DNA from: Marsupella aquatica
Lineage: Eukaryota > Plantae > Marchantiophyta
NCBI GenBank assembly: GCA_973895155.1
Contig: OZ316896.1
Coordinates: 20,262,754-20,326,753 of the forward strand
Length of the DNA: 64,000 nucleotides
Reading direction: 5' to 3'
Below the pieces are notes generated by a model that made no database searches, was not told the origin of the DNA, and saw nothing but the letters and a program-made list of their open reading frames with translations. The translations under genes and the position numbers were made by a program. Positions 1 through 64,000 of the stretch are shown here, one piece after another. The number at the start of each line of letters is the position of its first letter. Positions within the stretch are counted from its first letter, which is position 1.

Positions 1-1132
1 TGGGGAATATTCCTGCACAGTCCAACAGGGCTCACAGGGGGCCGTTCCCCTTGTCGGAGCGGTTAAAACGGAGGGTCACAGGGCTCGGGATGAGGCACAA
101 CCAATGAGGAGGAGGAGAGAAAAAAAAATTCAGAAAAACACACTCTAAAGGGGTCTTAAAGCCCCTGGCAAAGGCGCGTGTATTCGCGGAAACGCGCGCG
201 TATTCACGGCCAGAATCGCGTATAAACAGCAAACAACGTGAAAAAAACGGGTTTAAAGGGGTCAAAATGCGCATATTTTCGCGTTTTTGGCCGTATTTGG
301 GCCCAAAAAAGCATGTTTTTGCGCTTAAAGGGGTGTGGGAGGCCGGTGTGCGCGCCGGGGCGTATGGCGAACCTGATTTGTCGGGTATTGGGGCCATATT
401 GGGGCAAAAAATGCCCTAAACTAACCTTAAAAATGTGCCCGAAATGACACAAAGGCCGTGTTACAAACCTCAGCCGCCCCGCTTTGGTTTCCAATGAGAA
501 AAGTGATGACCGCCGACATGAAAATGTTTCTGAATTGCACCGGCACGTCTGAAGCTCCACCAGAGAAAGAACTTCAGTTGCGTCGCCTTCACTCCGCGTC
601 AAGTGCCAATCCCGGACTCAAAACGACCGTCTCGCCACAATCTCTCCGTTGAGCCTCAGCACTTCACGTTTCTTCCTCCGAGTCAAGCGTCACGACAAGT
701 AATCCGGTTCAGGGAAAACAAGCACCATAGCTTGTCAAAAAACCAGAACGCCTCCTTCACTCGTCACGACGCACTCATTTCGCAAACATCAGCAAACTAG
801 ATACCAAAACGACCAGCACGCTCCAACCTTCAACTTGAACTATCACATGCGACGCCCCGCACACCGCACAGCTCACACAGTTGAAGAAACGATCTCTGGT
901 TTCTCCCCCGAAATACCGTCGAACACGAATAAACTCTGAACGATGCAAACTTCAATTCCTCCGCACCACGGATACCTATCAGCGAGCTCTAACCACCGTT
1001 AGAATGCCCTCTCACTAACCTATCCGCTCAGCCACACATAATCAAGTTTCATGCGATGAAACTCTGAATGTATCATCGACAATGAACACTGGAAAAACCT
1101 GTCACGAAAAAACCTCGTCACCTCCCAGGCAT

Positions 1133-1144
1133 GCTCTGATACCA
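1133..1144 (-). promoter_or_regulatory. Primer binding site for initiator tRNA-Met
   Basis: TGGTATCAGAGC on the minus strand, 2 nt from the LTR. Confidence 0.9.
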
Positions 1145-1146
1145 CT

Positions 1147-1467
1147 TGTTGAGCATAGATGACATTCGCAATGGCAAGCCCATGAACCATCCAACGCACT
1201 TTAGTCGACACAGAGAGATACGTGGTTCACCTCCACATGAGGCTACGTCCACGGGAACACACAAGAGCTTTACTGCACTCTAGGCCGATCGGCCATACCA
1301 AGCATCCTCAACTAGCTCCGTAACAATGAGCCTAAGTTCCACCAGGGTCTGGCATCAGCCCTGGCTATATGCACAACAGCACTACCACTAACCTTAGCTA
1401 GGTTCTAACCCGAGTTAGCCTAACTGTGGTTAGCACAAGAGTCACAAGACTAGAGCAATATCTAACA
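1147..1467 (-). repeat. LTR (~321 bp)
   Basis: TG...CA ends. Shares blocks such as gagatacgtggttcacctcc and taacaatgagcctaagttccac with the LTRs at 23698 and 33228. Confidence 0.85.
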
Positions 1468-4400
1468 TCATACACGTCTACAGCATGTTGTGGATAATGA
1501 CATGCGTTTATATAAGGTCCATTGACTTGGTTTGGCAGTTTCCTTGCCTCCCTAGTAAGCTTGCATAAATTTGTGCATCTATATCCATACATAGCAAAAC
1601 ACCTTATTAGCCCAAAAATGACATCAATACTGTTTTACTAGTATCTGTGAGTGTCCCACTTCATATGCACGCTTAAACAAGGCGACCTTTAATGCCACCT
1701 ATCACTTCTTTTAGGATGCTTATATGTGCAGAGTCAACCACATTTGACAGTACAATAACAATCAGTAAGACTCCTTTTATCTTCAGTACAAGATAAACTG
1801 AAGAGAAAAAGGAGCTTTTTAATGGCGAGGAAGCTCATGGACACAAATGAACATAGGAAGTTTTTAGTGTCACAATACCCTTAAAATGTTACAGTGTCAT
1901 GATATCAAAGTGTAAGAGCTTATATACAGGGTAACCATGGCGACCCAAGGCAATCAAACTCCTTCAATTGAAAAATAAACATGGGCCGCACCAAGGACAG
2001 AATACCCAAAGAATACACTGAAAATTAACCTTGTCATGAGTGATCAAATACATGGTTAAAATTTCATCTTCCCACACAAAAGTGTATAATGTGGTATGCA
2101 AACAAATTTAAATCATGTTCATTTGTGCCCTTCATTCAGAATTTGCGTGTCCATTTTGGTACCCCTTCGAGCATTTGTGTCCATCAGACACAGTTTCCAT
2201 TTTTTTTAAGTCTGGCTATCTAACTAATTAAATAATTAGGTTTCTGGCAGATGTGTACGGAATACCAAATGTTGCACATTGTTTTTCTTAGTAAAACACT
2301 CATATGTTACAACATATATAAGATAAAGGGTATTGTATTTTATTTAAATTGTGAAATCATACAAGTTCCAAGGAAAAAAACCAAGTCTCTCCTTTGTTAA
2401 AAAGGGGAGATATTTAGGGACTATGAATAATAGGTTGGACAAAACAATTTCATAGGGTTTAATGGGGGGTAATAAAAGTTTGTTTTTTAAGATTTTGGCT
2501 TGAAAAATTTGTAAAAATGTTGGACATATTATGTTTTGGAAGTGCGGATCACTTTTATGGAAGAAGTGAAGATGGCAAGGAAACATCAAGGAGAATTATA
2601 GGGTGACTTTTAATTCAAAACAAAAGGTTTAAAAGAGTCACATCAAAAACAAATTAACAATATACAATGATGTATGAATATTTTACTTTCCAACAAAAAA
2701 TTTGCACAAACAAATATTTATGCAAAAGAAACCTCAAAAATAAGAGTATGTGACCGCAAAACCACAAATAAATTAAAGTTTTGACCAGTGCACCAAATAA
2801 AAAATTGCACCGCCATACAAAAAAATGTTTGCACACAAAACTCGCACTAAAAAAAACCTGCCCCATCAAAAAATATGTGCATGTGAACCTATAAATTTTG
2901 GGATGATAATTTTACTCAATGTGTTTTATTTCTACGCGCAAAAAAAAACCACCCACCCTAACATTCAGGGACCAATGGGGAGATAGCCAATGATTACATT
3001 TAACTATGGTTACATGACATGGATTTCACTAGACATGATTGTATTGTATAGTATTGTATACATTGTACCTCTTTGCTATAATGGAATCAATGCATTATTT
3101 CTCCAACATGGTGTGGTTATTTGGTGAAAGAATACCAAGCCTACTTACTTGCTTGGCCAATTATTTGTGTTACTTAGGCTTATTGGCATGAATATTGCAT
3201 ATTACCAGTGAAGAAATAAGTGATAGAGGTTACAATTGCTTAGTGACATGAGAGGGACGAATTGGATGTAGAGAGTACCAATGGAGAGACTTCACCAAAA
3301 TGAACCAGTGATGAAGTCTCTCAAGATTTTGCTAGGAAGTAGACTCTATAGTTGCCAATTTGAGAGGGCAGAGCCCATTTGGGGAGTTGCTTAATGTAAA
3401 GCCCCCACAAATACGTGAGAATAAACAATTATTCTACAAACAAAATGTATCAATTAAATTAAAAACCATTTGCATCTTTTTTATACAAATTTGAAAAAAA
3501 ATGAGTACCTTGCTAATTCATAATTTTGTCAAAATTAAATTATTAAATATCTTTGGTACAGTCAAGTTTTTGGTTATAATTAGTAGCCCAACTATATTTA
3601 AAAGATTAGCCTTCTCTTTTTGCATCACATTCTAATAATCTAACTTGCCAATGATTCCCTAGGGTAGAGTCCAAAACATCTTCGAATCTACTCCTACTTG
3701 GCCTAGCTACTAATGTTCATATATAGAAGACGAGGAACAATGTGAGTGAAGGTGATATTAATTGGCAGATGAAAGTAGTAGTGGATTTCATTCATCTGCA
3801 CCTAGTACTGAGAGGTCCCCCCCCCATTTTCCCCAATCCTACTATAGTACCAATTAAGAGAGGATAAACTTGAAACTGAAAGACATAAAGAACTGAATAT
3901 GCAGACCTTAAGTGTTGATCAAACCCGTTCTACAATCTACCATTGCAATAAGGAAATGAAGATGAGAAGATTCAACTCATATACCCGCTCATATACAGTC
4001 CTTGGAGCTCTTAAGTATCCAGAATGGGACGAGTTGTTAATTGGCTCACAAGATAACCAATAAACTATGGTGAGCATATTGTAGATTGATTAACCATAAT
4101 TTCTTACATTATGCACTTGAGGGCATTACTTCTCGCTTTGGAGGATCTCAGAGCCATTTTTGCAACTATGATAGCTCTTGAGCCATAACAACATCACTAC
4201 CCTTTAACCCTACTTTCATTTACACAAGAACCCATACTTAGAGGGTCTTTTGCTATAATTGATGATGAATAATTATTTGTTGCACCTATGATCTATAAAA
4301 TGACAAAGTTCAGAAGCAATCAAGGCCTAACTTGAGTATGAAATCTCCTACTTGATTTGGATGCTGTTGTTGGAACGTAGACTAATTTACTTTCCTCAGT

Positions 4401-5502
4401 GCAAGCTATAACTCTAGTTCATATTCCTTTGTTAGATGTGTCTTCTAAGAAGAAAGATGCAAATAGGATTGCTACAAAGATACAAGAGGAAACAATGGAG
4501 GTTATGGGGGGGGGGGACCACGAACCTAGTCAAACCATTTTGAGAAGAGCAATTGTTTCTATCTTCCATTGCAGTGTGCTACAATTTGGTAGACATTGTA
4601 AATAAAGTTGTACAAATTAAAGGCTTAATCTACTATGGTTGCCTCATCATCTCACCTAGCTTATTGCATGACTGTGGGCATATTGTTAAGAATTCTCATC
4701 GTACGAATCATACAAATACCTTGTAACAAAAATGTGAGCCATTTTATTATGATTTACCTTCTTAGTGTTTGGTTCACAGCCTTTTCAAAATTTTCTAGGT
4801 TGCTCCACCTTTTTTGAGGGGCAGCTCCTTCCTTTCACTTTCATAAACCATTCATGTTGTAAATTAAAATTGTGTCCTATATAGCCCTTGTTTTTCTGCA
4901 TATATTGGACAGCATGGCTGTAGTACCAGCTAAAAAGTAATAATAAAGGTGTTTCATGCAAAGGTGCTCCATATGGAAAACTTGGGGTCCAACAACTTAG
5001 CACGTATGGATGAATAGTTTAATTTGCAAAATAACCTCAAATAATCGATGTTTATACTAGGTCTTTGTGATGCACAAATTAAAAGAGCCCATTGTCCACC
5101 CTCCTCTGCTCTACTCTACTTTTAATTTTTTGGCCAAATTCAAAGCCTTGTTGCTCGGATGATTCTCTTGCGACTACTGTATGTTGAAGGTGAGCCCCAA
5201 CAAGCTCTTCTTGATAATTTCCTCTTGTCCAGCTAAGATCATCAGTACATTGTCAAATAATAAAAATAATTGCAATAGTCCTCATCACTATATAGAGAAC
5301 TAACTTTTAACGTCTGATAGCAAGTTGGTCCACCTCCATGCCAAGGTGCTAACTAAGGCATGCAGAGGTGGCACTCCACAACTATTGCTCACAAAAAGGC
5401 CTCTACTTAGACAAATTTAGTGACTCTTGCATTCGGAGGGTTAAGATATGCATACTCAATGATTTGAGAAAGAGCGTTACCAAAATGCAGATTCGGGGCA
5501 AC

Positions 5503-6189
5503 ATTGGATTTGAGGGACGGGAGGATTAATTTCATGAAAATTTAAGACAAACAAATGAGGCACAGTGTATGGTCTAAAATAATATTTTGGCAGTTGGGGG
5601 CAGTATGAACTATCAGGGGGCGCGCAGGCGGTGTGTGATAAAGTGATTATTCCTAGAAGGGGTTTAAGTATGAAATTGAGAAATTTCCAAACTTTTCAAA
5701 CCTTACATAGTGCATTATGGGGACAGAAAGATCTTTGAGTAACGTCAAGATGGCAAAGACATTGTGGCTGACCCAAATATTAGTGATGTCCCTTGAGTAA
5801 GGAGGTCCAGCCTATGACCAAAGAATGGCTTTTGCTTAAAGCAATATTGGATTTGAGGGACAAGAGTATTTCATGCAAATTTAAGACAAACAAACGAGGC
5901 AGAGTGTATGGTCTAAAATAATATTTTGGCAGTTTGGGGCATTGTGAACTATCAACTATTGCTAGGGGCAGGAGGTGTGTGATATAGTGGTTATTCCTAG
6001 AAGGGGTATAAAGTATTCAATTGGAAAATTTTTTAACTTTTCAAACCTTACATGGTGTTTAATGAGGACGGCAATATCTTTGAGTAAAGTCAAGATGACA
6101 AAGACATTGTGGTCGGCCCAAATATTAGTTATGTTCCGCAAGTAGGGAGGTCCAGCCTATGACCAAAGAACGGACTTAATTCGCTTAAA
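5503..6189. repeat. Diverged tandem duplication, ~343-bp unit x2
   Basis: Units start attggatttgagggac at 5503 and 5846. They share gtgtatggtctaaaataatattttggcagtt and gaggtccagcctatgaccaaagaa. Confidence 0.9.
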
Positions 6190-8248
6190 CCAAGGCGGCC
6201 AGGACGGCAATAAGGTGAAGTCCCCTTTGTAAAGGTGTCTGAGTGGGACATTCACCATTTCTCGACATAAACGGCCAAGAGAGACCGGGAGGAGCCAAAA
6301 GAGGCTTGGATTTTACCTTGCACATATGTAAGCTTCCACAATCCTAGTGTATCAATTGTCTGAGTTTTTCTAAGTGTCTACATTGTATTAAGGCCAAAGT
6401 AACCTAGCTTGGAAGATTACATGAATAGATACAAAAGACTTTTATTATAGTTTCATTTATCATAGTGAATTGTTGTCCATCCACAAAGAAGGTTGTCAGT
6501 TTGTCACCTTGATCAGCTCACCCAACCAAAGGGCCCAATGTGTAGGCACAACCACATCAGCTAACAACTATCATGGCTAGCAGAAGCCACAACTCAAGAG
6601 GTCCACATTACTGATTAACAAAAATAAATGAAGAATGAATTTGAGTACTGTGCAGATCTATCAGAAGAGGATCATCTTGGTAGTAAGCATGTGTGTTTGT
6701 GAGTGCCAGACTAAATGTGGACTTGGTCGTATTCTAACTGTGTCAATACTAACTCGTGCTTGTCTTTGAAACCCACTTTGTTTACCCACTTTGGAATGCA
6801 TTTATATGCATGCCCATTGCATTATTTACCTTGTGTTAATATTTCAAAACATATAGCTTAAAGGTGGCCCCAATTCATGCACATTTTTCCCTGAAAAGTG
6901 CCTATCTATGGCAAATTACTAGTAAGATGTGCCCCGGTCAGTCAGAACTGAATCAACTACACAACTATTTGGGAGATATATAATATAATAAACAAAGTAG
7001 CTGACCGGGTTACAAAAATTACAAATGACTAAACATAGCCTAACTTCAAGTTCATGTCAATTATATAGGTCAGATTCATTTCTTCTCTGGCTATGGAAAA
7101 TTCAAAGACATTCTGATTAATGAACTAATTTAGTAACCTAGGTGTCCCTTGTTCATGACGCCCACCTTGGAAAGAAGGCGTGAGTCTCTCAAGCTAACAT
7201 GTCTCATCACAAAATTTACCTGCAAAATAGAAAGTAAGGTAATTGTTAAACAAAGAATAAGAGTTCAATCAAAAGCAAGACAAACAACGAGTCTAATCCA
7301 TAGCGAATTAACAGACACATGCAATATACATTAAACCCAAACTAATAAAATAATACAACTAGCAATTATATCTACTTTAAGATTTATTAAAATAAAATGT
7401 AATACATCACATTTTGTAAGTTCCCTATAAGAACTTACTTCATGTGTGGCCAGTTCTATTTTTGATAGTCTGGAGTGTCTGGTCCAAGGTATTCAAAGCC
7501 CATGACCTTTCTTCTGGCAAATCATTAAAATTTAGTTGTTGATGTACATAGGCTGTCAACCCCATAGTGGCACGAGAATTACTTTCACATTCAAGAGAAA
7601 GCAGCAAATGCATTCTGAACTTGTCCTCCTCTGATAAGACTCCAATCTGATTAGTTTCATATGCAAAATCACGGATATCACGAAGACTCTGCATCCACAA
7701 AAAAGAATTTGGTGAATTGGAAATTAATGAAAAGAATATGCAACCAAATAAAATACATTTTGCTTCACTTACTACATCGTCTAAATCTTTAACACCATGT
7801 TCAAAGTTTCCATGATCATCATTATGATTCCAATAATCAGTGCCAATAGTCTCGATAATATCATTTGCATCTTGAATATCAACTTGACCTTCTTCAGGAT
7901 ATGGTGGAGGTAAAACTATTTTAGATTCTCTCTCTCTCTCTCTCTTGCTTGAAAAGCAAGTTGAGGAATGTGTGATGGTCTGTTCACACCTCGTTCTTGC
8001 ACCGCTCTCACTGTATGGGCATTCCATGTTAGAATGATATCATTTATAGCATTCTGAATGAATGGAAGAAGTACAGTAACAATGGAGTATCTATGCAACG
8101 GATTATCCATTTGCAAAAATCCTTCCTCGTATGATAGAGTACGAAATAAGTCCTTAAAATGACCCAATCCTTGTTTCTTCAAGAATCCCCATTTGAAATG
8201 CTTCGATCCTCTGTAAAAATCACAATGATTGTAAAAAATTAGTATGTT

Positions 8249-8443
8249 CCTTGAAATTCTTTTTCCCTTTTATAAGTTAAAGCCACAAAAACCCCGTGGC
8301 AGAGGGGAAACAACCAGGCCATAAAAAAGCCAACTAAACAACATGACCCCTGGGAGGGCGGGCAGAAAGCATTAACAACGTACACAGACAACAAATCATC
8401 ATCGCGGCCAATGCAACATTGGGCCCCCATAAGTCCCATAGGC
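8249..8443 (-). mobile_element. Short, probably 5'-truncated non-LTR (L1-type 3' UTR) insertion in an intron of the transposase gene
   Basis: Flanked by a perfect 16-bp direct repeat aaaaaattagtatgtt (8233-8248 and 8444-8459). T/G-rich on the minus strand, like the L1 3' end at ~37400-37620. Confidence 0.6.
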
Positions 8444-9855
8444 AAAAAATTAGTATGTTAATAAACATATCAAGCAAATAATTTTGATAACATATAGTTG
8501 AGTTTAAGTACTATCTGATTATGAACTGAAGAACCTTTGCGAAAACAATGAGTATTTGGTCTTGCCCTTTCAAGATTATTTTGGACCAAAATATGCTCAG
8601 TCGCATAATCAGAACGAATTAATAAAGGATGATAAAATCTTTGAACCGCATTTTTATACCCTTCATAAATAGTCCGGGCTTTCTTATTTACAGCTTTTAA
8701 GTAGGTTGCCACTAAAGATGATTCAAATCACAATATTGCCACTACTTTTTCTGTATTTACAAATATGCCACACTTTTCCTCTATGCTTACTTGAGTTAAC
8801 TATAGTGCCGCGTGTTTCCTTAAGATTGGATCTAATTTCTGTCCAGGTTGTTTTCGGTTAGAGTTTATGAACCTTTGTTTCTTTTGGTTCAGTCGCCTCA
8901 ACTCACTGTGGTGAACAAAGCCCCGGTGCGCGGGGAATTTCATTTTCAAACACACTCAATGCGGATGAATGTAGGTCATCTTAGTTTCACGCAAAAATAG
9001 CAGAGAATGTGAAAGCCACAAAATGAAACGCAGGGAATGCTTGTCGTGTGGGATGGCAATCACCAAAAATGCAATGGGAAAGTAATTTGATCGAGTAGTG
9101 TGCAAGGTTTAACAACGAAAGTTGAACAAGCTACGAGATCACCAGCACATGGTCTGCGAGCTTTAATTATCTAAGTGTGAGCACACCTGGACACCTGGAT
9201 TTCTGCGAGCTTTGACATTAGGGTCTTGATTAGGGTGCCTGATATATTCTGCGGCGCAACATTATCTTGACGGTGCCGTGCTCTGGAGAGGAGAGGATTG
9301 GAGCTCTTGCAAATTATTCCAATGGAGTGTGTTGCAATTGTTCACTGTCGCTGAAGTTCCCTGGTATGTGCAAAATCTTGATTCTTACATAGACTGCCTG
9401 CAGACACCGATTCGAATGGTTTGCCAGTGTTATGCTAATCTTAACCCTTCGCAGCTATATTTTGAGGGAGATTGGACGATTGGTCTTTTTTAATTTAGTT
9501 TCTTTGTTCAAATCACAATTACAATGACTCGCCCAGATTTCCCTATTGTCGGTGACTATATATGCTTACCTTGATCAACGTTTACCCCTATATAATCTAC
9601 TCGATCAATGCATGCGTCTATCATAGAGATGCTCGGATTTATCACATAGATGCTCGGATTTGCGCTTCTATTTGGTGCAGGACATTTCACCTACATGAAC
9701 CCATTTTTGGGCACCTCAATTTGTCAATGAAAGCATGCTCCTTGAATAGGGACCTAGATTACGCCCTGCCCGTGGAGTCGATTTCACTGCTGATTAAATC
9801 TATGTGGCTGGTTTGGTTTTCTCAATGCAGGTTGCCGAAGTCATAAATTCGAGCC

Positions 9856-10929
9856 ATGGCTAATGCTGTTCTGAAGAAGGGCAACACGTTTGAGAGCTGG
9901 CAGGTAGTGAGGCGGGCAATTGTGAAACATGGGGTCTCGACAGAACATGTAATAAGTACATACAAAAAGGACTCTCTTTGTTTTCTTGGAAAGTGCAAAA
10001 TGTGGTGGCATGAAAACCCTACTAAAAAATGTGTGTGGTCAATCAGAGTGATAATGAGCTCTAAGACGGAAACGCTTACTGTGACTCAACTCAATGACCA
10101 CCATAATTGTTGTGCCGCAGACCATTACAATAGACGAATGCATAATTCCTCAGATTACTTAGCTACTTTAATCTTTGACATTCTCATAAAAAATAGGCAG
10201 ACTCGAGCTTGCTCTTTGAGAGACACAGCCCAAGCTATTTTACATCCTGATGTGAGGTATCACACAGCCCATGCAGCCAAAAAGAGAGGTATTATCAGGC
10301 TAGATGGTGATGAGAAGGAATCCTTCCACTTGATTCCAAGCCATTGTCATCATATTTTACACAGGGACCCTACTGCCATGGCAAATTAAGTACTCAGCAC
10401 CTACTGGATCTTTTGAGACTTTGTTTGTGTGCCCTTCAGCTTCTCGAGAGGCTTTTTCACATTGTCGACCACTCATTGCTTTAGATGGCACACACACAAA
10501 GTCAGCATATCCTCAAATGTTATTGGTGGCCACAATTCTAGATGCTAATAACACTGTCATGATTCTATCATATTGTATGGCTCCATTAGAGAATGAGCAA
10601 TACTGGATGAGATTTTTGACCTTGTTGCATGATGCTATCCCAGAGTTGTCCGCTTCAAACACAGTTTTTATTTCAGACAGAGAGAAGGGGCTTCACAATG
10701 CTGTGGATCATGTTTTCCCTAGGGCATTCCATGCTTTTTGCACATGGCACTTGGGGAAGAATCTACAGGCATACTCCAACAAGGCAGCGAGGAAAGCATT
10801 CGATGGACTCGTCTACGCTGCCAACAAAGATCAATTTCTGAGGAGATTGGACAGGATTGTGAGTTCCCATCAGCACATGACTACATTGTCAAAACTGCTG
10901 ATCCTGCTCATTACTCTAGAGCATTCATG
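9856..10929 (+). pseudogene. MULE transposase, N-terminal and DDE part (disrupted)
   Basis: CVWSIR...HHNC DNA-binding region, RPLIALDGTHTK, FISDREKGL and HAFCTWHLGKN motifs. Reading frame breaks near 10389. Confidence 0.92.
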
Positions 10930-10973
10930 CTAAACTGGCCTAGTCCAATAAATGTGCTCATATGGTCTATGTT

Positions 10974-11846
10974 CTATGAATGCAAATGAAATCCAGGGCT
11001 ACAACTAGCTAGAAGGGCTGTGAAGGAACCCATGTCAAAAGGACAAGTCAAAGATGGACCGCATTCATCTAATTCATCAACAAAAGGTGCAGATTGTTGT
11101 ATGTCTACTATATCCTGATTTGGCTCATCATGACCAGAGTCTGATTGGTCATTACCAATATCATGAACTTCCTTGCCCTGCCCAGGTCCAATGTGATCTT
11201 TTCGAAGCTGGCAAGTTCGTCTATCGTGCCCTCTTTGCTTAAAACCGCAAGTCCTGGGCAAGCGGACGCCATTTTTTTCTGGAAACCTCAGCCTGGGTTT
11301 CTCAGTTGGACGTCCTCGTTTTCTACGCTTCAAAGGTGGCCCGCACCAGGCATCAGGTTCCAAATCATCCTTCAAAATAGCTGTGATGCTACCACTGTAT
11401 GTACGTCTGAATGAATCTGATGAATAAAAATGTGACACAAAATCATAATGTCGTAGGTGCAACCTGGTAATGGCTCTCCAAGCATGAATGCATGGAATCC
11501 CAACATCCTGCCAATCTCCACAGGAACATTCCTTCACTGGCTCCAAATTGACTAGAAAATGTCGACCATCTGAATCTGTAATTCTAACTTCTGTAGGGCT
11601 AGATGGGTCTGCAACAAGTTGGTATGATTCCTCATGTCTTTCCCTCAATATAGCCATGATATTGGGAGGGAATGGTGTAGTCAGCGACTCAGCAAGAGTC
11701 CTCTTCTCATAGTATTGCTTCATCATGTAGTCCCAAATAAGATTTGACTGCTTGAATGCTACTTCTTGGCATTCAGATTTTAGTGCTCGATTTTTACTCT
11801 TTGCTTGCTGAGATGTCTCATGACCCCACCTAACACAGGTTTCCAA
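10974..11846 (-). pseudogene. MULE transposase C-terminal part (SWIM finger, zinc-knuckle remnant), inverted relative to its N-terminal half
   Basis: RWGHETSQQAKSKN (TSNxAES-like), CSCGDWQDVGIPCIHA SWIM motif, KRGRP, and GHDRRTC. Confidence 0.9.
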
Positions 11847-12316
11847 TGTTAGTCATGCCTCACAGAAGAACAACAAATTCAAAAGGAATGATGGAATAAT
11901 GAGCATGACAATGTGGATGATTTTTACCTATGACAAGTTCATGTAATGTGCAAATAATTGTCATTCATTATTTTTCATTTCAGCCTCAGCCTCATTTACA
12001 CTGTGCCTACTGTAGTCTGTCAAAGTTGTTGTGTCTTATGTAGTCCGTTTGTATGTAAATGCTTGACAAAACCAAATTGTGATCATTTCACAAACACTAA
12101 TGCTCTAAGAGACATTGATCAAATGCAACTAGGTCTCAACATTTCTCAATTGGAAATCCAATTTTTATTCATAATAAAGCACAAAATACATTCCGGTAGC
12201 AAGGAGCAGTATCTGCAAGTGGACATATGTATGGCCTATGCTATGGCCTGTTGTGTCTACAAAAGCTTGCCCACTATCTATGCATTAAGTTGCTTGTAAA
12301 GCTACACACTATTGAA

Positions 12317-13140
12317 TTATTTCTCATAGACCTTCATGGTCCCAGGCTGCTCATGGAAATAATACACCCCAAATAGATTTCCAATAGTGGATTTCCAATC
12401 ATCTAGATCACTTGGCACCCACTTATGAATGCCATACACAGCAAATCCACTTTTGCCATTCACAGTCTCCAAGTAAAACAATTCATACACCACAAGAGCA
12501 TCAGTCTCCTCACGAAAGCAATAGCACAAATCTCCATCTCGGAATTTCTTGCCCTCAAGTAAAATCTCAGCAGGATTTCCAAACTGAATCTTCTGCTGCT
12601 GTCCAAGCTAACAATCGTCAAAACGGAAAATATAAGTACGCCCAATGTTGTCACTCCGTTCCACAACCCAGAATTCAAAGTCAGTTGGGCGTATCCAAGC
12701 TCGGCTCATGTCATTCCGACTGGACGAGACAAGGTTCCACTTCCACTTGGCATTTGTGAGGAAGGAGTGATACTCCTGTATGTATTCTTCCATGGCAGCT
12801 TGCGTGAAGCAACAGGATTGTATCTCATTTGTCATAGGGAGCCTGAAATAAAGCACCCACACAATTTAAATGTAGCATTGAAAATAGCAAAGTGAATGGA
12901 CCAAACCACTGCAACAGCAAGTAAATGTACAGTTGTTAGCATATTGAATTGAAAGCAAAATTTGGTGATTGGAGTTGGAACAGAGTATACCTATCCCATG
13001 GGGGCCTAAAAGCAGGGTTGACCCGCTTCCTCAATGAATTGACTGTCTCCTTTACTGGATTGAAAACCGGCACCTTAGCCACCTTGCCCCACTGAATCGA
13101 TGATCCGGCGGCCATTGAAAATTGAAGATTCCCGGGATGG
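12317..13140 (-). pseudogene. Second, convergent gene of the MULE, function unknown (fragmented)
   Basis: Consecutive protein-like minus-strand ORF pieces (12317-12529, 12608-12862, 12936-13223) with splice-like boundaries. Position matches the usual second MULE gene. Confidence 0.45.
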
Positions 13141-14956
13141 CTGTACAAAATCAATGTAAGAGTGAAGACGTAAGATAGTTGACCATCATGAAAGCCAGTT
13201 GCCATTAAAGGATAGTTTGGCATCTATTTATGTGGAAGGACTCACTCAAACAGTTGGCTATTGACTGCTTACTACTTCTTGGTCAGTATCTTAACATCAG
13301 CAAGAAACTAGACACAATCCTTTGCCAAACATTGCTACGCAAATGGAGCTAATGGCAACAAGTGAATGCAATTAGTAATGCAACTGAATACTCAATCATC
13401 TAGAAATAGAATCAACACATAAACGCAAGTGTAGGGAGGCCCACTGACAATGCACCTATTTGTGGAATCAGCAGCTTCAATCGCATCCAACGTACGTCCA
13501 AGCAGGTTGCGTCTAATGTTAGCACAACACTACGCTCGATCAGGCTATCGTCCAATGTCAAAGAATGTGCTGCACTCAGGCTATCATCCAATGTAGGTGT
13601 TGTGCTCAACGCATTGTTTCATCTCCAACATTCCCTTTGAAAAACACAGACTGTGTTGCAGACATTTCATTCACAAGACTCCTTTGATGTTTCCTTTGGT
13701 GTTTCCCTCCATGTTTCCCTCTACCCTAACGCTGTTTTTGAAATGTTAACAGTGGTATAGTGGCCTGAGTCAGGGGAACGGGACAGTCAATGAGTCAACG
13801 TGTTTCTACTGCCATGAACGGATGTTAACCCATGGTTAAAGAATTCCGTTACTCGAGTAAGCATAGAGGAATTTAAGTGTGGCATATTTGTAAATACAGA
13901 AAAAGTAGTGGCAGTATTGTGATTTGAATCATCTTTAGTGGCAACCTACTTAAAAGCTATTCTTATTTAATGTAACATGCATATACATAACATAATGTGT
14001 AGCTCCATCGATAGCTCCATGAATTCTAATTCCATAATTTGCTAATTTGTCATATGCTGCACAAGAAATTAAACAAAATTAGTACATAATTTCATGATCA
14101 TGAACAAACTATCTGAATCGTATATAGTCAAAAAATGATTGATTCAATCTAAATAAAGGATATAAATACTTGAATTTTACTCACAGTCCATATGCGAAAT
14201 ATGCATTGCTTCAGTGACATCGTAAACCCGACGTATTAGACATCCGCGTGCTCTTGATGCAAGTAATCCTGGAACTAAAACATCCAAGGCATCACGTACA
14301 AGCGTTCTTGAAACTTTGTATCCAGCTCTTTTTAATTGTGCCTTTATCATTCTTATTCCCCAATCTTTTGCATATCCATATATGGGAATAAACTCTAGAA
14401 TCAATTGCCGAACCTCCTCAACCGTATATGTTGGATACATTTTCTCTCCATTACTAAATACTTTCAACCATCGCCATAAGGTAATTCGATCTATTTCCAA
14501 GTGCTAATGCACATTCCTTCATAGTGTAACCAATGTGAAGTGCTGTCATCACATCTTCACATATTGAATTGATGTTTGCTGCATCCATATATTTCCCAAA
14601 TATTCTCCAAAACTCCAATGAACTAATACTTTATTTTGCCAGCGTATAATTCCACCTTTTTTAGAACAATTACAGAACTCTGTTAGAAAAACAAAGGTCA
14701 CGAGACAAAAAAACAAGGCTAGTTAGAAGATGTACACTAAGTTGCCATTGCACATACAATAAAGTAGGAATATTTTTAGCAAAAGATACCCTAGATTTAC
14801 AAAGACTATGGAGGGCTACCACCTTTGGTCTATTCAATGCCCCAATTTAAGCTCTTGAGATCATCTATTACAAAAATAAGCAAAGATACAAATGGGCAAA
14901 CAAAATCAATATATAACATAAAAAATTCTGCTCATTATCATGACTATGAATCATGT

Positions 14957-16298
14957 TTATGCATTTTCATTTGAAAATGTGTAGGCACCACCTAGCTTTT
15001 CATTAATTGCAATCCCAACTACGTATACCGGTTCTATAGGAGAACATCTGTACGAGGTGGCGTGTATATCTTTTCCACGAAGAAAGAAAATATCCCCATC
15101 TAATATTGGAATCTTTATTCCATACTCAATAACAACTAGATGTCCACCTCGTTCCTCCATTGAGGGATTTGATGCCATGAACATAGTGTATTTACTACAA
15201 TCATGATCATTATGAACTATATTACAGTAGTTCTTTGTAAGAAATAGAGGATATGTTGGTACTGCATGTTTCACAACGTCGGGCTTGGAAAAGTATTGAA
15301 GTAATTCTTTGCTTAGATCCATGAAAGGATCTTTGCAATCCAAAAATTCCCTCACTACCGGCCAAAAATAATCACAAAATAATAGGAAAATAATTTCAAA
15401 TAAGATTTGATGGGAGCATTGCTCATGAATTAACTCCAATTGCAATGCGCTAATCAGAGTTGTATCAACAATCTTTAACTTATCCCTGTAGTAACTCACA
15501 AAATGTGCTCCTTTTCCTTCTCTCCAATTCACAAGTGGCCCCACAGCTCGCATTGTTTCAATCAATGTTGATCTCAAATTAGCTCTACGAACAGTCCATT
15601 TGTGATTGTAGGCATCAATTATTGAATGTCGTAGAAATGGTCGATCACCCTCTGGAATAACTCCTTTCATATGTCCCCCTATTATTTCATTGGTAGAAAG
15701 ATCAATAGATGACAAGGGATCCATAACATAAAAGTTACTTGGTATCACCTTCCATACAATATGTCGTTATGTTTTGGGTGGACTAAATCCTCTCTCAATC
15801 AAGAAAGCATTTTTATGTTTCACAAGAAACTTTGGGCTTCTCTTCGCAAATGTCTTTATTGAGATTTAATGTTCTTCAAATTTTTCAAAATGATCTGCCT
15901 TCCGATTTATATATAAAATTAGATCTTTACAAAATTTCCGGACCCTAGTGGCAATCTCATTCCCAAGCAAAGATAGATTGTACCGGAAAGTGATCAAGTG
16001 GACTATTATTTTCCACTGATTGACAGTAAAATACTCAGACCAACGACCGGTTTTCCCCAAGAAGTGAAAACCAGAATAAAATTTTGATAACTCTCCCTTC
16101 ATTTTCCCACCGGAAAAGATGTGAACACCATATTCAAAGAGTAACCAATCACCGAGCAACCATTTCAGTAAAAACTGAATATGTAATTTTCTCAACTGAG
16201 ATGTAAGAGTGATGAGCTCACAGAAATAAATAGCACCCTTAGGAAGAGGTTGGCTTTTGGTGATGTCTGTTCGATTTTGATGATCATTAAATTGAATC
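14957..16298 (-). pseudogene. Last exon encoding a TET/JBP-like Fe(II) dioxygenase (double-stranded beta-helix) domain
   Basis: ORFs 15866-16303 and 14957-15748 share one frame, separated only by two TAA codons. Motifs: LFLTKNYCNIVHNDHD (HxD, His at 15212-15214), GGHLVVIEYGIKIPILDGDIFFLRGKDIHAT (distal His at 15062-15064). Splice acceptor tgtgcag precedes 16298. Confidence 0.75.
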
Positions 16299-17220
16299 TG
16301 CACAAATAAGATTATTGATCAACATAAAGTGATAAAGAACTTTTACTAATTTATTATAGTTTACTAGTTAATCAATATTTTGTTTGACATCTTGGACCAT
16401 AGTGAAATCAAATAGAATTCGAAGCATATCAACGCCAGGCACTGAGGATTCCAACAAAAATAATTTGAAAGTTTCACCCCCCCCCGGAATATCAATTCCT
16501 CTTGATTTTACTCACAAAACTATGGTCTCCAAAATATAGCAATATAATGATGATAATGAATATCTTATAATAGATTGTATACTATTGGCAACAAGGTAAG
16601 ATTCTTACCCTTTCATCAGATTTGGGAGAAGTTTGCCTTTTCTTTCCCCTTCTTTCATTTACTTTTGCATCATTGTTACTCAATTTTAAGTCTTTCATCG
16701 AATCTGCAATGAATGACAATCTATCCTGAATATCAACTTTTTCATGTAATTGTTCAAACAAAAAATAACACTAACCATTCACATATCAATCACAGGTACT
16801 TATTTGACACATAGAATTACTTTCTACAGCCTAATCTTTACGTATGTCTATTTCTTGACATAATTATTTTGGATATTGTTTGTATTAACGTATTCCAAAC
16901 TCCATCAACAAATACAAAATTGAAGTATGCAAATTGCATGCATGCAACAATAGATGAGGCAAAAAGAGAAATGGTCACCTCGTCACCACAAATTAGCCAG
17001 TTTTCCAAATCCAAAGTTGTCTTCAAAATTGATATCTCTGCACTTTCCAAAAAATATATCAAGCTTAAGGTCCCATTGGCCCTAATACAAAATCTAGTGG
17101 ATCCAAGTTACTATGAGTCCTCCAAAATATTCTCAATAAAATTTAAAATTTTTCACTCTTTTGTCCTTTCCTAATTTGATGGCCTATGGTGTTTTAGTCA
17201 AAGAGTCTATTGGATAAACT

Positions 17221-18200
17221 TTAGAACCAAAAAATATGATCACGAACAGGGGTCTGCAAAGTGGGATCAATGGGATGGAGATGACAATAAAGAACCATCT
17301 GTCAACTCCATGGGCACTATGATCATATATCTTTCGATCCTCGGGGGTCTCACTATATGGATGCCTCCCATCACCTGCGACGGTTTTAGGCCTCGGACCC
17401 CCTAAAATATAAGAAATTATTTTTATTTTTCAACCCCTATAAAGTTGGAATATTCTTGGAATATTCCAAAATTTTGGTTATAAGGACCCTAATGTTCTTA
17501 TAAGTCTCAAAATTGGATTTAAGAGACCGTATTGTTCTTCTCAGAAAATTCTTAAGTCTTCCCTTCGAACCAATAAAATGACCCTATACTTTGTCGCACA
17601 TGATATGCCATTTTTGGGAAGTGAAACCCCGGAGTTTTGATCGCAAACATATCCTTTTGCCTGACATTCCTTCAAACAGTAAAAATGCCACATTGTGGGG
17701 CATCGAATGCAATGGACAATATCTGTCCAATTGAGGTCATCATGTTTACCACATGCCTTGCATGTATGTAACGGGCAGATAGGGGTGTGTGATGGCAAAC
17801 GCGCACCGCAAAAAAACCTTACACAAAATCTATCTGAACATTTTCGAACATATTGTGGAGAGTCAAGAGGACCCTCCAAATTCCCCAACTTTCCACATTG
17901 GGCACAGTTTGCATGTTTATATATGCAGTCTTTGCACTTCCACTTCCCATGTTGGCCAGAAGGTGGGGGAAGGCCGACCCCTGGACAGTTATTCTCTGCT
18001 ACATGCAGAGATTAAAGTGTCTCTGAAAGCATGGTCCATCACAAATGACTAACTCTCCACCATCATCACAAATGGCACAACAATGGGCTGCTTTTTGGTA
18101 GATTTGTTCGCGTGAAAAACTTCAAAACATGTGGTCCAAACACAGCTGAATGTCTCACCTCGCCCTTATCTTTTCTACATGGTTGTTTAGGACGAGCCAT
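17221..18200 (-). pseudogene. EDM2/NSD-type PHD-finger cluster, frameshifted and interrupted by a MITE; likely the 5' part of the dioxygenase gene
   Basis: CAICDDGGELVICDGPC, WKCKDCIYKHANCAQCGKLG, KCSDRFCVRFF, CPLHTCKAC, CIRCPTMWHFYCL. Beyond the MITE it reads VLYCHLHPIDPTLQTPVRDHIFW, resembling the recalled EDM2 YC...HEID...TPVRDH tail. Confidence 0.82.
17340..17634. mobile_element. MITE with CTC-GGGG termini and 8-bp TSD
   Basis: Ends ctcgggggtctcact and agtgaaaccccggag. TSD tttcgatc / ttttgatc (7 of 8). Homologous to 35329-35626 in the opposite orientation. Confidence 0.88.
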
Positions 18201-18369
18201 GCCTGCACACCATAAACAAAATTAATTGTTAGAAATCACCAAAAAATTGGGATTTAAACTCAGAACTAACAAATCATCAAAAATACACAATAATACTACT
18301 ATTCAACGAGCTATTCAAGATTTATGTACAAATTAGTTGCATACTTCAATCTACATAACAAGTCCAAGT

Positions 18370-19380
18370 ACATGTTGTTCTCTTAGCCATGCAGGTCCCT
18401 CACAAGATGGTGGTATAATAAGAGTCGTGGCTGCCGAATGTCCCTTCTTTGAACTACTCAGAAACAAAATTAATATTCACTAAGGTAAGCAGGGTTTGAG
18501 AGATGGAACCAGAGATGGCAAAATTTCTAGAGCCACATTCCCTTAATAGAATGGGACCAAACTTTGCTTGCACATACCCCAGGTAGTAGACAACGTGTTG
18601 GTGAAGTAAGAACACCAACGAAGCTTTGGTTGAGAAATGAAAAATCAAAGCCTCCATGGGGTACTCCTGCATCCTAAGCAACCTTTGACTTCTCTCCCTT
18701 GCCACTATTCGAACCAGCTCCGACTTGCTAGATCTGCAGCCAAGTCCAAGTGCATGTTTTCCTCTTAGCCAGGTCCCTAACAAGATGGTGGTTCATAAGA
18801 GTCGTAGCTATCAAATGTCCCTACTTTGAAGTACTCAGAAACCTATCGTTCAGTAAGGGAAGGAACGTTTAAGAGATGGAAGCAGGGAGCATGGAATTTC
18901 TGGAGCCACAATATTCCCTAGACGAAATGGGACCAAACTTGGCCAGCACGTACCTCAAGTAGTAGACAATGTTTTGGCAAAGTTACAGCATGAACGGAGA
19001 TTTCATTGAGAAATGAAAAACCAGATGCTCCGAGGCAGTCCTCCTGCCTCCCAAGCCACCTTCGACTCCTCTCCCTTGCCACTATCTCAATCAGCTCGTA
19101 CTTGCTAGACCTGCAAACAAGTCCAACTACATTGTGTTCTCTCAGCCACGTCCCTAACAAGATGGTGGTATCACAGGAGTTGTAGTTGTTGAACGTCATT
19201 GCTTTGAAGTACTCAGAAATCAATCATTCAGTAAGGGAAGCAACGTTTAAGAGATGGAAGTAGGGAGCGTGGAATTTCTGGAGCCACATTCCCTGGACGG
19301 AATGGGACCAAACTCGGCCAGCACGTACCTCAAGTAGTAGACAATGTCCTGGCAAAGTTACAGCATGAACGGAGCTTGAG
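18370..19380 (-). repeat. Diverged 378-bp tandem repeat (~2.7 units) with residual coding potential (126-codon unit)
   Basis: gtccct(c/a)acaagatggtggt recurs at ~18395, ~18773 and ~19151. Minus-strand ORFs repeat LLGTWLR...GLxCRSSKxELxxIVARERS. Confidence 0.85.
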
Positions 19381-22300
19381 CTTTCACTGAGACATAAAAA
19401 ATTGGATGCTCCGAGGTGGTCCTCCTAACCAGTTTTGACTTCTGCTGCTTGCCAAGTCTATTTCGACTTCTCTCTTGCAAGGATTCAAAGGAGTGTTCGA
19501 CCAAGTTTGAGGGTGTGTCATCAGCTTCATTAACTTTAGTGTGTGACAATTTGTTGGCCGGTGATTTCCTTGGCGGCTCATCTCCCTCCTCAGGTTGGGT
19601 TGAAATGAATTGAACTCCTGATACGTTCGCTTGAAAGCCTTAGAAATAAAAACACATATAAGAAATCTCAATGGGTATGGCTACCTTATTTGGGAGCCTA
19701 CTGAAGTTACTTAATTTGTCCTATTGAGATTTTGTGTCTATGTTTTTGTTTTGAATTATTTTGTAAGATAACCATAAGGAACATAACAAACATGGAGCCT
19801 TAAGGGATGAGTCCAAGGCCCGAATTCCTTTTTCAAGATTTTCATGATTTTTCCAAAAGTGCTTTAAAAAAACATATAAAAATGAAACATGTTTTGTGAA
19901 CTTTGCTATTATAATTCTTTCAATGAAAATCTTGGGATATTTTCAACATCATTTTCACAATTACCAAAAATAACAAATCCATACTTAATTACAAACATAA
20001 AATTTACGGTCTTTGATCTGAGTTTGTGCAAACTCAAAATCTTAAGTAGAATGCCACTATCCATTGTAGGTGTGCATCTAAGTCCACTAAATCTCTAAAT
20101 ACAATGCAACTCAACTAATCTAAGGCTTCTCTAACCTCCTCTCCACTTCTAGAAGATCCTTGCTTCAATCCGAGCTAGCTCAATAGTTACATCTTCTGTT
20201 GCACCCTCTACTCTGGTGCGCTTCACGTCCTCCCCACTCTCTTGATCCATACCAATATTGAAATGTACATCGAGTTTGATTTGGGCAGCCACCTGGCTTC
20301 ATGAAATCATGAAGCCGGGTTCTCACCTGAAAGAAGCTACCTGATCCTCCTAGCTCCCTCCAGTTAGTTCCCCCAAGCTCGATAGTTCTCTTTGCTTCTG
20401 CTCCCAATCCACCCACCTTGGACTCATTTTTGACCCAGACCAGGCCTGGTCAACCCTTAATCCTCCCTGGATCAATCTTGATTCCCGATCGGCCCTCCCC
20501 TGGTCCCTGATTAGTGAAACCCTTCCCCAATCCTAAACCCTCCCCCCCAATCTTTTACCGCTCCCCCTCCAATGTTTGATCATCCCCTTGATGCTCGACT
20601 GCCCTCCTCCGGTGCTCCATCCCCCTCTGATGGTTGATCGTTCCCCTGACGGTCGATTGTCCACCCTCCTCCAATCCCTAAATGGCCCCCCTTCCAATCC
20701 CCTTCCAATCCTTATCAATCCCATTCCAATCTCCCTTGCTCCCTCTCCCATCCTCCACTTGCTCCCCCTTCAATCCTTAGGTCTGCTCGATTGAGATCTA
20801 GCTCTCAAGCTCAATTTTTCACAAATTATCCCTGATCCTTTGTGGCTATCTCCCCTAATTGGAATCTGTCTCATTTAATCAGAGTCTACCACAGCTAATT
20901 CAAGTAGCAGTCAATCACAGTAGAAGCTCATTCAATAACCAAATCTGAGAAATCAAAGTCCAACACTCAGGTGAAATCCAGCAATCAAAGCATCAACATC
21001 AAACCAGGAATTCAAAATTTCAGCTTCAGGATTTTGAAGGCGACAGCAGAGATTAGCAGTCGTTCCCAGACCATAAATTAGGCCTGACCTCAATCGGCAG
21101 CTGATGACAGCACCTTGATGCGACTTGAGCTTAAGTGAGGGGCAATAGCCCTCTCCAGGCCGCAGCCTCCTTTGCCATAGCCAATTGGCTACCCTAGCCC
21201 TTTGTAGGTCATTGAGCTTGCAACACAGTCTTTGCCCTTTGTATTTTGTCACAACCAGTTTTGGGCTTCATGAATTCATGAAGCTTTTGGTTTCTCAGTT
21301 TCCCAGGTGGTAGCCCCTTCATGAATTCATGAAAGAGAATAAGGTATCTTAGGGAGAGAATCTCCAGAATAGCCAAAAGAAAGACTTCAAAAGTGAAAGA
21401 AAAGGGGATAAAGACAAACCACTCAATCTCAAGAAATGCAAAAAATATGGTGAAATAAAAGCAAAAAGTGCTCCAAATGCCAATATTCCAAAAAGCATAT
21501 GGAAACAGTAGGTCAACAAGACAAACTCTCCAATCATGAGTCATGGAAGTACGTATCTTGGTGGGCAAAAACATATGGGTTTTTACTGGTGGGCAAAAAC
21601 ATATGGGTTTTTAATGCCAATGTTTATCCTCATGAAACTTGGGAATGCAAACCTAAAAATGATTTATTTCTCCAAGTAAACTGGATTGGGTAGTCCAAAC
21701 AATATTGTGAGATTAATAATTGAGCAATCTAGTAAAGGGAGGTATGGGGAAGGGAAAAGGCCCAAAGAAGCCCTAAGTTGCCCAACAAGCCAAAAAGTCA
21801 AAGGACTAAGATACCACCTAGTAGCCAAGAAGACTAATTAATAAAGTGTTGTGTCATAAAAAACTTTTGGAAATATAATTTTTTCAACTTTTTCCTTGAC
21901 TTGTTTATCTATGTCATGAAATGATTGGCTTAATTATTGAAAAATGATTTAAGCATTTCTTATTCATTTAAATTAGAGAAAGGACCAATTAAGTTCAAAT
22001 AGGCGTCCTCTATTCATGAAAACATGTTATTTCATTTGTTTCAAGTTAAAGGGTTTTTGCTCTTTTGTGTGTTTTGTCTACATTAAGTTCTTCTCACTCA
22101 TTTGAGAGCACTAGCCTCCCCGGGCGTTAAGTTCTATCCCATGTGGTTGAGACTAGTGTTAATTTGGGTGTCCGACTCAAGGGTCTTCAAGATAGTGGAC
22201 AGTTGAGAAAGCGGACTCATGAATTCATGAAGACCGATTGTAACAAGTTTCTAAAAACACTAAGTCCTGTCTCAAAACCAGATTGTTGTGCATTTTGGAA

Positions 22301-23697
22301 AGGTCAAGCGTTGCAACAAGCACCAAGGGGAGAGAGTGAATATGGTCATCTGACATCTCTCAAATTCCAGGAAGGTGTAAGAGCGCTGACACAAGCGGGG
22401 ACACAAGAAGACCTACTGAGGCTGCAAATAATTCCGGCAAGGAAAGGATCATCACAAGAAGGTCACCCGGGCACACTTGTATCATTTGGCTGAGATTGGA
22501 AGCCAATCAATATCAAGAAATTAACTTGAAGGGGAAGAATAAGAATTTGGAAGAGGTCCCCAAGAAGAGGTTGGGGGAGCCCAGTTGGGTCAATATGTTT
22601 GTGAAATTCAGATGTTGCCTAACAAATCAAACTCAGGCATGTTGAGAGCCAGGTTGAGAGTAAAAGAGGAGCCATTGAGTGATCTGATTTGGATCAGAAC
22701 GGGTACATTTGGAAGCGTAGGTGGTGAATTTATGGAGATATCATCTTCCATTGAAAAGTCTTCCTCAAAGAGTGAAGGGGCGCATGTTGGAGAGTCAAAA
22801 AGAGATCATATTTTATGAATTTGAATTTTTCCCAAGTCTAATGAATTATGGAGGTAATTTGATTGTTTGTTAAAAATACAAATCATGTTTTGGTAAAAAT
22901 TGCTAAAATGGCATAGTAAAATTATAGGTAGTAATTTTATCAAAAGTAAGTTGAGATCATTTTGTAATTAGGAGATGGTGAAAAAAGTGTGTCATTTTAA
23001 TACTTTCAGTTTGTTTTATAATTTTGTCAAAAAACAGGTAGTATTTTTGGCCACTTTTTTGCCATTTTCTTTGTTTCTGCAATTTTTTTACGAGAGTGCT
23101 TAGAGTTTGGGCTTGTTACTCACCCTTTAAGGCTTCTTGTTAACAATGAAAGGCTTATTTTACAAGGTTCCTTAGTTTTGGTTACCTTATGTTAATTAAA
23201 GAACATCACCATCAAACCCAAACCCAACCACCCGACATTAGTGGATACCAATGTCATAAACCCGGAGGACATTGCAAGAATTTTGTTAGTTAATTAAGCT
23301 CATATGAAACCAAATTAAACTGGTCCTCAAGACCTGGACCCACATATTGGTTATTGGTGAGAGTAAGGACTACAAGAATATATTGTACATAGAAAGGGCC
23401 AAACAAAGTACAAAGAAGAGCAAACAATATTTGTCCAACAAGTACAAAGACAAATTAAAGAAGCAGGTGCAACTTTGATTTCATTTTATTTAATAATGAG
23501 AGTGGTTATGCTTTTGTTTGATTACACTTTTCTTCTATGTGAAAGTGATGTGTCCTTCGTGACTGGCCCTTAGAGGAAAAGTAACTGGGAAGTCCAGTAT
23601 GGAAGTAAGAACCCAGTATGTTCTTGGTGGATGATCAACAATCCCGGGTCACGTCAATCCTATGGTGGAAGAGGTCCAAATTCCATTCACCAATGAT

Positions 23698-24040
23698 TGT
23701 TGAGTATAGACGACACTCGTAACGGTAAGCACATGACACATCCAACGCGCAAGTAGTCAACACAAGAGATACGTGGTTCACCTCCTCGAGGCTACGTCCA
23801 CAGAAACACACAAGAGAGCTTTACTGAACTCTAAGCCCGTCAGCTATACCAAGTCTCCACAGTGTAAGCTCTCCTCATCTCTCAAGTGACTCCATAACAA
23901 TGAGCCTAAGTTCCACTTATCCAAGCAAACACCATTTGGCATATAGTGTGCATCCTAGTTAATCTAACCACGTCTCCGACTATGGTTAGCCTAACTACGG
24001 TTACATGTCATAACCCTAGACCATGAGTAAATACCTAACA
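23698..24040 (-). repeat. 3' LTR of the copia element
   Basis: TGTTGAG...CCTAACA. About 15 substitutions plus a 3-bp indel against 33228-33573 (hand count). Confidence 0.95.
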
Positions 24041-24856
24041 ATCTCCCCCTTGACTCTGGTCTAGGGGAGAGTAATACTGCTAACCTATATGATTCCTCAA
24101 CGGGAAGTTCTGGACAAAAACCAACATGGTTTCCCCTCTCTAACTAGAGCAAACCAAAACTAAGCCGTAGCCTATTACTAGGAGTGAAGAAGAGCATATA
24201 TCAGTAATTACAGCAAATGTTAAGAAAAACCCTTACTTGTGATGCAATTGCAAAACCTGGAGCACGTCACGATGTCTAGAGAAACTTTTTGAAGGAATCA
24301 CTTTGGTAAATGCGTCAGCTGGGTTGAGTTTACCGTCTATCTTGACTAGCTCAAACAAATTATCAGACACAGCCTGCCTGATAAAATGGTACCTGACGTC
24401 TATGTGCTTCACTCTACTGTCCATCACCTGGTTCACAGCAAGGTGAAGGGCACTTTGACTATCACAATGGAGCTTCACATTCCCCTATGGCAATCCCATT
24501 TCAGTGATAAGTCTATCCAACCAAATCGCTTCCTTCATTGCTTCCGCTGTTGCAACATACTCCGCTTTTGTAGTAGACTGAGCAATTATACACTTCTGCA
24601 AAGTAGACCTCCAACTTATGCATCCACCGCCAAGTGTGAACACGTACCCTATTGTTGATCTCCTTTGGTCCAGATCTTGTCCATAGTCAGAATCTACATA
24701 GCCAATCAATGATCTCGCATTGTTTGCATTTGCATCAAATAAAAGACCATGATTCACGGTACCCTTCAAGTACCTGATAATCCACTTCACTGCTTCCCAG
24801 TGTACCTTCCCTGGATTCGACATGTACCTGCTCACCTTGCCCATAGCCATGGCAAG

Positions 24857-26769
24857 TGTAATGCTGTACATTTGTTAGAAATGATGGAAATTTTATAAAT
24901 TTTAAACTTTTTCTAACTCAAAGGTGCAATCTAGTTACCTTTTGTAGCAATTTAGATCAACTGAACACTTTACCTAATGTTATGCTTCATCGGAGACTAT
25001 TGCCTATATTGGACAAGGATCGCCAATATAAATCCTTGCTCTTTACATGCTACCAAGAAAGAAGACTAGACATCATTGGAGAAGCAATGCAGACTAGAAG
25101 ATTCAAGAACCGGACTCCAAAACACTTCTTGAGCAAGAATGAGCTCTGTATACAATTATCACAATCAGCCAATCTTTGCTATTTTAGTTAAATAGCTAAA
25201 GTAGTCATAAAAGTCTCATACTTTTTCAGGAGTTAGTAGTTACGTAGTAGAATCATCCCTAAAAGTTTCATCTCAAACCGACATGTGGTTTGAAAGTTAA
25301 AATTATTTTAGTTTAACTATTTTTTACATAGCCGCGACTTCGCCGACGCTTTGAGAAAAGTCCTTTGTATTTTTGGACGCTTTGAAAAGCGTCCACCCAA
25401 GACCACGACGCTTTCTGAAGTGTCCGCCACCCAACCAGTTGTACTCCGACGCTCTGCAATCCACATGAGGAGCGACGCCCACAGAAGCGTCCGCTACCCC
25501 GAAGGCGACATCGACACTGCGACGCCACTGAAGCGTCCCGCCCAAAGACCAGAAGACAAACGCTGCGGCCAAGACATCAAAGTTTCGACGACGCTTTCTG
25601 AAGCGTCCACCAAAAGTCCTTTGTAGTTTGGACGCTTTCTGAAGCGTCCACTATGTTCCCGACACTTAGAAATATTTTCGTTTTTCGCACTTTTATAACA
25701 CTGCACCACTTTTGCCAATTTATTTGAGGCACTTAGAAGTCTCAGAAAAGTCTGAAACTTTGTCAGCATAGAGATTATATGTAGTAGAGTATCCTAGAAA
25801 AGTTTCAACTCATTCCGACTTTTATTGTAGAAGTTAAAATTAGATTAAAACCATTGTTTATTAGTTTTACCGGAAAACACCGACGCTCTACAAAGCGTCC
25901 ACTAAGTCTCCAATGCATTTCTTTATTTCTTTTAGGATTATCTTTTTAGATATTTGAGGTTTGAAAAGTCATGCCTTTTCAGTTAAGGGAACCTTTACCT
26001 ATAAAACCTCATGGTTTATCCTTTACCAAAGGTGGGAAACAATTCCAATTAGACTTCTGTTAGTTTCCCATCCTTCCATTTTAACAAGAGAAGTCTTGTA
26101 TGGAAGTAAAACTTATGTTTGAATTTATGAATTCAAGAAATTTCTTGATACTTGAATTCAGTTACAAGCTTCTGTGACTTACATTGAGTTCACTGCTAGG
26201 CTTGCTTGAAGGGTCAAGATTCGCTAGCTAATTCAAGAGTTGTTGTTTGATATGTGAGAAGTAAAGTTTGGTTCTCAGAGTATTCAGTACCGTTACTTTG
26301 TTTATGGAATATGATTTAGTGTTTGACGGAATTGCGTATCGCTGATGTCAAACCATGTTGCCGGCATCTTAAGTCATATCAATACATTTGTAACCAGAGC
26401 AGTACTTGTTTAGCAAATTGGAAATTCCTTATCATGCAATTTTATTTAGTCAGGAGAGAAATTAGTGAGTTATGAGACTTGTTTTATGTCTATTCTAAGA
26501 CCATAGTCCTTTTTTAAGGAGTGGCAATAGCTAATCAGAGTTTTCAGACCATAAATTACTCTCTCTCGACTCATAAGACAGAAGTTTATTTACTTTGGTG
26601 TTTTGTTTATTTGATCTTTTAGTGAGAAACAAGAAATCTATGTGCTGAGAGCTTTAGATTACTCAGAGAGATAAATTCATTCAATTCTTTCCAAATCTGT
26701 TCTTAAAGGGATCGAATTCCGAGTCTTTATGTAAAAAGTGTTTCTTTTGGTTCTTCTGGCTATACGACA
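24857..26769. mobile_element. Probable solo LTR (~1.9 kb) of an unrelated family, inserted in the copia RT
   Basis: TGTAAT...ACGACA ends and 5-bp TSD GCAAG (24852-24856, 26770-26774). Removing it restores TRPDLAMAMGKVSRYM. Confidence 0.88.
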
Positions 26770-27350
26770 GCAAGATCAGGTCTAGTGCAAGTCATCAAGT
26801 ACATGAGACTTTCCACTGCCTTATCATAAGGAACCTTTGACATCAGCCCCTTCTCTGTCGCATCTATGGGACAATAAATTGATGACAATTTGAAGTGTGC
26901 AGCTAAAGGGGTACTTACTGGCTTACTATCCCCCATGTTGAACCTAGCAATTATCTTCCTCGCATAACTGCTCTGTGTCAACCATAGCTTACCAGCCTCC
27001 AAGTCCCTTGTGATCTCAATATCCAAAATCCTTTTAGCTGGCCCTAGGTCCTTCATCTTAAACTCTGCACTGAGCAGTGCTTTAAGCTTAACAATCTCAG
27101 ACCTATTCTTGGCCGCAATAAGCATATCATCCACATAAAGTACTAAAACAATGAATCCAAAGACAACATTATTCACCGGTTTCAAATATACACAAAGGTC
27201 AAACACACTCCTGTGAAAACCTTGTGACCAAATTCAATCGTCAAACCGCTTGTTCCACTGTCTTGGTGACTGCTTCAACCCATACAAGGATTTCAGCAAA
27301 CCATTTCCTCCTGTCCTCTCTTCACAAAACCTAGCGGCTGTCTCATGAAG

Positions 27351-28110
27351 CCCTGGGCCCTTACTCCTAGTATATTGTATATACATACCTTTGAGCCTCC
27401 CCCTCCTTAGTACCCCTACTTATTATTTTTTCTCACATTCAAATTAACCTTATTTTTTATAAAAACTATATTTTCTCTATTTTTCATGTACCTTGAGTAT
27501 GTTATAATAAAAGGTTTTGGACAATAATCTATACCCTTCTTGTATTACAAATTTTGGTGCATTATATAGATGAGAAAACATAATATAAATAGTGATAAGA
27601 GGGGTCTCTCTTTATTTATGTTCTACTATTGGGCTAATACAAACTCAATCTATTAAAAGTCTATTATATGAATCTAAGATAAAAGCCTATATAACTTCCG
27701 AACCAAAAAGGTCTAGAGGCCCCTATGATTTGTGCCATCTATAAATCTTGAATTAACCACCATCCTTACTAAGACCTTTGGGTTTAGGATATGCATTTGG
27801 GTATTTCCTTGGGCATTATATACATTTTGATGGACAAAATACATGTATGGACACATGTACCAATTAAGAATGGACATGTGTACCACTCATGTAATGCCGC
27901 ATGTTGATACCTATTGATCCCCCCTTCCATAGAAATAAAAATGAGAACATTTTAAAGGGTCTTGCAAAATTAGAAAGAGGTTGACTTCAAGAATATATGC
28001 AGAGGTTACTTACTTGTAAAGCGATTATAAAATTACCACTGAAGGGATAAAATTGACCCTTGAACGGTTCTCACGTCCTCCCCGTATTAGAAAGGAGTAG
28101 GGGCCCAGGG
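27351..28110. mobile_element. Non-autonomous TIR element (760 bp) in the copia RT
   Basis: TIR ccctgggccc(t/c)tactcct and perfect 8-bp TSD tcatgaag (27343-27350, 28111-28118). Confidence 0.9.
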
Positions 28111-30703
28111 TCATGAAGATCACCTCTTCCAAGGTGCTATAGAGGAAGGCTGTGACAACATCCATCTGATCTAGCAGCAGACCAAACATTACAACAAGCA
28201 CACACAATAGCCATATTGTTGAGTACTTAGCAACTGGTGAAAAGATCTCATTGTAATCCACACCTTTTTCCTGTTTGAATCCCTTGGCTACCAACCTAGC
28301 CTTGTAGACCTTTGATCCATCTCCCATAGACTGATCCTTCAGCTTGTATATCCACTTACTGTCCACCACTTGCTGACCCTTAGGCAGCTTAACAAGCTCC
28401 CAAGTTTTGTTGTCCTTCAGTGACTGCATCTCCGTTTGCATTGTTGCAATCTATTTTTGCTTCTCCTTTGAAGCACTTGCTTCATGAAATGAAGAAGGTT
28501 CCCCTTCTTCCAAAATTAACGCATGACCCTCATCATCAGCTGCAAAATTGTCCTCTTGCAGTTGAGATGAATCAACCCACTATCCATACCTAGGAGGAGC
28601 GTGTACAGTGCGACCAGATGTTCTTCTAGCCGATGACTTTGGTTGAATTACATCTACTGGTACAATTTGAAGCTCAGCAGTATCCACTTGCTGCTCACCA
28701 GCATCAACAAACTTCTCTTGTTCCTCTGGCACAGGAACCAGCTCCATGCTTGGAGCACCTCCTTCTCTCCGATCATGCACTTCATGATCAATCTCCCCCT
28801 CAATGAGATCCGGGATAGGAGATTTCCCTTTGTCGGTACGGGAGACCTGAGTATTCTCCTCCTCCTTCAATAATCTGGATTCATTGAAGGAAACATCCCT
28901 ACTGACAACAAACTTACAGGCAATAGGATTCCATAGCCTGTAGGGCTTCATACCACTCTGATACCCAAGAAAAATATATTTCTTGGATATAGGATCCAAC
29001 TTGGTCCTATTCTACTTTGGTGTGAGAGCATATGCATCACTTCCAAAACTACCAAGCCATGATAGTCTGCTTGCCGCTTATAACGCATTTCAAACGGCGT
29101 TTTGAAATTGATTGCACTAGAAGTAGAAAGATTTACCAAATAAGCTGCAGTATTGACAGCTTCTGCCCAAAATTTTTGTGGTAAACCTGATTGGCTTAGC
29201 ATACTCCGTGACCGCTCCAATAGTGTTCAATTGAGCCTCTCAACGACACCATTCTGCTGCAAAGTATAAACTATGGTGAGATGGCAAGTTATCCCCTGTT
29301 CTGCACAATACTCTTCAAATTCTATTGAAGTGTACTCCCCACCGTTGTCTGACCTCAGACTCTTCACCCTGGTATCCAAACACTTAATTGTGTTTCCCGT
29401 CTGATTTTCGACTTGGGCCTTCCACTTTGTAAAACTGGACAAGACATCAGACTTGTGCGTCATGAAATAAATCCATACAAATCTCGAGTAATCGTCAACG
29501 AAGGATACATAGTACAATTTTCCAGAATGTGAGGGAGTTGGGAATGGTCCTCACACGTCACTATGTATGTACTCAAGAACCATTTTGAAATGATGAGTTC
29601 CAACATCGAAAGCACGACGATGTTGCTTTCCAAAAATACAATGCTCATAGAAATCCAATTTACAAGACTGCAAATTAAAAATAAGTCCATTCTTCCATAA
29701 GATAGCCAAACCCTTCTCACTCATGTGGCCTAGCCGTGAATGCCATAGTTGAGTCATTCCTCGTGAGACTTGGTTACATTGGCCTCTCCACATACTATAT
29801 TGCCCTACAACACATACAAATTCTTCTGTCTAGTCCCCTTCAAAATCACTGTCTCTCCCGACATGACTTGAAGTTCACCATCAATTACTCGCCATTGATG
29901 ACCATTTGTATCCAACACACCGAGTGAAATCAAATTCTTACGCATGCCAGGTACAAACCTGACTCCGGACATTGTGCGCCCAATGCCATCAAATATTTGA
30001 ATCTTTACAGACCCAGTACCCTCAACTCGACAGGAGTGATCATTTCCCATCAAAACTGAATCGTTTGACACAGAATAAGAATTAAAATACTTGCAAATGT
30101 AACAAATGTGAAAGGAGCAAGCACAATCAAGAATCCACACATCATTTGCTCTCCTAGATGATGTGCACATGGTATACTCCTGACTTCATAAAACATACTC
30201 ATCATTGAGTAAATCAACTTTTCCATCAGCACTAGCCACATTGGCTGATGAAGATTCAGTTGCCTTACCCTTACAATCCCTCTTAACGTGACCAACCTTG
30301 TGACACTTCCAGTAGACTACTGGCTTTTTCTCCTGGGACTTCCACCTTGAAGCAAATCTTATCCTAGATTTACTTCGTCCCTTGCCATTCATGCGCTGCT
30401 CGAGACGCCGCTATGACCTCCCACGATTCACATTCAAGGCAGCACCACATGACAATGCTATTTGGGCTTGACCCAATTTCTTCTGTGCATCATCTGACAG
30501 CAAAGAGCTTACCACCTCATCGTATGAAATTGACTTGAGGTCTCTATACAAGAGAACCTACTTCAAATCCTGATAAGATGGGGGTAAGGAGTTGAGAAGA
30601 AGCAAGGCCTTGTCCTTTTCTTCAATGTCCTTACCGAGATTAGACAAATCAATAGCTAGGCTATTGAATTCATCCAAGCGATCCTGAAGCTTGTTCCCCT
30701 CTT

Positions 30704-31031
30704 CTCGGGGGGGTCACTATATGGAGGGCCATACATCGCGTGCGACGTTTTAGGATTTGACCCCCCTAACTTTTAAGTGAAAAATATTTTTTTGCAAAGC
30801 CCTTTCTTTCTTTAAATTTTATCATTTTTTATTAAAAAACCCCTAAAAAATTTACAGAAAGTATTTTTTGCAATTAAATAGGCCTATGTGTTCTTTAAAG
30901 TCGACCAATCAATAAAACATGCCCTACGTGTTATTCCACCAAACTTTGGAAGTCTTTCGCCACACCCATTTAAATGGGCCTATACTTTGTCGCACGTGAT
31001 GTGTCACTTCCATGGAAGTGACCCCCCCGAG
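30704..31031. mobile_element. MITE (328 bp) of the CTC-GGGG family in the copia gag
   Basis: TIRs ctcgggggggtcact and agtgacccccccgag. Perfect 8-bp TSD cccctctt. Confidence 0.92.
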
Positions 31032-33213
31032 CCCCTCTTTGGGCCTAAGGCTCATCAAGAGAGACTTCTTGTATAACCGGTCTGATGCATCCTCCCGATA
31101 GTACTTCTCTCTTAGGGCTTTGAATAGAGATGCACAATCTGCGTAGTCATCCAATTTCTTGATGATATGCGGCTTCAGATAAAGCATCATCGCATTCACT
31201 ACAATTACTTGTTCCTGCCTTCACCTCTTGAGTGGAATCTCCTCCTCATCATCGTACATCTCTTGTGTAGAGAGAAGATGATCTAGGCCCATAGCACGAA
31301 GAACTCCTTTCACTTGCTTCTCCTAGAGCAAGTAGTCCGTACGCCCATCATATTTTTTCACCTCAAACTTGACACCTCCAAACCTGGATGCCATCTCTTT
31401 TGCCTTCACAGCCCCCTCTACTCGTTGCACCGGTGATCGTACTGGTGTCATGTTTGCTTCCTCCTGCTCCTCTTTCTCCATCTCAAATCGCTGTGGTGAT
31501 CCTCGTGTTTCAAGCTCCACGTCTTCAAAAATCTCCTCCAAATCACTCATGTGAGAATGCAAGAAAAAATGACATTTTTCTCAACTTCTCCAAAAACTCA
31601 AAACTTATCACCGCCATGTAGCCCACGAGCCTAGCTTTCTAATGCTGAAAACCAGAATCAAAACCGAACTCCGACGTAAAAGTTATTCACTTTTTGGTCG
31701 GGGTGGGTAAAACTTGGAATTCTCCCCCGTTTTGACCACCTCGGGGAATAACCAAAATGTGAACTAGTACTCAACGTCGAAAATGCAATTCAATTTGTGC
31801 ACCGCGTTGCCAACTCTGATGGCTAGCAACTTGTCGAAGACAAACAAAAAAAGTTACCTTTCGGTGGACGAAATCTTTGACGGACGGCCGAAAACACGCT
31901 CTCTATTTTTTGGGAATGTTCCCGCACAGAGTAGCAGGGCTCACAGGGGGCCGTTCCCCCTGTCCAAGCGATTAAAGTGGAGGGCGGTAGGTCCCGGGAT
32001 GTGGCTACCAATCAGAAGGGAGTAAAAGAATTAAAAATAAGGGCCTAAAGGGGGTTGGGGACCCCTTTTTTAAATCGGGCGTACAAGGGCAGGGTATGCG
32101 AACTGGGTGGCGGCAGTATGCTACAGCATACCAGCAAGGCAGGGTCGGGAGGCAAGGGCGGGCCGGCGAGGGTGCAGCCGTGAAACGGCTGCCGAGAGCT
32201 TAGGGTGTGCAAGGCGGGCAGCAGCCCACGGGCTATGAGGGTCCGACGGGGTTGAGGAAAAATAGGGACCAAGGGCGCGGGGAAGCTGGCCGGCGCTGCG
32301 TGGCCGTGGCTGGGGAGTGGTTAACCACAAAGGGTTTAACCCCAAAGAAGCCAAATTCACACGCACCACCAGTAAGGGCCCGAAAAAGTTTTCTCTCCAA
32401 TGTGGAACAGAGGTCTCTAGAGAGAGAGAGAGAGAGCCGTAAATGGAGTATTTTTCGAACAAAAAATTGGCCTGTAAGAAATCCAAAAATGCTTGTGGAA
32501 ATCAAACAAAAAGAGCTTGCACCTTGTAACGTTCGGATTACGGTGAGGAATCAGAAACCGATGTTGGTGGGTTGGAAAGATTTGTGCACCTGCATCGTTT
32601 GCTGGTCAATCAATGACAAAAGTTCAGAACTCCTTCCTCCGGTGGTCAAAAATATCAATCTTGGACTCAAAACGATCACCTCTCCGTGATCTCTCCGTTC
32701 AGCCCAAGCACTTCACGTCTCTCCCTCCGAGTCAAGCACAATGATGAGAAACACCGCTCAGGCAAAAGAGGACTCCATAGCCGCTCAGAAAATCAGAATG
32801 CTTCTTTTGCTCATTGCGACGCACTCATTACACACTCGACAACAAACCATCTACCAAAACGATCAGCTCGTCCTGATCTACAAGCAGAGCTACAGCATGC
32901 GACGCCTCCTTCGCCGTAGAGCTCACACCGTCGAGAAAACAAACTTTGGTCCCTCCTCCCAAAAAAAAACCGTCGAACATGAATGTTGTCAACTTTCTTC
33001 ACAAAATCCAGAATGACAAAATCTTAGATCTCTCCGCACCACGATCTCCATTCAGCAATTTCTTCGCACCGTTAGAAAGCCCTTGCCCCGATCTATCCGC
33101 TGAGCCCATAAACTCCAAGTTCCATGCCACGAAACTCCAAGAAATCCATCGACACTCAATGCTGGAAAAACCGTCACAAAATCCCGTCACAAACAATGTC
33201 ACCTCCCAGGCAT

Positions 33214-33225
33214 GCTCTGATACCA
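33214..33225 (-). promoter_or_regulatory. Primer binding site for initiator tRNA-Met
   Basis: TGGTATCAGAGC on the minus strand, 2 nt from the 5' LTR. Confidence 0.92.
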
Positions 33226-33227
33226 AT

Positions 33228-33573
33228 TGTTGAGCATAGACGATACTCGTAACGGTAAGCACATGACACATCCAACGCGCAAGTAGTCGACACAAGAGAT
33301 ACGTGGTTCACCTCCTTGAGGCTACGTCCACGGGAACACACAAGAGAGCTTTACTGAACTCTAAGCCCGTCGGCTATACCAAGTCTGCATAGTGTAAGCT
33401 CTCCTCATCTCTCAAGTGGCTCCATAACAATGAGCCTAAGTTCCACTTATCCAAGCAAACACCGCTTGGCATATAGTGTGCTGCATCCTAGTTAACCTAA
33501 TCACGTCTCCGACTATGGTTAGCCTAACTACGGTTACATGTCGTAACCCTAGACCATGAGTAAATACCTAACA
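33228..33573 (-). repeat. 5' LTR of the copia element
   Basis: Pairs with 23698-24040. Confidence 0.95.
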
Positions 33574-34890
33574 ATGATGACTACAATAATTTCCCACCGG
33601 GATAGAAATTTATGCCCAATCTTTATCGTCTGGTTTTGAGTTGTAGGGTGAGTAGGGGACTGAAGATGCATATGGTTGGCACAATATGCTTGCAGTGTTA
33701 TTTTCAGATTAGAAAAGGGAACAAATATAATTGACTTGTTGAGGAAGCACGGGTGGGCAAAGTTTTTATCAAATTTAAGTTTTTGAAAGTATTTAACTAT
33801 TATTGGGGCACATTTGATTGATTACATTCTGAACTTTCTTGATATCTCAAGGAAATCATTTTTAGAACATAATTTAATATCTAGAATCAAATATGAATAG
33901 AATAGTTTAAATATTTTAATAAAAAGGTTCAATCACATCAAAAAAAGTTCTTGTCCTTCTGAAAATTTTCCAGGGAACCAAAAGAAACTTGTTGCTAGCA
34001 TTTTAGGAAAAAACTGCACACCTAAACTAAGAAAATGTAGTTATCTGCATGTATCATCCTTCATCAGTAGACATGAAGCAGTAGACATGAAGCAATATAG
34101 CAAGGTTGAGTTTCCACTTTGACCCTTATCATGTTGTGGCAGTTTTGTTTTTTCATTCATTACCAATTCGGTTATTTTTTTCATTTTGCTATAGGTCTTA
34201 CAAGATGTGGCAAATTAAGGGCCTCTCTAATTCATTTGAGAGGTCTTCATTGGAAACATTAAGCCAAAGGTAGAGGTCATGGGATCACATTAAACACACA
34301 TCCACATGACTGTATTATTTTCATTTGACTCTCAATCCCTATTTTCAGCAACTAAAGAGTGCATGGCTGGAAATTGCAATCTATAAGCACGATTGTAAGC
34401 TAACTAGGCAAGGAGGCACTATTTGTGGGCAGACAACCTCAAGAGCTAGGGATTAGAAAAGTTCTTTAAGTTGTGTGGACTGTTAATGTCCCATGGCCAA
34501 AAAAGATCAGCAATTGCTTATCACCCTTCTTAGTGTTACTGGAATTGATGGCAACTTGCTAGATGGGCTTTGAGACTCATCTTTTTTTCCATGGAACATG
34601 CTTCATGGCTTGTTGATTGCTGATTTTATTTATAGATGTGAGTTCCATCTTTAAGCCACTCAAAACTTGTTAAACCATTAATTTCATCATACTTTCTTCT
34701 TCCACGGGAATGACCACCAAGTTAGCACTGTATATTTGTTGATATTTATTTTTGATAACAGATAATAACAATAAATACCAAGGTAGCACACACATGGACT
34801 AAGTACTTTAATTTTGCAACATATAGGCCATTGAGGTGTGTATGAAGACATCTCCTGGTCACTTGGCTTCAAACCAATAAATTCTTCTAC

Positions 34891-34983
34891 AAAAATTCTT
34901 AAGGACTTCCCTTCAAACCAATAAAACAACCCTATACTTCATCACACGTGATGTGCCAATTTTGTGGAAGTGAAACCCCCGAG
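34891..34983. mobile_element. Unpaired terminus of the CTC-GGGG TIR family
   Basis: ~90 bp homologous to 17545-17634, ending agtgaaacccccgag. No matching left end found. Confidence 0.7.
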
Positions 34984-35328
34984 TAGAGAACCAAAGGCTG
35001 ATTTACCAGTGCCTCCATCTCGTACATCTCTGTACATAATTTGGATTCACCACGTGCTATCATTTCCATGGGAGATATTAATCTAATTCAGGATCATATC
35101 ACTATCTATAAAGAGAAGGTTCCAATAATATATTTTAGCTCAGTTCCACCCACCAAATGTGCATGTTGATTGAAATCTAAAAGTAATCTACCAATTCACT
35201 AATTTATTACAATGTGATATATGGAAGAAATAGGTGAAGAAACTGATTGTAATTGCTTTTAAATCCATGAAACCGATGTAGAATTTAAAGTATCAATCCA
35301 TTCTTAATTGTTCCTAGTGGGAACAAAT

Positions 35329-35626
35329 CTCAGGGGTTTCACTTTCACAAAAATGGCACATCACGTGCAACGAAGGATAGGGCCATTTTATTCGTTCAAA
35401 GGGAAGACAGTTTCAGAATTTTCTCAGAAGAACAACAGGGACTTTTAAATCCAATTTTGAGACTTATAAGAACATTAGGTCCTTCTAACCAAAATTTTGG
35501 AATATTCCAAGAATATTCTAACTTTATAGGGGTTCAAAACAATATTTTTTTCATACATTTTAGGGGGTTCGAGGCCTAAAAATGTCGCAGGTGATAGGGA
35601 GGCCTTCATATAGTGAGACCCCCGAG
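35329..35626. mobile_element. MITE (298 bp) of the CTC-GGGG family
   Basis: TIRs ctcaggggtttcact and agtgagacccccgag. Perfect 8-bp TSD gaacaaat. Confidence 0.92.
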
Positions 35627-35859
35627 GAACAAATAGCAAGTTTGAAGAAGTTAAATTATTAAACTTTTTGTTCTCCATTGCAAACTATAAAACATATCAC
35701 CTAATTAAATCCTTGAATGTACATACGATCATCAGAGACAATTGAGCATGATGTTTCTCTGAAAAAATATAGACAAACATGTGATAGAATGACGCTAGGT
35801 GGCCATAAGGCATTCAAAGGGCACAAGGTTGTGATATATAGTGATTGTCCTTAGGGCAA

Positions 35860-37620
35860 AGTCAGGAAACGATTGCGGCATTGGACCAATAGGACACTCA
35901 CTCAAGCTGGCAGGTTGGTCCTACTGAAGCATGTCCTTCGGGCAATTCCTGTTTACCATCTTATGCTTCTCAATACCCACAAGACAGGGTGCCAGCAATT
36001 AGAACGGGTTTGTTGCACCTTCTTGTGGGGCTACAATTCGGAAGGTGCCCCCAAAAAAGCTTTGGTTGCCTGGGACACTATTACTAGACCGTATGAACAT
36101 GGGGGATTAGCAATCAGATCGTTTGAACTTCAGTCCCAAGTGTGTAAGATGAGGAGTATCACTAAGCTCATCACTGGTTTTGACACTGCATGGGTAAGCA
36201 TGGCTAGGTCATTGCTCATACTCACAGCAAGGACAGGGCCTCATTGTAAGGAGAGGAAATTTTGGGACCCTACTGATCTTCTCCTTCAATCTCTCCCCTA
36301 GCTTGAAGGTTGCATGTGCAACTACCCTGAACTGTCTGCTTAGGGGATGGGAGCTCTCCCATTGTCATCTCCACTTTATCACAGATGCTGGGAAAATTCT
36401 TTGTTCCCTCTCAATTGCACAATTTCTCCTCCTTATGGAGCAGCACCTAACTGTCACAGGCACTGAGATGCATGAAGGTATGAGTTTTCTTGCAACCAGC
36501 AAGGTTTTCACTGTGGAAGATCTCTCCACACCTGGTCTTGGCTGGAAAACTCTAGAACAGGTCCAAGGTTCGCTACAATTGACCCGACATAGCGCTACCC
36601 GACTTCTTCCACAAATTCTTGGTCTTTTGAACTCCTCCAAGGGGTCAACAACAGGGAGACTCCTCACATCTGAGGGGTGGGTTTGGAAATGGCCCAACAT
36701 TTGGTGTGAAAAGAGGATGGCACCTTCCTACCAAGATGTGGGCGGCAATGGTGCAACCCCAACTTACCCCCACGGCCCAACTCAACCGTAGGTGGTTCTC
36801 TCTTGACACACAAGATCTCTGGAGGAGCGATGGATGCATCTATGGAAAGGTTGGACCTCACCTAGTGTTAAACTTGTCTTTTGGAAGGTGCTCCATGCAG
36901 GGTTCTAATTTGCGTGCTTTGAAATGGACAGTGAGTGATGGCCATTGCACCGCCTGCCAAGGACACATGGAGACCCCATTGAGCACATGTTCTATGACTG
37001 TCCTAGGCTGCGGTCCCAGTGGACCCATCTTTAAATCATTGCTATATATTGGCACCAGTCTGAACAAGGCTGTTGGATGCTCCTGCTTTGGCAAGATTGA
37101 CATTGCTATTAGGTCCCAAAAGCGCAACGGACCCTGGCTTCCTTCTCCTCATCCATGAGATGCTACCCCTACCAGGTTTCCATTGCACGTCATCCTCAAA
37201 GATGTTGCTGTTCAAGTTCATGCTAGCCTTCAGCGGACTCACAGTGTGCAGAAGGCCAGACGGTTACATCAAACCCTTCTTGAACTCATTGAACTGACTG
37301 CAAGGGCTTCTACTGGCACTAGTCCCGCGTAGCTTAGGTCTTTGCTGTTGGAACCCTGCTCATTCCAGTGTGGAGGCCCCCCTTAATTTGCCTGCAGGCA
37401 GTGCCTTGTTTGTCTGTTGTCAGTGTAACTTAGTTTTTTTGCTTTCTCCCCCCTTGGCACTTCTTTAGGAGGTGACCTTGTGTTCTGTTGGGGTGGTTTT
37501 TGGCATTTAGTGGTCGTTTGGGGTGTGTGTGGCCCTTTGTGTGGTTTGTTGTCTCCCTTGCAGGTTTTTGTCGCGGTGGCTTCTCTAATAAACACGTATT
37601 TTCTAAAAAAATAAAAATAA
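35860..37620 (+). mobile_element. 5'-truncated degenerate L1-clade LINE (ORF2 C-terminus, 3' UTR, A-rich tail)
   Basis: LTQAGRLVLLKHVLRAIPVY...FLWG...LVAWDTITRP...GGLAI, a CxxC...ET...H zf-RVT remnant near 36945-36990, and an A-rich end at ~37605-37620. Boundaries approximate. Confidence 0.88.
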
Positions 37621-38159
37621 ATGTAACTAGAAATTATTTAAACAATAAAAATTATCAATGGGTCCTTTCGAGAAATACCCAAAATGTTTGGGTTCACTTT
37701 TGAGAAAGATGCATGATATATTGAGCAACTGAGAATAGACTAAGTTTATGCTGTCTAGGAAAAAAGAAAGTATATTGCAAACATTAGCACATACACCATT
37801 GCGGCCTTATTAGTTCTGCTGATGCTTCACAAGCCTGTATTTCAATTTTGCAAGCCACAGAATGGTCATCATTGTAGTAAAGACTTTACAAAGCCATAAC
37901 AAAACACATAAATCATACCACCTTTTACTGGATTCCATGCAAATAGCTAGGTATCATCATTTTGGACATAATAGCAACACTAATGCTGTGCTGGTTCATT
38001 TTGAGTGGTGAATCCTCAAAAGCCCAAGTGGGCAAGTTGCGCCTTCTCTTCTGGTTAGGACAGATCCAATTCTCAGTTTGTTTCATCCAATTGAGGCATG
38101 ATCTTAACTGTGTGAGTACAATACTCAGCAATTAAAAACAGAGCTCTTTGCATATCATC

Positions 38160-38645
38160 CAGTACCCCATAGTTCCCCAAATATTATAGAGTATACAAGA
38201 CTAATTCTGTAGATTATCAAATTGTACCCAAAATGCCCCATAGCACACTTAGAGTACTCCAAAGTACTATAGATTATGAAAGGGTAGCCAAAATGTCTCT
38301 GAATATCTAGAGGATGAATCTTTGAGTACCCCATATGTCATAAAATGACCCACATTACTCTGCTTTACCAAAGGGTAGCCAAAATGTCTCTGAATATTTA
38401 GAGTGTCTTAGAGCACCCCAAATATCATAAAATACCCCATAGTACTTTACATTACCAAAGGGTACTCAAAATGTCCCTTATATCATATATTGAGTGACCC
38501 ATAGCACCCCACATATTATAGAGGGCTCCCTAGTACCCAGGAGTACTCCAAATATCATAGAGTACCTAAGAGTACTCTAGATTACCAAAGGGTACCCAAA
38601 ATGTCACCAAAAATCATAGAGTACCCTATTACCCAAATACCCAGG
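38160..38645. repeat. Degenerate short-unit repeat array
   Basis: Recurrent agtacccc, aaatatcatagag and ttaccaaagggta(g/c)ccaaaatgtc motifs. Confidence 0.7.
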
Positions 38646-40242
38646 GTAAGTCTGCAAACTGTCCATAAGCAAATGCTATCCAAAAATGTTTTTGGCATCT
38701 GGAATGAAGACTCATTGGTTAAGGAAAGAAAAAACCCACCAAGAATTACAAAACATCACAAAACTTGATGTGTTATACCAAGATTTAACCTGTGTTGATA
38801 GATTACCCTATTACGTATTATTTAAGATTATACATATATACTTCTTTAATGTTGTACGCTACATATGTATCATTCATAAGTTCACTTCTAACCACGGTAT
38901 GTTGACAAAAATTCAGTAACTCTCATTGGCTCCATGTTTGCACGGGTGCTTATTTTTTTCCATCTTGGTTAAACCGTACCTCCAATAAAATTTGCACATC
39001 ATGCATGTCAATCAAGCGTGTGTAAAAAACTTACGCAGGCATCTCAAGTGTGTGTAAAAAATTACACATCTCAATCATTTGCGCCTCATTTAAAAATTTG
39101 CACCTCATTCCAAAGTACTTCCAAATATTTGCACATATTTGAAGTGCTTGAGAAACTTTGCACCTGCCTCTTAAACTTGGCCGTTCAAAAACTTTGTAAC
39201 TTAGAAAGAAAATAAAAGCAGACTCACATCCACTGTTGAGGCTTTTTATTTCCCATTCCTCTTCTACTTTTTTGAGGTAAGCTTTTTTTCCTAAAATATT
39301 AGGCGTAATTTTCGTCATCTCCTCGGTAATGTGAGACATATAAATCTAGAAAAGTCCACAAAAAATAGTTTTGTTATATGACAATTTTTTATTTAAGTCT
39401 TGGATAATAAGATTTATTCAAAAATAAACTAATGATATAACATTTATTTAACTCATAGATGAGGAAAATTAATATTTTAATCAGTCAAATCTGTTCAGAT
39501 GTTATTTAAGAACTTTTGAAAAAATTAATTATGAACTATAAAAAAATTGGTCACCCCTTCTCCATTGACCAATATTTTTCTTCTTTTTAACAATATATTT
39601 TTGTTTTTGAATGAAAAACACTGTGAAACATTTGGTATTCCGTAGATGTGAGATAGCCAAGTGCACTAACGTTGGGTTGAGGTAGCATGCCCTCAACCCC
39701 AGTGCATCCATTAGAAGGGAACTAAATATCAACATGTTATTAAACAACTTGGTCAACCCTGAACCCGTCTCCCCACCAGGAAAAGCACGCATACAACAAA
39801 ATCTAAATAGTGAGGCAATAATGCCTGGCATGCCCCAATGCGAACCTCAAGGTGGGGGTGGTCTACATTCAATGTTCAATGCAAATAATACCCGGCTATA
39901 AATGACAAAAGATCAGTTGATATGGTCAACATTATTTAGTAAGCGTCCGATTCTAAAGTAAAGCCGAAACTTCAGGCCGACTGAAAAACTGGAAATCACA
40001 TATCTCAAGAACTCGCACTACTTTACTGAACGCGAGTTGTCGTTAATCAGTAAAGGCATGAATGGGCATACCCTTCTGTGTCCAAAGCTTCTGTTCACCA
40101 ACTCATCAACAGGAATGCTGATTACTGAGCAAATGAGCAATGCTACAGTTCGAGAAGCAGGTCTTTCAATTCGTAAAGTGAAAATAGAAGTAGATATTTT
40201 CCGATTGACTTGAACAATCCACCACTCGCGCCGTGGAGGCCT

Positions 40243-41640
40243 TCATGGTAGATGACAGCTACCTACAGTCGATGCGTGGAAAGATGGTGAACCAGTCCAG
40301 CTGCAGGGGAGGATCACCTGGAGCACAAAGGCGACAATCAGGCAGCCTAACGGAGTTTGGCGGGTGAACCTGTCCAGCTGCACTTCCCCAGGATCAATCA
40401 GAGCTTGAAGGTCACATTTGAGCAAGCCCAAACATTAGCCAGGACCAGATCTGGACTGCGGCATTCAAGAAATGCCAATCTACACTGCTTTACTGCTTTG
40501 ATAAAGCCTGTCTTCCAACCGCTGAGAACTGACATGGTGATGGAGGTGAGATGTCCCTCGTACCAGAACTGAGGCTGCATGCAGGCATTGGACACACTCC
40601 GAATTGTGATCACGTACACATGCAAAGGTGCGCTCATAGAAGTGCCCTGAGGGGTGATGCATCGTTGTCGACTCCGTGGTTGCAGCTTGGGTGCATATAT
40701 GCGTACGCGGGATTTCTGTTACTTGTGGGAATTGAGAGTGACCGACTTTTTGCATTCTCTGGGTGTCTGAGTGGGCAGGCGAACGGGCTTGCCTTCTTTA
40801 GCTTGTGAAGCGCGCGTTGCTTTGTTCCAGAAATTGACGCTGATGCATGGGGATGGCGTCCGATTTAGCGAATACCAGCCGGAAAGGTGGGGCAAGAGCT
40901 CCGCACACGGTATCTCCGAGGACAATCTCAAAATTGATTTTAGAGTTAGTGCAGCTTGAACGTTAATCTTCAAATGACGCTCGAACGTTGCTTTCTTCCA
41001 GAAATTGAGCTGATGGTGCGCGCTGGGATGGCGTCCGATCTAGCAAATACGACCCGGAAAGGTGGGGCAACACTCCTCACAGGGTATCTCCTAGGACGAT
41101 CTCGAAATAGATATTGGAATATACTACAGCTTGAAAAGTTCATTCTTCAATTATTGTTGTGATAGATTTTAAGTCGGAGCTGGTGCGCAGTTACAGGATT
41201 GACAAAGATTTACTGCAATCTCTTAATGTTGACGGCTCGTGCACGATTAGGCCATGGCAATGTCGTATGCTGTAAATGGGAGAACTCTAGTCATGAGAAT
41301 AAGGAACAAGATCCCATCATTGGGGATCTACGCTGAGAGCTGCGTTGACGTGATCATCATCATTAACCGGAACGGCTGCAGGAATAAATTAGAGAATTTA
41401 ATAATTTTGTTTTGAACGACGTCTCGACGTAAGAAGGTAACTCTGCAAGATATCTGCATCGCATGATAATATAGCAGGATGTACCGTACCCGAGGGTAGT
41501 GCGAGCCATTTCTTAATCTGAAGGTCGGCGTTACTGACTCGAACCATCTCCAGCAAACTTGTAGAATCTTTAAATCCCAAGAACTTGAAGCTAGACATGA
41601 AATCAATTAGTTGGTGCAAGAGCTGAGCTACACCTGGTGT
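40243..41640 (-). pseudogene. Possible heavily decayed LRR-gene remnant
   Basis: Internal ~180-bp duplication (~40810-40975 vs ~40985-41150) and Leu/Cys-periodic fragments (LKSILRLSS, LPHLSG twice, CSWTGSP twice), with many frameshifts. Confidence 0.35.
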
Positions 41641-42827
41641 ATGACAGCAAGAGTGTGAGGCTCTAACGGACCCAAAAATTAGTTACTTTCATGCATGTCA
41701 GCCGGCGTAATTCCGGGTCAAGTTTGGCTGAAATCCGTCTAGTTACAGAGCCTCTTGTAGGTCCATCTCTCAATTAGTTCATTCAATGTCTCTGTGTGGT
41801 GGTCTGATGTCTCTAGTCATACTATCGATCTCTCATCCATTCATCATCCTCCAGTTGTTGTGCCCTTGGACTCGAAAGAGTTTTGGGATACCGCGCCGGT
41901 AAGTGACGTCCGGGAGTTTCGGTGCTAGCTGCATTCCCGCATTAATTCATCCATACAATTCAGTTGATAATACAAAATCTTGTTGAACATTGTCCTCGGA
42001 GATGGACAAATAATGTCGGGAGAGGCCGTGATGCGCTGTGTCACGGACAGTTTTCTGAGCAGTTTAAGCCAAGTAGGTTTGCCCAGGGTTAAGCCTTTGG
42101 GATGGATGCATTCCAGTGAACTAGTGAAGGCCTCATCTACCCATATGGCTGCCCATTTCAATATTGATTTTGTGTCAACTCACAACTGGAGTCGATCAGA
42201 ACGTTTTTCAATCGTACCGATTTGATGAGGTTGTTGCACTGATAAACAGAAAGATCTATGAACCGAGCCGATGGAAATTTATCAAGCCGAGTGGGATTTT
42301 CTCCAAGCTCGATAGCTGTCCTTAGTAATATTGCACTCAGGATTCATTTCATGTGATACAAACAACATGAGGTCCGGATCTGCCGTACTTCCTGCTGTTT
42401 ATGTATATATATCTCTACATCACTAGATCATCATTTATTTATCGTCGATGGATTGCTCTATGAGCCTGAACCTGTTTCCTCTTCTCTTGTCTTCGTGAAG
42501 TGATAGCCGGTGTCAAGTGACGCTAATCGAGCCGTGATTGCAAGTGCAAGCGCCTTCCACGATTTAAGGTCTATCAAGCACAAAGAGTATTACGTGGATA
42601 GGTCCATTGATCGAAGAGTCACATACAGTACTTACTGGCAAATGTTTGATCAAATATATTCGTGGGGATTGTTTAGCAATCTACACTCGGGTCTACACTA
42701 ATTTCTTGGTCGTACCGTTGTCAATTCGAAATCATGAACTGCTGTCTGAAAGTACTCCCATCTACACGGAGATCTACCCGCCATAACCTCGGCCACAACA
42801 CAGTGAGGGGAGTGCTAATCAGGACAT

Positions 42828-45800
42828 TTAAAAGGGGAGCCAGTCGGCGCCGTCGATCCACGCCTTGGTGAGAAATGGCTGTGCTTCAGCCGCTGTGAGT
42901 TCATTGGAGAACGACACTCGTCCAGTCAATGTTGCTCCTTCGCCAAAGTTGTTGTATTCACCATAGTAAGCAGTCCTACAAAACCACTCAAGTCTTAGCA
43001 ATATGTGCCAAATCTATGGCCGACTCGAAATGAAATCATTACTTTTCCAGCGGCGTCACGGCATGCACAACAGAAGCCATGACTGTCTTTTTCCCTCGCC
43101 ATGCCCAGGGTCATGCCTTGGTGCAAGAGGGGTTGAACTTACCGATCATTGGATATACTACCAAAATCATTCCAACCCTTGGGGTCAATTATGTTGGCCA
43201 TGTTGGTCTTCGAAAAAACCACCCTGGAGTATGGTCCCCAAGCGCGTCCCAAGAGTACCCTGCCTGTACCAATGATGTTACAGTTTACAAAAGAAAAGCC
43301 ACTAGAATCTTCATCCGATTGTCGATACTGTGCCGTCACACAGCCAGTTGTTTGGGCGATCGAATTGATTGTACATCCCTGCGGAAAATCAGTGGGGGCG
43401 GCAGAATTGAACAAAACTTTCAAACGAAAAGAAACGTGAATGTGGGCTGCCCCTAGAGAGTGATGCTCCCATGGTTGAACCATGTAACACAAATGGACAG
43501 CAAAGTTAACATGGACAGCAAAGTTAACATGGACAGCAAAGTTAACATGGACAGCAAAGTTAACCGTCATTGTTTCACTTTCTATCCACGTAATTTTCTC
43601 TCATTGGGCTCCTTTGCTAGAAGAGGCTCCAAAATGTCTTTCCAACAAGTCTAATAGCTATTCTTTTAGATAAGTCAAAATAACCATGTAGTAGGATGAG
43701 CATGCTATATATACCTCTGGTTTGAGTGAAAGATTGAGTGAACAATGAATTTCTAAACATCATTACATCACTCACTGCCCACACTTTACACAGTTTACAT
43801 AGCTTCGTACACTTTTAGCAGTTAACTTTGACATTTAATATCTCCTGCTATATCCAATGGAATTTTATTATCTATGTATATACTCATTATTCATTGGATA
43901 TAGGAACCCTCGATAATGCCAATGAAACCTGCAATAAAATATTTCATTATCCATTGGATATTATCTATGTTTATGAGGTTCAGGAGGTTTATTGGGTATA
44001 GCAGGAGGTATTTATGGAGGTTTGGCAAATATGGAGGTTTAACGAAAATGCTTACCAAAACTTGAAGGGGCACTGCCATGCTCCCTCGAGATGAAAATCA
44101 AACATAAAACGAACCTAACAGAAACTCTTAACCTCTGGACTTTTTTTCTTGAGGGATTCTTTCCTGTTCATTGAGGTAAGCTCAAAGGGTCTCCATGCCC
44201 TTTTTAGAGAGCTAAACGGAACTGACAAACAAACCTAGATAACATATTGTTGAACATGGCAGAGTGACAGGCAGACTAATGAAAAGCAAATACAAAAACT
44301 TTAAAACTCCTTGGAAGAGAGGACCCCACATTTTGGGAGTGTATGGGTATATTACTTTGCTTAATTTGGCCCCAAGCCAGATATCAAAACATTATTTCTT
44401 TCTCAGGTGAGGTTTTGCTGTTTCTCTCAGCGCACCCACAAGCACGCCAACTTAAAGAGGAATGTATGGAGGTTAGTGACCAGTAAAACAGATAGATTAT
44501 TAACATGAACATTTGTTTAAGGGCGTAGACGAAAGATGTTGCTTGTCTGATGACGGTGCTAACACTAAGTTCACTTGATGAGGGTGTTTACTTCGTATTC
44601 ACGAAGCCACAAGACTCTGAAATATACTTGTTTGACCGCATCAAGTCCATTTTAAAATTAGCACCCCATCAAGTGAAATGTAAAATCTTGGACCCCATCA
44701 AGCAAATATCTGATGGATTTCAGTTGTTTGACTTGCAAGAACTACACAACGTGAGAAATCCTCTTCACTTGAAATTGATAAAAGTGAGATGTCTGAGACA
44801 GAGGAAGGATTTACGCAACTCTCCAAAACTATCATCCGGAGTTTTCCTTTCCACTCAAACTTGCACAGCAGTTTTAAAGGTAGACAGGCTGGGTACCTCA
44901 TAAAGAGATTGTCCGTTTCCAAATATGAAATCGATGGATCCCTGAATGAAGCAATTTTGAAAGTAGTGGCGTCCCGCCCAGTCCAGTAGGGTATCTTGTG
45001 CTCCGAGGAAACTACAATTCGAGAAGGCTGCCATGTCTCCACCAATCCTCAACGCTACAGCTTGTCCTCCTACAGCTCCAGGGGCAGGTGGAGGTGCCGT
45101 GTTCTTTTATTCAAGGCCAACGTCAAATGTCATGTCCATGTGAGTACGTATTTCAGCCGCTCGTGCTCAGGATAGTGATCTGATCTTTACAAAGGCCTTG
45201 TGACAGTAGTATTGTTCTGTTGGCCGCTATTATCTCACAGAAGTGGCTTTGGAAACTTGCTTCAAATTTGCAAGCAAAGAAAAACTGAACACAGTGCACT
45301 GCTTGCATACGGACAACCTCAAACCTCGAAGGTGATGCCCTGGGCGATGAAGTTAGCAGCATCAACAGCAACGCTCGCGCTGGTCCATGTTGAGCCCGAA
45401 GTCGTAGCATTGTCCCCCGACGTCAAGACCGGAGGTGCGGTTCCGACGCCAAGGAAGGTGATGAACGGCTTGTTGGTTGGAATGTGAATCTTCTCTCTGA
45501 ACCATTTAATTGGATAGAATGACTATTAAGATGTATACTCGACTTCAGCTCAAATGTGTCTTAACTGTATATATATGCACAACCATGACTTCTCAATGTT
45601 TTATTTCCAGACCGGGTTCCAGACTTGAAGAATCAGCGGATCGGACAGATTTCGATCTTAATTCTCAAACTTTACTCTCGTACGTACGTAGTGCACACGA
45701 TAGTAACATAATTCTCGATCTCCCAGGAATATATCAGAAACCAATTATTATACATACGTGTACTTATTCATCCACCACCATAGCATTATTTGGAACAACA

Positions 45801-46595
45801 ATTAAAGCATCGTAATAGCAACATTTCCGCGATATTGCAGCCGGTAAATTCAGCTTTCACAACTGTCCAGTAATAAATAACATATGCGTACTGCGCGCGC
45901 AGGAACAGAAAATTCATGGTCTCAACATAACTAACAACCATGCAATCACAACCTAGTTGCAACTTCAGAATACACCGCTGGAGACGGCCACCCTCACCGG
46001 AAGGAGTTAGATTAGACCTTAAGCCTGGGACTGGATCATAGTCGATCACTACTTCGGTGGATTGAAGATGAAATTAGATCCTTGACAGTTTGCATGACCA
46101 GGCGACTGGAAAAGGACCGTCGACCTCAATGCTAGTGGAGGTTAGCTTTCCTAGAGGCTACAGCTCACGTACATACCGATAAATTCCTGAGAAGATTCTG
46201 ATTTCAACTCGCTGAGTGTTGTAGTCTGGCACAGCATCTACTGCCTGTTGCACTGTCGCATAGTGTCCGGTGCCATTTGGATTTACAGTGATGATGGTTT
46301 GAGGGGAGGAGACCTGGGTGAGACTAACGGTAGCAATATGGTCCGAAACCATGTCTTCCGTCCGGAACAAAGCTCGCCTACTTGACCCTTCATACAGTTG
46401 TTGATCACCACCCAGCCTTTTGAGCCATGACGACGATTCGAGGACTGTAGGTGCGACAGAATTGGTACCACAGCAGTCGTCAGCTGATGACAATGCCGAT
46501 GACAATACGAAGAAAAACTGCAGCGAGGCTTGTAGCAAGGATATGTTGAGAACCAAGATAAGTCCCATCTTCCGAGTAATGCTTGACGATCCCAT
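42828..46595 (-). CDS. Pectin methylesterase (CE8, no PMEI pro-domain), 5 exons: 46595-46177, 45496-45325, 45103-44897, 43378-43143, 42975-42828
   Basis: Signal peptide plus GIYREK, QAVAL, QDTL, DFIFG, LGRAW and YYGEY motifs. All four introns are GT-AG and in frame. Confidence 0.95.
43493..43564. repeat. Perfect 18-bp minisatellite x4 in PME intron 3
   Basis: atggacagcaaagttaac repeated four times. Confidence 0.97.
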
Positions 46596-48399
46596 CTATT
46601 GACGATATTCTCGTCCGTCAGAGACAGTCGAAACTAGATCCGCCTCTATGTCACCAACCGAGCAAGATATTGAAGGACTAGAAACATTCTCTGCCGCATT
46701 CGATGAACGAGGTGGGTAAGGCTAAAAATGTATTGATGTAGCTAGTAGCTATGTTCGCCTCAGTCAATGTATCGAGGAAGTCTGGCAAAGGACTAAGATA
46801 CGTGAAGCTGATCCGGCCGACTACAATTAAATGACAGATATTAGCTAGCTTTCGATAGGACTGATACGATAGCTAGCCTTGTTTGGCACGAGTCAAATGG
46901 GTCGGTTAAGTAAGTGTGACAAATATGGACATGCCGACTGAGATACCGGAAGCTGAACGGATCGACTAGAAATGACAGGTCTTAGCTATTGAATGGTGAT
47001 CCAGTATTGGACAGTTCTAGCCTTGAGAGGGTGTCTGAGAGTAATGTGTGGCATTAAGAAGATAAATTATACAGACAAGTAGTTGTCTAGATATATATCT
47101 TACATGTCATCAATTCGGAAAGGTATCTGCCGACGTGCTCGACCTGAACTTTCCACAACAGTTCCCTAGATTTTCCAGACTTTCAACTTCCGTGGTGCTA
47201 CGTGGGATCTCGCTTTCATTATCAAGGTATTTATCTAGAAGAGATAGCCTGACCAGAACACAGAGACAGCTACATATATCGACTTCAATTCTCTGTGTGA
47301 AATCTCCTCGCGCAATACTCTATTGATTTCATCTAGTCTCTATATACCGATTCTGCCCAATCCAACAACACCTAGCCAGAATTTCCGCTCAGACGCGGTT
47401 TGTTCGTGTGGGAACGTTTAGTGCCCTTCTAGATCTACCATCTAAATCCCGGAATTCATGACCCCAAACTTCCTGCCAATTAAGCGGTTCCCTACTTTAG
47501 CTTTCCATGCATCCTGTATGATAGAAGTGGACCTCAAGTTGAACGAGTTTTTCGCACCAACACTGATAACTGTACAAATCCTTAATCTCTGATCCATCAG
47601 GGGTAGATTTAAGTTATGAGCGCACATATCGATGGTCCCGCGCGAGGATAGTCCCAATCAAGAGAGTCCAACTGGTACCTATCTCCTTCGTCCGCCAATG
47701 GACCAAAGCATACCGGGTTATAGATCATAAGAAATGTGACTTATTTTGCGAAAAATAGTGATCATCCAATTTGGTTATAATGTGTCAAAAGCAAAGCCGA
47801 AATTCAGCCCTGATTGAGAAACTGGAAATCGGCACAATTGTTAAGGACTTATTAACGAGAGGGAATTCAAAGCTGTTGAAGCTCAAGGGGTCTTTAACCC
47901 TGAGTTTCAAAAAAGGATTACCCTCCTGTGGAATCCGAACCTACTTTTCACCAACTCATCAACAGCACCGCGGCCTTTCGACGAAGGTGACAAATGAAGT
48001 TGGGTAGATTTAACTAACGTTTCTAGGTAGATCGCAGCTCTCCATCCACCCCCAAGTTCGATTGGTGCACTAGCCCCCGCAATTAGTGGGACAACGTAAT
48101 TGATGTGATGAGTGAAACGGGCAGTGATCTCAAACTATTTCGAGTTGGGGGAGTGGTAATAACTCTATTCGCCAATTTTGTCATCAGAAACAGTAAACTC
48201 CTCGTAAGTGGATGACCAGCAAATGTCCCGGAAATTCTTCGCCCCAAAACATTCATATGTCAGGATGATTCAACCTTATTTCAGTTTCAAAACTCTTTCC
48301 GACCTTGTTTTCCTGGACCTTGTTTTCCAGTCAAGCTTTCCGCACTAATACCAAGTTATTGGAGATAACTTAAGGGCTCCTTGAGTGGAGTGATCGTAT

Positions 48400-51300
48400 A
48401 CTCTGGGTCAGAAATCAAGTCAGGTTTAATCCAACACTTACTCTCAGCCGGCCATTGTTGCCAGGTATGTCAATCTCGCCACCTCGATTACCGTAGTAGA
48501 GGTTTTCAAAACACTCAAGTGAAGATGAGCCTCGAAACTCTCGATTGGGGTGAGACTCGAAGAAAACCCTATGGATAGTTGTTCAAAAGGCGAGAGTACC
48601 AAGAATCACACTTGGTACCGGTGCTCGAACTACAATTGGATGTGTCAACATGATTCGACTGCCAATGCCAAACATCGTATGCTTGCTATGCTACTGGCTC
48701 CTCAGTCGGCTACCAACAGTTTGCCCTGAACATCTCTTATGTACAATCATGCTGGCTTCCCCAGAACCTCATAAGTGCACGTTCTTACCTTTGGAGAAAT
48801 ATTCCAAAGTACCTGGATTGCAAGTTTCGATTGCAAAGAACGGGAATCAGCAACTTTACGAAGACACACATAGTTACCCCAAAGTAAGGAGAAGGTTCTT
48901 AAAACGAAATGCTTTGTTTCAAAGTCTTGGAAGTACCACGCACCATCCAAGAGTATTTGTAAGAACCATAAGGGACAGTTGAAGCAAAAGAAACTGGAAG
49001 GTATAATCCAATTGGCGCTTATTAAAATCTTGAGAGTTGGCTCTGCAGGTTCTTCGAATTATTTCGAACCGGGCCTATTCTGTGAATATCCCACAGTTCA
49101 TTTGGGAAAACCTGCAGATGAAACAAGTATGAGAGTGAACCAACTAAGTAGATCGGGCTGTAGCGCTAACAGGAACATTATCTTTAGCTGAATGGGACGC
49201 AACGACGGCAGAGTACTTTGCCATCTATATCATGAGCATTCATCTTCATGAGGGTGATTCTTTGAAGCTTTGAAGCCTGCGGTTTGCCATGACAAACAGC
49301 ATATTTGAACCAGCAAACACGCAGGTAGGATGCAAAAGAAAAATTCAGATTTCCCTCCTTGAGTCAGTTTAGATTACCACAGGTGGTCACAGTTGTTAGA
49401 CTAAGCCAGCAATCCATATTCTCCATTGTTTGATCTCAAATGAACCCACAGGCACCCGAAAAGCGCCATGGGAGCTGCAATGTACAACAATATATTAAAC
49501 ACAGTCCATGATTGTCAATCATAAATATGCACAAGGAGAGTACCCAACAGGAGACCCGAATAATAATCTGACCGTAGATGTCCAATGAATTGACTGATGA
49601 TGGATATCTGATAACGTATTCAAAAAAAATTGGTACTGAACTCAAATCGCAGGACAGGATGAAGATTCACCTCAAAAGCATTTCTAATAGATTTGCATGC
49701 CTGTCTTATATTGTAAAACGGAGCTTCATGTAAAGGTGAGTGGTCTCCCATCTCATCATAGCCGCCACAGCTCTACACCTTGTGCATCTGCACCGGATTC
49801 TTGTATAAAACCACTTTCCTTGAGACGAATTCTCATGTTTGGGAACTTGCTCTCCAATTGTCTCATTGCGAAAAATCCCTGGCTTTTTCCCTCTTCCGCT
49901 AGGTTCTTCTTCGTTTCTTCAACATATTTGGTGCAGGCATCTCTCTCGAGTTCAAGAGAAGGTATTACCGGGTTGCCCACCGCCCGGTACTCTGTCATAT
50001 TCTTAATGTGAGACGTGTCACCCTCCAAAAGAACCACTGACTTTGTCTTAGCTATCACATAGTTATGTATAGCCGTCACAAGCTTATGTATAGACGTCAC
50101 TTTCTTCAAAGTAGATATTCCACTTGCTCTCACCAACTCATGAGATAAGTCTTCCATAGTCTTACGGAGAGTGTCAAAATCGTCCTTATTTACAGATGCA
50201 TAGCCAAATCTGGAAGTCCAGGAAAACCAATGAACATCATCAGAATTTGCCTGAAGAATCAACAAACCTATGACCTTGGCAAAAACAATCTCGCTTCTAA
50301 CAAAATCTGGCCTTAGAATAAGCATTATAAGTAATTTACTCTCATAGAGGAAGCGGGTTACCACAAATCGGATTACCTGCTCATGAAGCCACTTTCTGTG
50401 TGATTACTACACAAGCATACTCCCTTGATTATCTCTGTAAGAGCACTCTGTAGCAGGTCACCATTTTCTGGGAGATATTCATAGGTATCGACCATAGCCA
50501 GCACAAGCTTGTGCATTCTTTCCAGAAGAGCCAGGCACTTTCCAAAATTGTCTTTGACCACTTTCACCCGCTCTAAAACAAATGCTACCATTGAAAGCCC
50601 TACAGCAGCGTAGTGTACGTTTCCAACTCCTTTCAGAGCTTGTTGTAGTAGAGTAAATGACTCACTAGCTACCTTGTTTCCAGAAGGCTGTTGACATTTC
50701 AGAACACAGCTAGTCAGTGGGTGGAGAACTCCTCTTGACTGGATGCGAGACTTCTAGCTCGTCAGAGGCAGAGAGCTTCCTCCAAAGGTACATGAAAAAC
50801 TGTGAATTGATCCGTGAAGCATTCTTCTAAAGAGTTATCGGTGCTGTCAACGATCCGTTGGCTAGACATGGAGTGAGGGGAAGCTTTGAGCACTTCGACA
50901 GGTAGAGAATCCATGAATTGATTTCTCATTACATACACCAATCACTTCGACTGAACCCTGAAACTCAGAGTGGGAGAAGAAAAAATGAATTCAAAGAAAA
51001 TAATTACCAAAGCCGGCTTATAGCCAATGTCACCACATATTTTAAGGAATTTCTCTGCATTGTTGACGATTTCAGTCACTTTGTCCCGCGGCTTGCTGTC
51101 TCCTTTGTCAGCTGTTTCGTCTTTGCCTGCATCGTTGGCACTCACAATTATCGCTTTGCTCGTCGGCTTGCTTTCTCCTTTATTACCTTTTTTCCACCAC
51201 CTCTTCTTTTCCGGTTTATTCGACTTCGCTTCCTGAATTTTCTGTCCACATGGCAGCCATCATCGGAGGTTTATTCTTCAGGACAGACATTCACAGACAT

Positions 51301-51888
51301 TCACGGCCAGTATTTGACGATTTCTATAGCAATGACCTTAGATTGGGCAAAAGAAGACTCCTTGCATTTGTCGGGCCAGTTTGCTTCGAAGCTGTTCAGC
51401 TTGACAATTTCTTCCCTCCCGATTCAAGACTTCCCATATTGAGGGAGTGCTGCTTTCCGTCAAGACTGACTCTTTCCCACATCCATCGGTGAGGGCGTGA
51501 CAGGACATCACTATCATAGGCGAAAACATTGACGAGAAAACGAGATCTGGAGAGAGGCGGAAACTGATCAGACCGAAATCTTAGATTGTCACCCACGCAC
51601 CTCCTCGAGAACTTCCGAATACACCTTCAGCTGTTCAAAAGTTCCTAGCCCGTTGACTTCCAGAAGTTTAGTCAGCTCTACAACATCTGTGGAAATCATG
51701 TTCAAAGGCAAAATTTGCTTCCTTCCCGTAGAGGCCTCGGCTTCCTCAACTTCGCCAGTGGCCTGCACCGGCATCGGCATCGTCTCTTCAATTTCATTCG
51801 GAGCCCCACCATTGCTTTCGGCGACAGGTTGTTGCATTGTGTTGGACCTTAGTGAAGTTGCACGATCGATCATGACGAAGGCTTCCAC
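48400..51888 (-). pseudogene. Frameshifted multi-exon gene with a helical, possibly MLKL/RPW8-like four-helix-bundle region, divergent from the NLR
   Basis: GVGNVHYAAVGLSMVAFVLERVKVVKDNFGKCLALLERMHKL...LQSALTEIIKGVCLC resembles helical N-terminal modules of non-flowering-plant NLRs. Stops and frameshifts at 50650-51600 and 48400-49190. Boundaries approximate. Confidence 0.5.
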
Positions 51889-51973
51889 TCTCGGTAGCGC
51901 CTAACTACTGGAGCAGGTTGGCATAGCAAATCAAGCACCATCGGTAGGAACTTCTCGGACTCCTCAAGCTCAA

Positions 51974-52105
51974 GCAACTGATTTGATGCAAGTGTAGCTC
52001 TAGAGTCCAGACTCCAGACATGACTCCAGACATGCCACTACCGTAGGTAAAGCAACTGATTTGATGCAAGTGTAGCTCTAGAGTCCAGACTCCAGACATG
52101 CCACT
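51974..52105. repeat. Short tandem duplication (~78-bp period)
   Basis: gcaactgatttgatgcaagtgtagctctagagtccagactccagacatg occurs twice. Confidence 0.9.
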
Positions 52106-54135
52106 AGCGTAGGTATCAATAGTTACGACGAGGGGTTGAGTGATTGCATTTACACCTTTCAACGGTTTCCAGGTAAAGTATATTTGGCCAGATTACTTAG
52201 CATTAAGAAATTTACGTATTTTAATACGTCTTCCATACGATGCTCTTTTCAGCTCCTCCGTTATGCTTTTCACATAAAGAAATGGCCATATTCTTTTACG
52301 GCTTCTATTTGATGCCTCTTTTAAGCTTCTATGTGATGCTCTCGGCTGTCTGAGCTGCGGGGTGCTTGGGTCCACAGCTGCTTCAGCACTGTCTGCATGT
52401 AACACCGCTTAAACATCTGTCACACTAAATTGGACTTTAAGTCTGCCTCATTTTAGAAAACGAGCATGGCTCGACACTTAACCTCTTGCTAAGTACACCA
52501 GCCGGTCCCTTAAATATGATAAAAAAAGTCTCCTACATACGGTCTCCCTGCATATGTGAGTAGGCCATATACGGTGGCCTTTATATCTCAACCCATATGC
52601 GTAACTTCCCAGCATAAACAACTAACAACCCAGGCCTGTACAGTAGGTACATTAGCCTCCAGAGGGATTCAGGTCAACGTAAATTTTTTACTTTTTCGCC
52701 AGTGGCGAATGTAAATGTGAAGAAGAAGATGCTCAAAAGATTTTTTATTTAATTATTTTCCTGATCATCAGAGCTCCCTAGATTTAAGGCTGACAGTTGG
52801 ATTCTCCTAATGGGGCCTGGGAGTAGGTGGAACACTGGCTAATGAGATAGAAAAAAATAGCAAATTTTGGCCAAAAGTGGCTTTTGGGAGGTGTAATTTA
52901 GCAAATTTTCGCCACTAAAAAAAACTATCTGTTACGGCGGGCTCAGCGAACTAATAACATACTAGCTATGTCTTCTGACTGAAGTGCCTCCAGTACGGGT
53001 CTCAATCCTTGGAGTAGCGAGAAAACGAAGAGGGCCGGAACTAGCAGAGATAACTAATATGCTGTTCATTCACCTTGGGGTTTAGGTTGTATTGTTAGTC
53101 TACGGGGGATAAAGTGATTTGGGGAGATAAGCATCGGCGCGACAGCAGCCATTAAAGTAGTAAAGTCAGTTCCCCTTGAGTGGACTGAGGCAAGGTCGAT
53201 TCATAATTATTGCCAATCGAAAGACCTTCACGGCTTCATCTCGTCACCGGAAAAAGCCTGGTTGGCCTCTTTTGGCACATAATCATTGATTACTCTACTA
53301 AGATTCGCTGTCGGACTTATTAGTCGCCTTGAATCGCATACAGGGGCAATCATCAATCCAGCCCTCAATTGCTTTTTCCCACATGAATCAAGGGGACATA
53401 CTCGCTGCCAGCCTACTTCTTTAGTTGAGTCTTGCCTCTTGGATTGAACCATAGCCGTTGAATACTGTGAGCTGCTCACTCTCACTTTAGATTACTTGGA
53501 GGCAAGGATTACGCATCCTAGTCACCCGACAGAAAATACGACCAGCTTGCCCAGCCCACTGCATCTTCTTTTCTCGATATTTTGTGCCGAAATGGGATTC
53601 TCCGCCGTAAGTTTCAATGAATGAACTAGAGACGGCCCGATGACGATTCGATGTATTCTCTGTTTTTGCTCGGAACCTAAAGTTTGATTGTGCCGTGGTA
53701 CGAAAGTGGGTGACTTGTTGGAGCGGAGGTAGCCATTTGTTGTAGACACTGAAGTTGACCAAGCGGTCTAATCCAAATTGATCACTGCTTCCGAGCGTTC
53801 CTTCCTACGAGGCCTTTGTGATTTCTGTCATGTCGAGTCACATTTGGTGAATTGTAAGAGTGCGGTAAGGATTACGCATTCAGGCCCACACTTTTTGCAC
53901 TCTTGCTAGTCAGAGGACGTTGAGCGCACACTCGCAGTCATTGTTCGATGTTGCCCCCTCCCTCACGGCTGCGCAGCTCCTCTCCCCCTCTTCTCGCACA
54001 GAGAGACTGAACTCGCTCCTCCTCCGAGAGAATGCAAAGACACACTCCTGTACGTAGAATAATGCAGTCTCTCAGTAGTGAGCCCTAAACCGTTCTGAAG
54101 GTAAAGTTTAGATCGTTCTGCGAGGAAAGCGGCTG

Positions 54136-54221
54136 GAAGATGAGAGGCCCTACGGAGAAAGGTCCGTACTTTGTCAGTGAAGATGAGAGGCCCTACGGAG
54201 AAAGGTCCGTACTTTGTCAGT
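54136..54221. repeat. Perfect 43-bp tandem duplication upstream of the NLR coding region
   Basis: gaagatgagaggccctacggagaaaggtccgtactttgtcagt occurs twice. Confidence 0.95.
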
Positions 54222-54412
54222 CACCGCTGTAGAGGACCTTTCGTGTCCTGAGTCCCAAGAGTGTAGCGAAATCCTCCACCATGGGAAGCAGGCCGTGGTG
54301 GTCTATAGTCTGCGTTACACTTGGAGGCGTCGAGTGAACATTTCCACCATTGCCAGCCACTCGGGCTTCAGGGCCAAAAACTCAACCTTGTCTCTCCTCC
54401 GATTTTGAGCTT

Positions 54413-57400
54413 ATGGAACTTTGGCACCGATTTTGGGGGGAGGGCTCCTCCTCGGCATCTGGACAAGCCTCTGGTTCTAAGAGACGAGGAGCACTTCTTC
54501 AGGTCGGTTCACAGCACAAAGTCCTGATCTCGGTCTTCCTGATCTCGGTCTTTCTGAAGTTTTGCATATTTTGCTGCTTTGTTTTGCTTGCCGAGAAAGC
54601 CGGTTAGGATTCATGATCATTTCAACGCTCTGTGGGTTGTCTTGAAGTTTTCCCGTCCAGATCTGTGAAGATTTCCCCAAATGAGTGCAGCAATGACCCG
54701 TCTGTGTTTGTGATTTGGCCGTCTCAGCTGAACGACTCTTTGTACGAATTTCACAGACCAGACTGCACTCCCAAGATGCAGATTGTATTCATCCACGGGA
54801 TCCACTTGGGGGACTCCACGGATGCCCATTTAGATCCTTGGGAAAGCGAGGACGGCACGTTGTGGCCTCAGAGTTGGTTGGGTGAGGAGTTTCCCGCCGC
54901 TCACATATATGCTGCGGCTTACAGTGGAGGAGTGGGAAAGAGCCAACATGAGAGCTCCGACTTGTATATAATCGCCATGAATCTGCTGCATGATATGATT
55001 CATGAAAAAATTGGGCAACTGCGCCATTGCCCTGTTGTACTGGTTGGCTACGACTTCGGTGGCATTGTAATCAAGGAGGTGTGCTTACTTGCTAGTAAGC
55101 AGAGGAAAAACTGGAGACAGGGCCAGACTTTCCTAGACAACGTAAGAGGGATCTTTTACTATGGTACCCCTCACCACGGATTCCCGACTGTATCCAAACA
55201 AGCAGACCGTCTCCAGAGTCCGTTGTTGACTTATTTGAAACCTCTGAGCGTACACGCACTAAGACTGAATCATGACTTCCATAACCTACGTGAAATTCAT
55301 GCGAACTGGAGAATTCATGGTATTGGCGAAAGTCTGCCTACAAAATCGGTACAGTTCCACTGCTTCATTAATTTATGGACGTGCCGACCGAGAGAGTGCT
55401 GCTTCTTGCAATGAATCCTAAGAGAAAGATTACGGATTTGATTACGATAAGTGTGTCTCCGATCATGGTTCTCATGGAAGCGAAATTTGCAGCTTTTGAT
55501 GGTTGATAGAGTTCTATACCTGTGCAAAATCCTAATGTTGAAACTTATCTCGGACTTTCTCAGCCTGGAGATGGGCGTCTATTAGAGGTATGACGAAAGG
55601 GCAATCCTTGGTGGCTGTGCAGAATTTGTTTCCAAATGTTGTGGCAGTACCAGAGGCTTCTGCCAGACACAGAGAAGACTTTTTCGTAACCGTGAGAGCA
55701 GACCACAATTCAATCTCAAAACCTGCGAGTAAACTCGACAAAAGGTTCTCTGCCCTGAAGGACCTGCTTCACGACATTGACGGAGCCTCTGAGGTAAAAG
55801 GGTGTGATCCTCCTTCGTCAGGCAATTTGTGTTAGTTCCATAATCATTTTATACATCCTTTAAATCCTGAGTTGTGCACTTTTATGAATCTTTATCGAGA
55901 GTTAACTTTTTAACTTCTTTCCAAATTCAAGAAATCTTGACCACTTCAATTCTTGGAAATGCAGGAGAAACCTCGCCCGGAAAACTTCCAGCGTCTACCC
56001 CAGGACATGACTGACATCCACGATGAAGAGGAAGCGATTGTAAGCAAGCTTGAAACTGTGACAACGCTAGGCTTGGTTGGCATGGGAGGAGTAGGGAAGA
56101 CCACCCTCGCAAAGGCGGTGTTCAACATTTTGAGCCCCAGGTTTGATTATACTTGCTTTGTTTCAGACGTGAAACTTATAAGAGGGAGGGAAGATGATGT
56201 GAAGGAAGAGCTGTGGAAATGTTTGCATTTCCAAGGGAGGAAGGTTGGAGGAGAACGCAATTTGTCTGTCTTGAGAGGCAAACGATTACTCCTAGGTTTG
56301 GATGACATCTCTGATCGTGATATTAAGGTTTTACTAGACTTAGCCGAGGATACAGATCCAGCAAGCCGCTTCATTTGGACGTCTCGTGAAAGAGAAATTT
56401 TGAAGGACGTGGGTGCAATTTACGAAGTCCATGTCTTGACTGAGAAAGATGCCAAATTGTTATTCATGAAGCATGCGTTTCCAGAGGGGACAATCCCAGA
56501 TATGGAGTTAGAAAGTCTGGTTGAAGACATTGTCAGGAAATGCGGTGGGCTGCCTCTAACCCTACAAGTTCTGGGAAAGTACCTACGGGGGAAAGAGCAT
56601 CCGGTCTGGAAAGATACTCTAAGTGTGTTACAGAGAGCAGATAAGGTGAAAAACCTTGACGAAAGATTATGGGCAAAGTTGAGGCCTAGTTTTGAAAGCC
56701 TTGGAGAAAATGAGAAGGAGATGTTTTTGGATGCCACAAACTTCTTTTATGGGAACTGGAAGTGGACATTGCGTGCTGCGAAGATGGCGTGGCAAGCAGC
56801 TTATGGAGAGGTCAGTGAGCAATTGTGGCAAACCTTGGTAAACATGTCTCTTGTCTACAACGTGGGAGAAGAGGAATATATCAAGGTGAATAAGGAACTC
56901 GTAAGTCTAGCAAAAATGGTCGCATCTGATCCTGGACACGACGGCAAGTACCAAGTTTGGAAGTGCAAGGCTTTGAATGCTGCAGATGGGGCACTGGAAT
57001 TGTTTGGAAAATTAAATGCATTACATGGAAAGGTAATTCACGATGACATGCTTCAATTTACCACATCAGATCAGGCTGAAATTTAGGGGAATTGCAAATT
57101 GGTGGGGTATGGCTAGTGAGCTTGCTTCGGTATGTAGGTTGCCCTCTTAACTCTAGGATTGAAAACAAAACCTGGTTTTGAGAGGGCAACCTACAAGCTT
57201 TTGTGATGGGCACCAATACAGATTCAAGAGATTTAGTATGATGAATCAGGCATCTGAAAAAGGACATAAATTTATGATTTAGTCATGTTTAATTTGTTTT
57301 ATGCTGGTATCATCTTTGAACTATGTATTAATTCGTTAGCCTAGAACCCAATTAAAATTTGCAAATGTATACATTTGAACTGGGTGAGTTTTTAGCGAAG

Positions 57401-60400
57401 GGTTCTCTTGCAGCGGGAATGAGTGCCATGTGTGGTTCGTTTCTTGTCATTTTCTTTTTGGCGGACCACAGACATGATGTGCGTGCTAGCACCTGAGATG
57501 GAAAAACTCTAATCCAGGCAGCATCTGAGCAGCCGTGTTTAGGTGGTTCAATAACATGGGAGCTCACCCAAAAGGTGGGTTTGGGTGTTTCAAATGTTGA
57601 TCCACCTTGACCCAAAGGTTTCTCTTTTTCTTGCACCTAAAGGTTTTTTCTGTTTGTCCATTTTCTGGAATTGCAGGAAGTTCGTGCATTGCGGTTGGTC
57701 TCCGATATTGATTTAGAGGTTAGTCTGGTCCATGGCTCAAATACGGCTTTCAGTAATCTGAAGAACTTGCGGTTCTTGGAAATCGATCGGAGGATCCAGT
57801 TTGTTGGGGCGATGAACGATGCATGGCTACCAACCCAGCTTGTCTTGTTGCAATGTGCTGGTCAGGTTTTCTTCAACCCTGCCCTCCAAAAAGATTTGGC
57901 CGTTCTGAAACTATCAGACATGGAGTACGTACCGAGTTCTATTGGGGAGCTCTCCAAATTAAGCCATCTTGAAATACAATCGTCTGACGGAAGCTGCCAT
58001 TCCCTACCCGAATCTTTAGGATCACTTGTCTCCTTAACGGTTCTTCGAATCAATTGTACAGCATTGTTAGGGTTGCCCCAGTCCTTCGGATGTCTACAGG
58101 CCTTACAAAGCCTGATAATCTCTTCTGGTTTTGAGTTGCGAAGCTTGCCATACTCCTTCGGGTCACTCAGTGCTTTGCGGCACCTTATATTCGATAGTTG
58201 TCAAAGTTTGCAAAGCTTGCCCGAGTCGTTTGGACAACTGAGCGCCTTAGAGCACCTCGCATTCGATTTTTGTACTTCGTTGGAACGCCTGCCCGAATCA
58301 TTTGGGCGCCTGGCCTCTCTAAATCATCTAGAATTCGAGGACTGTAGTCATTTGCGATCGTTGCCCGAATCATTTGGGTACCTGGCCGCGTTAACTCATC
58401 TAGAATTCGATTCCTGTGAAAACTTGCAAGCCTTGCTTGATTCGTTTGGCAACCTCTCCTCTCTAAGCCACCTTGAATTCCGGAATTGCGGAAACTTGCG
58501 TGCCTTGCCTCATTCGTTTGGCAACCTCTCCTCTCTAAGCCACCTTGAATTCCGGAATTGCGGAAATTTGCGTGACTTGCCTAAATCATTTGAGCACCTA
58601 GTCCCCGCTTTAAACCATCTTATAATCGAGCCGGATTCCTTCGGGCTCCTCTCAGCATTAAGCCATCTTCGATTTGAGCATGAAAATCTCCAATTTCTGC
58701 CGGAGTCGGTCGCGAAATCGAAAGTCCTAGACTCTGTTCCATTGTCCACATCAATAAGAACGGCGGAGGAAACAGCAAGCAACGTTCCAGGGTTGAATCT
58801 GCGCCACGAAGCTGAGATTCACGAGCAGGTATTTCCGGCATACATGCGTTTTGAGTAAAGTAACTGGAAAGCGTTACATTCCAATAGAACGTTTGTGCCT
58901 GGAATTTCAGAAGTGTTTAAAGTATTCCAATGTTTCAGGAAAAAAATTGAGAAGGATGCCTACGTACTTTGACTCTTTAATCTGTACCCCTAGATCCATC
59001 GATTGCTGGACTCTCTATTTATGGCTTCAATCAATCTAGAGAAAGGACCTGAAATTTGTGACGTGATCCTGACCGTAGGGCATCGATACCCCGCAGCTGG
59101 AAACTAGGAGGCTCAACAGTGGGAAGTCCCACAAAATGGGCAGCCCGCCTCAAAGTCTCGACTTCTTCGAGCATCCAACACCTTATGGTGATAAATCTCT
59201 GGTCCTGAATCTTGACAAAGCTAAATCAGATTCTTATGTAAACGAGCAAGAGAAAGGCGAATTTGTGGATGAGCAGAAAGGTCCGGTTGTGGACTTGGCA
59301 AGGCGTGCAGACGAATTCATAAGGGACGTGGAGAAGGGAGGCAAATATGGTTACTTTGTTAGCTCCAAATGTCTTCTCCGTCTGGACGAGAGTCAACGTC
59401 AATCTTTAATGGCCATTCTTTGGGAAGCTGGATACTCAGAGATTTATCGAACGACTACCACAACGTTGTTCGCGAGACTTAAAAATGATGAGGAGAATCG
59501 AACCACGCCCTACGGTGCATCAAGCGCGTTAAAGGAAAGACCAGTCTCGCGCAGAGACGTGGATGACGTTGGACCGTCGAAAGGGGACGATGATTTACTG
59601 GGATCTGTGGGAAGGGGCGTTAATCTTAGCAGGAGCTGTAACGTTACTGACATCTTCGAATCTAATAACCCAGCGGGAACAAGTAAGCCCTCTTCTTGTA
59701 CCGAGTCAGTGCATTAAATTAAACGTTTTTGTTGACGTCCCATCGCTGAAATCTTTCCATACTTGCCTGTAATAGTAGACATAGACAGGAGGAGCAAAGA
59801 TAGTAGAGATGGGACTCAAGTAGTTGATGAACAAAACTTAAATTTGTGGTGCAAGTAAAATAAAATGGAAATCTCTTACATTTTGCAATTTCTAGCTTAC
59901 ACGCTTAGTTCTAGTTTTTGCATGACGGAGCTCAAATGTGAGGGGACTGGAATCTGTCCACTCTTCTCGTCTCTTTCTTCTCAAGTTTACGGGCCTTCTT
60001 TTGTGAATTTGTAGCTGCATCAGAGTTTTCCGTAAACTCTGGTTGGAGTGAAACCGCCGTTAGTTTCGCCCTGATTGTTTCTGGCAAACTCTATTCATCA
60101 CATTTGTTTTGACTGTTCTTTCCCTGTCTAGGCTCGATCAAAAGTTTTGAAGGGGAAATATCACCCGCTGGTGATCCTCTCGAAACAGGAACGCTGAGCC
60201 GTGAGGATGCCTTGGAAAGCCAGTTCTGCGAGAATGTAACGACGGAAATGTCAGAGCCCACGCCAACGCCAAGTTTGGAAAGGATAGAACAGAAGCAACC
60301 GACTTCAGTTCCTGCGATATCCACCAAGCCTCCCACGATTGCCCCTGCTGAACAACAATCGGCCACCTTGAGATCGTTCAAAGCTGCACTAAAGAGCAAA

Positions 60401-61778
60401 AGCTATCCCAGCTTTTGCGTGAGCAGGCGGTGGCTTTCTGACTTAAAAGACGATGAGCAGAAGGCACTGTTAGCGATTTTGGAAGCCGGGTACAAGAAGA
60501 TTTATGAGACTGGCACCGATACTTGGTATGAGAGGCTCGAAGTGCGTGTGCAGAGCCCAGGAGATGGGGAAGTGGGTGACGATTCCTCCAGCTCGTCCAA
60601 ACGAAGTAGTGTTGCTGGAGGTGATATCACAAAGTCCGGAGCATCGAAGAGTCGTGATAGTCTTGCGCCGGGGAAGGGGAAGAGGAATGTCAATGACGAC
60701 GATACAAGTGATACAAGTGGTTCACCTTCGCGGGATACTACGGAAAACAGTAAGCTAAACTTCCTACCGAAACTTGACCTCCTCAGTGGTTGTGATTTAT
60801 GTGGCTATTGGTACTATAGCATTTTCCTGCTCTTGACAACTGAGACACGTACTTGTGGTTGCAGAACGGAACGAAGACTTTTCTTGCAGTCCCCGACGTT
60901 TGAAAGTGGCTTGCTCATCACTTGCTCAGACTCCAAGTATACTACCATCATCGAGGGATGAAATAATAGAACAATATGGTGATGAAGAGTTTGTCACAAT
61001 GCCTAATTTACGACGGCGTGGAGTGTATCTTATTTCGACATCAATTGATCGACGCTTCTCAATACCTGCGATTTCTTTTTCTGACGAGGGACATGCTGTG
61101 ATGGGGACCAAGAGTATGAATGCCAAAGCAATAAGCTCACTTAGCTGCTGCGTTGATCATCGCAATCTAAAGGTACGTTTCAAATTCTCAAAATTTTCTG
61201 GAGAAATTAGGGGCATAGATCCAAATGAGCAGCAAAGTAATGTTGTTGCTTTGAGCTGCTTAGGAACTAGTGTGTCTGGCTTTACTAGAAAAACGAAGGA
61301 TGAAGATGATTTTGAACCGGTCGCTCTTCATCTTGATGAATTATATCATCCCCATTCACAAGGTAGACCAGTGGAGAAATCAATAACTTCTGATGATGTT
61401 CTTGTCTGGTTGAAACTCTCTTCTAGCCATGCAAATAATAGTAGCTCTGCGTCAATAACATTAGGGCTACAAGCCGACGCTGACAAAAGACTTGCGAATG
61501 ACTTAGAAACAAATGTCCGAAGAGCCCATACGCTTTCGTTCGACAATGCTAGACGTCCTGTGATATTTGAGGGAATCCTTGATGAGGGAATCATTGATGA
61601 GGAAAGTCACTTATCAGAGTCTTTCTTAGAACTGCAAGTTAGATATAGGCTTGAAGTTTGCTACTTTGAACCTTCCATATGGGGTAGAGACACCAGCCTG
61701 TTTTGCCCATGCTCACCACTGACTACTCAACCGGTTGACCTAAATTGTTGCCTCACAATTAGAAGTGAAAATTTGTAA
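54413..61778 (+). CDS. Alpha/beta-hydrolase-NB-ARC-LRR immune receptor with long C-terminal extension. Exons ~54671-55348, 55623-55793, 55965-57032, 57677-58828, 59097-59681, 60132-60749, 60865-61778; first exon from ATG 54413 is uncertain
   Basis: SERAC1/SesB-like hydrolase (IVFIHG, WPQSWL, YYGTPHHG, ADHNSISKP). NB-ARC P-loop GMGGVGKTT, LLGLDD, SRFIWTSR, GLPL. About 13 LRRs of 24 aa. The six downstream introns are GT-AG with matching phases. Confidence 0.9.
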
Positions 61779-63829
61779 TCCATTCATACCATGGTGTGGT
61801 ATTGCCTAAGCAAATATTGTTTTGCAAATAATAGAATTAAACTACTGTATCTGTTTAAAGAAATTTGTTTGGAGGCTCCCTGGTGTTTACATCAAGGTGT
61901 CACAGGTGAATGGCAATTATTGTGGTCCAGCCCATGTTCTCCTGACTAAGAGATATAGTGAAGTTGTGAAGTGTGACACTTCCAGACGTGCCGTCCTGAA
62001 TAGGTATTGTCAATTACAATCATTGTGTACTTATCAAAGCACGATCAGGTTTTGAGGAAGGAGAGTTGATGTGAAATATCTTGCTTTTCTTGCATGTCTT
62101 AGGTAAGTGTCTTTACAAGAAACCCTTCCAAACCGTGTCCAATGTTGAATAAATAGGACACAGTGTTGCACGCGCAGGAAGAATGACCTATAGTAAATTC
62201 TTTCCAAGTTTGTACACTTTCGAGAGTAATGACAACTAGGTAACTTCTAACAATTTGGTATCTGCTCTTGCACCAAGTTTCTGGCCAGCACACAGGATGA
62301 TTACCCCTTGACATCCACGATGACCCTTGTGTAATTGCTGATGCTCTCTCGGAATGGATGTGATGAAAAAATTATAATCATGGCATGAGAGCTGCCTGGA
62401 TCTTGATGCACATACCTGGATGAATCTGTGACCAACCAGAGGAAAGTTATTCAGAAAACTAAATTAGTGTGGGATGATATACTATTTGCAACACCAAGAA
62501 ACTGCTCATTCAATTTCCTACGTGATTGTCTTGTTTCAGTCTAATATTTGCCTTGCCTCCACATCATCTGCGAAACACATGGCCATCCGGGCTAGTAAAG
62601 TGATAATATCTATTCCAATAAGGGTTCATTGTGTACACACTATTTTGCGGAGAAGTATAAAGGAAACTTCCATTTTTCCAGATTATTATTTACGTTTTGA
62701 ATTCAGCTCTGAGGTAGGATTCATTCACAGGCAGCTGGATACATACTTAGGCCAGCTAGGGCTACAAATAGCAGACTTGAGACCCACGGCCTGGGAATTC
62801 ATCCCAAATTAGATAGTGCCGCAATTACTAGAAAGGCTAATGTCATTAAGTAATGTTTCATAAGTGCGCAAGAAGTACGCCTGAACCTGTGAAAAGCTCA
62901 TATCTAAATCTGAATTGGATTTTCTGTTTCTAGAGAACGCACGATCAGCAGGAAACTTCACAAAATAAGTAAATGAAAGAAACTAATCCTTTGCCTGTAC
63001 AAACAGGTGAAGGATCCTCAGAGACTACACATGGTGCATATGCATGTCCCATCGATCGCCCACATGGGATCATCCGAGTTATTCCATCCACAAAATAACA
63101 ATCATATACAGTGAGCTAGTGAAGAAACCACGATTGAACCTAAAATAGAGTTTCTCATTATGAATTTCTTACAATGTCAAATCCAGAAACCTAGAGTTTT
63201 GCACCCCTTTCATTTATAGGTAAAATGAAATAACTATTATTAGACAAGATATTAAGAATAAGATAATTATTAGGTTCACAATGAGAACAATACTACTAAA
63301 TACTGAGAATTTTTGAATGACTCATCCAGTTTTTAAGTTGGGAAACTCTACTTCAACTTTTTATAAATAAAACTATGAAGGGGCCTTCACATCATAGTAA
63401 ATAATCCTGTTGGAAACCTTTGTAATTACTGGGTTAGACTCATTCCTACCACTGACATGATTCAATTGAGAAAATGCTAGTCTGAAAGCATGAGGAGCGA
63501 ACCAGAGTAGATATTCTGATAGTCCATGCTGTAAACGATGAGTGTTCATTTTTGGTTTACTGATATTGCACTCTTTTGGTCCATCTTAAGCTCGGCTTAA
63601 TGCTTAAATTACCACAAAGGTAGTGTGTCTTGTTTCCTTCAAGCTCCAGGTGGGGAACTACGTTACTTGTATATAAAGTTGACTAGGGAGCAAATTATTA
63701 TTGCAAAAAGTATAGATCCGCTAAGCACATAGCTAGTGAATCTTTGAATAATTTTGAAAATAGTTATGACAGCTATACTAACTAATCCCCTCACAATGGC
63801 TAAGGCTCTTTACTTTCAGAACCTGCTAA

Positions 63830-64000
63830 GAGCATCTCCAACCCTAGGGTTTTGCTTCTTGGCCGAGTACATTAGGGCGTGTCCAAATAGCACCATAAAG
63901 GAGGTATGGGCAAGGACATAAAACTCTTTTATGGCCAAGACATAACTTATTACAACTACCTAAATACACATCTCATGAGAATCTTATGTCCAAAAAAATG
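63830..64000. mobile_element. Possible left end of a Tourist/PIF-Harbinger MITE
   Basis: TAA followed by GAGCATCTCCAA. A second TTA-GGGCGTGTCCAA lies at ~63872. No right end within the window. Confidence 0.45.

Follow-up and report, generated by a model that had tools for sequence, protein, structure and literature searches.

A dead IS3EU/GingerRoot transposon in the liverwort Marsupella aquatica with genes for a TET/JBP-like dioxygenase and a stand-alone triple PHD-finger protein

The stretch of Marsupella aquatica DNA analysed here (the window; 64,000 nt) holds a dead copy of a cut-and-paste transposon, very probably multi-copy, of the IS3EU/GingerRoot type, which occupies 2256..39644 on the minus strand (37,389 bp, nested insertions included). 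In addition to its DDE transposase gene, the element carries two passengers, one encoding a TET/JBP-like dioxygenase and the other a triple PHD-finger protein. We lean towards the view that the two passengers are an anti-silencing kit, whose task would be to modify methylcytosines in the silenced DNA of the element itself. An intact 479-aa homologue of the dioxygenase (51% identity) offers a concrete candidate for expression and assay, in a transposon that has defined ends and, very probably, multiplied recently. An earlier note on this DNA had described co-oriented minus-strand genes within 7440..19620, with the dioxygenase stop followed by the transposase ATG at 14588, and the sequence confirms this arrangement.

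The element is delimited by terminal inverted repeats (TIRs) at 2256..2308 (plus strand, the element 3′ end, starting TACGGAAT) and 39592..39644 (minus strand, the 5′ end), a pair matching over 53 nt at 81%. It is flanked by a 6-bp target site duplication (TSD), GATGTG, at 2250..2255 and 39645..39650 (both plus strand). Its ends, TACGG...CCGTA, fit the rule published for IS3EU (PMC12730594): TAYGG..CCRTA, a TIR of more than 30 bp and a 6-bp TSD. Among the 4538 TAYGG...CCRTA pairs that the whole window contains at spacings above 1 kb, this is the only one with a perfect 6-bp TSD, and it also has the best TIR match (28/30, with the runner-up at 19/30). The termini, TIRs and TSD make up the IS3EU/GingerRoot signature. 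The earlier note could not find the termini, which lie well beyond the region it had delineated. Membership in KDZ or Plavaka, groups defined by a KDZ or CMCT-type transposase and a TSD of 7–8 bp or 2–3 bp, is rejected, as the element has an rva_4 transposase and a 6-bp TSD. An 18-nt pattern from the TIR also occurs in five viral contigs; we regard this as chance, and the similarity ends there.

TET-carrying IS3EU elements are known in rust fungi (Pucciniales) and in the truffle Tuber indicum (Kojima 2025, PMC12730594). They share with the Marsupella element the form of the ends, the TIR and TSD lengths, the IS3EU transposase and a TET/JBP passenger adjoining it, which in three fungal families has the same orientation. 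Several of them start TACGGAAG; the Marsupella element starts as given above. The element described here differs in having a land plant as its host, in its third gene, which encodes triple PHD fingers where the fungal elements have an oppositely oriented alpha-kinase gene, and in its size (~19–22 kb, versus 8–13 kb among the fungal elements compared; PMC12730594). The Marsupella dioxygenase is also unlike fungal TETs in its long N-terminal part and in scoring below the cut-off of the PU-type Pfam model. The earlier interpretation stands in part: an IS3EU-type plant element, very probably multi-copy, does carry both passengers, but an undescribed transposon family is not supported, as the superfamily is known in mosses and lycophytes and TET-bearing IS3EU elements have been published.

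The transposase gene (7440..14588, minus strand) was reconstructed by splicing, with inferred exons 14588-14185, 14056-13960 joined to 8680-8515 across a nested Mutator-like element (MULE), 8210-7773, and 7688-7440. Two pieces match PF24764 (rva_4) above the cut-off (E = 1.2e-6 and 3.6e-6), and PF13276 (HTH_21) matches weakly upstream of the core (E = 0.0067). The core is an integrase-like, rva_4-type DDE domain without an upstream HHCC motif; its catalytic residues in the spliced reconstruction are D at 14188, D at 8610 and E at 8204. Frameshifts near 14499, 8160 and 7920 disrupt the gene, as do the MULE and a splice donor that reads AT at 8514. Counted by eye, 47 of 92 positions of the core are identical to the DDE domain of the Selaginella GingerRoot Sl-GR-005 (sequence printed in PMC6839031). 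GingerRoot, which is of the same lineage as IS3EU (PMC10045372), is known from Selaginella lepidophylla and mosses (Cerbin et al. 2019, PMC6839031). The Marsupella element shares with it the TA..TA ends, the 6-bp TSD and a non-seed-plant host as well as the DDE core. It differs in its shorter TIR (53–80 bp versus 100–150 bp) and in exceeding the size range of 3.9–12.9 kb given in PMC6839031; the main text of that paper mentions neither a dioxygenase nor a PHD gene.

Contigs from public sequencing runs rise ~2.6–4.8-fold in depth at both element ends, with median element/flank ratios of 4.0 in run X1, 4.8 in X2 and 2.6 in X4, contig depth not being the same as true copy number. In X2, contigs of the flanks and MULE junctions have depths of 10–19, and element contigs and joints 48–72. 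Other copies lack two of the nested insertions: a MULE-free joint, 8680-13960, is found in all four runs, and a joint lacking a nested copia retrotransposon, 23690-33572, in three of the four. These depth steps, along with contigs joined across the MULE and copia, indicate that near-identical copies are likely at other loci, and we consider further copies elsewhere, and recent cut-and-paste movement, very probable. The joints are not explained as alleles, as flanks and MULE junctions are equally deep, and in X2 the joints exceed them ~5-fold. One variant contig (X1 record 8, 14644-15208, depth 304, 21 letters different) reaches from the 3′ end of the dioxygenase gene into the leader of the transposase. 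No intact copy that has the full set of three genes came to light.

Since TET-bearing IS3EU elements are known in fungi, the element could be a fungal or other contaminant, or a chimeric assembly, and not part of the plant genome. This is very improbable: contigs with zero differences cross both junctions in X2 (1500-2281 and 39582-40500), the element contains plant-type copia and MULE insertions and two copies of one MITE, the transposase is close to that of a lycophyte GingerRoot, and the window runs on into plant genes for a pectinesterase and an NB-ARC-LRR protein. The earlier note had named unlinked genes, a single-copy host dioxygenase and contamination as outcomes that would undo its reading; where these could be tested, we find both genes between TIRs with a TSD, depth pointing to more copies, and plant flanks.

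The dioxygenase gene (14957..16698, minus strand) has two inferred exons, 16698-16609 and a long exon, 16297-14957, and ends with a stop codon at 14959-14957. The HxD...H motif previously noticed is present as a predicted iron triad of H15214, D15208 and H15064. Two in-frame TAA codons, at 15868 and 15769, break the gene; this copy is dead, as had been supposed from its stops and frameshifts. HMMER gave 32 matches, from which P0031 was removed as a repetitive bacterial-type surface protein, and the family comprises ~30 clusters, almost all unnamed. In an alignment of 26 rows, the first His and the Asp of the triad are each conserved in 24/25 rows and the distal His in 19/19 rows with a residue. 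All 30 named matches in the ESM Atlas are TET-related (29 Tet_JBP and one Tet-like 2OG-FeII_Oxy_6). Five of 24 homologues match TET models below threshold (family members: Tet_JBP 2.9e-4, Oxy_6 1.4e-3), and every Pfam score of the dioxygenase is under the curated cut-off; in Pfam searches with P0001 and P0002 no TET model matched. A structural model from a two-sequence alignment has a low mean pLDDT of 31.7. On sequence grounds, the protein probably belongs in TET/JBP. No fused longer form was found among 2519 candidates of 840–2395 aa, which is weak evidence. Nor was any stretch confirmed in metagenomes (0/233 and 0/134) or viral contigs (0/166), and a tblastn search of phages returned no match.

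The residues that would hold 2-oxoglutarate depart from the TET pattern. As judged from the alignment, the second (C-terminal) 2-oxoglutarate Arg is absent, with R at that column in 1/21 rows, and the candidate for the first (N-terminal) Arg is uncertain (R in 5/15 rows). The predicted lack of this Arg lowers the case for a canonical TET, not that for a TET/JBP-like enzyme. It also bears on an alternative in which the element is the same but the chemistry is not: the enzyme might act as does CMD1, with ascorbate, to form 5-glyceryl-methylcytosine, or on another base, so that the product would be a self-mark and not ordinary demethylation. With CMD1 of Chlamydomonas reinhardtii (PDB 7CY4-7CY8) and TET/JBP (PF12851, PF20515) the family shares the HxD...H triad, a downstream Asp and a GG-x-F...YGI...HGT pattern, and CMD1 is the top PDB match of the family profile, at the catalytic motif. 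In CMD1 the C5 carboxyl of 2-oxoglutarate meets no basic residue that would hold it, and the enzyme is for this reason unable to use that co-substrate (PMC7854593), a parallel to a family without that Arg in sequence. The Asp downstream of HxD, which in CMD1 reads cytosine N4, is present in 24/24 rows of the alignment. However, the CMD1 match is weak (E = 0.015) and covers only 62 columns. A profile of the C-terminal part alone missed CMD1 and found just a beta-hydroxylase (E = 0.54), and single-ORF and two-sequence profiles gave only unrelated PDB matches. CMD1, moreover, has the Arg in sequence, sterically blocked, which makes the parallel loose; here the second Arg is absent and the gene is transposon-borne. 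An R or K directly past the distal His in 16/20 rows could stand in for the missing Arg, and some fungal PU-type TETs have a His there. We consider such other chemistry rather unlikely.

The second passenger is a stand-alone ORF for triple PHD fingers of the NSD/EDM2 type (17221..18200, minus strand), which runs from an ATG at 18200 to a stop at 17223-17221. The stop is shared with the intact homologues P0003 and P0004 (220–226 aa). The idea of a single gene running from repeats through PHD fingers and a linker into the dioxygenase, with reader and enzyme in one protein, is hence not upheld; these are separate ORFs. The PHD ORF has frameshifts near 18115, 18015 and 17292, and its exon is split by a MITE; contigs from all four public runs have indels that cancel the frameshifts near 18115 and 18015. 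P0004 matches, in order, PF23011, PF22908 and PF23004 (E = 2e-4 to 3e-3, all below the cut-off), and there are further matches to PHD fingers of NSD2 (E = 0.012) and AIRE. Among four candidates from the homologue search, two passed, both unnamed, and no EDM2 protein was recovered. A single-sequence model of a PHD homologue has a low pLDDT (37.3). The tandem atypical PHD fingers matching NSD-type Pfam models are a feature in common with Arabidopsis EDM2 and the NSD1/NSD2 cassette, and a direct similarity of the ORF to EDM2 itself is presumed. The encoded protein differs from EDM2 in consisting of PHD fingers only, at ~226 aa, without the methyltransferase-like (ELP) and other domains. EDM2 has NSD1-type PHD fingers (PMC3776765) and binds H3K9me2 chromatin (PMC7529245).

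As the PHD protein has its own ORF, it could instead be an integration-targeting factor, steering the transposase to marked, gene-poor chromatin independently of the dioxygenase, a role compatible with an anti-silencing enzyme. GingerRoots are found in gene-poor, Gypsy-rich regions and are without a chromodomain (PMC6839031), and the present copy sits among retroelements. This is nevertheless a single insertion site, and the absence of a PHD gene from the GingerRoot main text suggests that the site preference may not need one (PMC6839031); we regard such targeting as unlikely.

It is also conceivable that the transposon picked up both passengers passively, as Pack-type cargo made of host-gene pieces, and that they do nothing for it. 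Host fragments are reported for 22 of 77 Selaginella GingerRoots (PMC6839031), and GC content is 0.44 in the PHD region, higher than in the dioxygenase (0.36) or the transposase exon (0.39). Against this, each passenger is a complete ORF whose intact homologues, at 51–66% identity, keep the same start, stop and metal ligands, while the captured fragments described in that paper measure 84–1654 bp and are 79–98% identical to their parents. No named plant host gene is among 21 dioxygenase or PHD clusters checked (one being the unrelated P0031); the names they carry are limited to one protein from Planoprotostelium and "hypothetical protein", the latter twice. Passive capture is improbable.

Under the anti-silencing reading that we prefer, expression of the three ORFs in intact copies would start in the 5′ arm. 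In all three, the start codon is the first ATG to follow a strong AG acceptor, which makes splicing from a shared leader plausible. At silenced copies the PHD protein would attach to H3 tails that bear a mark, in the way that EDM2 binds H3K9me2 chromatin, the dioxygenase would oxidise or otherwise change 5mC there, and maintenance methylation would be weakened, so that the transposase is transcribed. Expression, H3 binding and 5mC alteration taken jointly make a slightly favoured, if more weakly inferred, proposal, in which the heterochromatin targeting and methylcytosine activity already suggested by the earlier note are likewise inferences. The CpG observed/expected ratio of the element is 0.27–0.58, versus 0.71 for 40–64 kb of the window. 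This depletion implies that the element DNA was methylated over its history, which we counted against anti-silencing. TET cargo occurs in 11 fungal transposon lineages, for which anti-silencing has been proposed, unvalidated (PMC12730594). The VANC factors of VANDAL MULEs are also encoded by plant transposons and proposed to counter methylation, with tandem repeats in non-coding parts (PMC5735166); they belong to another superfamily, and the candidate here is a predicted base-modifying enzyme.

We found in print neither TET cargo in a land-plant transposon nor a PHD gene in such elements. If our reading is true, the TET-cargo strategy would reach from fungi into land plants, with a chromatin-reader gene as an addition not described for such elements, and the dioxygenase may bring new cytosine chemistry. 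A broader and distinctly tentative version would be that bryophyte GingerRoots carry a widespread new TET/JBP branch without the canonical 2-oxoglutarate Arg, together with a hijacked EDM2-type reader. Active copies might then write oxidised or CMD1-like cytosine on their own heterochromatin, giving land plants an enzymatic, transposon-borne modified 5mC.

Without the MULE, the copia and one MITE, the element measures ~21.9 kb, and ~18.6 kb if a 3.35-kb insert is also removed. The MULE that had been recognised within the gene region (8691..13959) has 84-nt TIRs (99%) and a perfect 10-bp TSD, TTCTTATTTA; it lies inside a transposase exon, and its removal closes the reading frame. For a putative L1 fragment within it, named in the earlier note, 12939-13223 had no Pfam match. 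The high-copy MITE in the PHD exon, also reported before, lies at 17340..17634, flanked by an 8-bp repeat matching at 7/8, and a second copy at 35329..35626 has a perfect 8-bp TSD, GAACAAAT. The 3.35-kb insert (19790..23140), near-identical and of higher depth, has TAACAA and a short, imperfect inverted repeat at its borders, and the decayed copia LTR retrotransposon (23698..33572, minus strand) has a 5-bp TSD, ATGAT. An L1-like fragment in the 5′ arm, identified by eye (35855..37600, plus strand), showed no TSD, and its first ORF had no Pfam match. Upstream of the PHD ORF is a tandem array of three 375–378-bp units (18392..19420), once read as coding 126-codon repeats. It is likely non-coding: each of the six frames has 10–17 stops, and in the frame of the earlier note there is no excess of substitutions at third positions. 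Contig joints suggest that the number of array units differs between copies.

The window contains a bounded IS3EU/GingerRoot insertion (2256–39644) with three co-oriented minus-strand genes, encoding a PHD protein, a dioxygenase and a transposase, all of them dead in this copy. That the copy is dead had been recognised in the earlier note. The long dioxygenase exon has two stops, and the PHD ORF has frameshifts. No termini had been found at that stage, but they do exist, well beyond the stretch then considered, as 53-nt inverted repeats that are 81% alike (2256–2308 and 39592–39644). The element starts with TACGG, finishes with CCGTA and has GATGTG on either side, hallmarks of IS3EU as the literature defines it (PMC12730594; PMC10045372). 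Of 4538 TAYGG...CCRTA pairs more than 1 kb apart in the whole window, only the element's own has a perfect 6-bp duplication; this pair is also the window's top 30-nt TIR match (28, with 19 for the runner-up).

The total length of 37.4 kb includes nested insertions: a MULE (8691–13959; 10-bp TSD), a copia element (23698–33572; 5-bp TSD; LTRs alike at 332 of 350 positions), a fragment resembling L1, two MITE copies flanked by 8-bp repeats, and a 3.35-kb insert (19790–23140) that lacks a long ORF and has TAACAA and a short, imperfectly matched inverted repeat at its edges. The MULE transposase (9847–11852) is rearranged, with its N-terminal and core parts on the plus strand and its SWIM part on the minus strand; an opposite-strand joint at 10928–12017 in one public sequencing run (X4) suggests an inversion in the window's MULE copy. 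The MULE interior also has a minus-strand frame of ~180 codons (12317–12865), with one stop and no Pfam match, possibly an accessory or cargo gene. The copia copy is related to a second LTR retrotransposon copy at 1–1310, and contains MITE-related sequence at 30700–31030.

The transposase pieces match the Pfam DDE family rva_4 above cut-off, and the core is in frame once spliced and freed of the MULE, with D, D and E at 14188, 8610 and 8204. Compared by eye with the GingerRoot DDE shown in PMC6839031, the core has the same residue at 47 of 92 positions; that paper places GingerRoot in lycophytes and mosses, and its main text does not mention PHD, dioxygenase, EDM2 or liverwort.

The PHD ORF, starting at 18200 and stopping at 17223–17221, encodes a separate protein of ~226 aa, because two intact homologues, P0003 and P0004 (64–66% over the query), begin and end at the same points. 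This stop argues against the single PHD–linker–dioxygenase gene proposed previously. Contigs from all four compared runs have one base fewer at 18115 and ten extra at 18013–18022, and therefore cancel two frameshifts of the window copy. Upstream, the 375–378-bp repeats, once read as 126 codons of coding sequence, have stops in all six frames and are likely non-coding. P0004 matches three NSD-type PHD Pfam models in order, all below cut-off, and the PDB matches of the protein are NSD2 and AIRE PHDs; its closer likeness we take to be to EDM2. EDM2 carries NSD1-type PHDs (PMC3776765) and binds H3K9me2 chromatin (PMC7529245). PHD-guided integration is a possible but rather improbable role for such a predicted reader.

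For the dioxygenase, three weak lines agree in pointing to TET/JBP membership. Atlas features point that way (one source, with a low recognition score in one look-up), TET-type Pfam matches occur in 5 of 24 homologues, all sub-threshold, and CMD1, the Chlamydomonas TET/JBP-family enzyme, is the top PDB match of a 26-row family profile (E 0.015). By eye, the motif order is that of the PU-type TETs in Table S1 of PMC12730594. No dioxygenase Pfam score reaches its curated cut-off, a C-terminal-only profile does not recover CMD1 from the PDB, and structure prediction gives no confident fold. A homologue of 479 aa is intact and shares 51% identity with the window protein, more in the C-terminal half. 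HMMER against 1.84 billion representatives gave 32 matches at E ≤0.001, one of which, P0031, is a false hit; nearly all homologues looked up are unnamed ORFs on short contigs. The most distant, a Planoprotostelium fungivorum hypothetical protein (PRP78645.1), lies on a long branch, with a weak Tet-like Pfam match and an Arg kept on the last strand. Aligned homologues nearly always keep the HxD...H iron triad and the Asp that follows HxD, and they lack the second 2-oxoglutarate Arg. More than one chemistry is possible, since CMD1, lacking a basic residue to hold the 2-oxoglutarate carboxyl, uses ascorbate (PMC7854593); even so, we consider CMD1-like or other chemistry unlikely, if slightly less so than guided integration.

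The dioxygenase–transposase stretch is present, whole or in part, in five public runs, four of which, from at most four samples of two studies, were compared as contigs, with depth used for contrast only and not as copy number. In X2, depth is 10–19 for contigs that match the flanks and MULE junctions without differences and 48–72 for element contigs. At the left terminus, a contig of depth 340 in X1 begins at 2255, next to a depth-75 flank contig; past 39855 on the right, depth drops three- to five-fold in all four runs. Contig joints skipping the MULE (four of four runs) and the copia (three of four) occur at element depth. Median element/unique depth ratios from hand-picked contigs are 4.0 in X1 (3 unique, 7 element), 4.8 in X2 (4 and 6) and 2.6 in X4 (2 and 6); X3, without a clear unique contig, was left out. 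Because the flanks and the MULE junctions are equally deep, the forms without insertions probably sit at other loci and are not alleles. We regard the element as real, bounded and multi-copy, and infer further copies elsewhere. Element contigs among those listed diverge from the window sequence by ~0.4–4%, which suggests recent spread; no listed contig of the four runs spans the whole element. A variant contig extends from within the dioxygenase to a point 56 bases ahead of the transposase ATG, and therefore the linkage holds in other copies. The 3.35-kb insert, with near-identical contigs at depth ~280–290 in X2 versus ~62 for the element, is a young repeat of higher copy number than the element.

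An anti-silencing function can be proposed. The genes would be expressed from the 5' arm, possibly through a shared non-coding leader spliced alternatively onto all three, as a strong 3' splice acceptor lies immediately ahead of the first ATG of each gene (14680, 16703, 18203). The predicted reader-guided dioxygenase would then modify 5mC on the element and relieve its silencing, a reading we favour by a modest degree. TET/JBP domains are commonly fused to chromatin domains (PMC4738411; PMC13519894). CpG is depleted across the element, which therefore did not permanently escape methylation. That the passengers are passive cargo seems to us quite unlikely. Apart from the anti-silencing proposal, both arms have subterminal repeats, ~90-bp tandem units at 38160–38620 (5') and a 340-bp duplication at 5529–6173 (3'), possibly binding sites for element proteins.

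The earlier note suggested that this may be an undescribed transposon family; IS3EU/GingerRoot elements are already in print, as are IS3EU elements with TET cargo. In the accessible literature on IS3EU, GingerRoot and bryophyte, land-plant or liverwort TET/JBP, no plant transposon is described as carrying a TET/JBP gene, and the available portions of a 2026 gene-capture review (PMC13317346) and of a preprint from the same year on how transposons counter silencing (10.64898/2026.08.24.746577) do not mention TET.

The window is land-plant DNA, probably from a bryophyte given its hydrolase-type NLR, and contamination is very improbable. To the right of the element lies a minus-strand pectinesterase gene (43034–46595; Pfam E 9e-12), with an 18-bp tandem repeat at 43475–43564. 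Farther on, a hydrolase-like ORF is followed by NB-ARC and LRR ORFs (54617–58858; Pfam E 8.5e-27 and 1.7e-27 for NB-ARC plus LRR). The alpha/beta-hydrolase match is weak (Pfam E 0.0064), and the ORFs are likely a hydrolase-type NLR immune receptor, a class over-represented among non-flowering plants and chiefly among bryophytes (PMC11218826).

What the first reader, a model, noticed from the sequence alone, without database searches (positions are those of the whole stretch)
16298..18200. EDM2-like PHD cluster apparently spliced to the dioxygenase instead of EDM2's methyltransferase-like domain
Seen: the full Cys/His pattern plus the YC..HPID..LQTPVRDH tail is recoverable across frameshifts and the MITE. 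A small exon (~16610-16725, cag.../gtaag) and an acceptor at ~16299 bridge towards the dioxygenase exon. Known: Arabidopsis EDM2 reads histone H3 marks including H3K9me2 through such PHDs and has a C-terminal methyltransferase-like domain. Inference: a captured host reader module was fused to a DNA-modifying enzyme, giving a new reader-eraser architecture.
Basis: partly seen in the sequence, partly recalled or inferred. Interest (0 to 1): 0.8.

Follow-up and report, generated by a model that had tools for sequence, protein, structure and literature searches.

The report
Plant transposon carrying TET and PHD
A decayed copy of a multi-copy land-plant DNA transposon carries a histone-reader-type zinc-finger gene and a gene predicted to fold like the TET enzymes that oxidise methylated DNA, most likely as two separate genes rather than the proposed spliced fusion, and the pair would likely help the element escape silencing in a lineage said to lack TET enzymes.

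Summary
Both modules are real. The PHD cluster (18200-17221, minus strand) is about 30% identical to EDM2's, and an intact homologue of the downstream protein is predicted to have the TET/CMD1 fold. The fusion is not supported. The PHD frame stops where EDM2 homology ends, as two intact homologues do (220 and 226 aa). The small exon has its own ATG and splices in frame to give about 476 aa, matching an intact stand-alone homologue of 479 aa. No RNA was available, so one transcript is not excluded. TET-carrying IS3EU elements are published for fungi only, and a 2026 paper says plants have no TET homologue. The likely role is anti-silencing, with reader and enzyme acting as separate proteins; this is untested. 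The enzyme family lacks the usual second 2-oxoglutarate arginine, so its chemistry is open.

The parts
2256..39644 (.). Complete IS3EU/GingerRoot-type DNA transposon (37,389 bp; about 21.9 kb without the three bounded nested insertions)
   Evidence: TACGG...CCGTA ends, 28 of first 30 nt matching, perfect 6-bp duplication GATGTG on both sides; the only one of 4538 TAYGG/CCRTA pairs with a perfect 6-bp duplication, 23 of 25 inner matches against a next best of 14
2256..2308 (+). Left terminal inverted repeat
   Evidence: 43 of 53 nt complementary to 39592-39644
39592..39644 (-). Right terminal inverted repeat
17221..18200 (-). EDM2-type PHD-cluster gene, single coding exon, about 228 aa in intact form; here broken by a 1-nt excess near 18115, a 10-nt deficit at 18013-18022, a MITE and a 1-nt deficit near 17296; own ATG 18200 behind an acceptor AG at 18204-18203; stop TAA 17223-17221
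   Evidence: tblastn with P0002/P0003; Pfam PHDvar_NSD E=1.5e-5; EDM2 hits; indels in related copies; length sum 687 nt = 229 codons
17340..17634 (.). High-copy MITE inserted in the PHD gene, 8-bp target duplication TTTCGATC/TTTTGATC
   Evidence: summed depth above 40,000 in all 4 runs and empty-site joints in 2 of 4; second copy at 35329-35626, 87% identical
16609..16703 (-). Small first coding exon of the dioxygenase gene: acceptor AG 16705-16704, ATG 16698, 30 codons, donor GTAAG 16608
   Evidence: sequence and frame; no change listed at these sites in related copies
16298..16608 (-). Predicted 311-nt phase-0 intron
   Evidence: GT..AG ends, in-frame join; not shown by RNA
14957..16297 (-). 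Main exon of a TET/JBP-fold dioxygenase (about 476 aa with exon 1); two premature stops at 15868-15866 and 15769-15767 in this copy; HxD...H triad intact
   Evidence: 53% identity over 425 aa to intact P0001; Foldseek and VIA-align of the P0001 model; the 15769 stop is a sense codon in related copies in 4 of 4 runs
13960..14503 (-). Transposase, 5' part (HTH region, first catalytic Asp region, start of the rva_4 core)
   Evidence: Pfam HTH_21 E=0.0067 and rva_4 E=6e-4; resembles by eye the GingerRoot DDE sequence printed in PMC6839031
7440..8690 (-). Transposase, 3' part (rest of the rva_4 core and C-terminus), frameshifted
   Evidence: Pfam rva_4 E=1.2e-6 and 3.6e-6; the frame continues across the MULE
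8691..13959 (.). Nested Mutator-like element splitting the transposase; 10-bp duplication TTCTTATTTA
   Evidence: inverted ends 95-99% complementary; MULE, DBD_Tnp_Mut and SWIM Pfam hits; flanks
23698..33573 (-). Nested copia LTR retrotransposon, 5-bp duplication ATGAT, LTRs 95% identical
   Evidence: RVT_2 and rve hits; LTR match and flanks
18392..19480 (.). Three tandem units of about 377 bp just upstream of the PHD gene, probably non-coding
   Evidence: no frame shows a consistent synonymous excess; no Pfam hit

Best explanation
This is a decayed copy of a land-plant IS3EU/GingerRoot DNA transposon that carries, upstream of its transposase and on the same strand, an EDM2-like PHD-cluster reading frame and a reading frame predicted to fold as a TET/JBP dioxygenase, most likely as two separate proteins that would together counter host silencing. 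Shown: the element's ends, the three genes, the PHD stop, the dioxygenase's own ATG, the HxD...H iron triad, and related copies that lack the lesions that could be checked. Inferred: intact copies express a PHD-only protein of about 228 aa that binds histone H3 tails on the element's silenced chromatin, and a dioxygenase of about 476 aa that oxidises or otherwise modifies 5-methylcytosine there, which keeps the transposase expressible. Whether the two proteins touch, which histone mark is read, and which co-substrate the enzyme uses are untested.
For: Element ends and 6-bp duplication match the IS3EU/GingerRoot definition in PMC10045372 and PMC12730594 (passages). Intact PHD homologues of 220 and 226 aa end at DHISWL-stop where the window has DHIFWF-stop, and related copies change two bases to give the same I-S-W-L codons with no change listed in the stop. 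EDM2 homology ends at that tryptophan in 10 of 11 hits. ATG 16698 gives 476 aa with the conserved WLLG at residue 76, against 479 aa and residue 77 in P0001. 0 of 27 dioxygenase homologues held match a PHD profile and 0 of 13 PHD homologues match the dioxygenase profile. The P0001 model's best matches are CcTET, NgTET1, CMD1 and TET2: Foldseek E 1.6e-8 to 2e-5; Z 15.4 with TET2 (rmsd 4.0, 243 aligned) and with CMD1 (rmsd 4.8, 258 aligned). HxD is kept in 22 of 22 rows with letters and the second His in 18 of 19. Precedents: TET-carrying IS3EU in fungi (PMC12730594); CMD1 as one of four separately expressed genes in an 18.4-kb Chlamydomonas transposon (10.1101/2022.06.16.496473, passages).
Against: No transcript was seen, so exon structure is predicted. 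Nearly all homologues are unnamed ORF calls on short contigs, where a spliced fusion in genomic DNA would be split in two. It is not shown that P0001-P0003 lie in the same kind of element. Exon 1 is not significantly similar to the P0001 N-terminus (1275 of 2000 shuffles score as high); only the length matches. One more distant PHD paralogue reads past W-L for at least two more codons (loose ends at 17247, read by eye), so the stop is not universal. The fold model has mean pLDDT 58.7. No Arg stands at the usual second 2-oxoglutarate position in 18 of 18 rows, so ordinary TET chemistry is not assured. The acidic stretch in front of EDM2's first PHD is missing from the element's protein.
Confidence: 0.6

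Rival explanations
1. One reading: the PHD exon is spliced to the small exon and makes one reader-eraser protein of about 700 aa.
For: Same strand, 522 nt apart. In this copy donor 17227 with acceptor 16721, or donor 17247 with acceptor 16726 or 16298, would be in frame. An acceptor-like TGCAG at 16704 is kept in related copies.
Against: Donor 17227 matches 3 of 9 consensus positions and is GC in most or all of the depth in 4 of 4 runs. Acceptor 16726 is absent in both runs laid. Donor 17247 (5 of 9) would cut the conserved DH-I-x-W end, and P0002/P0003 have Ile or Ala there, which cannot begin with GT. No fused protein turned up: 1 hit of 479 aa among 779 candidates of 472-2000 aa, 22 hits of 87-457 aa, 11 long PHD hits all EDM2-type.
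Confidence: 0.1
2. One transcription unit, two proteins: a shared upstream leader is spliced alternatively to the acceptor before the PHD ATG or to the acceptor before the dioxygenase ATG.
For: Both ATGs lie just behind a TGCAG acceptor, 2 nt and 5 nt away, the same phase. No AATAAA lies between the PHD stop and the next ATG. This is compatible with the best explanation at the protein level.
Against: Equal phase has a one-in-three chance. Local donors at 16820 and 16775 (7 of 9) could serve a short untranslated intron of the dioxygenase's own promoter. Plant poly(A) signals are loose (recalled).
Confidence: 0.25
3. The PHD gene works apart from the enzyme, as a decoy or competitor of host EDM2 that changes read-through and polyadenylation over the element's heterochromatin, or it is passive cargo like other gene fragments in GingerRoots.
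For: EDM2 binds H3K9me2 and promotes full-length transcripts at transposon-containing loci (PMC7529245, passages). 22 of 77 Selaginella GingerRoots carry host gene fragments (PMC6839031).
Against: Three copies at 64-79% protein identity keep an open frame and the Cys/His pattern, which argues against passive cargo. Only about 30% identity to the EDM2 proteins found; the host's own EDM2 was not available for comparison.
Confidence: 0.25

Closest known systems
TET-carrying IS3EU transposons of rust fungi and Tuber (Kojima 2025, PMC12730594)
   Same: IS3EU ends TAYGG..CCRTA, 6-bp duplication, TIR over 30 bp, TET/JBP gene next to the transposase; anti-silencing role proposed
   Different: Those are fungal and place TET between the transposase and an alpha-kinase gene. 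Here the host is a land plant, the third gene is an EDM2-type PHD cluster, and no kinase was found (no Pfam hit in 59 further frames). 'PHD' occurs 0 times in that paper's main text and in the one supplement file held.
GingerRoot of Selaginella lepidophylla and mosses (Cerbin et al. 2019, PMC6839031)
   Same: TA..TA ends, 6-bp duplication, integrase-like DDE core with the same motifs, capture of host gene pieces
   Different: Those are 3.9-12.9 kb with 100-150 bp TIRs; this one is about 20-22 kb without nested insertions, with a TIR of about 53 bp. 'PHD' and 'dioxygenase' occur 0 times in the main text and in the one supplement file held.
EDM2 (ENHANCED DOWNY MILDEW 2) of flowering plants
   Same: Same run of atypical NSD-type PHD fingers and the same C-terminal YC..H.ID..L.TP.RDHI tail; 30% identity over 239 columns, E=7e-30
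   Different: No N-terminal RFTS-like domain, no acidic stretch, no methyltransferase-like domain; about 228 aa against about 1300; encoded by a transposon
CMD1 of Chlamydomonas reinhardtii (PDB 7cy4-7cy8), with CcTET, NgTET1 and human TET2
   Same: Predicted TET-type double-stranded beta-helix with HxD...H triad and the first active-site Arg; CMD1 also sits in a multi-gene DNA transposon
   Different: 9-16% identity. No second Arg, which TET2, NgTET1 and CMD1 all have in sequence (PMC7854593). CMD1's blocking Trp358 aligns with a small residue, so ascorbate use does not follow. An N-terminal helical region of about 165 aa has no tested fold match.

Membership tests
IS3EU/GingerRoot | TA..TA termini (TAYGG..CCRTA) with terminal inverted repeats | tested here: met
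   TACGG..CCGTA, 28 of 30 nt; definition from PMC10045372 and PMC12730594 passages
IS3EU/GingerRoot | 6-bp target-site duplication | tested here: met
   GATGTG on both sides; 1 of 4538 pairs
IS3EU/GingerRoot | Integrase-like DDE transposase | tested here: met
   Pfam rva_4 in three pieces; motifs match the printed GingerRoot DDE sequence by eye; no tree was built
TET/JBP dioxygenases | TET-type double-stranded beta-helix fold | tested here: met
   On the model of homologue P0001: top Foldseek and VIA-align matches are TET2, CMD1, NgTET1 and CcTET; Pfam Tet_JBP only E=0.13 in one homologue
TET/JBP dioxygenases | HxD...H iron triad | tested here: met
   22 of 22, 22 of 22 and 18 of 19 rows
TET/JBP dioxygenases | Second Arg binding the C5 carboxylate of 2-oxoglutarate | tested here: not met
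   No Arg 11-18 residues after the second His in 18 of 18 rows (Tyr 13, Leu 3, Met 1, His 1 at the expected place); Arg or Lys 5 residues after it in 13 of 18. Judged from sequence spacing, not from a residue-level structural alignment.
TET/JBP dioxygenases | Oxidation of 5-methylpyrimidine in DNA | not testable with these tools
   needs an enzyme assay
CMD1-type ascorbate-using enzymes | Trp358 blocking the 2-oxoglutarate site | tested here: not met
   aligned column holds Val 9, Ser 5, Ala 5, Cys 3, Ile 1; the alignment to CMD1 is weak, E=0.18
EDM2 | 2.5 atypical PHD fingers with the conserved tail | tested here: met
EDM2 | N-terminal RFTS-like and C-terminal methyltransferase-like domains | tested here: not met
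   tblastn of 4 EDM2 proteins finds only the PHD region at significant E-values
EDM2 | Binding to H3K9me2-marked chromatin | not testable with these tools
   needs a peptide array or ChIP
EDM2 versus NSD/ASHH origin of the PHD cluster | Phylogenetic placement inside EDM2 | not tested
   No NSD/ASHH or bryophyte EDM2 sequence was held; best sequence hits are EDM2 and the best atlas cluster is streptophyte
   DNA evidence only; no RNA available

The most novel reading that the evidence does not exclude
An active land-plant transposon family encodes its own two-part chromatin kit: a stripped-down EDM2 reader taken from the host finds the element's H3K9-methylated chromatin and recruits a TET-fold enzyme that, lacking the usual 2-oxoglutarate arginine, writes a base modification not yet described in plants.
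Probability: 0.2. Interest if true: 0.9.

Novelty: new variant of a known kind. Interest (0 to 1): 0.62.

Why it matters
Land plants remove 5mC with glycosylases and are said to have no TET homologue, although oxidised methylcytosines are reported in plants and are associated with their repeats (PMC13638503, passages). A transposon-borne TET-fold family in a land plant gives a candidate source and can be assayed directly, since intact homologues exist (P0001). The cargo also suggests an anti-silencing strategy different from the VANC proteins of VANDAL elements: an enzyme plus a reader captured from a host heterochromatin factor.

Tried and rejected
No RNA holder was listed for 14900-18300; this is no evidence on expression. 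All four runs were contigs of unrecorded library type, so no splice junction could be seen. No whole genome is held for this window. Related-locus scans found no confirmed relative in viral contigs (96 pattern matches) or metagenome contigs (134), so gene order in other species was not seen. Complex prediction of the PHD protein with the dioxygenase was not available, so binding is untested. The PHD fold model was poor (mean pLDDT 55.9) and gave no match at E<=0.001, only weak tandem-PHD rows. Sequence search of solved structures with the window's own frames found nothing significant. The atlas search for P0001 gave unnamed clusters and, as leads only, clusters with 13-15% Tet_JBP or 2OG-FeII_Oxy_6 members at a recognition value below the tool's bar. 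The three 377-bp repeats were tested as a coding domain and rejected. The 84-nt inverted repeat 8692/13958 was considered as the element's ends and rejected: it belongs to the nested MULE. A CMD1-like ascorbate mechanism was considered and left open because Trp358 is not conserved. Depth tiers in the contigs (about 7-10 against 40-60 in X2; about 25-29 against 93-143 in X3) hint at a handful of near-identical copies, but depth is not a copy number. Earlier-finding look-ups by genome, by sequence and by six words gave nothing.
Full report
Question. I checked the modules, the proposed bridge and the surroundings.

The PHD cluster is real. Six-frame reading shows it on the minus strand from ATG 18200 to TAA 17223-17221. 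Two intact unnamed homologues, P0002 (220 aa) and P0003 (226 aa), were the 2 hits among 4 candidates; they align along the whole region in four pieces. A MITE at 17340-17634 with an 8-bp duplication interrupts it, and contigs in 2 of 4 public runs skip it. The 1-nt excess near 18115 and the 10-nt deficit at 18013-18022 are absent from related copies in 4 of 4 runs. One further base near 17296 is inferred from contigs that are one letter longer than the window over that span. The corrected length is 229 codons. A profile search of longer proteins gave 11 hits among 6613 candidates, all EDM2-type plant proteins, 5 named EDM2 or EDM2-like; identity is 30% over 239 columns. NSD/ASHH proteins were not held, so no tree was built.

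The dioxygenase is real and TET-like. Pfam does not see it. Searches found P0001, 479 aa and 60% identical (1 hit among 779 candidates of 472-2000 aa), and 22 further unnamed relatives of 87-457 aa. The AlphaFold model of P0001 (mean pLDDT 58.7) matches CcTET, NgTET1 and CMD1 best by Foldseek (E 1.6e-8 to 2e-5), and TET2 and CMD1 best among 48,161 chains (Z 15.4; rmsd 4.0 over 243 and 4.8 over 258 residues). In alignment A1 (24 rows, the window's frame among them) HxD is invariant in 22 of 22 rows with letters, the second His is kept in 18 of 19 and an upstream Arg in 11 of 11; no Arg stands 11-18 residues after the second His in 18 of 18 rows. That Trp aligns here with a small residue. The co-substrate is therefore open. 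This copy has two premature stops; the one at 15769 is a sense codon in 4 of 4 runs, and the other could not be checked because that list was cut.

The bridge is not supported. First, the PHD frame ends in DHIFWF-stop, and both intact homologues end in DHISWL-stop; EDM2 homology ends at that Trp in 10 of 11 hits. Second, the small exon has its own ATG at 16698 behind an in-frame stop at 16773, and it joins the main exon in frame through a 311-nt GT-AG intron. This gives 476 aa with the WLLG motif at residue 76, against 479 aa and residue 77 in P0001; the N-terminal sequence similarity itself is not significant (439 and 1275 of 2000 shuffles as good). Third, laying 2 of the 4 runs on 16280-17335 listed 16 substitutions at 45% or more. 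The 17226 change is also seen in the other two runs. Fourth, no GT in the PHD tail matches more than 5 of 9 positions of a recalled donor consensus, against 7 of 9 for the donor at 16608. Fifth, 0 of 27 dioxygenase homologues match a PHD profile and 0 of 13 PHD homologues match the dioxygenase profile.

Against my reading: no RNA holder was listed, so nothing here shows transcripts. ORF calls on genomic contigs would split a spliced fusion. An in-frame route from donor 17247 to acceptor 16298 remains formally open in this family, although it cuts the conserved end and is impossible in P0002 and P0003 with a GT donor. One more distant PHD paralogue reads on past W-L (loose ends at 17247, read by eye). 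Both ATGs follow a TGCAG acceptor in the same phase, which leaves room for a shared leader with alternative splicing; that would be one transcription unit but still two proteins.

Downstream on the same strand lies an rva_4 transposase in pieces, split by a Mutator-like element with a 10-bp duplication. A search for the published IS3EU ends found one pair, 2256 and 39644, with 28 of 30 matching bases and the duplication GATGTG; it is the only one of 4538 pairs with a perfect 6-bp duplication. A copia element (23698-33573) and MITEs are nested inside. The transposase motifs match the GingerRoot DDE sequence printed in PMC6839031 by eye, and IS3EU and GingerRoot form one lineage (PMC10045372, passages). 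All 30 bins of 13900-19000 are covered in 4 of 4 runs by contigs at several identity levels, so this is a family, with relatives about 98.5% identical that lack the lesions I could check. The host is a land plant (pectinesterase and NB-ARC-LRR genes); a hydrolase-like frame before the NB-ARC (E=0.0064) suggests a liverwort, from recalled knowledge of that gene class.

Mechanism. Shown: architecture and conserved catalytic residues. EDM2 binds H3K9me2 (PMC7529245, passages), but the element's protein lacks the acidic stretch before the first finger, so the mark it reads is not known.

Comparison with print. Kojima 2025 (PMC12730594; parts 1 and 4 of 7, section 3.4, term passages, and term counts in the one supplement file held) describes TET-carrying IS3EU elements in fungi only, with an alpha-kinase as third gene and no mention of PHD. 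Cerbin 2019 (PMC6839031; parts 2-4 of 7, term counts, one supplement file of 16 kb, which may not include all tables) describes GingerRoot in lycophytes and mosses with captured gene fragments and no mention of PHD or dioxygenase. CMD1 lies in a multi-gene Chlamydomonas transposon (10.1101/2022.06.16.496473, passages; its supplements are closed). [quoted passage not shown] I also read term passages of PMC13519894, PMC11065753, PMC4738411 and PMC3417536, which added no plant case. My paper searches listed no report of a TET-carrying transposon in a land plant or of a transposon-borne EDM2 PHD. Iyer et al. 2013 was not held, Iyer et al. 2009 and 2014 were not read, and Repbase was not searchable, so a prior mention of a bryophyte TET/JBP gene cannot be excluded. 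Two unchecked notes from this scan report TET/CMD1-like genes in Sphagnum, one of them fused to a zinc finger.

Verdict. Observation partly confirmed; fusion not supported (about 0.1). What is there is a new variant of a known kind: a land-plant IS3EU/GingerRoot transposon with a TET-fold dioxygenase gene and a stand-alone EDM2-type PHD gene. Interest 0.62.

Noticed in passing
window 18392-19480; 5529-6173; 38207-38608: Three tandem arrays inside the element (about 377-bp, 340-bp and 90-bp units). The 377-bp array lies directly upstream of the PHD gene and shows no coding signature; such arrays could be binding sites for the element's own proteins.
   Followed up: partly
window 8691-13959: The nested MULE has its transposase core on the plus strand (9847-10933) but its SWIM-containing half on the minus strand (10974-11852), an internal inversion; it also holds unexplained coding-like frames at 12317-13223 with no Pfam hit.
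   Followed up: partly
loose ends at window 17247 and 17289: A more distant PHD paralogue in runs X2 and X3 matches the tail and continues past W-L without an immediate stop; its end and neighbours are not visible.
   Followed up: no
window 16988-17050: A distant copy carries 763 other letters in the spacer between the PHD and dioxygenase genes, in both runs laid.
   Followed up: no
window 54617-58858: Host gene with a weak alpha/beta-hydrolase frame, NB-ARC and LRRs, a likely hydrolase-type NLR.
   Followed up: partly
window 43139-46633: Pectinesterase gene pieces on the minus strand, with an 18-bp tandem repeat at 43475-43564.
   Followed up: no
window 35855-37620: LINE-like 3' fragment inside the element (read by eye; no Pfam hit at E<=0.01).
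   Followed up: no
P0001 residues 1-165: The dioxygenase family has an N-terminal helical region, shared with P0009, P0011, P0015 and P0025, that the fold searches barely tested; it may be a DNA-binding or partner-binding domain.
   Followed up: no
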